Part shown: one piece after another, positions 1 through 21,413 of the stretch
How positions within the stretch are numbered: the first letter of the stretch is position 1
How the letters are laid out: each line of letters begins with the position of its first letter
Assembly: GCA_052390515.1 (NCBI GenBank)
Contig: JBQTGV010000073.1
Span: 1-21,413, forward strand
DNA length: 21,413 nucleotides
Direction of reading: 5' to 3'
Origin: Candidatus Eiseniibacteriota bacterium
GTDB taxonomy: Bacteria > ARS69
Notes under the pieces: generated by a model
The model's database searches: none
What the model was told of the DNA's origin: nothing
The model's input: only the letters and a program-made list of their open reading frames with translations
Position numbers and translations under genes: made by a program

Positions 1-1
1 C

Positions 2-427
2 TCGTCGGGCCGCGTCGTCGAGGTGCGCTGCACGCACGACCCGGCGACGCGCGCCGGACAGGCGCCCGACGGGCGGCGCCCGAAGGGCACGATCCACTGG
101 GTCAGCGCGGCGCACTCCGTTCCGGCGACGGTGCACCTCTACGACCATCTCTTCGCCGAGGCCGACGCGAGCGCCGACGCGACGCGATTCCGGGAGGCGC
201 TGCATCCGGCGTCCCGGGAGACGCTCAGCGGCTCCCGAGTGGAGCCGTCCCTCGCCGCGGCGGCGCCGGGCACGGTCTTCCAGTTCGAGCGGCTGGGCTA
301 CTTCTGCGTGGATCCGGCGTCCCGGGAAGGCCAGCCCGTGTTGAACCGGACGGTCTCCCTGCGGGACACCTGGGCGAAGATCGAAGCGCGGACTGGCAGG
401 CCCACGGGGAATCGAACCCCGGTTTGA
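2..427 (+). CDS. glnS: Glutamine--tRNA ligase, C-terminal anticodon-binding region (5' part outside window)
   Basis: Frame open from window start. Motifs KGTIHWVSA, LYDHLF, FQFERLGYFCVD and NRTVSLRDTW are typical of the GlnRS C-terminus. Stop TGA 425-427. Confidence 0.95.
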   Translation, partial: SSGRVVEVRCTHDPATRAGQAPDGRRPKGTIHWVSAAHSVPATVHLYDHLFAEADASADATRFREALHPASRETLSGSRVEPSLAAAAPGTVFQFERLGYFCVDPASREGQPVLNRTVSLRDTWAKIEARTGRPTGNRTPV

Positions 428-468
428 AGACTGAGAATCTCCCGTCCTGACCACTAGACGATGGGCCC
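394..468 (-). tRNA. tRNA-Glu (anticodon CTC)
   Basis: Reverse complement GGGCCCATCGTCTAGTGGTCAGGACGGGAGATTCTCAGTCTTCAAACCGGGGTTCGATTCCCCGTGGGCCTGCCA folds to a cloverleaf: anticodon loop TT-CTC-AG, GTTCGA T-loop, encoded CCA. Confidence 0.95.
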
Positions 469-494
469 GCCTCGTGTCCGCGAAGCGGTGAGGG

Positions 495-570
495 TGGCTG
501 GGGAGGAAGGACTCGAACCTTCAACCTCCTGATCCAGAGTCAGGCATCCTACCAATTGGACGACTCCCCA
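495..570 (-). tRNA. tRNA-Gln (anticodon CTG)
   Basis: Reverse complement TGGGGAGTCGTCCAATTGGTAGGATGCCTGACTCTGGATCAGGAGGTTGAAGGTTCGAGTCCTTCCTCCCCAGCCA: U1-A72, anticodon stem CCTGA/TCAGG, loop CT-CTG-GA, encoded CCA. Confidence 0.96.
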
Positions 571-583
571 GCTCCGACCGAGC

Positions 584-612
584 AGGGTAGGGAGAGCCGG
601 CGAGCGCGTCAA
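584..612 (-). promoter_or_regulatory. Putative sigma70-type promoter for the tRNA-Gln/tRNA-Glu pair
   Basis: Minus strand TTGACG (612-607), 17 nt spacer, TACCCT (589-584), ending 14 nt upstream of tRNA-Gln. Confidence 0.75.
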
Positions 613-626
613 GACCGGCGGCCGCG

Positions 627-656
627 TTGACAGCGGGCGGACGGCGCTCCTAGACT
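627..656 (+). promoter_or_regulatory. Putative sigma70-type promoter for the STAS gene, back-to-back with the tRNA promoter
   Basis: TTGACA (627-632), 18 nt spacer, TAGACT (651-656), 35 nt before the GTG at 692. Confidence 0.7.
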
Positions 657-691
657 GCCGCGGCTCTTCGCGGATCGGGGGGACGGCTCGC

Positions 692-1036
692 GTGAAAATC
701 AAGCGGCGGGACGAGGGCGACGTCGTCATCCTCGAGGTCTCCGGCAAGGTCATGGGCGGCCCGGACTCCGAGAAGTTCCGCGCGGCCATCTCCGGCCTGA
801 TCGGCGACGGGACGAAGAAGCTCCTCATCGATCTGTCCGACGTGCCCTGGATGAACTCCTCGGGCGTGGGCATCCTCATCTCCGCGTACACGAGCCTGCG
901 CAACGCCGGCGCCAGCGTCAAGTTCCTCAACATCAACGAGCGCGTGAAGTCCATCCTGATGGTCACCAAGCTGCTGACCGTCTTCGAGAGCTACTACAGC
1001 GAGGCCGATGCGCTCGCCAGCTTCCGCGCGGGTTGA
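692..1036 (+). CDS. STAS-domain anti-sigma factor antagonist (RsbV/SpoIIAA family)
   Basis: 114 aa with IDLSDVPWMNSSGVGILI (phospho-Ser motif) and a typical C-terminal VFESYYSEADALASF. GGGGGA precedes the GTG. Confidence 0.92.
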   Translation: MKIKRRDEGDVVILEVSGKVMGGPDSEKFRAAISGLIGDGTKKLLIDLSDVPWMNSSGVGILISAYTSLRNAGASVKFLNINERVKSILMVTKLLTVFESYYSEADALASFRAG

Positions 1037-1037
1037 G

Positions 1038-1114
1038 CGCTTCGCCTCGGAAGACGAAGCGAACGATGACCTCGCTCAAGCTCGCTCGCCGTCCTGGCTC
1101 GCTCGCATCGTTCG
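1038..1114. repeat. REP-like palindromic element between convergent genes
   Basis: Inverted repeats CGCTTCG/CGAAGCG (1038-1044/1055-1061) and CGAACGATG/CATCGTTCG (1060-1068/1106-1114). The second encloses the direct repeat GCTCGCTCGC (1080-1089, 1097-1106). Confidence 0.5.
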
Positions 1115-1136
1115 AGCTCTCCCGGGGACGGTCCGG

Positions 1137-1736
1137 TCAATCCGCGCTTCCAGCACCTGCCGGCGCCGCCGGTTCCAGGCGAATCGTCTCGATGACCACG
1201 CGGCTCAGCGGATTCCGGCTGCGGTGGGTGGAGACCTGCGAGATGCGGTCGACGACTTCCATGCCGCTCACGACCTCGCCGATCGGGGTGGCCCGCCCGT
1301 CGAGCGCGGGGACATCGGAGAGCACCACGAACCACTGGCTCGCGGCGGTTCCGGAAACGTCGCCACGCCAAGCCATCGAGAGGGTGCCGCGCCGGTGAGT
1401 GCGCTCGACGGGCTCCTCCGGCAGCCGCACGTCAGGCCCGCCGCTGCCGTCGTTGCGCAGGTCGTCGTCCCGGCTCGACGGGTCGCCGGTCTGGATGAGG
1501 TACCCGGGGATCACGCGGTGGAACGACTGCTCGTCGTAGTAGCCGGACGTGGCGAGCGTCAGGAACTGCGCGACGTGGTTCGGCGCCTCGTCGCGGTGGA
1601 GCCGCACCCGGAACTCGCCGAAGTCGCGCACCACGACGACGGCGTCGACGGCGGGCAGGTCCTCGGGACGCGGTCCCGGCGCGGGGGCGTCGTGCGCCGC
1701 TCCCGCTGCCAGCACCAGAACGGCGCGAATCAGCAA
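1137..1736 (-). CDS. Cyclophilin-type peptidyl-prolyl cis-trans isomerase, probably exported
   Basis: APNHVAQFLTLATSGYYD, FHRVIPGYLIQTGDP, HRRGTLSMA, SQWFV and IGEVVSGMEVVDRI motifs. Likely TTG start at 1736 with GAGGGGAG upstream and a hydrophobic N-terminus. Confidence 0.92.
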   Translation of the reverse strand: MLIRAVLVLAAGAAHDAPAPGPRPEDLPAVDAVVVVRDFGEFRVRLHRDEAPNHVAQFLTLATSGYYDEQSFHRVIPGYLIQTGDPSSRDDDLRNDGSGGPDVRLPEEPVERTHRRGTLSMAWRGDVSGTAASQWFVVLSDVPALDGRATPIGEVVSGMEVVDRISQVSTHRSRNPLSRVVIETIRLEPAAPAGAGSAD

Positions 1737-1767
1737 GGCTCTCCCCTCGGGTTCGCTTCGCCGCGCG

Positions 1768-1795
1768 AGCCTAGCAGCGCGCCGACCGCCGTCAA
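1768..1795 (-). promoter_or_regulatory. Putative sigma70-type promoter for the cyclophilin gene
   Basis: Minus strand TTGACG (1795-1790), 16 nt spacer, TAGGCT (1773-1768). Confidence 0.55.
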
Positions 1796-1813
1796 GCTCG
1801 CACGGCACGCCTC

Positions 1814-2434
1814 GTGACCGTCCGCCGGCCCGGTGCCCGAGGGGTGCTGCTCGCCGGCATCCCCGTTCTCCTCGGCGTGGGGCTCCTGGTTCGCGCCGCC
1901 GTCGGGCCCGGTCCCTCCTTCGGCCTTCGCCTGAACCGTTCGATCGAGCAGCTGGACGAGGGGCGGGCGGCCGAAGCGCTCGCCGGACTCGAGTCCCTTC
2001 TCGCGGAGTACCCGGACCGTCCCGAAGCGTGGCTCCGCGCGGGCCGCGCGCTGCGCGTGCTCGGTCGAACCGAGGACGCCGCGCTGAGCTTCCGCCGCGC
2101 CGCCGAGCTGGACCCGGGTTCGGAGACCGCACACTTCGAAGCGGCCCGCGCGTGGATGGAAGCGGGCGCGGTCGATCTTGCGGAAGCGGCGGTCGACGAG
2201 ACCATCGCGCTCGAGGAGGATCACGCTGCGGCGCTCTACCTGAAGGCGGTCATCACCGCGCGGCGCGGCGACGCGGAACAGTCCGCCTCCTGGCTCGGCC
2301 GGTCGTTCGACGCCGGGCTCTCCACGCCGGATCGCTTCCGCTCCGATCCGAGGTTCGATCCGGTGCGCAACGACGTGCGCTTCCTCGACGCGGTCCTGCG
2401 GCGGCGCACGCCGGGGACCTTCCTCGGCGAGTAG
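1814..2434 (+). CDS. Membrane-anchored tetratricopeptide repeat protein
   Basis: N-terminal hydrophobic segment, about three TPR-like repeats (EAWLRAGRALRVLGRTEDAALSFRRAAELDP), and a C-terminal DPRFDPVRNDVRF cap typical of TPR arrays. Confidence 0.8.
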   Translation: MTVRRPGARGVLLAGIPVLLGVGLLVRAAVGPGPSFGLRLNRSIEQLDEGRAAEALAGLESLLAEYPDRPEAWLRAGRALRVLGRTEDAALSFRRAAELDPGSETAHFEAARAWMEAGAVDLAEAAVDETIALEEDHAAALYLKAVITARRGDAEQSASWLGRSFDAGLSTPDRFRSDPRFDPVRNDVRFLDAVLRRRTPGTFLGE

Positions 2435-3528
2435 CGGATCGGTCGGCTACCCGCGCCGTCCGGGTCGAGCAGCTCGAGCAGCACGCGGCCGTCCGAGGAA
2501 CGCGGCACGGGCAGCCCGAGGAGGTGCAGCGCGGTCGGCACCACGTCCATCGGCGCGGCCTGCCCGGGTGCGGGCACGAGGCGAACGCCGCGGCCGGTGA
2601 GAGCCAGCCGGCCGCCGTCCTCACTCAGGCGCACGTCGATCCACGCCCCGCGCCGGCGAAGCTCTTCGGCCGCTTCCCGATCCAGCTCTGCCTGCGGGAG
2701 GATGCGAAGGCAGAGCGGCGGATCGTCGTCCCGAGGTGCTCCGTGCAGCACGGGGATGCCCGCCGCGGCGACACGGTCGAGGAGGATGCCGCGCGTGGCG
2801 AACGGGCCCTCTCTTCGATCGCCGCGCGGGAACGGGGCGAGCAGCAGCCGGGACGCGCCGCTCGGAAACCGCGAGATCCCACCGCCGCCGGGAAGGAGCT
2901 TGGGGATGGACGTGCCCACCCGCGTGCGCGCCGGCACTCGCCCGCTCCACACCGCGGCGAAGCGGCCCGGTCCCTCGCTGGCCAGCGCTCGAAGCGGCAC
3001 GTGCACCGCGGCCACGTCGGGGAACTCGCCGCCGTCCCGCACCGAGATGGCCACCGGCACCGCGTCGTAGGGCGCGGGGCCGGCGCTCTCGACGCGCGTC
3101 TCCGGAGTGGGCCGCAGGAGCGCGGCGACGTCCGTCCGGGCGAAGAGGAGAGCGGCGCACGCCGCCGAGACGACGGCGAGGACGAGCAGGTCGACGCGCG
3201 CCGATCCGGCGAGGACGCGGCGCCGCGCGGCCAGTGCGAGCGGAATCGCGGCGGCGAAGACCGCTGCGGCGAGAGGCGGCAGGAAGAGCGGACCGGCGGC
3301 CACCGCGGCCAGCGCGGGTCCGGTGCCGGTGCGCCGCGCCCGGAAGACGCGCGCCACGAGCGCTCCGAGGAGGGCGCCCGCCAGGATCCACAGCGCGGCG
3401 AGGAACGTCGCGGATTCGCGGTTGAGCGTCGCGCGGTTCCCGGCGAGGATCTCGGCGGCGCCGAGACCCGCGGCGAGCGCGCCGATGCACGCGCCGGACA
3501 GGACGGGACGGACTCGAATTGGATCCAA
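2236..3528 (-). CDS. Multi-TM membrane protein with a degenerate alkaline-phosphatase/phosphodiesterase-superfamily C-terminal domain
   Basis: About four hydrophobic helices in the first 130 aa. C-terminal DVVPTALHLLGLPVPRSSDGRVL matches the AP-superfamily D-x-x-PT...LG...P...DG..L signature. The last ~65 aa overlap the TPR gene antisense. Confidence 0.65.
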   Translation of the reverse strand: MDPIRVRPVLSGACIGALAAGLGAAEILAGNRATLNRESATFLAALWILAGALLGALVARVFRARRTGTGPALAAVAAGPLFLPPLAAAVFAAAIPLALAARRRVLAGSARVDLLVLAVVSAACAALLFARTDVAALLRPTPETRVESAGPAPYDAVPVAISVRDGGEFPDVAAVHVPLRALASEGPGRFAAVWSGRVPARTRVGTSIPKLLPGGGGISRFPSGASRLLLAPFPRGDRREGPFATRGILLDRVAAAGIPVLHGAPRDDDPPLCLRILPQAELDREAAEELRRRGAWIDVRLSEDGGRLALTGRGVRLVPAPGQAAPMDVVPTALHLLGLPVPRSSDGRVLLELLDPDGAGSRPIRYSPRKVPGVRRRRTASRKRTSLRTGSNLGSERKRSGVESPASNDRPSQEADCSASPRRAVMTAFR

Positions 3529-3566
3529 GAGAAGCGGTTCTCTCGCGGTGGGCGGCTCCCGGCTCG

Positions 3567-4484
3567 GTGCCGCGGATCGTCTGCGCGGGCCTCGTCGCGT
3601 CGGACTTCGTCGCGAGAGTCCCCTTTCCCGTGCCCCGGGACGTGAAGGTCCGGGTGAGCGGCTTCGTCCGTCAAGGGGGCGGTCCGGCCGCGAACGCCGC
3701 GGTGGCGATCGCGAGGCTCGGGGGGCGGGCCGCCTTTCTCGGGGCGGTCGGTGACGACGCGCTCGGCCGCTCGCAGATCGAGGAGCTGGCGGGCGAGGGC
3801 GTGGACGCGACCGGCGTGGCCGTCGTCGCCGGAGCCGCGTCGTTCGTCTCGTTCATCCTGGTCGACGCGGCCGATGGAGCACGGACCATCTTCAGCGCAC
3901 CCTCGGAGCGGCCCGTCCTGCCGCAGGCCACCCGGCTGCCCGCGCCCGCTCCGGACCTGCTGCTCCTGGACGGCTGGGCCGGAGCGGCGGCCCGCCCCCT
4001 GGCGCGGGAGGCGCGGCGCGCGGGCGTTCCGGTGCTGCTGGACGCCGGGGCGTTCACCGAGGAGGTCTGCGCGCTGCTGCCGGAAGTCGACGTCGCCATC
4101 GTGTCGACGCCCTTCGCCGAGGCGGCGGCCGGGGCCGGGCGGCCCGACGACGCGGTGCGCTGGATCCTCGCCCGGGGTCCGCGGTTGGCCGCAGTGACTG
4201 CGGGGGAGCAAGGGGCCTTGGCCGGGGCGGCGGGCGCCGACGAGACGTTCCGCGTTCCCGCCGACCCGGTACGGGTCACGGACACGACCGGGGCCGGGGA
4301 CGCCTTCCACGGCGGGGCCGGGTGGGCGCTCGCTCGGGGGGAAACGTGGGAGCAGAGCCTCCGGGTCGGGGCCGCGGTGGCTGCCCTCAAGTGCCGGAGC
4401 CTCGGCGCGCGGGAGGGGCTCCCCACCTCGGCGGAGCTCGCCTCCTTCCTGGCCAGCCTTGACAGCCCGGGGGACGCCCCGTAA
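3567..4484 (+). CDS. PfkB/ribokinase-family carbohydrate kinase
   Basis: GGGPAANAAVAIARLG, GAVGDDALG and the DTTGAGDAFHGG signature. GTG at 3567 gives MPRIVCAG, a family-like start; an upstream TTG at 3519 is also in frame. Confidence 0.92.
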   Translation: MPRIVCAGLVASDFVARVPFPVPRDVKVRVSGFVRQGGGPAANAAVAIARLGGRAAFLGAVGDDALGRSQIEELAGEGVDATGVAVVAGAASFVSFILVDAADGARTIFSAPSERPVLPQATRLPAPAPDLLLLDGWAGAAARPLAREARRAGVPVLLDAGAFTEEVCALLPEVDVAIVSTPFAEAAAGAGRPDDAVRWILARGPRLAAVTAGEQGALAGAAGADETFRVPADPVRVTDTTGAGDAFHGGAGWALARGETWEQSLRVGAAVAALKCRSLGAREGLPTSAELASFLASLDSPGDAP

Positions 4485-4487
4485 AGT
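4459..4487 (+). promoter_or_regulatory. Putative sigma70-type promoter inside the pfkB 3' end, driving the PorV-like gene and possibly the miaB operon
   Basis: TTGACA (4459-4464), 17 nt spacer, TAAAGT (4482-4487). The pfkB TAA stop is part of the -10 box. Confidence 0.7.
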
Positions 4488-4558
4488 CAATCACGGTGTC
4501 GAGTTACCCGCTCGAAGCCTCGCCCCGCACGCGCCGCACCCCGGGAGAGATCCAGAGA

Positions 4559-5647
4559 ATGCGCCACGCCTTCCTCGCAGGGACCGGTGCGTGTCTGCTC
4601 GCCGCCGTCCCGACCTTCGCCACTCCGTACGCCGGGGAGTTCCTGGCCAACGGGATCGGCGCGCGCGCCCCGGGCATGGGCGGCGCGTTCGTCGCGCTCG
4701 TCGACGACGCGACGGCCGCGTACTGGAACCCCGCCGCACTTCCGCGGAGCGAACGGCGCAATGTCGTCTACATGCACTCCGAGAATTTCGGGGACCTCGT
4801 CAACAACGACTCCGGGGCGCTGGTGCTGCGCTCCCGCGAGCTGGACGGGGGCGCCCGCAGCGCGTTCGGGGTGGGGCTCGTGATGGTCTCCGTGCCCGAC
4901 ATCCGCATCGACCCGGACGACCCTGTGTTACTGCAGGAGATCGAGAGCGGCAGCGACGGGGACTTCGACGTGCTCGACGCCGACGGGTCCCAGGGGAACG
5001 GGGACCTCGATCCCGGAGAGCGCATCGACCTCGACCTGCTGAGCCAATACTCCCACTTCGTCACCGACCGTCAGCTCGCCGTCTTCCTCTCCTACGGGAG
5101 GACGCGCGTCTTCCTGGAGCAGCTCTCCCTGGGAGCCAGCGCGAAGTTCGTGCACAAGTCGCTGGACGACTACTCCGCGTGGGGGATCGGCCTGGACGTC
5201 GGGGCGCTGTACACGCTCACGCCGGAGTGGACGCTGGGGGCGAACCTGCAGGACATCACCACCACGTTCCTGGACTGGAGCGGGACGCCGACCGGCGAAC
5301 GCGAGTACATCACGCCCAGCGCGAAGCTCGGGACGGCGTACATCCTGGACGTGCCGCAGCTCGCCGGATCGCTCGCCGGTGCGCTCGACCTCGACCTGCG
5401 CTTCGAGCGCGAGGCCGACGCCACGGTCGAGATCAGCGGAATGACCGGCGATCTGCGCGCCGGGATCGAGTACTGGTACCACGAGGCGTTCGCGCTGCGC
5501 GTCGGCACGGAGCGCCTGGGCAGCGACACCAAGCCGTTCACCGGCGGCGCGGGCATCCGCGTCCATCGGTTCTCGTTCGACTACGCTTACCGGAACCACT
5601 CCGACCTCGATGACGTGCACCGCATCTCCGGCGGAGTGCGCTTCTAG
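4559..5647 (+). CDS. PorV/PorQ (UPF0164, FadL-like) outer-membrane beta-barrel protein
   Basis: Signal peptide, then YAGEFLANGIGARAPGMGGAFVALVDDATAAYWNPAAL (family N-terminal motif), amphipathic beta strands, FDYAY...HRIS and a terminal Phe. ATG at 4559. Confidence 0.85.
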   Translation: MRHAFLAGTGACLLAAVPTFATPYAGEFLANGIGARAPGMGGAFVALVDDATAAYWNPAALPRSERRNVVYMHSENFGDLVNNDSGALVLRSRELDGGARSAFGVGLVMVSVPDIRIDPDDPVLLQEIESGSDGDFDVLDADGSQGNGDLDPGERIDLDLLSQYSHFVTDRQLAVFLSYGRTRVFLEQLSLGASAKFVHKSLDDYSAWGIGLDVGALYTLTPEWTLGANLQDITTTFLDWSGTPTGEREYITPSAKLGTAYILDVPQLAGSLAGALDLDLRFEREADATVEISGMTGDLRAGIEYWYHEAFALRVGTERLGSDTKPFTGGAGIRVHRFSFDYAYRNHSDLDDVHRISGGVRF

Positions 5648-5660
5648 GCTCACGGAGGGG

Positions 5661-7112
5661 GTGGCTCAGCTGACGCCGCCGATCGCGCCCCGCTCGAAGG
5701 AGATGCGGATCTTCCGCCCGACGGCCGCCCCCGCGACGGCGAGCGGCGGCCTGGCGCTCCCCGCGAGCGCCACCGACACGGCGGAGCTGCCCTCGTTCTG
5801 GATCGAGACCTACGGCTGCGAGATGAACACGTACGACTCCGAGTTCATAGCCTCGCGGTTCCTGGAGGAGGGCTGGGCCCCGGCGAGCGGCCCGGACCGC
5901 GCCGACGTCGTGCTGGTGAACACCTGCTCGGTGCGCCAGGGGGCGGAGGATCGGGCGCGGCAACGGGTGGCGAGCTTCGCCGGGCTCAAGCACGCGCGCC
6001 CGGACCTGCTGGTCGGCGTGGTCGGCTGCATGGCGCAGCGTCTGGGCGAAGGGCTGGAAGCGGGGCGGGGCGTCGTGGATCTCGTCGCCGGAACGGACAC
6101 CTACCGCGATCTGCCGGGTCTCGTGGCCGAGCGGAGGGCGCTCGGGCCCGGCCAGCGGATCGTGCGCACGCCCGCCGACGCGCGCAGCACCTATTCCATC
6201 GCGCGGCATCCGCGCGCGCAGGAGGGGCCGTGCGCCTTCCTCACCATCATGCAGGGCTGCGACAAGTTCTGCACGTTCTGCATCGTGCCGTTCACGCGCG
6301 GACGGGAGCGCTCCAAGCTGCTCGACGAGGTGCTGGCGGAGGCGCGACGCCTGGTGGACCGCGGCGTCCGGCAGATCACGCTGCTCGGCCAGAACGTGAA
6401 CTCCTGGCGGGACGGCGAGCACGGCTTCGCCCGGCTGCTGCGCGAGCTCGACCGGGTGGAGGGCCTCGCGCGCGTGTTCTTCACGTCGTCCTACCCGCGC
6501 GACATGACCACCGACGTGCTGGACGCGGTGGCGGAGTGCCGGACGGCCATCGAGTTCCTGCACTTCCCGGTGCAGAGCGGAAGCGACCGGGTGCTCTTGC
6601 GGATGAAGCGCAGGCACACGGTGGAGTGGTATCTTCGCCGGGTCGAGGAGGCCCGCGCGCGGATTCCGGGCCTGGAGCTCTCGACCGACCTGATCGTCGG
6701 GTTTCCGGGCGAGACCGAGGACGACTTCCGGGAGACGCTCCGCCTCGTCGAGCAGGTGCGCTATGCGGAGTGCTTCATGTACGCGTACTCCCCGCGCGAG
6801 GGTACGCCGGCGGCGCGGCTGGCCGATGAGCTCTCCGAGGAGGAGAAGTCGAGGAGGCTCGGCGAGCTGATCGCGCTGCAGCGGCGCATCGGACGCGAGG
6901 TGCTGGAAGGGAACCTGGGCCGCGTGAGCGAGGTGCTGGTCGAGTCGCCGAGCCGGCGCAACGAGCGCGAGGTGTTCGGGCGGACGCGCCGGCGGTTCAT
7001 GGTGGTGCTGCCCGAGGGGCTGGGGCGCCCGGGCGACCTCATCGACGTGCGGCTCGCCGAGCTCCACGGGACGACTTTCCGTGGAGCTGCCACGGGAACG
7101 GGGGGGAAATGA
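5661..7112 (+). CDS. miaB: tRNA (N6-isopentenyl-A37) C2-methylthiotransferase
   Basis: TYGCEMN, NTCSVR and GCMAQ (UPF0004 cysteines); radical SAM CDKFCTFC; LLGQNVNS, PVQSGS, DLIVGFPGET, YSPREGT; TRAM domain. Start GTG 5661 or ATG 5703 is uncertain. Confidence 0.95.
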   Translation: MAQLTPPIAPRSKEMRIFRPTAAPATASGGLALPASATDTAELPSFWIETYGCEMNTYDSEFIASRFLEEGWAPASGPDRADVVLVNTCSVRQGAEDRARQRVASFAGLKHARPDLLVGVVGCMAQRLGEGLEAGRGVVDLVAGTDTYRDLPGLVAERRALGPGQRIVRTPADARSTYSIARHPRAQEGPCAFLTIMQGCDKFCTFCIVPFTRGRERSKLLDEVLAEARRLVDRGVRQITLLGQNVNSWRDGEHGFARLLRELDRVEGLARVFFTSSYPRDMTTDVLDAVAECRTAIEFLHFPVQSGSDRVLLRMKRRHTVEWYLRRVEEARARIPGLELSTDLIVGFPGETEDDFRETLRLVEQVRYAECFMYAYSPREGTPAARLADELSEEEKSRRLGELIALQRRIGREVLEGNLGRVSEVLVESPSRRNEREVFGRTRRRFMVVLPEGLGRPGDLIDVRLAELHGTTFRGAATGTGGK

Positions 7113-7450
7113 GCGTACTGAAAGCGCTGCGGGCCTTTCTCGTCGCGGCCCTGGTGGTGTGTGCCTTCGCCTTCACGATGTACAACGCGAGCACTCGCGT
7201 GGAGTTCGTGCGGCTGCCGTTCCTGTCGGACCGCAACGGGGTGCTGCTCGTCGAGCTGATGCTCTACCCGCTGCTGCTCGGTCTGGCGGCGGGCTTCTCC
7301 TTCGCCCTGGTGATGCTCCTCGAGGCGCAGACCGCGCTTCGCTCGGAGCGTCGCACGCGCCAGAAGGTGCAGACCGAGCTGACCGCGCTGCGCAACCTGC
7401 CGATCGAGGACACGGACGACGAGCCAGGAAGGGCTGGGGCCGTTTCGTGA
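7109..7450 (+). CDS. LapA-family (lipopolysaccharide assembly protein A-like) membrane protein
   Basis: Two TM helices with F..YN...V..RLPF between them, followed by a coiled coil ending ELTALRNLPI. Lies directly upstream of a LapB-like gene. Confidence 0.75.
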   Translation: MSVLKALRAFLVAALVVCAFAFTMYNASTRVEFVRLPFLSDRNGVLLVELMLYPLLLGLAAGFSFALVMLLEAQTALRSERRTRQKVQTELTALRNLPIEDTDDEPGRAGAVS

Positions 7451-8538
7451 CCGGCGAGGGAGCTCTCGGCCTTCTCGTCGTTCTCGCCGCCGCGGCCGCG
7501 CTGGTGTGGTCGCTGGTCGGCGGCAAGCGGCGCAAGAAGACGAAGCGCCCCCCGTACATCGCCGCGCTCGGTGCGCTGGTGGACGGCGACGAGGAGACCG
7601 CGATCGCCGAGCTCAAGAACGCGGTACGCGAAGACTCTTCCAACGTCGACGCCTACCTGCGGCTCGGCGACCTGTTCCGGCGCCGCAACGACGCGGAGCG
7701 TGCGTACCAGCTGCACCGCGAGCTCGCCTCCCGGCCCGGGCTGGATCGCAGCGACATGGCCCGCGTCCAGCTGGCCCTGGCCCGCGACCACTTCGCCCTG
7801 GGCCGCCCGCAGCGCGCTATGGACGCGGCGCGGGAGTCGGTGAAGCTGGCCGAGGACCGGACCGACGCGCTGCAGGAGCTGCTCTCCATCCAGGAACGCA
7901 CCGGCGACACCGCCGGCGCCTTCCAGACGAAGAAGGAGCTGGCCAAGCGCGCCGAGCGCAAGGGCGATCCGTCGGAACTCGCCGCGTACCGCGCCCGGCA
8001 GGGCGAAGCGTTGGCCGAGGAGGGCAACCTCAAGGAGGCCGAGCGGGTGCTGCGCGAGGCGAGGCGGCTGGACTCCGGGCGGCGCGAAGTGAGGCGCGTC
8101 TGGGGCGGGCTGCGCGAGCGGCTCGGCGACTACGCCGGGGCCATCGCGGCGTGGGAGGAGCTGCTCGACGAGGAGAAGGACCCGGATGCGTCCCTCTTCG
8201 CCGACCTCGAGCGCGTGCGCTTCCTGGACGGCTCGTTCAGCGAGATGGAGGACACCTACAACCGCTTCCTGGACCGCGTGGCCGGACACGAGGCCGCCTC
8301 GTTCGGGCTGGCCCGCTTCCTCCAGCGCAAGGGTCAGGTCGACGCCGCGCTGGAGGCCTGCCGGCGCGGCCTGCGGGACAACGCCGACTCGCCGGCGCTG
8401 CGCACGCTGTGCCTCGCGCTGCTGCTGCGCGCCGGACGCTTCGGGGAGGCGGAGTCGATCGTGAACGAGTGGCTCACCGAGAACCTGCGCGAGGGACGCC
8501 CGGAGCCGCGACACGGCGCGCTGGAGCCGCAGCCGTGA
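7447..8538 (+). CDS. LapB/YciM-like TPR membrane protein lacking the rubredoxin domain
   Basis: N-terminal TM, YIAALGALV, and AYLRLGDLFRRRNDAERAYQLHRELASRPGL resembling the LapB LGxLFRxRGExxRAIxxH motif; multiple TPRs. GTGA overlap with the lapA-like stop. Confidence 0.75.
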   Translation: MTGEGALGLLVVLAAAAALVWSLVGGKRRKKTKRPPYIAALGALVDGDEETAIAELKNAVREDSSNVDAYLRLGDLFRRRNDAERAYQLHRELASRPGLDRSDMARVQLALARDHFALGRPQRAMDAARESVKLAEDRTDALQELLSIQERTGDTAGAFQTKKELAKRAERKGDPSELAAYRARQGEALAEEGNLKEAERVLREARRLDSGRREVRRVWGGLRERLGDYAGAIAAWEELLDEEKDPDASLFADLERVRFLDGSFSEMEDTYNRFLDRVAGHEAASFGLARFLQRKGQVDAALEACRRGLRDNADSPALRTLCLALLLRAGRFGEAESIVNEWLTENLREGRPEPRHGALEPQP

Positions 8539-9569
8539 GGCGCGTGGCGGAGCTCTCGGTCGTCGTCGCGCTCGTCTCGGTGGCGTCGCTCGCTGCGCCC
8601 GCGTCCGCCGCCCCGAGCGACGCGGAGAAAGCCTGGGAGCGCGGCGACCGCAAGGCCGCCGGTGAGCTCGTCCGCGAGTACGTGGAGCGCAACCCCGAGG
8701 CGGCGAGGTCCGCGCGGGTCGCGGCGTTGCTGGCGCGGACGGCGGCCGATCCCGAGGAGGCCGTCGCGCGCTGGGGCGAGGTGATCGAGCTCGAGCCGGA
8801 CGGCGCGCTCGCCGCCGAGGCACGCTTCGCCAAGGGCCTGCACGCCTACTCCGCCGGGCTGTACGTCGCCGCCGCGAAGGAGTTCGACGCGCTCGCCGAG
8901 TCCCACGGCAAGCACTTCGATGCCGGCCGGGCGCGGCTCTGGAAGGGTCTCGCCGAGCTGGGTGCCGACGATCCCGCCGCGGCGGCGGCCAGCTTCGATC
9001 GCGCCCGCCGGGAGGGCCGCGACGCCGAGACGCTCGCGGGCGCCGAGATCGGCGCGGCGCACGCGGCCTTCCGCAGCGGCGACGTGGCCGACGCCCTGCG
9101 CCGCTACGAGCGCTTCGAGCGCGAACACGGCTCCGACGGCCGGGCGAGCTCGGCCGCACGCCGCGCCGCGGAATGCCTGCGGCTGCTCGGTCGAACCTCC
9201 GAGGCGTCGGCGCTGGCCGCGCGCATCGAGCGCAAGTACCCCAACTCCATGGAGGCCACGCTGGCCCGTGCCGAGGTGCGCCGCATCGAGGCCCCGCGCG
9301 AGGAGCCGGCCCCCGAGGAGCATCGTCGCGGCCCCTTCGTCGTGCAGGTCGCCGCGCTGGCCGATCTCAAGAACGCCGTGGCGCTCCGCCGCGACATCCG
9401 CGAGCTCGGCATCGACGGCGTGCGCATCGAGATGGCCGAGGGCACCGGCGAGCCGCTGCATCGCGTGCTGCTCGGCCCCTACGAAACGGAAGAGGAAGCG
9501 CGCGCCATCGCCGACTCCGTCGCCGCGCTCGGGAACCTGAACCCGCGCGTGCGCGAGGGAACGGAGTGA
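8535..9569 (+). CDS. Exported TPR protein with C-terminal SPOR peptidoglycan-binding domain
   Basis: Signal peptide ending APASA, TPR-like helices, and C-terminal FVVQVAAL...NA...HRVLLGPYETEEEA (SPOR). GTGA overlap. Confidence 0.85.
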   Translation: MRRVAELSVVVALVSVASLAAPASAAPSDAEKAWERGDRKAAGELVREYVERNPEAARSARVAALLARTAADPEEAVARWGEVIELEPDGALAAEARFAKGLHAYSAGLYVAAAKEFDALAESHGKHFDAGRARLWKGLAELGADDPAAAAASFDRARREGRDAETLAGAEIGAAHAAFRSGDVADALRRYERFEREHGSDGRASSAARRAAECLRLLGRTSEASALAARIERKYPNSMEATLARAEVRRIEAPREEPAPEEHRRGPFVVQVAALADLKNAVALRRDIRELGIDGVRIEMAEGTGEPLHRVLLGPYETEEEARAIADSVAALGNLNPRVREGTE

Positions 9570-12256
9570 CCTCGGGAGCCCCACCGGCGAAAGCGGCCCG
9601 ACGACCCTCGCCCGTCGAGCCCGGCCTCACGCCGCTCATGCGCCAGTACCTCGGCGTCAAGGCCGAGCATCCCGGCTCGGTGCTGCTCTTCCGCATGGGC
9701 GATTTCTGGGAGACGTTCTGGGAGGACGCGGCCGTCGCCTCGAAGGTGCTGGAGATCACGCTGACGACGCGCGGCACGGAGAAGGACGAGCCCGTTCCCC
9801 TCGCCGGCGTTCCCCTCTCGCAGCTCGAACCGAGCGTGGCGAAGCTGGTCGCCGCGGGCTACAAGGTGGCCATCTGCGATCAGGTGGAGGATCCGAAGCT
9901 CGCCAAGGGTCTGGTGAAGCGCGAGGTCGTGGAGGTCGTGTCCGCGGGCACGGCGACGCTACCCGGCCTCCTCGACGCGCACGCCAACCGCTGGCTCGTC
10001 GCTGTCTTCCCCGATGCGGAGGCGGGGCGGGCCGGCATCGCCCGCTGCGAGGTGACGACCGGCGACTTTCTCGGCACGGAGATTCCGCTCGGCGCACTCG
10101 CCGACGAGCTCGACCGCATCCAGCCGGCGGAGATCCTCGTGCCGGAGGGCTTCGTCGAAGCGGCGCCGCTGGCCCGGCGGGGCGCACCCGTCGAGCGGCG
10201 CCAGGCTGCGGACTTCGCCGGCGCGGAGGACGCGCTCTCCCGGCTTCGCGAAGGACCGGGCCTCGGCGAAGGCCCGCACGCGGCCTGTCCGCTCGCGCTC
10301 GCCGCGGCGGCGGCTCTGCTGGCCTACTTGAAGGAGCTGCGCAAGGCGGAGCTCTCCGAGCTCGCCCCGTTCACGCTCGGCGACGGCTCCGACTGCCTCG
10401 TGCTCGATGAGATCACGCTGCGCAATCTCGAGATCCTGCGTCCGCTCCGCGAGGGCGCCCGAGCGCTCACGCTGCGCGCCGCGGTGGACGCAACGCGCAC
10501 ACCCATGGGCGGGCGGCTGCTCTCCGAGTGGCTGGCGAGGCCACTGCTCTCGCCCGCGCGGATCGCCGCGAGACACGACGCGGTGGAGGAGCTCGGCGCC
10601 GAGGGCGGCCCGGGCGCGGACGTCGCCCTCGTGCTGGAGCGCGTCGCCGACGTGGCGCGCATCGCCATGCGCATCGCCGCGGGCCGCGCCCATGCGCGGG
10701 ATCTCGTCGGCCTGGCCGCTTCGCTCTCGGAGCTGCCGCGCCTGCGCGAGACGCTGCTCGCGGCGCGCTGCGAGGAGCTGCGGAAGCTCGGCGGGGATCT
10801 CTCGGACTTCGCTCCCGAGGTCGAGGACATCGAGGAGACGCTCGTCCCCGAGCCGCCCCTCTCGGTCTCGGACGGCGGGCTGATCCGCGAAGGTTGCTCC
10901 GAGGAGCTGGATCGGGCGCGTGCCGCGGCCCGCCACGGGAAGGACTGGATCGCGGAGCTGCAGGCGATCGAGCGAAAGCGCACCGGCATCGCCAACCTCA
11001 TGGTCGGGTACAACCGCGTGTTCGGCTACTACCTGGAGGTGAGCAAGGCGAACCGGAGTGCGGTGCCCGGGGACTGGGAGCGGCGCCAGACCCTGGTCGG
11101 GGGGGAGCGCTACGTGACCGCGGAGCTCAAGGAGCGCGAGGCGGAGATCCTCGGAGCGGACGAGCGGGCCAAGGCGCTGGAGCTGGAGCTCTTCGTCGCG
11201 CTGCGGCTCCGGCTGGCGCCGAGCGTCGCACGGATCCGGCGGGCCGGCGCGGCGCTCGCGGCGCTCGACGTGCTCCGCGGCTTCGCCGAGGTCCAGGTGC
11301 GGTGCGGCTGGACGCGGCCCGTGGTGGACGACGGGGACCGCATCGAGATTGCCGCGGGGAGGCATCCGGTGGTGGAGGCTGCGCTTCCCGCGCACACCTT
11401 CGTGCCCAACGACACGCTGCTGGACTCGACCACGCGGCAGATCCTGCTCATCACCGGGCCGAACATGGCGGGGAAGTCCACGTACCTGCGACAGGTTGCG
11501 CTGCTGGTGATCCTGGCGCAGACCGGTTCGTTCGTGCCGGCGGAGTTCGCGCGCATCGGCGCGGTGGACCGCGTGTTCACGCGCGTGGGGGCCGCCGACT
11601 TCGTCGCGCTGGGCCACTCCACGTTCATGGTGGAGATGGTGGAGGTCTCACGGATCCTCGCCGCGGCGACGGCGCGGAGCCTCGTGCTGCTCGACGAGGT
11701 CGGGCGGGGAACGTCCACCTACGACGGGCTGGCCATCGCCTGGGCGGTGATGGAGCACCTGCACGACGCCCCGGGGCGATCGGCGCGCACGCTCTTCGCC
11801 ACGCATTACCACGAGCTGACGGAGCTGGCGGCGAAGCTGGCCCGCGCGGTCAACCTGCGCGTCACGGTGCACGAGCATAGGGACCGCGTCGTATTCCTGC
11901 GCAAGGTGGTGGAAGGCGCTGCGGACCGGAGCTTCGGCATCCAGGTGGCGCAACTCGCCGGGCTGCCTCTGGAAGTGACCCGCCGCGCGAGGAAGATCCT
12001 CGAGGGTCTGGAGGAGGGGACGTTCCTCTCCGAGCGGGGTCCCGCGCGCCGGGCGACCGGCGCTCAGCTCGAGCTGTTCTCGGGATCCGCCGCGTCGGTG
12101 CTGTCCGAGCTCGAAGCGCTGGACCCCGAGAGGATGACGCCGATGGAGGCGCTCGCCGTGCTGGCGGAGTGGAAGCGCAGGACGGCGGAGCCGGCGGCGG
12201 GCGGGGCGAGCGGAGCCGGCCAGGCCGGCGAGGCCGGCGAAGGAACGACGACGTGA
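9566..12256 (+). CDS. mutS: DNA mismatch repair protein MutS
   Basis: TPLMRQY, FRMGDFWE (F-x-E), ITGPNMAGKSTYLRQ, STFMVEM, LLDEVGRGTST, FATHYHEL, SFGIQVA, and C-terminal QLELF clamp-binding motif. GTG at 9566. Confidence 0.98.
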   Translation: MTSGAPPAKAARRPSPVEPGLTPLMRQYLGVKAEHPGSVLLFRMGDFWETFWEDAAVASKVLEITLTTRGTEKDEPVPLAGVPLSQLEPSVAKLVAAGYKVAICDQVEDPKLAKGLVKREVVEVVSAGTATLPGLLDAHANRWLVAVFPDAEAGRAGIARCEVTTGDFLGTEIPLGALADELDRIQPAEILVPEGFVEAAPLARRGAPVERRQAADFAGAEDALSRLREGPGLGEGPHAACPLALAAAAALLAYLKELRKAELSELAPFTLGDGSDCLVLDEITLRNLEILRPLREGARALTLRAAVDATRTPMGGRLLSEWLARPLLSPARIAARHDAVEELGAEGGPGADVALVLERVADVARIAMRIAAGRAHARDLVGLAASLSELPRLRETLLAARCEELRKLGGDLSDFAPEVEDIEETLVPEPPLSVSDGGLIREGCSEELDRARAAARHGKDWIAELQAIERKRTGIANLMVGYNRVFGYYLEVSKANRSAVPGDWERRQTLVGGERYVTAELKEREAEILGADERAKALELELFVALRLRLAPSVARIRRAGAALAALDVLRGFAEVQVRCGWTRPVVDDGDRIEIAAGRHPVVEAALPAHTFVPNDTLLDSTTRQILLITGPNMAGKSTYLRQVALLVILAQTGSFVPAEFARIGAVDRVFTRVGAADFVALGHSTFMVEMVEVSRILAAATARSLVLLDEVGRGTSTYDGLAIAWAVMEHLHDAPGRSARTLFATHYHELTELAAKLARAVNLRVTVHEHRDRVVFLRKVVEGAADRSFGIQVAQLAGLPLEVTRRARKILEGLEEGTFLSERGPARRATGAQLELFSGSAASVLSELEALDPERMTPMEALAVLAEWKRRTAEPAAGGASGAGQAGEAGEGTTT

Positions 12257-14007
12257 GTCCCATCCGCCGCCTTCCACCCGACGTGGCCAACCGCATCGCG
12301 GCGGGCGAAGTGGTGGAGCGGCCGGCTTCGCTCGCCAAGGAGCTGGTGGAGAACGCGCTCGACGCGGGCGCCACGCGCATCGAGGTCGAGATCGAGGCCG
12401 GCGGCACGGAGATGATCCGCGTCTCGGACGACGGCAGCGGGATCCCGTCGGACGAGGCGGAGCTGGCATTCGAGCGCCACGCGACGAGCAAGCTCACGGA
12501 CCCCGCCGATCTCGAGGCCATCTCGACGCTCGGGTTCCGCGGCGAAGCGCTCGCGTCCATCGCCGCGGTGTCGAAGGTGGAGCTCGTGACGCAGCCGGAG
12601 CGGGGCGGAGGCACTCGGCTGCGGGTCGAGGCCGGGACCGTCGTGCTGCACGAGCCGGCGGCGCGCGCGCGCGGCACGACCGTCGAGGTGCGCTCCCTCT
12701 TCCACAATACGCCGGCGCGGCGCAAGTTCTTGAAGACGCCGGCCACCGAGGGCCGCGTGCTGGTGCGCGCGCTCGGAGCGGCGGCCGTCGGCGCTCCGGG
12801 CACGGGCTTCCGTGTCGTGCGGGACGGCCGAGTGGTGCTGGAGGTGGCGCCCTCGCACGGGCTCCGGGAGCGCGCGTCGGCGCTCCTCGGCGGGGAGACG
12901 GTGGCGCGCATGGTGGAGGTGAAGGGGGGACGCGGCGGCGTGGAGGTGCGGGGGCTCGTGGCGGCGGCGGACTTCTCGCGGGCGCGGGACGGACAGATCC
13001 TGCTCGTGAACGGCCGTCCGGTGAGCGATCCGTCGATCGCCCACGCCGTGCGGGTCGGACTGGGCAACGCGGTGCCGCACGGCAAGCACCCGCTCTTCGT
13101 GCTGCTGCTGCGCCTGGACGCACGCGCCATCGACGTGAACGTGCATCCCACCAAGCGCGAGGTGCGCTTCCGGGAGAAGGACCTGGTGTTCGCCGCGGTG
13201 CGGGAGGCGGTGGCGTCGGTGCTGATCGACACGCGCTTCGACGCGCTGGGCCGCGAGGGACTGCTGCCGTGGAGGACGAGCGCGGCGCGCCGGCCGGATC
13301 CTCCGGCGCTCGTGGTGCGGGAGGGAGCACCGCGCGGGAGCGCTTCGCCCCGGGTGTCCGCTCCCCCGGCGGTGCAGGCGAGGGCTCCGGCGGCGGATTC
13401 GTCGGACTTCGCCGGCGCCGGCGCTCCGGCACGCCTCGCCACGCGACGCCTTCGCCTGGTCGGCGAGCTGTGGGGTGCTTATTTGATCGTCGAGGACGAG
13501 GACCGCCTGCTGGTGATCGACCAGCACGCCGCGCACGAGCGCGTGCTCTACGACGAGATCCGCGAGGCGGCGACGTCGGCGGCGAGGATGCCGGTGCAGG
13601 GGCTCCTGGTTCCGCTGAACGTGGAGCTCCAGCCGGGGTCGGATCCCGCGGAGACGTCGGCCGCCCTTCGCACGCTCGGCTTCGACGCCCGCGAGGGCGG
13701 GCCGTCCAGCGTGCTGGTCGACGGGATCCCCGGTCACCTCTCCCGCTGGGGCGGCGGCGAGTTCCTGCGAGAGCTCTTCGCCTCGGCGGAGGGTGCCGCG
13801 TCCTCGGCGGAAAAGCTGCGGGACACGGTGGCGAAGTCCTACTCGTGCAAGGGCGCGGTCAAGTTCAACCAGCGGCTCCATCCCGAGGAGATCGATCATC
13901 TGTTGCGCAGCCTCGAGCGCACCGACGTGCCCAGGCTCTGCCCGCACGGACGGCCCATCTATCTCGAGGTGCGCCGCGAGCAGATCGACGACCGCTTCGA
14001 GAGGTGA
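12253..14007 (+). CDS. mutL: DNA mismatch repair endonuclease MutL
   Basis: NRIAAGEVVERPAS, KELVENALDAGA, RHATSK, LGFRGEALASI, DVNVHPTKREV; endonuclease motifs DQHAAHER, SCKGA and CPHGRP. Confidence 0.98.
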   Translation: MSPIRRLPPDVANRIAAGEVVERPASLAKELVENALDAGATRIEVEIEAGGTEMIRVSDDGSGIPSDEAELAFERHATSKLTDPADLEAISTLGFRGEALASIAAVSKVELVTQPERGGGTRLRVEAGTVVLHEPAARARGTTVEVRSLFHNTPARRKFLKTPATEGRVLVRALGAAAVGAPGTGFRVVRDGRVVLEVAPSHGLRERASALLGGETVARMVEVKGGRGGVEVRGLVAAADFSRARDGQILLVNGRPVSDPSIAHAVRVGLGNAVPHGKHPLFVLLLRLDARAIDVNVHPTKREVRFREKDLVFAAVREAVASVLIDTRFDALGREGLLPWRTSAARRPDPPALVVREGAPRGSASPRVSAPPAVQARAPAADSSDFAGAGAPARLATRRLRLVGELWGAYLIVEDEDRLLVIDQHAAHERVLYDEIREAATSAARMPVQGLLVPLNVELQPGSDPAETSAALRTLGFDAREGGPSSVLVDGIPGHLSRWGGGEFLRELFASAEGAASSAEKLRDTVAKSYSCKGAVKFNQRLHPEEIDHLLRSLERTDVPRLCPHGRPIYLEVRREQIDDRFER

Positions 14008-14942
14008 AGCCGCCGCTCCTGCCGAGCCTGATCGGAGCCACCGCTTCGGCGAAGACGGCACTAGCCGTGGCGGCGGCGAAGCTCGTGCGTGCCGAGATCG
14101 TCTCCGCGGACTCCCGGCAGGTGTACCGCAGGCTCGAGGCCGGCACGGCGAAGCCCACGGCGGCGGAGCGCGCGGCGGTTCCGCATCATCTCATCGACGT
14201 CGCCGACCCCGAGGAGACGTTCACCGCGGCCCGCTTCGGGCGAGAGGCGCAGACTGCGGCGGCGGCCGTGCGCGCGCGCGGCCGGATCCCGCTGCTGGTC
14301 GGCGGGAGTGGGCTCTATCTGCGCGCCGCGGAGCGCGGGCTCTTCGAGGGGCCGGCGGCGGACGTGGAGCTTCGCGAGCGCCTTCGTCAGGAGGCCGAGA
14401 CGCACGGCGATGAGGCCCTGCACGCACGTCTCGCCGAGGCCGATCCGGAGACGGCGGCGCGCCTGCACGCGGCGGACCGGGTGCGCGTGATCCGCGCGCT
14501 CGAGGTGCTCGCGCTGACCGGAGAACCGCTCGCCGAGCACCATCGGCGGCACCGCGCGGCACCTTCGCCCTTCCGCTGCCTGCGCTTCGGGATCGAGTGG
14601 GAGAAGGAGGCGCTCGCGCGGCGAATCGAGTCCCGCGTCGACGCGATGCTCGGCGCGGGGTGGATCGAGGAGGTGGAGCGGCTGGTGCGCGAGGGTCTCG
14701 TCGAGGACGCGCCGGCGTGGAAGGCGCTCGGCTACCGCGAGGTGCGGGACGGGATCACCGTCAGCGCGGCGCGGGAGGACATCCGAAGGCGCATCGTCAC
14801 GGCGACGCGGCAGTTCGCGAAGCGCCAGCGCACCTGGTTCCGCGCCGTCGAGGGCGTGATCTGGTTCCGCGTGGCGAAGGAGGCCGATCTCGAGGGCATC
14901 GCCGCGACGATCGCCGAGAGGATCGGGGAGGAGGCCGGCTGA
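14004..14942 (+). CDS. miaA: tRNA dimethylallyltransferase
   Basis: EIVSADSRQVYR, GTAKP, PHHLIDV, VGGSGLY, RVIRALEV, ALGYRE and AKRQRTWFR motifs. Follows mutL with a GTGA overlap. Confidence 0.96.
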   Translation: MKPPLLPSLIGATASAKTALAVAAAKLVRAEIVSADSRQVYRRLEAGTAKPTAAERAAVPHHLIDVADPEETFTAARFGREAQTAAAAVRARGRIPLLVGGSGLYLRAAERGLFEGPAADVELRERLRQEAETHGDEALHARLAEADPETAARLHAADRVRVIRALEVLALTGEPLAEHHRRHRAAPSPFRCLRFGIEWEKEALARRIESRVDAMLGAGWIEEVERLVREGLVEDAPAWKALGYREVRDGITVSAAREDIRRRIVTATRQFAKRQRTWFRAVEGVIWFRVAKEADLEGIAATIAERIGEEAG

Positions 14943-14955
14943 CGGCGCGCGGAGC

Positions 14956-15003
14956 CGTTGCCCGGTAGTGTCCCAAGTCGAATTAGGACACTACCCGTTG
15001 CCC
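14956..15003. mobile_element. 32-bp inverted-repeat (MITE/IS-scar-like) element with 8-bp flanking direct repeats
   Basis: GGTAGTGTCC (14964-14973) and GGACACTACC (14986-14995) form a perfect 10-bp inverted repeat, flanked on both sides by CGTTGCCC (14956-14963, 14996-15003). Confidence 0.6.
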
Positions 15004-15010
15004 GGCCGGC

Positions 15011-15039
15011 TTGACGTGGTCCGCTGCCGGCGGCATTCT
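15011..15039 (+). promoter_or_regulatory. Putative sigma70-type promoter for tRNA-Gly
   Basis: TTGACG (15011-15016), 17 nt spacer, CATTCT (15034-15039), then a GC-rich stretch immediately before the tRNA. Confidence 0.7.
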
Positions 15040-15048
15040 ACCCGCCGG

Positions 15049-15124
15049 GCGGGCATAACTCAGTTGGTAGAGTGTCAGCTTCCCAAGCTGAAAGTCGCGG
15101 GTTCGAATCCCGTTGCCCGCTCCA
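15049..15124 (+). tRNA. tRNA-Gly (anticodon CCC)
   Basis: GCGGGCATAACTCAGTTGGTAGAGTGTCAGCTTCCCAAGCTGAAAGTCGCGGGTTCGAATCCCGTTGCCCGCTCCA: stem TCAGC/GCTGA, loop TT-CCC-AA, U73, encoded CCA. Confidence 0.97.
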
Positions 15125-15556
15125 GCTGTCCTCCCGGTTCGTCATCTCCCGTGTTGCCCTCTGCCGGCGTTCGCACCGCTCCTCGTCACGCCGCTGCGCC
15201 ACGCCTTCGCCTGAGCGAGATCAGGCGCACCGCGCCTGTCCCGTCGCGGAGCGGGTGCGGATGCGACGTCCGGCGAGCACAGGAAGGTCGGAAGGTATCA
15301 GCCGCTGGGATCGCGGCCGATCGAGTCGTGAGAAGACGCGCATCAGCCATCAAGCGCTGAGCGGTCCTGCCTCAAAGGGGACGGAGGCGCCGTGCTCGTC
15401 AGGCTCGGTGCCTCCGCCGTTCACCGGAGCTGCGGAACCATCCGCTCCGACAGCCGGTCGGCTTGCCAGCCGGCTCGAAGCGATGGAGAATACGCGCCGC
15501 CGCGAAACCGCGCGCCGCCGCCACTGGGATCGCCGTTGTCTCGTGCCGCCGCCATC

Positions 15557-16939
15557 ATGCGCCTGGGGATCGCCGGCCTGCTCGCGTTCTGCGGCTGCGA
15601 GTCGTCGCCCCCTTCCGCCCTCGATCGCCCGAACATCGTCCTGCTGATCGCCGACGACCAGGACTTCGCCCATCTCGGATTCCAGGGCTCACCGGCGGTG
15701 CGCACTCCCGAGCTCGACCGGATCGCGCGGCAGGGAGCCGTCTTTCCCGATGCGCACCTGCCCATGTCCCGCTGCCGGCCGACGCTCGCCAGCTTCCTCT
15801 CCGGCCGCTGGCCGCACGAGACGGGGACGTACTTCGCCTACGGCGAGGGCACGCTGGATCCGGCGGGCTCCCTCCCGAGCCTCCTCCGCGACGCCGGCTA
15901 CGCCACCTTCGTAGCCGGGAAGTACTGGGAGGGTGACCCGCGCGAGATGGGCTTCACCCATGGATCGGGCAAGACGCAGAACAGCTTCGTCCGCGAAGGT
16001 CAGGAGGAACTCTTCGACTTCCTGGACGAGACCGGCGGCCGCCGCCCGCTGTTCGTGTGGTGGGCGCCGAAGCTCCCGCACACGCCGCACGATCCGCCGC
16101 ACGAGCACTTCGCTCCGTTCGCGGACGATCACGTCGTGCCGCCGCCGTGGGTCGGCCCCGACCGCGCCGACCTCTTCCGCGAGAAGGAGCGCGTGCTCTG
16201 GGCCATGATGTCGTGGCTCGACGACGCCGTCGCCGATCTTCGACGCCGCCTCGAGACGCTCGGTCTCGCGCGCCGCACGATCTGGATCTACGTGATCGAC
16301 AACGGCTGGGCGAACGGGGTCCCCTCGAAAGGCACGCCGTACGAGGCGGGCGTGCGCACGCCCATCGTCGTGGCCGGCCAGGGCGTCGCGGGGGGGCTCT
16401 TCGCCGACCTCGTCAGCACGCTCGACGTCACGCCGACGATCCTGGACTACGCCGGCATCTCCGTTCCCGCGGCTGCCGCCGGGCGAAGCCTGCGCCCGCG
16501 GATCGAGGCCGGCGCGGCCGCTTCCGCAGGTGCCGCCGCTCCCGCAGGTGCCACCGCTCCCGCCGGCGACCGGGGGATCCTCTTCGGCGCCGACTACGCC
16601 GCCTTCGCCGGAGGTCCGCAGCCCGACCCCGCCCGCGACGTCATCGCTCTCTACGCGCGCGACGGACGCTGGAAGTACATCCGCTGGATGCAGGACATCG
16701 AGGAGGGCGCGAACCTCGACCGCCTGCGCATCGTCCACGAGGCGGCCGACTTCCCGACGCGCCGCGCCGGCGATGAGGAGCTGTTCGATCTGGATGCCGA
16801 TCCGGCGGAGCGGAGCAACCTCGCGGGCGCCACCGAGCACGCCGAACGGGTCGCGCGGATGCGGGCCGCCGCGCAGGAGTGGTGGGCGAAGGCGTGCGCG
16901 GGGGCTCAGCCGGCGCCGGCGAGCCAGGCGAGCGGCTGA
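15557..16939 (+). CDS. Sulfatase (formylglycine-dependent S1 type), probable lipoprotein
   Basis: MRLGIAGLLAFCGC lipobox-like N-terminus; RPNIVLLIADD, RTPELDRIA, CRPTLASFLSG, GYATFVAGK, PHTPH, DNG, KGTPYEAGVRTP, DVTPTILD and ELFDLDADPAERSNLA motifs. Confidence 0.9.
   Translation: MRLGIAGLLAFCGCESSPPSALDRPNIVLLIADDQDFAHLGFQGSPAVRTPELDRIARQGAVFPDAHLPMSRCRPTLASFLSGRWPHETGTYFAYGEGTLDPAGSLPSLLRDAGYATFVAGKYWEGDPREMGFTHGSGKTQNSFVREGQEELFDFLDETGGRRPLFVWWAPKLPHTPHDPPHEHFAPFADDHVVPPPWVGPDRADLFREKERVLWAMMSWLDDAVADLRRRLETLGLARRTIWIYVIDNGWANGVPSKGTPYEAGVRTPIVVAGQGVAGGLFADLVSTLDVTPTILDYAGISVPAAAAGRSLRPRIEAGAAASAGAAAPAGATAPAGDRGILFGADYAAFAGGPQPDPARDVIALYARDGRWKYIRWMQDIEEGANLDRLRIVHEAADFPTRRAGDEELFDLDADPAERSNLAGATEHAERVARMRAAAQEWWAKACAGAQPAPASQASG
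16508..16567 (+). repeat. In-frame 18-bp tandem repeat (about 3.3 copies) inside the sulfatase
   Basis: GCCGGCGCGGCCGCTTCC / GCAGGTGCCGCCGCTCCC / GCAGGTGCCACCGCTCCC / GCCGGC, encoding AGAAAS-AGAAAP-AGATAP-AG. Confidence 0.85.
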
Positions 16940-18267
16940 CCCGCCGGGAGCGGGCGCATCTCCAGCAGGAAGGCGATCAGCTCGTCGTTCTCGCCGGCGC
17001 GGTGCGGGTTGAAGAACTCCCACACGATCTCGTTCGCCGGTGTCACCTCGAAGGCACGTCCGGCTTCGGTCTCGGTGATCAGCGTGTTGCCGTTCGCCAG
17101 GCGGTGGTTCGTCCCGCAGCACTCCGAATAGAAGTCGTTGGACTCGTCGCCGGAATAGGCCCAGACGACCTGCTGCGTGAGCGGGTCGATCTCCAGCACG
17201 CGGGAGCGTCCGCCGGTCGAACCGCTGTTGTCGAAGAGCAGCAGGTTGCCGTTGGGCAGGAACGTCGGGTCGTGGTTGCGGTGCGAGAAGCCGGAGAGCG
17301 CCCAGACCAGTTTGTTCTGGGCCATGTCCACGACGCCGACCACGCTGATGCGGTTGAACGAGACGAGCGCATTCCCCGCGCCGAAGGCCGGCGAGCGCGC
17401 AGCCAGCGATCCGTCCAGGATCTCCAGCGTGTTGGTGTGCAGCAGGTCGCCGGCCTCGGGCGCGCTGCCGAGGAACGGCGCGTAGTGCGACGCGCGAACC
17501 GCCTCGAGCAGGGAGTGGCGCTGCAGCTCCTCGCCGTTCGCGTCCAGCAGGCTCACGAAGTCCTCGAGCACGGGCCGCGTCGCGTGCACCTCGGGGATGA
17601 CGTGGGCTTCGCGGGTCAGCACCCAGATCTCGCCGCCGGGCATCACCTGGAAATCGTGGTGCGCGCCGTTGCGGTGCGCCCAGAGGATGTTGGAGTCCTG
17701 GTCGAGCTTGAGCAGCGCCTTGCCCTCGAAGATCACCAGGAGGTCGCCGGTCTCGTAGAGGTGCACCTTGCGGAAGTAGTGGAACGACGGCTGGTCGGCG
17801 GGTGCGGGCACTCCGGGGAAAGCCTCCTCGAAGGAGCGCCTCCAGGCATGCCGAACGACGCCGGTGCGGTCCATGAGGATGGCCATCGGCGCATGCCCCG
17901 ACGTGTAGAGGAGCATCTCCGCGCCGGCCTTCTCGCGGTCGTAGACGGTGACGCCGGTCGTCTCCGGGGCCTCCTCGTCCGCGGACAGGTACCCGAGGGC
18001 GCGGAGGCGCTCCACCTCCTCCTGCTGCAGCGAGGCGAGCTGCTCGCCACCGGCCTGCTCGGCGCGCGCCCAGTGTCCCGGCTCGGCCGCATCCTCGCCG
18101 CGCCCGGGTGCGCGGTCGGCGAGACCGAGCTTCTCGGTGAGCGAGCTCATCAGGGCGAAAGGGGGAGACCGCTTCTCGTGGACGAGGAAGCCGGCGAAGA
18201 AGCTCGCCGGGAGCGCGGCCAGCAAGGCCGCGGCGAGCACGAGGCGGCCTCCGATGCCACGACTCAT
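16906..18267 (-). CDS. Arylsulfotransferase (ASST-family beta-propeller), membrane-anchored
   Basis: N-terminal TM; AHHDF, DLLHTNTL, RNHDPTFLPNGNLLLFDN, SRVLEIDP and RLANGNTLITETEAGRAFEVTPANEIVWEF are ASST-type motifs. GGAG upstream of the ATG. Confidence 0.88.
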   Translation of the reverse strand: MSRGIGGRLVLAAALLAALPASFFAGFLVHEKRSPPFALMSSLTEKLGLADRAPGRGEDAAEPGHWARAEQAGGEQLASLQQEEVERLRALGYLSADEEAPETTGVTVYDREKAGAEMLLYTSGHAPMAILMDRTGVVRHAWRRSFEEAFPGVPAPADQPSFHYFRKVHLYETGDLLVIFEGKALLKLDQDSNILWAHRNGAHHDFQVMPGGEIWVLTREAHVIPEVHATRPVLEDFVSLLDANGEELQRHSLLEAVRASHYAPFLGSAPEAGDLLHTNTLEILDGSLAARSPAFGAGNALVSFNRISVVGVVDMAQNKLVWALSGFSHRNHDPTFLPNGNLLLFDNSGSTGGRSRVLEIDPLTQQVVWAYSGDESNDFYSECCGTNHRLANGNTLITETEAGRAFEVTPANEIVWEFFNPHRAGENDELIAFLLEMRPLPAGQPLAWLAGAG

Positions 18268-18314
18268 GGTCTCTCCGGGGTCGACCGGCGCCCCGCGGCG
18301 CGCGCGGTCGCCAC

Positions 18315-18343
18315 CCTTTACGGGATGCCCCCGCGAGTGTCAA
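18315..18343 (-). promoter_or_regulatory. Putative sigma70-type promoter for the arylsulfotransferase
   Basis: Minus strand TTGACA (18343-18338), 17 nt spacer, TAAAGG (18320-18315). Confidence 0.6.
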
Positions 18344-18461
18344 GGCGGTGGCGGCGTTGCCACTCCGCCGACCCTGTGGTGAACTGGCCGGCCGCGCGCC
18401 GCCCGCTGCCGTTCAAGCGGAGGCGCCGGAAAGCCGTCGAGTCCGGAGGGGGCGAAGCTCG

Positions 18462-21116
18462 ATGACGACGTTGCAGGGGAGCGCCGCGCTTCTCCTCGCC
18501 CGGGTGGGGGTGGTGCTGGCCGCGGGGGCGGCCGCGGCGAACGTGTTCCAGTTCGATCCGCTGGCGGTCCCGTCCCGGGAACAGCAGGTGCTGATCCTGG
18601 CCGGGCTCCTCCTCGGAGCCGGCGGGACGGCCTGGGCGATGCTCCGGGGGAGCCTCGGTCCGGGCCCCTTCGCGTCGGCCGCCGGCCGCTTCCTGCTCGT
18701 CGCCGTGCAGGTCGCGCTGCTCGTGCAGGTCATCCAGGCGTTCGAGATCGAGAGCCCGGTCTTCGCCGAGCGCGTGATCCCGCTGGCCGCACTCGGCTTC
18801 GTCGTGAACCACGTCCTGCCGGCGCGGCTTCGCCTGCCGTTCTTCGCCTGCCTCTCCCTGGTCGGGATCGGGCTCGTGTTCGGGGCGAAGCAGGCAACTT
18901 GGCTGATCGCCATCGGCGTCGGTCTGATCGGCCTGTGCGAGCTGCCGGTTCCGTTCGCCCTGCGGGTGCTGCTGGTCGTCGGCGCCGGCGCCTGCCTGGC
19001 GCTGCAGCGGGCCGGAAAGCTGCCTTCGCCGTGGTCCGGAGCCATCTGGCCGATCCTCGGCTCCATGTTCATGTTCCGGCTCGTCGTCTACCTCTACGAC
19101 CTTCGCCACCGCCGCGAGCCGTTCCATCCCTGGCGGGCCCTCTCGTACTTCTTCATGCTGCCGAACGTCGTCTTCCCGCTCTTCCCGGTGGTCGACTACG
19201 CCACGTTCCAGCGCACCTGGTACGACCGCAAGGACGCCTGCGAAATCTACCAACGCGGAATCCGCTGGATGCTGCTCGGCGTGACGCATCTCGTGATGTA
19301 CCGGGCGGTGTACCAGTACCTGACCATCTCCCCGACCGAGGTCGTCGATGCGTCGAAATTCGGCCACTACGTCACCGCGAACTTCCTGCTCTACTTCCGC
19401 GTGTCCGGCCAGTTCCACCTGATCTGCGGGATCCTGCACCTCTTCGGCTTCCACCTGCCGGAGACGCACCGCCTGTTCTTCTTCTCCTCGAGCTTCAACG
19501 ACTTCTGGCGGCGCATCAACATCTACTGGAAGGACTTCATGATGAAGGTCGTGTACTTCCCGACCTTCTTCCGGCTCCGCAAGTCCGGCGAGACGCCCGC
19601 GCTGATCGTGGCCACCGTGCTGGTCTTCTTCGTCACCTGGATCACGCACTCGTACCAGTGGTTCTGGATCCTCGGCGAATGGCTGATCTCGCTCACCGAC
19701 ATGATGTTCTGGGGGATCCTGGCGCTGGCCCTGATCGGCAACACGCTCTGGGAGATGCGCGCCGGACGGAAGCGTGCACTCGTTCCCAAGGCGCGCCCGC
19801 TCGCCGACATCGCGCTGTCCGCGCTCCGTACGGTTCTCTTCTTCGTCCTGATGAGCGTGCTCTGGTCGCTGTGGACCGCGCCCACGCTCGCCGGCTGGGG
19901 GGCGCTGGTGGGCGCGGCGGGAGCGGATCCGGCCGGCTGGCTCGTGCCGCTCGCGGTGCTGGCCGGGGCGGTGGTCGTGGTGGCGGCGGGCATGAAGCTC
20001 GGCGAGACCTGGCGCGGCAGCGGACCGTCCGCGCGGCTCCATCCCGCGTGGATCACGGTTCCCGCGCTGCTCGCGATGCTGTTGGTCACGAGCCCGCGTC
20101 TCGCCGCGCGGCTCCCGGTTCGCGGCCAGGAGTTCGTGCGGGACCTGCGCATCCCCGGTTTGAACCGCGAGGACCAGGAGCTGATGGAGCGCGGCTACTA
20201 CGAGAAGCTCACCAAGGTGAACCGCTTCAACAGCCAGCTCTGGGAGGTCTATGCAAAGAAGGGCGACAGCGCGCCGCCGCCGATCCGCCGTCCGACGGGG
20301 GATTTCCAGGGACTGGAGAACATCCCGCTGCTCGGCGTCACCTACAAGGGGCAGCCGCTGCGCACGAACCAGTGGGGGATGCGGGATCGGGACTACGATC
20401 TGGTGAAGCCGGAAGGCACCTACCGCATCGCACTCATGGGCGCGTCCTACGTGATGGGGTCGGGCGTCGGCGACGGGGAGACGTTCGAGTGGCTGCTCGA
20501 GGACCGGTTGAACCGCGAAGCGACGGCCGAGGGCAGGCCTGCGGTCGAGATCCTCAACTTCGCGGTGGGCACGCTCTCCTCCGCGCAGCAGCTCTACATG
20601 CTGCAGAAGCGCGTGCTGCCGTTCGATCCGGACGCGGTCGTGCTCGTCTCCCCGGCGACGGACGCGGACCTCTTCGCCCGGTACCTGTACCGCAGCCGCG
20701 ACGAGAACGTGGAGATTCCCTACGAGTACCTGCGCGGGATCATCGAGCGGGTGGGCATCGACTCGACGACGACGGAGGAGAGCGCGATGCAGCTGCTCTA
20801 CCCGGTGCGCACCGAGATCCTCGAGTGGGTCTACCGCGAGTTCGCCAGCGAGTGCACGAGCCGCGACGTCCTGCCGGTGTTCGTGTACCTCACGCTGCCG
20901 GGGCGCACGCCCGACGTCGAGCTGATCGAGGAGCAGATCCGTCTCGCGAAGGACTCGGGGTTCGTCACCTTCGACCTGCGCGACGTGTACGACGGCTTCG
21001 ACCCGAAGAAGCTGCAGGTGGCGTCCTGGGACTGGCACCCGAATCCGCGGGGGCACCGCATCATCGCCGAGCGCCTCCACCGCGACTTCACCGCCAGCGG
21101 GAACGTGCTGCCCTGA
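18462..21116 (+). CDS. MBOAT-family O-acyltransferase fused to a C-terminal SGNH/GDSL domain (884 aa)
   Basis: Polytopic N-terminal region with SFNDFWRRINIYWKDF and FFVTWITHSYQWFW (position of the MBOAT His). C-terminal soluble domain with TNQWGMRD, RIALMGASYVMG, ILNFAVG and DWHPNPRGH. GGAGGGGG upstream of ATG 18462. Confidence 0.85.
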   Translation: MTTLQGSAALLLARVGVVLAAGAAAANVFQFDPLAVPSREQQVLILAGLLLGAGGTAWAMLRGSLGPGPFASAAGRFLLVAVQVALLVQVIQAFEIESPVFAERVIPLAALGFVVNHVLPARLRLPFFACLSLVGIGLVFGAKQATWLIAIGVGLIGLCELPVPFALRVLLVVGAGACLALQRAGKLPSPWSGAIWPILGSMFMFRLVVYLYDLRHRREPFHPWRALSYFFMLPNVVFPLFPVVDYATFQRTWYDRKDACEIYQRGIRWMLLGVTHLVMYRAVYQYLTISPTEVVDASKFGHYVTANFLLYFRVSGQFHLICGILHLFGFHLPETHRLFFFSSSFNDFWRRINIYWKDFMMKVVYFPTFFRLRKSGETPALIVATVLVFFVTWITHSYQWFWILGEWLISLTDMMFWGILALALIGNTLWEMRAGRKRALVPKARPLADIALSALRTVLFFVLMSVLWSLWTAPTLAGWGALVGAAGADPAGWLVPLAVLAGAVVVVAAGMKLGETWRGSGPSARLHPAWITVPALLAMLLVTSPRLAARLPVRGQEFVRDLRIPGLNREDQELMERGYYEKLTKVNRFNSQLWEVYAKKGDSAPPPIRRPTGDFQGLENIPLLGVTYKGQPLRTNQWGMRDRDYDLVKPEGTYRIALMGASYVMGSGVGDGETFEWLLEDRLNREATAEGRPAVEILNFAVGTLSSAQQLYMLQKRVLPFDPDAVVLVSPATDADLFARYLYRSRDENVEIPYEYLRGIIERVGIDSTTTEESAMQLLYPVRTEILEWVYREFASECTSRDVLPVFVYLTLPGRTPDVELIEEQIRLAKDSGFVTFDLRDVYDGFDPKKLQVASWDWHPNPRGHRIIAERLHRDFTASGNVLP

Positions 21117-21122
21117 GCGCGT

Positions 21123-21413
21123 TCAGCCGCCGCGCGCGCGAACGAGCTCGCGGTTGGTGCGGTACCACGCGATCGTGCGTTCGAGCCCTTCCTCGAGGGA
21201 CGTGACCGGTCTCCAGCCGAGAATCCGCGCCGCCTTCTCGATCGAGAGGCGACGCTCGCGCGCCTCGCCCTCGCGGTGCGGCAGCGCGCCGAACTGGAGC
21301 TTCGCGCGGGAGCCCGTGAGCCGGAGCACGGTCTCCGCCACCTCGCGAAGGGGCACGCTCCGGCCGCTGCCGGCGTTCAGGATCTCGCCGCCGGCGGATT
21401 CGACGACGGCGGC
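21123..21413 (-). CDS. NAD-dependent epimerase/dehydratase (nucleotide-sugar), C-terminal part; start outside window
   Basis: Frame open to window end: GEILNAGSG...LREVAE...SIEKAARILGWRPVTSLEEGLERTIAWY, the typical extended-SDR C-terminus. Confidence 0.9.
   Translation of the reverse strand, partial: AAVVESAGGEILNAGSGRSVPLREVAETVLRLTGSRAKLQFGALPHREGEARERRLSIEKAARILGWRPVTSLEEGLERTIAWYRTNRELVRARGG

What the first reader, a model, noticed from the sequence alone, without database searches (positions are those of the whole stretch)
17986..18030. Arylsulfotransferase has a tethered EEVERLRALGY motif: a possible built-in tyrosine sulfate carrier
Seen: between the TM anchor and the propeller lies a low-complexity linker and then LQQEEVERLRALGYL (Tyr93, codon 17991-17989). 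From recall, RLxxLGY is usually seen at the C-terminus of sulfatase/phosphodiesterase-like proteins; here it is N-terminal on a different fold, and the neighbouring sulfatase lacks it. Known: ASSTs use phenolic sulfate donors through a sulfo-His, and Tyr is a phenol; in the Dlt system a Tyr in the DltX peptide carries the acyl group between a membrane enzyme and an extracytoplasmic transferase. Inference: the motif is a mobile swinging arm whose Tyr is loaded by a membrane partner and donates sulfate to the ASST site, giving a route to sulfate envelope polymers.
Basis: partly seen in the sequence, partly recalled or inferred. Interest (0 to 1): 0.75.

Follow-up and report, generated by a model that had tools for sequence, protein, structure and literature searches.

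The report
Invariant-tyrosine helix tag on periplasmic arylsulfotransferase
A membrane-tethered arylsulfotransferase-like enzyme carries a short helix ending in a never-substituted tyrosine just before its catalytic domain, and a very similar tag ends a large family of phosphatase/sulfatase-like enzymes, so it looks like a shared undescribed recognition tag, with no evidence yet that it carries sulfate.

Summary
The 453-aa ASST-like protein (window 16906-18267, minus strand) has a TM anchor, a disordered linker, then L77-P101 with Tyr93 (codon 17989-17991), 12 residues before the six-bladed propeller. In 113 aligned homologues (43-86% identity) the position is Tyr in 112 and never Phe. Of 71 assessable ASST-like ORFs in other genomes, 51 have the motif, all with Tyr (35 GY, 15 PY, 1 AY).

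107 of the 120 best homologues of a Thr-type sulfatase/NPP-like lipoprotein end in L-x-x-L-G-Y plus 0-3 residues, all with Tyr.

The sulfate-carrier mechanism has no support. No membrane sulfotransferase partner was found. The MBOAT-SGNH neighbour recurs in 1 of 79 loci. The tag also sits on enzymes that lack sulfo-His chemistry. The tag is not the DltX FXYXXF shuttle.

What does recur is AftB-like and PMT-type GT-C glycosyltransferases, either adjacent or fused to the ASST.

My best reading is a portable, capped amphipathic helix that acts as a recognition tag on the catalytic face of the propeller. Covalent modification of the Tyr (sulfate or glycan) is not excluded; I put it at about 0.2. 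The motif appears undescribed.

The parts
16906..18267 (-). ASST-like gene, 453 aa: membrane-tethered, extracytoplasmic six-bladed beta-propeller.
   Evidence: ORF. Pfam PF14269 and PF05935. AF2 mean pLDDT 89.9. Foldseek best hits are Cpz4 (9kf6, E 8.6e-16) and E. coli ASST (3elq/3ets).
18172..18255 (-). N-terminal TM signal-anchor, residues 5-32, oriented N-in/C-out.
   Evidence: Helix 5-32. Across homologues the flank before the TM has 2.7 K/R and 0.36 D/E, the flank after it 1.7 K/R and 2.1 D/E. A hydrophobic segment was found in 84 of 103 Met-starting homologues (19 had none); 17 of the 120 do not start with M and were not scored. P0075 has a lipobox instead.
18031..18129 (-). Low-complexity, disordered linker, residues 47-79. 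It contains the nearly invariant G64 of a conserved G-R/H-W element.
   Evidence: pLDDT below 50 for residues 52-60 and 68-79. G64 is at least 90% conserved.
17965..18039 (-). The motif, residues L77-P101. Family consensus: L-T-x-E-Q-x-x-E-I-x-x-L-x-A-I-G-Y-L-x-G-S-x-x-A-P. It is a capped amphipathic helix (80-90) followed by G92-Y93.
17989..17991 (-). Tyr93 codon (tac), the invariant tyrosine.
   Evidence: Tyr in 112 of 113. 51 of 51 motif-bearing ORFs in other genomes have Tyr, with none showing another aromatic residue.
16909..17955 (-). Six-bladed propeller, residues 105-453. Strand 105-109 is read as the inner strand A of blade 1.
Evidence: DSSP strand list.
17653..17661 (-). H203-H204-D205, the first catalytic His cluster.
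   Evidence: Invariant H203 and H204. The HD pair aligns with H139-D140 of Cpz4.
17431..17439 (-). H277-T278-N279, an H-x-N element like His283/Asn285 of D. hafniense ASST.
   Evidence: alignment to Cpz4 H-I-N; preprint 10.64898/2026.10.08.757636, passages read.
17272..17274 (-). H332, the candidate sulfo-histidine carrier (N-H-D).
   Evidence: Invariant. It aligns with the Q-H-D of Cpz4. The assignment as carrier is an inference by position.
15392..16939 (+). Convergent sulfatase-like neighbour without the tag. The probable true start is M56 at 15557.
   Evidence: PF00884, E 5.6e-29. No motif in any frame. The signature reads C-R-P-T-L rather than C-x-P-x-R.
18348..21116 (+). Divergent multi-TM (MBOAT/DltB-like, weak match) plus C-terminal SGNH/GDSL fusion. 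It is not a conserved neighbour of this ASST family.
   Evidence: GDSL hits. DltB TIGR04091 at E 0.0021. Eleven hydrophobic segments. Found in 1 of 79 loci, SGNH part only.

Best explanation
Residues 77-101 are a short, self-capped amphipathic helix ending in L-x-x-[LI]-[G/P]-Y. The helix is the first ordered element of the periplasmic part of a membrane-tethered ASST-like propeller. It enters the propeller about 12 residues later, at strand A of blade 1, which is the same face that carries the catalytic histidines.

I read it as a portable recognition or docking tag. A closely similar helix-GY module ends a large family of extracytoplasmic Thr-type AlkP-superfamily enzymes ('sulfatase'/NPP-like), some of them encoded next to these ASSTs. 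I propose that both enzyme families are read by one common partner or surface, and that the Tyr hydroxyl is required for that contact. The most likely partner lies in the periplasmic glycan-building machinery, namely the GT-C glycosyltransferases found adjacent or fused.

Shown:
- the motif and the invariance of its Tyr;
- its occurrence in two enzyme families;
- the extracytoplasmic location of the ASST;
- the fusion and adjacency to AftB-like GT-C genes.

Inferred:
- that the motif acts as a tag;
- the position of the motif on the catalytic face.
For: 1. Portability.
- The full 30-column motif found 89 proteins at E<=1e-3 among 1.84 billion representatives. Of these, 66 have the ASST propeller and 17 are short ASST-like N-terminal fragments.
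- The helix-GY half is the extreme C-terminus of 107 of the 120 best homologues of the L052 sulfatase/NPP-like lipoprotein, all with Tyr.
- The tail occurs on 7 PF00884 and 2 PF01663 proteins in ASST loci.
- In 850 non-ASST ORFs of the loci, the pattern is 16.6-fold enriched in the last 12 residues (8 tail hits against 15 body hits, binomial P 2.8e-7).

2. The two versions detect each other.
- The ASST helix HMM hits 29 of 120 AlkP-like proteins at i-E<0.01 (97 at <1). Of the 29, 28 are within 8 residues of the C-terminus. The reversed control gave 0.
- The tail HMM hits 16 of 120 ASSTs, against 0 reversed.

3. Helix character.
- AF2 gives a helix at 80-90 with pLDDT about 77 in the window protein.
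- In homologue P0075 the helix is 66-77 with pLDDT 71-73. The upstream linker is disordered in both.
- L88, G/P92 and Y93 sit at the C3, C' and C'' positions of a Schellman or Pro C-cap, and L-T-x-E-Q is a capping box. This reading rests on my own knowledge of helix capping.

4. Location.
- The ASST charge bias, and a lipobox in P0075, place the ASST ectodomain outside the cytoplasm.
- In the AlkP-like family, 66 of 120 have an N-terminal hydrophobic segment and 18 have a lipobox-like site.
- Cytoplasmic-type ASST homologues (Dehalococcoidia, Nostoc) lack the motif.

5. Recurrent context.
- AftB-like GT-C genes (PDB 9dlf, E 8.9e-26) lie next to the ASST in 8 of 79 loci.
- They are fused upstream of motif plus ASST in P0129, P0157 and P0199. 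P0133 carries only the C-terminal part of the neighbour.
- PMT_2 GT-C genes occur in 3 loci, one of them with TPR repeats.
Against: - No partner has been identified and no binding has been shown.
- The two motif versions differ in register. The N-cap L-[S/T/D] sits at -13/-12 from the Tyr in the tails but at -16/-15 in ASSTs, so convergence on a capped helix is possible.
- Unrelated repeat proteins (mTERF, HA domain, tail-fibre-like) also scored with the profile. The L..LG-aromatic cap is therefore a generic structural pattern.
- Two PF01663 proteins with the tail (L019:2155-4128, L075:1474-2955) start without a signal peptide. A CysD and a DUF2061 protein also end in LGY. This does not fit a purely periplasmic reader.
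- Interface tyrosines usually tolerate some Phe. Finding none in more than 260 sequences points instead to chemistry on the hydroxyl.
- GT-C neighbours are present in only 9 of 79 loci and are absent from this window.
Confidence: 0.4

Rival explanations
1. Tyr93 is a built-in sulfate carrier on a swinging arm. A membrane partner loads it, and it hands the sulfuryl group to the sulfo-His site of the propeller, which then sulfates an envelope polymer.
For: - Tyr is invariant with no Phe.
- Tyr is a phenol, and ASSTs sulfate tyrosine and Tyr peptides (PMC13426309, passages).
- Early work reported a sulfo-Tyr enzyme intermediate in the Eubacterium A-44 enzyme and an essential Tyr123 in the E. amnigenus enzyme (same review).
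- The periplasm has no PAPS, so a carrier is needed in principle (general knowledge).
- The Tyr enters on the catalytic face (my inference).
- DltX and PatA show that Tyr shuttles exist in envelope polymer modification (PMC12148441).
Against: - No candidate loader was found. The MBOAT-SGNH neighbour recurs in 1 of 79 loci and does acyl chemistry.
- PAPS-type Sulfotransfer_3 genes lie in 7 loci. In at least 6 of them the ASST-like ORF lacks this motif; L039 could not be assessed.
- The tag also ends Thr-type AlkP-like enzymes, which have no sulfo-His chemistry.
- Tyr93 is 61 residues from the TM helix and only 6 residues from a pinned position.
- The crystal structure of E. coli ASST showed His436, not Tyr, as the carrier, with Tyr96 far from the site (review passage).
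Confidence: 0.06
2. Tyr93 is a post-translational modification site, and the helix is its sequon. Either the ASST sulfates this Tyr, in itself and in trans on the AlkP-like tails, or the co-encoded GT-C enzymes (AftB-like, PMT_2) attach a glycan to it.
For: - The Tyr is the only invariant hydroxyl of the tag. The N-cap Thr/Ser is only 73 of 113.
- The tag is exposed, at a linker or at the very C-terminus.
- GT-C enzymes are adjacent or fused.
- Locus L019 carries a UbiA+HAD, FAD_binding_4 and SDR set beside the ASST and the AftB-like gene. This resembles polyprenyl-phospho-arabinose synthesis (the pathway assignment is from my own knowledge).
- From recall: PMT enzymes glycosylate proteins, and P. 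aeruginosa pilins are glycosylated at the C-terminal residue (PilO) or with arabinofuranose (TfpW).
Against: - No direct evidence of any modification.
- GT-C neighbours are in only 9 of 79 loci and absent from the window.
- Some tail-bearing proteins appear cytoplasmic.
- GT-C protein glycosylation on Tyr is not an established activity of these families.
Confidence: 0.17
3. The tag is an intramolecular lid. The helix lies over the entrance of the propeller cavity and contributes Tyr93 as a pocket or gating residue. This would be like the conserved pocket tyrosines and the flexible entrance loop of classical ASSTs.
For: - The catalytic His residues sit at the start of the inner strands of blades 3, 4 and 5. 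The N-terminal extension enters at the equivalent point of blade 1 (inference).
- A beta-bridge lies 6 residues after the Tyr in both models.
- pLDDT is 71-77 rather than below 50.
- D. hafniense ASST has Tyr194, Tyr416 and Tyr487 lining the pocket, and a mobile loop at 575-591 at its entrance (preprint passages).
- This short ASST form lacks the extra beta-sandwich domains.
Against: - This does not explain the same tag at the C-terminus of a different fold.
- The window protein has pLDDT below 50 at residues 94-96.
- No coordinates were available, so no distance could be measured.
Confidence: 0.2
4. The motif is only a stable capped helix acting as a spacer between linker and propeller. It has no specific partner, and its likeness to the AlkP-like tails is convergent.
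For: - The L..LG-aromatic cap recurs in unrelated helical repeat proteins.
- The register of the N-cap differs between the two families.
Against: - Generic caps use Phe freely (mTERF and HA repeats). Here Tyr is never replaced, in 112 of 113, 51 of 51 and 107 of 107 sequences.
- A spacer would not be kept at 43-86% identity (A1) with a fixed distance to the propeller, about 350-370 residues from the C-terminus, and the Tyr is kept in the more distant PY forms.
Confidence: 0.1

Closest known systems
PAPS-independent aryl sulfotransferases: Cpz4 of caprazamycin biosynthesis (PDB 9kf4/9kf6) and E. coli / D. hafniense ASST (3elq, 3ets)
   Same: - Six-bladed propeller.
- Pfam PF14269 and PF05935.
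- Conserved H-D, H-x-N and x-H-D elements that align with Cpz4.
- Classical ASSTs are extracytoplasmic.
   Different: - Only 13-19% identity to the solved structures.
- It has an N-terminal signal-anchor, a disordered linker and the Tyr tag.
- It lacks the N- and C-terminal beta-sandwich domains described for classical ASSTs.
- Donor and acceptor are unknown.
- From recall, not checked here: Cpz4 takes sulfate from a dedicated small phenolic carrier made by a type III PKS and a PAPS sulfotransferase.
DltX / PatA acyl-shuttle tyrosine (FXYXXF) of MBOAT-SGNH pathways
   Same: An invariant Tyr on an extracytoplasmic segment of a membrane-tethered protein in a cell-envelope modification context. 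A covalent Tyr intermediate is established there (PMC12148441, passages).
   Different: - The motif here is L-x-x-L-G-Y, not F-X-Y-X-X-F.
- It lies 61 residues from the TM helix instead of at the end of the helix.
- The MBOAT-SGNH neighbour is not conserved (1 of 79).
- The chemistry there is acyl transfer, not sulfuryl transfer.
- The window's own MBOAT-SGNH fusion has a separate H-S-Y-Q-W-F at residues 436-441.
C-terminal L-x-x-L-G-Y tail of Thr-type sulfatase/NPP-like (PF00884+PF01663) enzymes
   Same: The helix-GY core and its invariant Tyr, mutual HMM detection, extracytoplasmic location, and occurrence in the same loci.
   Different: - It is at the extreme C-terminus, with 0-3 residues after the Tyr in most.
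- The helix is about 3 residues shorter.
- There is no G-S-x-x-A-P continuation.
- Its function is equally unknown.
- I found no description of it: the search for LRALGY, LKALGY, LRSLGY and LEALGY gave 3 unrelated papers, and NCBIfam and Pfam list no family for the tail at the thresholds used.
Short terminal docking helices or short linear motifs read by a partner domain (for example TPR clamps, or docking domains of modular synthases)
   Same: A short autonomous helix at a protein terminus or linker, portable between folds. This comparison is from general knowledge.
   Different: No reader domain has been identified and no complex has been shown.

Membership tests
ASST / Arylsulfotran_2 (PAPS-independent aryl sulfotransferase family) | Match to the family profile above the curated cut-off. 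| tested here: met
   PF14269 scores 75.4 bits against a cut-off of 27. PF05935 scores 41 bits against a cut-off of 24.2.
ASST / Arylsulfotran_2 | Six-bladed beta-propeller fold. | tested here: met
   AF2 mean pLDDT 89.9, with 24 blade strands plus one extra. Foldseek gives Cpz4 at E 8.6e-16 (TM 0.54) and E. coli ASST at E about 1e-10 to 1e-11.
ASST / Arylsulfotran_2 | Catalytic histidines plus Asn at the base of the cavity (His220/His283/Asn285/His350 in the D. hafniense enzyme). | tested here: met
   H203, H204, N279 and H332 are invariant and H277 is at least 90% conserved. The H-D, H-x-N and Q-H-D elements align with Cpz4. Residue roles come from preprint passages. The equivalent of Arg301 was not assigned.
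ASST / Arylsulfotran_2 | Ping-pong sulfuryl transfer from an aryl sulfate through sulfo-His. | not testable with these tools
   This needs an enzyme assay and mass spectrometry.
DltX/PatA-type Tyr acyl shuttle | F-X-Y-X-X-F hexapeptide. | tested here: not met
   The sequence around Tyr93 is A-L-G-Y-L-S-A. The shuttle motif is as given in PMC12148441.
DltX/PatA-type Tyr acyl shuttle | The Tyr lies at the extracytoplasmic end of a TM helix beside an MBOAT funnel. | tested here: not met
   The TM helix ends at residue 32 and the Tyr is residue 93, with a disordered linker between them.
DltX/PatA-type Tyr acyl shuttle | An obligatory MBOAT plus SGNH partner. | tested here: not met
   The pair is present in the window (18348-21116), but the 922-aa protein matches only 1 of 79 related loci, and only in its SGNH part.
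Two-step sulfation with a dedicated phenolic carrier (Cpz8/Cpz6/Cpz4 type; recalled) | A co-encoded PAPS-dependent sulfotransferase that loads the carrier. | tested here: not met
   There is none in the window. Sulfotransfer_3 genes occur in 7 of 79 loci. In at least 6 of them the ASST-like ORF lacks this motif; L039 could not be assessed.
Helix-GY tail family of AlkP-like enzymes | L-x-x-[LI]-G-Y preceded by an acidic capped helix, with invariant Tyr. | tested here: met
   Cross-detection by HMM in both directions, with 0 hits on reversed controls.
Helix-GY tail family of AlkP-like enzymes | Position at the extreme C-terminus of an AlkP-superfamily domain. | tested here: not met
   Here the motif is internal, N-terminal to a propeller.

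The most novel reading that the evidence does not exclude
The never-substituted tyrosine of this portable helix tag is a covalent attachment site. One form is a protein-borne aryl sulfate: sulfo-Tyr made and used by the ASST-like propeller, giving a PAPS-free sulfate donor in the periplasm. The other is a new bacterial Tyr-linked modification written by the adjacent or fused GT-C glycosyltransferases. In either case the same tag would mark the AlkP-like enzyme family as members of the same system.
Probability: 0.2. Interest if true: 0.85.

Novelty: new variant of a known kind. Interest (0 to 1): 0.55.

Why it matters
The physiological donors, acceptors and roles of most PAPS-independent sulfotransferases are unknown (review PMC13426309, passage). 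How bacteria could sulfate anything outside the cytoplasm, where PAPS is absent, is also an open problem.

This finding defines a large membrane-tethered ASST-like subfamily: 958 relatives at E<=1e-3 among the 8000 candidates scored. The subfamily is linked by adjacency and by fusion to GT-C glycan-building enzymes.

It also defines an apparently undescribed tag of about 20 residues with an absolutely conserved tyrosine. That tag is shared with a second large enzyme family, with 3144 relatives at E<=1e-3.

The tag gives a concrete handle for experiments, such as Y-to-F mutants, tag-peptide pull-downs and MS for sulfate or glycan. Even the conservative reading, a shared docking tag, would tie two 'orphan' enzyme families to one envelope pathway.

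Tried and rejected
- **Complex prediction** of the propeller (104-453) with the tag segment (62-103), both as alignments, gave no verdict. The scores were 0.57, 0.24 and 0.28 against a mark of 0.32, and the controls were not run. This is evidence neither for nor against docking.
- **ESM Atlas** search with residues 72-103, skipping ASST families, gave no usable hit.
- **Word-index search** with region 66-105 among longer proteins scored none of 72 candidates at E<=10. One search failed on a parameter limit and was corrected.
- **PDB search** with the motif profile found nothing meaningful. The best hit had E 0.14 and covered the capping box only.
- **NCBIfam** has no family for the ASST.
- **Literature searches** for 'arylsulfotransferase' plus 'LGY' and for four tail words found nothing relevant.
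- **A conserved MBOAT-SGNH or sulfatase partner was considered and rejected.** These were found in 1 of 79 and 7 of 79 loci respectively.
- **The CysD protein** of L054, which ends in ...LGYM, was set aside as probably a family-typical CysD C-terminus. That judgement is from recall and was not tested.
- **Closed collections** (metagenome and viral contigs) meant that the genomic context of the closest relative (P0002, 86% identity) stayed unchecked.
- **Covariation analysis** between tag and propeller columns was not attempted, because about 200 sequences are too few.
Full report
**Observation**

The ORF at 16906..18267 on the minus strand encodes a 453-aa protein. The minus-strand sequence reads ...EQLASLQQEEVERLRALGYLSADEEAPETTGVTVYD.... 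The finding's coordinates 17986-18030 cover L80-L94, and Tyr93 is the tac codon at 17991-17989. Pfam assigns Arylsulfotran_2 (E 6.8e-21, residues 174-418) and Arylsulfotrans (E 1.6e-10).

An AlphaFold2 model built on 113 homologues has mean pLDDT 89.9. Its elements are:
- TM helix at 5-32 and a helix at 37-46;
- pLDDT below 50 at 52-60 and 68-79;
- a helix at 80-90 (block mean 77);
- pLDDT below 50 at 94-96, and a lone beta-bridge at residue 99;
- 24 blade strands from residue 105, plus one C-terminal strand.

Foldseek against the PDB ranks the Streptomyces sulfotransferase Cpz4 first (9kf6, E 8.6e-16, TM 0.54), followed by E. coli ASST entries. A profile of the family aligns its H-D, H-x-N and Q-H-D elements with Cpz4.

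**Conservation**

The word-index search found 958 relatives at E<=1e-3 among 8000 scored candidates. I aligned 113 of the 120 listed. The seven dropped were P0005, P0018, P0043, P0054, P0073, P0085 and P0109, which are partial or near-duplicate; six of them show the GY motif.

At 43-86% identity to the window protein the motif columns are:

| Position | Residue | Count of 113 |
|---|---|---|
| L88 | L | 110 |
| G92 | G | 108 |
| Y93 | Y | 112 (one Ser, P0076; no Phe) |
| G96 | G | 104 |

The consensus is L-T-x-E-Q-x-x-E-I-x-x-L-x-A-I-G-Y-L-x-G-S-x-x-A-P.

I fetched 79 loci from the genome collection. An HMM of the motif gave 33 hits at i-E<0.01 in their six-frame ORFs plus the window, against 0 on reversed sequences. 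The motif always lies about 350-370 residues from the C-terminus.

Of 92 ASST-like ORFs in the loci, 71 were assessable:
- 51 have the motif within 40 residues before the propeller (35 G-Y, 15 P-Y, 1 A-Y);
- none has another aromatic residue at that position;
- 20 have no motif.

The 20 without it fall into two groups. One is a mainly alphaproteobacterial, TM-anchored group with a different juxtamembrane segment. The other is short, apparently cytoplasmic forms, for example from Dehalococcoidia and Nostoc.

It is not met, so the tyrosine survives that test.

**Location**

In 84 of the 103 Met-starting homologues scored (17 of the 120 do not start with M), a hydrophobic segment lies near the N-terminus. 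Its N-flank is richer in K/R (2.7 against 1.7) and much poorer in D/E (0.36 against 2.1). P0075 has a lipoprotein signal instead. The tag and the propeller are therefore extracytoplasmic, as in classical ASSTs.

**Domain contexts of the motif**

I searched the 30-column profile (A2) against 1.84 billion representative proteins. It gave 89 hits at E<=1e-3, which break down as follows:
- 66 have the ASST propeller;
- 17 are short fragments (51-162 aa) that read like ASST N-termini;
- 5 are unrelated repeat proteins (mTERF, HA domain, tail-fibre-like repeats);
- 1 (P0202) is a 99-aa piece with two copies, the second at its very end.

The full motif, including the G-S-x-x-A-P continuation, is thus specific to ASSTs.

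The helix-GY half is not. In the loci it forms the extreme C-terminus of several other proteins:
- seven PF00884 'sulfatases' (for example ...ELRALGYIQ*, ...KLRALGYLQ*);
- two PF01663 proteins (...RLKGLGYI*, ...RLSALGY*);
- a DUF2061 protein;
- a CysD.

Among 850 non-ASST ORFs with a real stop, L..[LIVM]GY occurs 8 times in the last 12 residues and 15 times elsewhere. That is a 16.6-fold enrichment, P 2.8e-7.

I then searched with the lipoprotein L052:7799-9943. It has 3144 relatives at E<=1e-3. Of the best 120, 107 end with the pattern within the last 15 residues, all with Tyr and none with Phe, Trp or His.

These tail-bearing enzymes are not formylglycine sulfatases. In the loci, 7 of 7 lack the C-x-P-x-R signature that tail-less sulfatases in the same set have. 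In 77 of the 120, the nucleophile motif reads T-x-P-[SAT]-H, as in NPP-type enzymes. An N-terminal hydrophobic segment is present in 66 of 120.

The two versions of the motif recognise each other:
- The ASST helix HMM hits 29 of 120 tails at i-E<0.01. Of the 29, 28 are at the C-terminus, and the reversed control gave 0.
- The tail HMM hits 16 of 120 ASSTs, against 0 reversed.
- The N-cap is about three residues closer to the Tyr in the tails.

The window's own sulfatase-like gene lacks the tail.

**What the motif looks like structurally**

L-T-x-E-Q is a helix capping box. L88, G92 (Pro in the divergent forms) and Y93 occupy the C3, C' and C'' positions of a Schellman or Pro C-cap. This reading rests on my own knowledge of helix capping.

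The hydrophobic positions (V/I85, L88, L/I91, Y93, L94) fall on one face. A second model, of homologue P0075 with the canonical motif, gives the following:
- helix at 66-77, with pLDDT 71-73 from residue 61 to 90;
- a beta-bridge at residue 86, six residues after Tyr80;
- a disordered linker before the helix.

The catalytic histidines sit at the very start of the inner strands of blades 3, 4 and 5 (H203/204 before strand 202-208, H277 before 278-283, H332 in 331-336). The N-terminal extension enters strand 105-109, which by the repeating pattern is the inner strand of blade 1. By inference, then, the tag lies on the catalytic face, within about a dozen residues of the cavity. I could not verify this, because no coordinates are given by the tools.

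The 'swinging arm' is thus short and partly pinned. 'Far from the active site' is unlikely, however.

**Context**

In the window, the ASST is convergent with a sulfatase-like gene (15392-16939). It is divergent from a multi-TM, weakly DltB-like protein with a C-terminal SGNH domain (18348-21116). A housekeeping block lies upstream: pfkB-type kinase, miaB-like, TPR, SPOR, mutS, mutL, miaA and tRNA-Gly.

Neither neighbour is conserved. The 922-aa protein matches 1 of 79 loci and the sulfatase-like protein 7 of 79.

What does recur is the following:
- A roughly 530-aa protein with 9-10 TM segments lies next to the ASST in 8 loci. Its profile matches mycobacterial arabinosyltransferase AftB (9dlf, E 8.9e-26).
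- That protein is fused upstream of tag plus ASST in P0129, P0157 and P0199. P0133 carries only its C-terminal part.
- PMT_2 GT-C genes occur in 3 loci, one with TPR repeats, and a GT87 gene in one.
- AlkP-like genes occur in 15 loci.
- L019 has UbiA+HAD, FAD_binding_4 and SDR genes directly beside the ASST and the AftB-like gene. From my own knowledge, this resembles polyprenyl-phospho-arabinose synthesis.
- PAPS-type Sulfotransfer_3 genes occur in 7 loci. In at least 6 of them the ASST-like ORF lacks the tag; L039 could not be assessed.

The family therefore belongs to periplasmic glycan tailoring.

**The carrier hypothesis**

Points in its favour:
- The Tyr is invariant.
- ASSTs sulfate tyrosine and Tyr peptides.
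- Early biochemical work reported a sulfo-Tyr intermediate and an essential N-terminal Tyr (review PMC13426309, passages).
- Tyr shuttles are established for acyl groups in DltX and PatA (PMC12148441, passages).

Points against it:
- The same review states that the E. coli structure shows sulfo-His436, with Tyr96 far from the site.
- The tag is not F-X-Y-X-X-F, and it is 61 residues from the membrane helix.
- There is no conserved membrane partner that could load sulfate.
- The tag is shared with enzymes of a different fold and chemistry.

I put the carrier model as stated at about 0.06. The wider idea that the Tyr hydroxyl is covalently used (sulfate or glycan) I put at about 0.2.

**Best explanation and novelty**

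The most economical reading of a 20-residue, self-capped, amphipathic helix that is portable between two extracytoplasmic enzyme families is a recognition or docking tag (0.4). In the ASST it happens to sit at the mouth of the active site. An intramolecular lid role (0.2) is compatible with that position, but it does not explain the tails.

I found no description of the tag in Pfam or NCBIfam at the thresholds used. The PDB sequence set gave nothing either, and the paper library gave nothing relevant.

The gene itself is an ordinary member of the ASST superfamily. The tag, and its link to the AlkP-like tails and to GT-C enzymes, is a new variant that is worth a bench test.

Noticed in passing
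window 18348-21116 (+); residues 436-441 = 19653-19670: The divergent neighbour is a multi-TM protein (11 hydrophobic segments). It has a weak DltB/MBOAT match (TIGR04091, E 0.0021) and a C-terminal GDSL/SGNH domain. It contains H-S-Y-Q-W-F at the end of a TM segment, one residue off the F-X-Y-X-X-F acyl-shuttle motif of MBOAT-SGNH systems. The likely true start is the ATG at residue 39 (18462).
   Followed up: partly
window 15392-16939 (+): The sulfatase-like neighbour has C-R-P-T-L-A-S-F-L-S-G-R where formylglycine sulfatases have C-x-P-x-R, so the Arg is missing. The long ORF probably starts at M56 (15557), followed by a signal-like MRLGIAGLLAFCGC. It overlaps the 3' end of the ASST gene by 34 nt, convergently.
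   Followed up: partly
L008, L029, L019, L010, L007, L013, L027, L068; proteins P0129, P0157, P0199, P0133: An AftB-like GT-C membrane glycosyltransferase (PDB 9dlf, E 8.9e-26) has no Pfam match at E<=1e-3 (only PMT_2/PMT at E 0.002-0.006, below the curated cut-offs). It lies next to the ASST in 8 loci. It is fused N-terminally to tag plus ASST in three proteins (P0129, P0157, P0199). P0133 matches only its C-terminal soluble part.
   Followed up: yes
L019:6209-12845: This operon-like run holds UbiA+HAD, FAD_binding_4, a short-chain dehydrogenase, the ASST-like gene and the AftB-like GT-C. Two AlkP-like genes precede it, one of them with the LGYI tail. It resembles a polyprenyl-phospho-arabinose pathway with its transferase.
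   Followed up: partly
L032, L034, L037, L038, L040, L046, L022, L056 and others: A second group of TM-anchored ASST-like proteins, mainly alphaproteobacterial, lacks the LGY tag. It has a different conserved juxtamembrane segment (P...L..AY..G.AL[YW]...W..R). PAPS-type Sulfotransfer_3 genes lie in 7 loci, mostly of this group. That could be a two-step sulfation system.
   Followed up: no
L005:2700-11134; L012:3369-7423: Three tandem ASST-like paralogues sit in a row in each of these two loci, and each carries its own tag.
   Followed up: no
L026:17188-17532; L054:375-1334; P0202: The helix-GY tail also ends a DUF2061 membrane protein (..LKSLGYID*) and a CysD (..LRSLGYM*). A 99-aa fragment (P0202) has two copies in tandem. 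The CysD case may be the family's own C-terminus.
   Followed up: no
window 394-570 (-) and 15049-15124 (+): tRNA-Glu(CTC), tRNA-Gln(CTG) and tRNA-Gly(CCC) genes. The tRNA-Gly separates the miaA end of a housekeeping block (miaB-like, TPR, SPOR, mutS, mutL, miaA) from the envelope-modification genes.
   Followed up: no

Follow-up and report, generated by a model that had tools for sequence, protein, structure and literature searches.

Does the long fused reading frame in this contig encode a self-sufficient membrane acyltransferase, or a transferase that depends on a donor system encoded elsewhere in the genome? The window, i.e., the whole stretch of 21,413 nucleotides that was analysed, comes from a Candidatus Eiseniibacteriota bacterium. 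The first-pass annotation had described in it one uninterrupted ORF of 884 aa joining an N-terminal MBOAT-like domain to a C-terminal SGNH domain, and had interpreted it as a distinct, one-component family. The ORF is present as described, and the motifs quoted from it were all found at their residues (FWRRINIYWKDF, H396 in TWITHSYQWFW, S662 in GASY, and D857-W-H859; Table 1).

Table 1. Features of the fused gene, its product, and its neighbours (nucleotide positions in the window)
Feature	Positions	Strand	Evidence or remark
Sulfatase-family gene, upstream	15392..16939	+	Pfam PF00884 5.6e-29
ASST-like protein, hydrophobic N-terminus, divergent neighbour	16906..18267	-	Pfam PF14269 6.8e-21
Fused acyltransferase gene, 884 aa + stop	18462..21116	+	ATG start
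N-terminal extension, residues 1-95	18462..18746	+	3 predicted helices, 7-29, 39-64, 67-94; poorly conserved
MBOAT-fold core, residues 96-486	18747..19919	+	equivalent to whole DltB
Motif FWRRINIYWKDF, residues 348-359	19503..19538	+	N353 at His position of canonical bacterial FWRRWH
H396 codon, candidate catalytic histidine	19647..19649	+	aligns with invariant His of canonical W-H-G
Hydrophobic two-helix hairpin, residues 490-548	19929..20105	+	helices 490-518, 529-548
Flexible linker, residues 549-610	20106..20291	+	pLDDT <50 for 573-603
G-Y-Y-E, residues 578-581, candidate tyrosine acyl-shuttle motif	20193..20204	+	invariant 78/78
SGNH domain with N-terminal beta extension, residues 600-884	20259..21113	+	domain model pLDDT 95.1
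S662 codon (G-A-S), candidate nucleophile	20445..20447	+	invariant 78/78
D857-W858-H859, candidate triad acid and base	21030..21038	+	77/78, the miss being one gap
Convergent sugar-nucleotide dehydratase/epimerase, 3' end, cut by contig end	21123..21413	-	NCBIfam TIGR01181 1.7e-10, far below cut-off

The + strand frame is open from 18348 (GTG) onwards, and a start there instead of at 18462 would add 38 aa. An antisense ORF of 920 aa (18318..21080) is likewise open, as is expected in DNA of 65-77% GC. The true gene is the + frame, based on the GC at its codon positions 1/2/3 (0.67/0.45/0.93), with the third-position value being that of the adjacent genes, and on its coverage by relatives, which is 86-100% among the 120 relatives listed and 99-100% for close relatives of 883 aa. 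There is no stop between the domains, and a stop arising there from sequencing error is no concern, since four paralogues in the genome and 77 fetched loci show the fused frame as well. The N-terminal extension was modelled at pLDDT 45-69 as far as about residue 70, and the alignment of most relatives begins only at about residue 75. A sigma-70-like site was not found in a promoter scan close to the gene.

The membrane part, as modelled, is of the MBOAT fold despite the lack of any match to the Pfam MBOAT family (PF03062) at E<=1, and the MBOAT-like domain of the first-pass annotation can therefore be specified as a divergent MBOAT. DltB (8jem_A) aligned with model residues 96-481 at Z 25.2 and rmsd 4.9 over 363 residues (VIA-align), followed by PORCN (Z 22), LPCAT3 (21), MBOAT7 (20.8), and HHAT (20.3); the remaining membrane fold matches, DGAT1 and ACAT1 included, were all MBOATs, and so were the top membrane matches of Foldseek. 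Comparison of residues 187-486 with canonical MBOATs by hhalign gave a probability of 97.3% (E 2.5e-11). The kinship is visible only by fold search and profile-profile comparison: PDB sequence searches found no MBOAT, whether the query was the protein, its full-length profile, or the MBOAT-only profile, and the DltB family model scored 17.5 bits, below its cut-off of 375.

In an alignment of 78 sequences, which takes in all 15 orphan or own-genome copies, H396 and H319 are invariant, as are W349, R350, R351, Y355, W356, and K357, and N353 occurs in 77 of the 78. The presence of FWRRIN in place of FWRRWH had been regarded as a divergent signature. The substitution itself stands, but an Asn here is a known alternative at the Asn/His position of MBOATs (PMC9558356); a second conserved Asn/His is expected about 40-50 residues upstream of the catalytic His, and in the alignment N353 falls on the FWRRWH His.

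The two-domain layout proposed earlier holds for the MBOAT and SGNH parts; however, it overlooked a third module between them, consisting of two TM helices and the invariant GYYE. The loop of the hairpin (519-528) is rich in K/R throughout the family, and the family-averaged K+R content peaks there and in loop 435-446, so that the hairpin is inferred to bring the chain back to the outer face. In the published MBOAT mechanism, two extra TM helices that are absent from DltB carry an acyl-Tyr shuttle, for which the bacterial pattern is FXYXXF. That pattern was looked for in the 884-aa protein and is absent, with an internal G-Y-Y-E-K-L instead; GYYE is probably the tyrosine acyl shuttle. Counted against a relay through this tyrosine are its unlikeness to FXYXXF, its position away from the C-terminus, and the modelling of its region at pLDDT <50. 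The stand-alone SGNH protein encoded on contig C159 of the same genome has an N-terminal TM anchor and then GYYE. Together with the K+R loops and the published layout, this anchored protein suggests that the SGNH domain is most likely extracytoplasmic.

The C-terminal SGNH assignment was confirmed with confidence by Pfam PF00657 (23.9 bits, cut-off 23.6), by the quality of the domain model, and by its structural matches. The best of these is CgnD of crocagin biosynthesis (PDB 8a2n; Z 21.1, 241 aligned, rmsd 3.3), in which the beta extension is also matched; unlike the fused protein, CgnD is a soluble enzyme, which frees a peptide core by hydrolysis, and at 17% identity no functional link is implied. 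Many GDSL/SGNH esterases match at Z 14-16. The 50 best chains did not include DltD, which is no evidence of a difference in fold. The D-x-H spacing is one residue shorter than D-x-x-H, corresponding to a one-residue gap against LAE5 in the alignment. At position 703, the site of the block II Gly, the residues are P45/G12/A10/S7, and no Asn is conserved along the block III stretch, with the block positions being placed by eye using TesA motifs. N699 is invariant in all 78 sequences and, given this placement by eye, may stand in for an oxyanion-hole residue. The lack of conservation of Gly (block II) and Asn (block III) at their usual sites, the D-x-H spacing, and the residues E160 and L272, found in the 884-aa protein only, were also counted against the relay.

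The order of the structural matches could possibly mean that the SGNH domain is a hydrolase which removes or edits an acyl group, so that the protein is not a net transferase. CgnD, esterases (about Z 15), and carbohydrate esterases lead the list, while PatB, a proven transferase, reached only Z 12.9. However, transferases and hydrolases are not separable by fold rank, and the unusual oxyanion positions resemble what a 2025 paper describes for transferase-type SGNH domains. Moreover, a relay fits a domain that is permanently joined to an MBOAT core with a Tyr motif, as well as the natural split forms mirroring DltB/DltD. We consider a pure hydrolase quite improbable.

The fusion is not peculiar to this genome. 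As the first-pass annotation had supposed, it defines a conserved family, seen in the listed relatives and the 77 fetched loci: 1,019 clusters were found at E<=1e-30, 553 genomic places were confirmed, and the family is frequent in environmental and wastewater bacteria of about 12 phyla. In an alignment of 35 sequences, the motif FWRRINIYWKDF, H396, S662, D857, and H859 are invariant. The boundaries of the modules can be read from forms that are split in nature. On contig C159, the stand-alone MBOAT has 45% identity to residues 75-479 and ends at about 479-486; the split pieces of G064:C7 match residues 70-485 and 532-878; and a piece of G066:C411, which adjoins a carrier protein, matches residues 518-876. 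No description of the fused MBOAT-SGNH family was found in the literature searched.

The term "one-component" is not sustained by these relatives. Within 10 kb of the fused gene, 65 of 77 related loci have at least one gene of a cassette encoding a carrier protein, an adenylating ligase, and an acyl-CoA-dehydrogenase-like enzyme (carrier protein in 63, ligase in 55, and dehydrogenase in 55 of the 77), and the present genome has one such cassette, in split form on contig C159, in addition to four fused orphans including the 884-aa gene. Cultured bacteria with the cassette-linked form include Aromatoleum anaerobium LuFRes1 and Pseudothauera rhizosphaerae CC-YHH848. Since the relatives usually adjoin a carrier-protein donor system, the fused protein is probably not self-sufficient. 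In the nearest relative (L013), the carrier gene is directly downstream and the ligase and dehydrogenase are absent within 10 kb, a precedent for donor supply in trans. Strong carrier matches (65-93 bits) occur in nine of the ten other orphan-bearing genomes and, among 12 genomes of the bacterium's own family, in exactly the four that have fused genes, although co-occurrence is a weak argument when the genomes compared are related and incomplete. Where cassette-linked members are at least 90% conserved (154 positions), the 884-aa protein agrees with them at 148.

It is unlikely, but has to be weighed, that the protein is instead a self-contained O-acyltransferase, like PatA and AlgI, with acyl-CoA as the direct source of an acetyl or other acyl group and no need of a carrier. 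A search of the target contig for carrier, ligase, and dehydrogenase genes found none, and in the orphan-bearing genome G068, with its two fused copies, the only ACP-like matches are weak (34-37 bits). The whole genome also lacks a match to PF03062, compared with eight of 11 genomes of its family that have a canonical Pfam MBOAT, and the fused paralogues might therefore fill the canonical role. The two extra TM helices, ascribed in the 2025 paper to MBOATs of the acyl-CoA type and not to DltB, could be read in the same way, as could E160 and L272, which are unique to the 884-aa protein at positions conserved in its clade (H at 160, with R in one member, and R at 272). However, the two helices and GYYE occur family-wide, also in cassette-linked members, and are therefore not markers of the acyl-CoA type. 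Furthermore, on the tree the orphan copies are interspersed with cassette-linked members (at least eight changes), they show no relaxed surface, and a carrier is encoded in this genome as well as in most other orphan-bearing ones. That the gene is merely a redundant, decaying paralogue without function is highly improbable. The genome has its four fused paralogues, and the protein departs from cassette-linked members at six of their 154 conserved positions; but the frame is intact, the third-position GC is like that of the neighbours, the candidate catalytic residues are all kept, and relatives at 79-93% identity are intact.

The interpretation which we favour, with modest confidence, is a Dlt-like relay fused into one chain and fed in trans by a carrier protein. 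At the first station, the DltB-like core (96-486) would take the acyl group from a cytoplasmic thioester donor via H396. At the second, a GYYE tyrosine, on the linker just outside the membrane, would receive it at the MBOAT's outer mouth and carry it across. At the third, the SGNH domain (600-884; S662, D857, and H859) would hand it to a hydroxyl of an envelope molecule, the likely acceptor being an envelope glycoconjugate. The folds, the homology, the invariant residues, and the boundaries of the modules are observed here; the topology, the part played by the tyrosines, and the chemistry are inferred. Judging from co-occurrence, there is a slightly better than even chance that the donor is the acyl-carrier protein of the split cassette on contig C159, which would be loaded by the amino-acid-adenylating ligase and probably altered by the prolyl-carrier-protein-dehydrogenase-like enzyme. 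The 884-aa protein and the three other fused paralogues would then use a common donor and different acceptors.

The nature of the transferred group is suggested by the cassette enzymes. Prolyl-ACP/PCP dehydrogenases score highest with the dehydrogenase (409 and 322 bits, others <=290), and among stand-alone proteins a proline-carrier-protein ligase matches the ligase best (327 bits); with a proline-type ligase and a probable modification of the prolyl-carrier-protein-dehydrogenase kind, the group would be proline-derived. For the carrier, the best NCBIfam name was, below cut-off, "ornithine lipid ACP for OlsHI"; this was rejected, as the OlsH/OlsI paper does not mention MBOAT, SGNH, or acyl carrier protein. 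No mention of a proline-type, carrier-linked envelope modification was found in literature searches. A more far-reaching arrangement, possible though doubtful, is that of a hub and spokes, in which one donor module feeds several scattered transferases, each placing the same proline-derived (dehydroprolyl/pyrrolyl) ester on its own acceptor. If this were true, each paralogue would lie in another envelope-building locus, and the sulfatase proteins lacking the formylglycine motif may act on the same glycoconjugate.

The loci of the clade of the 884-aa gene are rich in such membrane-anchored sulfatase-family proteins. The upstream sulfatase is arylsulfatase-like by NCBIfam, below cut-off, and has C-R-P-T-L at the expected C-x-P-x-R site. 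Polytopic sulfatase-domain neighbours were considered as LtaS/EptA-like because of their layout and a Thr for Cys, but among solved structures they are nearest to S1 sulfatases and phosphonate monoester hydrolases. The ASST-like and PMT_2 neighbours of the copies in this genome are found beside none of the 77 relatives. Contig C48 opens with an epimerase gene's N-terminal portion, but its adjacency to the present contig was not borne out: the two do not overlap in DNA, and residues differ within the stretch that they share, so the epimerases are paralogues or variants.

In the Dlt pathway of Firmicutes, DltA is the ligase, DltC the carrier, DltB the MBOAT, DltX a microprotein with the Tyr shuttle, and DltD the SGNH protein. 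The fused family is like it in several respects. DltB is the best fold match of the core, and the split-form MBOAT ends where DltB ends; most members adjoin a carrier protein and a DltA-related ligase; the SGNH module of split forms is a separate protein with an N-terminal TM anchor; and the proposed His to Tyr to Ser relay is the published one. Unlike in Dlt, MBOAT, shuttle, and SGNH are in one chain with GYYE as the shuttle candidate, the cassette adds the dehydrogenase-like enzyme and has a ligase nearer to the proline ligase than to DltA, and the 884-aa gene itself has no adjacent cassette. PatA/PatB, AlgI/AlgJ/AlgX, and WssH/WssI share the MBOAT homology, an SGNH partner domain, and two post-core TM helices that take the tyrosine motif to the outer face; however, they use acyl-CoA and a separate SGNH partner. 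Canonical MBOATs, moreover, pass PF03062 and end in [FY]-[IVL]-Y-F-[QK]-F (13 of 13 in a control set from related genomes), neither of which applies to the 884-aa protein, and their FWRRWH His is replaced by Asn in the fused family, most members of which are carrier-linked. OatA and OafA/OafB likewise have a membrane acyltransferase, a linker, and an extracytoplasmic SGNH domain in one chain, and a tyrosine intermediate is reported for OatA. Their membrane domain is AT3, a fold treated in the literature as unrelated to MBOAT, whereas Pfam, NCBIfam, and structure searches with the 884-aa protein matched no AT3 family or structure.

The fused MBOAT, shuttle, and SGNH chain unites parts that bacteria normally keep separate. 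It makes a third design beside the two into which the 2025 paper sorts bacterial envelope acylation, one pairing an MBOAT with an SGNH protein of its own and the other fusing AT3 to an SGNH domain. With all three stations in one polypeptide, it is handy for structural study of an acyl-tyrosine shuttle between two active sites, and from its association with a carrier-protein donor of the proline type an envelope modification is predicted. The split cassette and four fused orphans in one genome offer a natural test of whether several transferases share one donor.

The reading frame claimed in the first-pass annotation, an uninterrupted ORF of 884 aa, was open from its ATG to its stop codon, and the motifs quoted there were all found at the residues assigned to them. 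The open plus frame reaches further upstream to a GTG at 18348. Because the GC content of the window is 65-77%, several frames hold long ORFs, including one antisense to the whole target gene. The codon-position GC of the target (0.67/0.45/0.93) resembles that of other genes in the window, and coverage of the target by the 120 relatives listed was 86-100%. Based on these two properties, the plus frame is the genuine gene.

Features of the target gene, its window and related loci (residue numbers refer to the target protein; contigs are of the target's own genome, G000, unless another genome or locus is named)
Feature	Position	Strand	Comment
Target ORF, 884 aa	ATG 18462, stop 21114-21116	+	ORF scan
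Antisense ORF, 920 aa, spanning the whole target gene	18318-21080	-	GC effect, not a gene
Two hydrophobic helices between MBOAT and SGNH	residues 490-518, 529-548		AlphaFold2 model
Linker	residues 573-603		modelled with pLDDT under 50
E160	codon 18939-18941	+	replaces conserved His
L272	codon 19275-19277	+	replaces conserved Arg
Housekeeping genes of the window	3519-14942		pfkB kinase, MiaB-like radical SAM enzyme, TPR and SPOR proteins, MutS, MutL, MiaA
Sulfatase-family protein of the window	15392-16939		soluble by hydropathy scan; C-R-P-T-L where sulfatases have C-x-P-x-R
ASST-like gene	16906-18267	-	hydrophobic N-terminus; divergent from target, 194 bp apart
Epimerase/dehydratase gene	21123-21413		cut by contig end
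Similar, non-identical epimerase/dehydratase gene	C48 1-718		N-terminal part
Split Dlt-like cassette (L012)	G000:C159 4310-10885	one strand	dehydrogenase, MBOAT, 87-aa carrier protein, ligase, SGNH
Second SGNH gene	G000:C159 9857-10885	divergently transcribed	beside split cassette
Fused paralogue (L011)	C212 5491-11257	same strand	between topoisomerase VI B and A genes
Sulfatase-domain array	L013 3780-18307		
Sulfatase-domain array	L009 (C64) 11828-16432		
Two fused family members, head to head	G068:C34 36-5467		genome of L045

The N-terminal part had been proposed to be an MBOAT. Pfam MBOAT gave no match to the target protein at E<=1, none of the 120 relatives listed had a precomputed Pfam MBOAT assignment, with 17.5 bits the NCBIfam DltB model stayed far below its cut-off of 375, and three sequence searches found no MBOAT among PDB chains. 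A full-length AlphaFold2 model was built from a 35-sequence alignment (mean pLDDT 81.3, pTM 0.76), and its best membrane matches in Foldseek were DltB, HHAT and PORCN. In VIA-align, model residues 96-481 matched DltB with Z 25.2 over 363 residues (rmsd 4.9), followed by other MBOATs only. Canonical Pfam-MBOAT genes were taken from other genomes (n=13) and 12 of them aligned, L098 (a 693-aa ORF call) being excluded. The hhalign comparison of the family profile with this canonical profile gave a probability of 97.3% (E 2.5e-11, 278 columns) and ended at target residue 486; H396 was placed opposite the His that is invariant in the W-H-G of canonical MBOATs, and N353 opposite the His of FWRRWH, a position where MBOATs bear Asn or His according to passages of PMC9558356. 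Despite the missing Pfam match, the proposal is thus upheld by the DltB and hhalign scores: as modelled, the N-terminal part is an MBOAT of divergent sequence, with the AlphaFold2 model settling the fold and the profile comparison adding homology.

The C-terminal domain barely passed Pfam PF00657 (23.9 bits, cut-off 23.6) and was below the threshold of PF13472. Residues 600-878, modelled separately, reached a pLDDT of 95.1, and an unfiltered structure search of 48,161 chains with this model gave its highest Z, 21.1, for CgnD, described in the available passages as a soluble hydrolase, as against 14-16 for many GDSL/SGNH esterases and 12.9 for PatB. In the 78-sequence alignment S662 is invariant and D857/H859, with D-x-H as the acid-base spacing, are almost invariant; at the places where SGNH enzymes normally have the Gly of block II and the Asn of block III, assigned by eye, conservation is absent, and N699 is invariant. 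The PF00657 match, the quality of the model, the similarity to CgnD and the invariant S662 all agree with the SGNH domain claimed earlier, and on its model the C-terminal domain is an SGNH domain.

Natural split forms show the module joints of the fused protein. The stand-alone MBOAT of C159, another contig of the same genome, has 45% identity to target residues 75-479 and terminates at the equivalent of about residue 486, and the stand-alone SGNH protein of C159 has an N-terminal TM anchor followed directly by GYYE. A split form in G064 (contig C7) consists of adjacent pieces matching target residues 70-485 and 532-878, and in G066 (contig C411) a piece matching residues 518-876 adjoins a carrier protein. 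In the target, G578-Y579-Y580-E581 lies within the linker and is invariant in 78 of 78 sequences. It was reported in passages of PMC12148441 (2025, JBC) that PatA acetylates the Tyr within a C-terminal FXYXXF hexapeptide, which sits on two TM helices that DltB lacks, that this acyl-Tyr supplies the serine of the partner SGNH protein, and that in the Dlt system the motif is borne by the microprotein DltX. All 13 canonical MBOATs used as control terminate in [FY]-[IVL]-Y-F-[QK]-F. Because of this published layout and these control endings, the hairpin formed by the two helices between the domains, together with GYYE, is probably the counterpart of the acyl-Tyr shuttle. It differs from the FXYXXF shuttle of PatA and DltX in its motif, and the model there is too uncertain for contacts.

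Family-averaged K+R peaks in loops 435-446 (3.9) and 519-528 (1.8), and therefore helix 447-472 would run in-to-out and the two hairpin helices out-to-in and in-to-out, respectively, placing the SGNH domain outside. An outer SGNH domain also fits the N-terminus of the split C159 SGNH protein, which resembles a signal anchor. The C-terminus of HHAT is cytosolic, and the HHAT alignment ends at model residues 515-520, in agreement with the proposed topology. The "two additional helices" in passages of PMC12148441 agree with it as well.

With one genome per species, at least 614 pattern matches yielded at least 553 confirmed relatives among the matches listed, and the best 80 of these gave 77 loci, around which partner genes were sought by tblastn with C159 proteins. 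At these loci (best 80 of at least 553), the carrier protein was present in 63 of 77, mostly immediately downstream of the fused gene, and the amino-acid-adenylating ligase and the prolyl-carrier-protein-dehydrogenase-like gene in 55 each. Of the 12 loci without these cassette genes, only four are flanked by 3 kb or more on each side. The earlier interpretation as a one-component enzyme holds as far as MBOAT and SGNH share one chain, but "one-component" is not supported, with any of the three genes present at 65 of the 77 loci (best 80 of at least 553). Against NCBIfam, the C159 dehydrogenase scored 430 bits with PigA and 394 bits with RedW L-prolyl-PCP dehydrogenase, both under cut-off, and 251 with the next model; against structures, prolyl-ACP/PCP dehydrogenases scored 409 and 322 bits and others at most 290. 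The ligase passes the amino-acid adenylation domain model, and its best stand-alone structural relative is a proline-carrier-protein ligase (327 bits; DltA about 198). Since both enzymes are nearest to proline-type ones, the group handled by the cassette is likely proline-derived.

The window is an entire contig, with housekeeping genes, the sulfatase-family gene and the divergent ASST-like gene upstream of the target, and only 297 bp left downstream, taken up by the terminal part of a dehydratase gene in convergent orientation. Since the gene on C48 is similar but not identical to that at the window end, the assembly probably broke at paralogous epimerase/dehydratase genes. In the assembly (95% complete), C159 holds the only strong carrier gene, a weak match lying on C62 (42 bits). 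A canonical Pfam MBOAT, present in 8 of 11 genomes of the family, was not found in the assembly. Its fused paralogues (n=4; identity level 41-48%) were not mutual nearest kin in a FastTree analysis of 78 sequences, from which three of the 77 loci were left out (length under 700 aa). In this tree the orphan state, i.e., a fused gene without a cassette nearby, needs at least eight changes, and the sister of the target is L013 (support 98), a locus with a carrier gene downstream and with ligase and dehydrogenase absent within 10 kb.

The target is an orphan copy, most likely fed in trans. Alternatively, it could use acyl-CoA directly, as might be suggested by G068, the only genome with orphan loci that lacks a strong carrier match, where two fused copies occur with ACP-like matches of only 34-37 bits, and by E160 and L272, which are unique to the target at positions where His and Arg are conserved in cassette-linked members and nearly all its clade (one other clade member has Arg at 160). 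However, strong carrier matches (65-93 bits) were found in 9 of the 10 other genomes holding orphan loci, and among 12 genomes of its own family in exactly the four with fused genes, the rest giving at most 48 bits or nothing. Moreover, the 63 cassette-linked members share 154 alignment columns with conservation of at least 90%; in 141 of these, at least 80% of the 15 orphan or own copies carry the conserved residue, and the target itself carries it in 148. Direct use of acyl-CoA is accordingly considered unlikely, and dependence of the target on a carrier protein somewhat probable, the genomes compared being related and incomplete.

The contexts of the fused paralogues within the genome differ from each other: on C64 the neighbours are two genes of the sulfatase family, one S41 peptidase and one TPR protein, and on C1 a PMT_2 (GT-C) gene lies immediately upstream on the same strand, with an STT3-like gene too. 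In the target clade (17 members), 8 of the 16 others lie among one to five sulfatase-family-domain proteins each (600-900 aa, 4-7 N-terminal TM segments), beside which GT2, GT9 and PMT_2 genes occur. Their sulfatase domain has W-T-L-P-S-H-A-S instead of the C-x-P-x-R formylglycine motif, Thr taking the place of the formylglycine Cys/Ser and His that of Arg. Outside the clade such a neighbour was found, weakly, at 1 of 61 loci (from the best 80 of at least 553). The nearest solved relatives are S1 sulfatases rather than LtaS or EptA. The context of the target clade points to envelope glycoconjugate loci, and no further. Sulfatase-domain arrays with this Thr and His replacement (proteins of 600-1,000 aa, up to five per locus) were seen at L013, L042, L030 and L009, with 4-7 N-terminal TM segments at the first three; in the two array proteins of L009 TM segments were not detected. 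The ASST-like neighbour was not found beside relatives at the 77 loci (best 80 of at least 553).

Among 8,000 candidates scored in a word-indexed search, 2,488 proteins reached E<=0.001, and 50%-identity representatives, searched exhaustively, gave 10,324, 2,440 and 1,019 matches at E thresholds of 0.001, 1e-10 and 1e-30, respectively. The labels of the 77 loci (best 80 of at least 553), two of them from cultured strains, include Gemmatimonadota, Chloroflexota, Acidobacteriota, Pseudomonadota, Myxococcota, Verrucomicrobiota, Bacteroidota, Rhodothermota, Calditrichota and candidate phyla. None of the NCBIfam models covers the fused family, and relatives are publicly annotated as "hypothetical", "SGNH/GDSL hydrolase family protein" or "DltB (MBOAT superfamily)". 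In the titles, abstract openings and passages of the literature searched, no description of an MBOAT fused to an SGNH domain was found. Bacterial envelope acylation is presented as two designs in passages of PMC12148441; the target is probably a Dlt/Pat-type relay fused into one chain.
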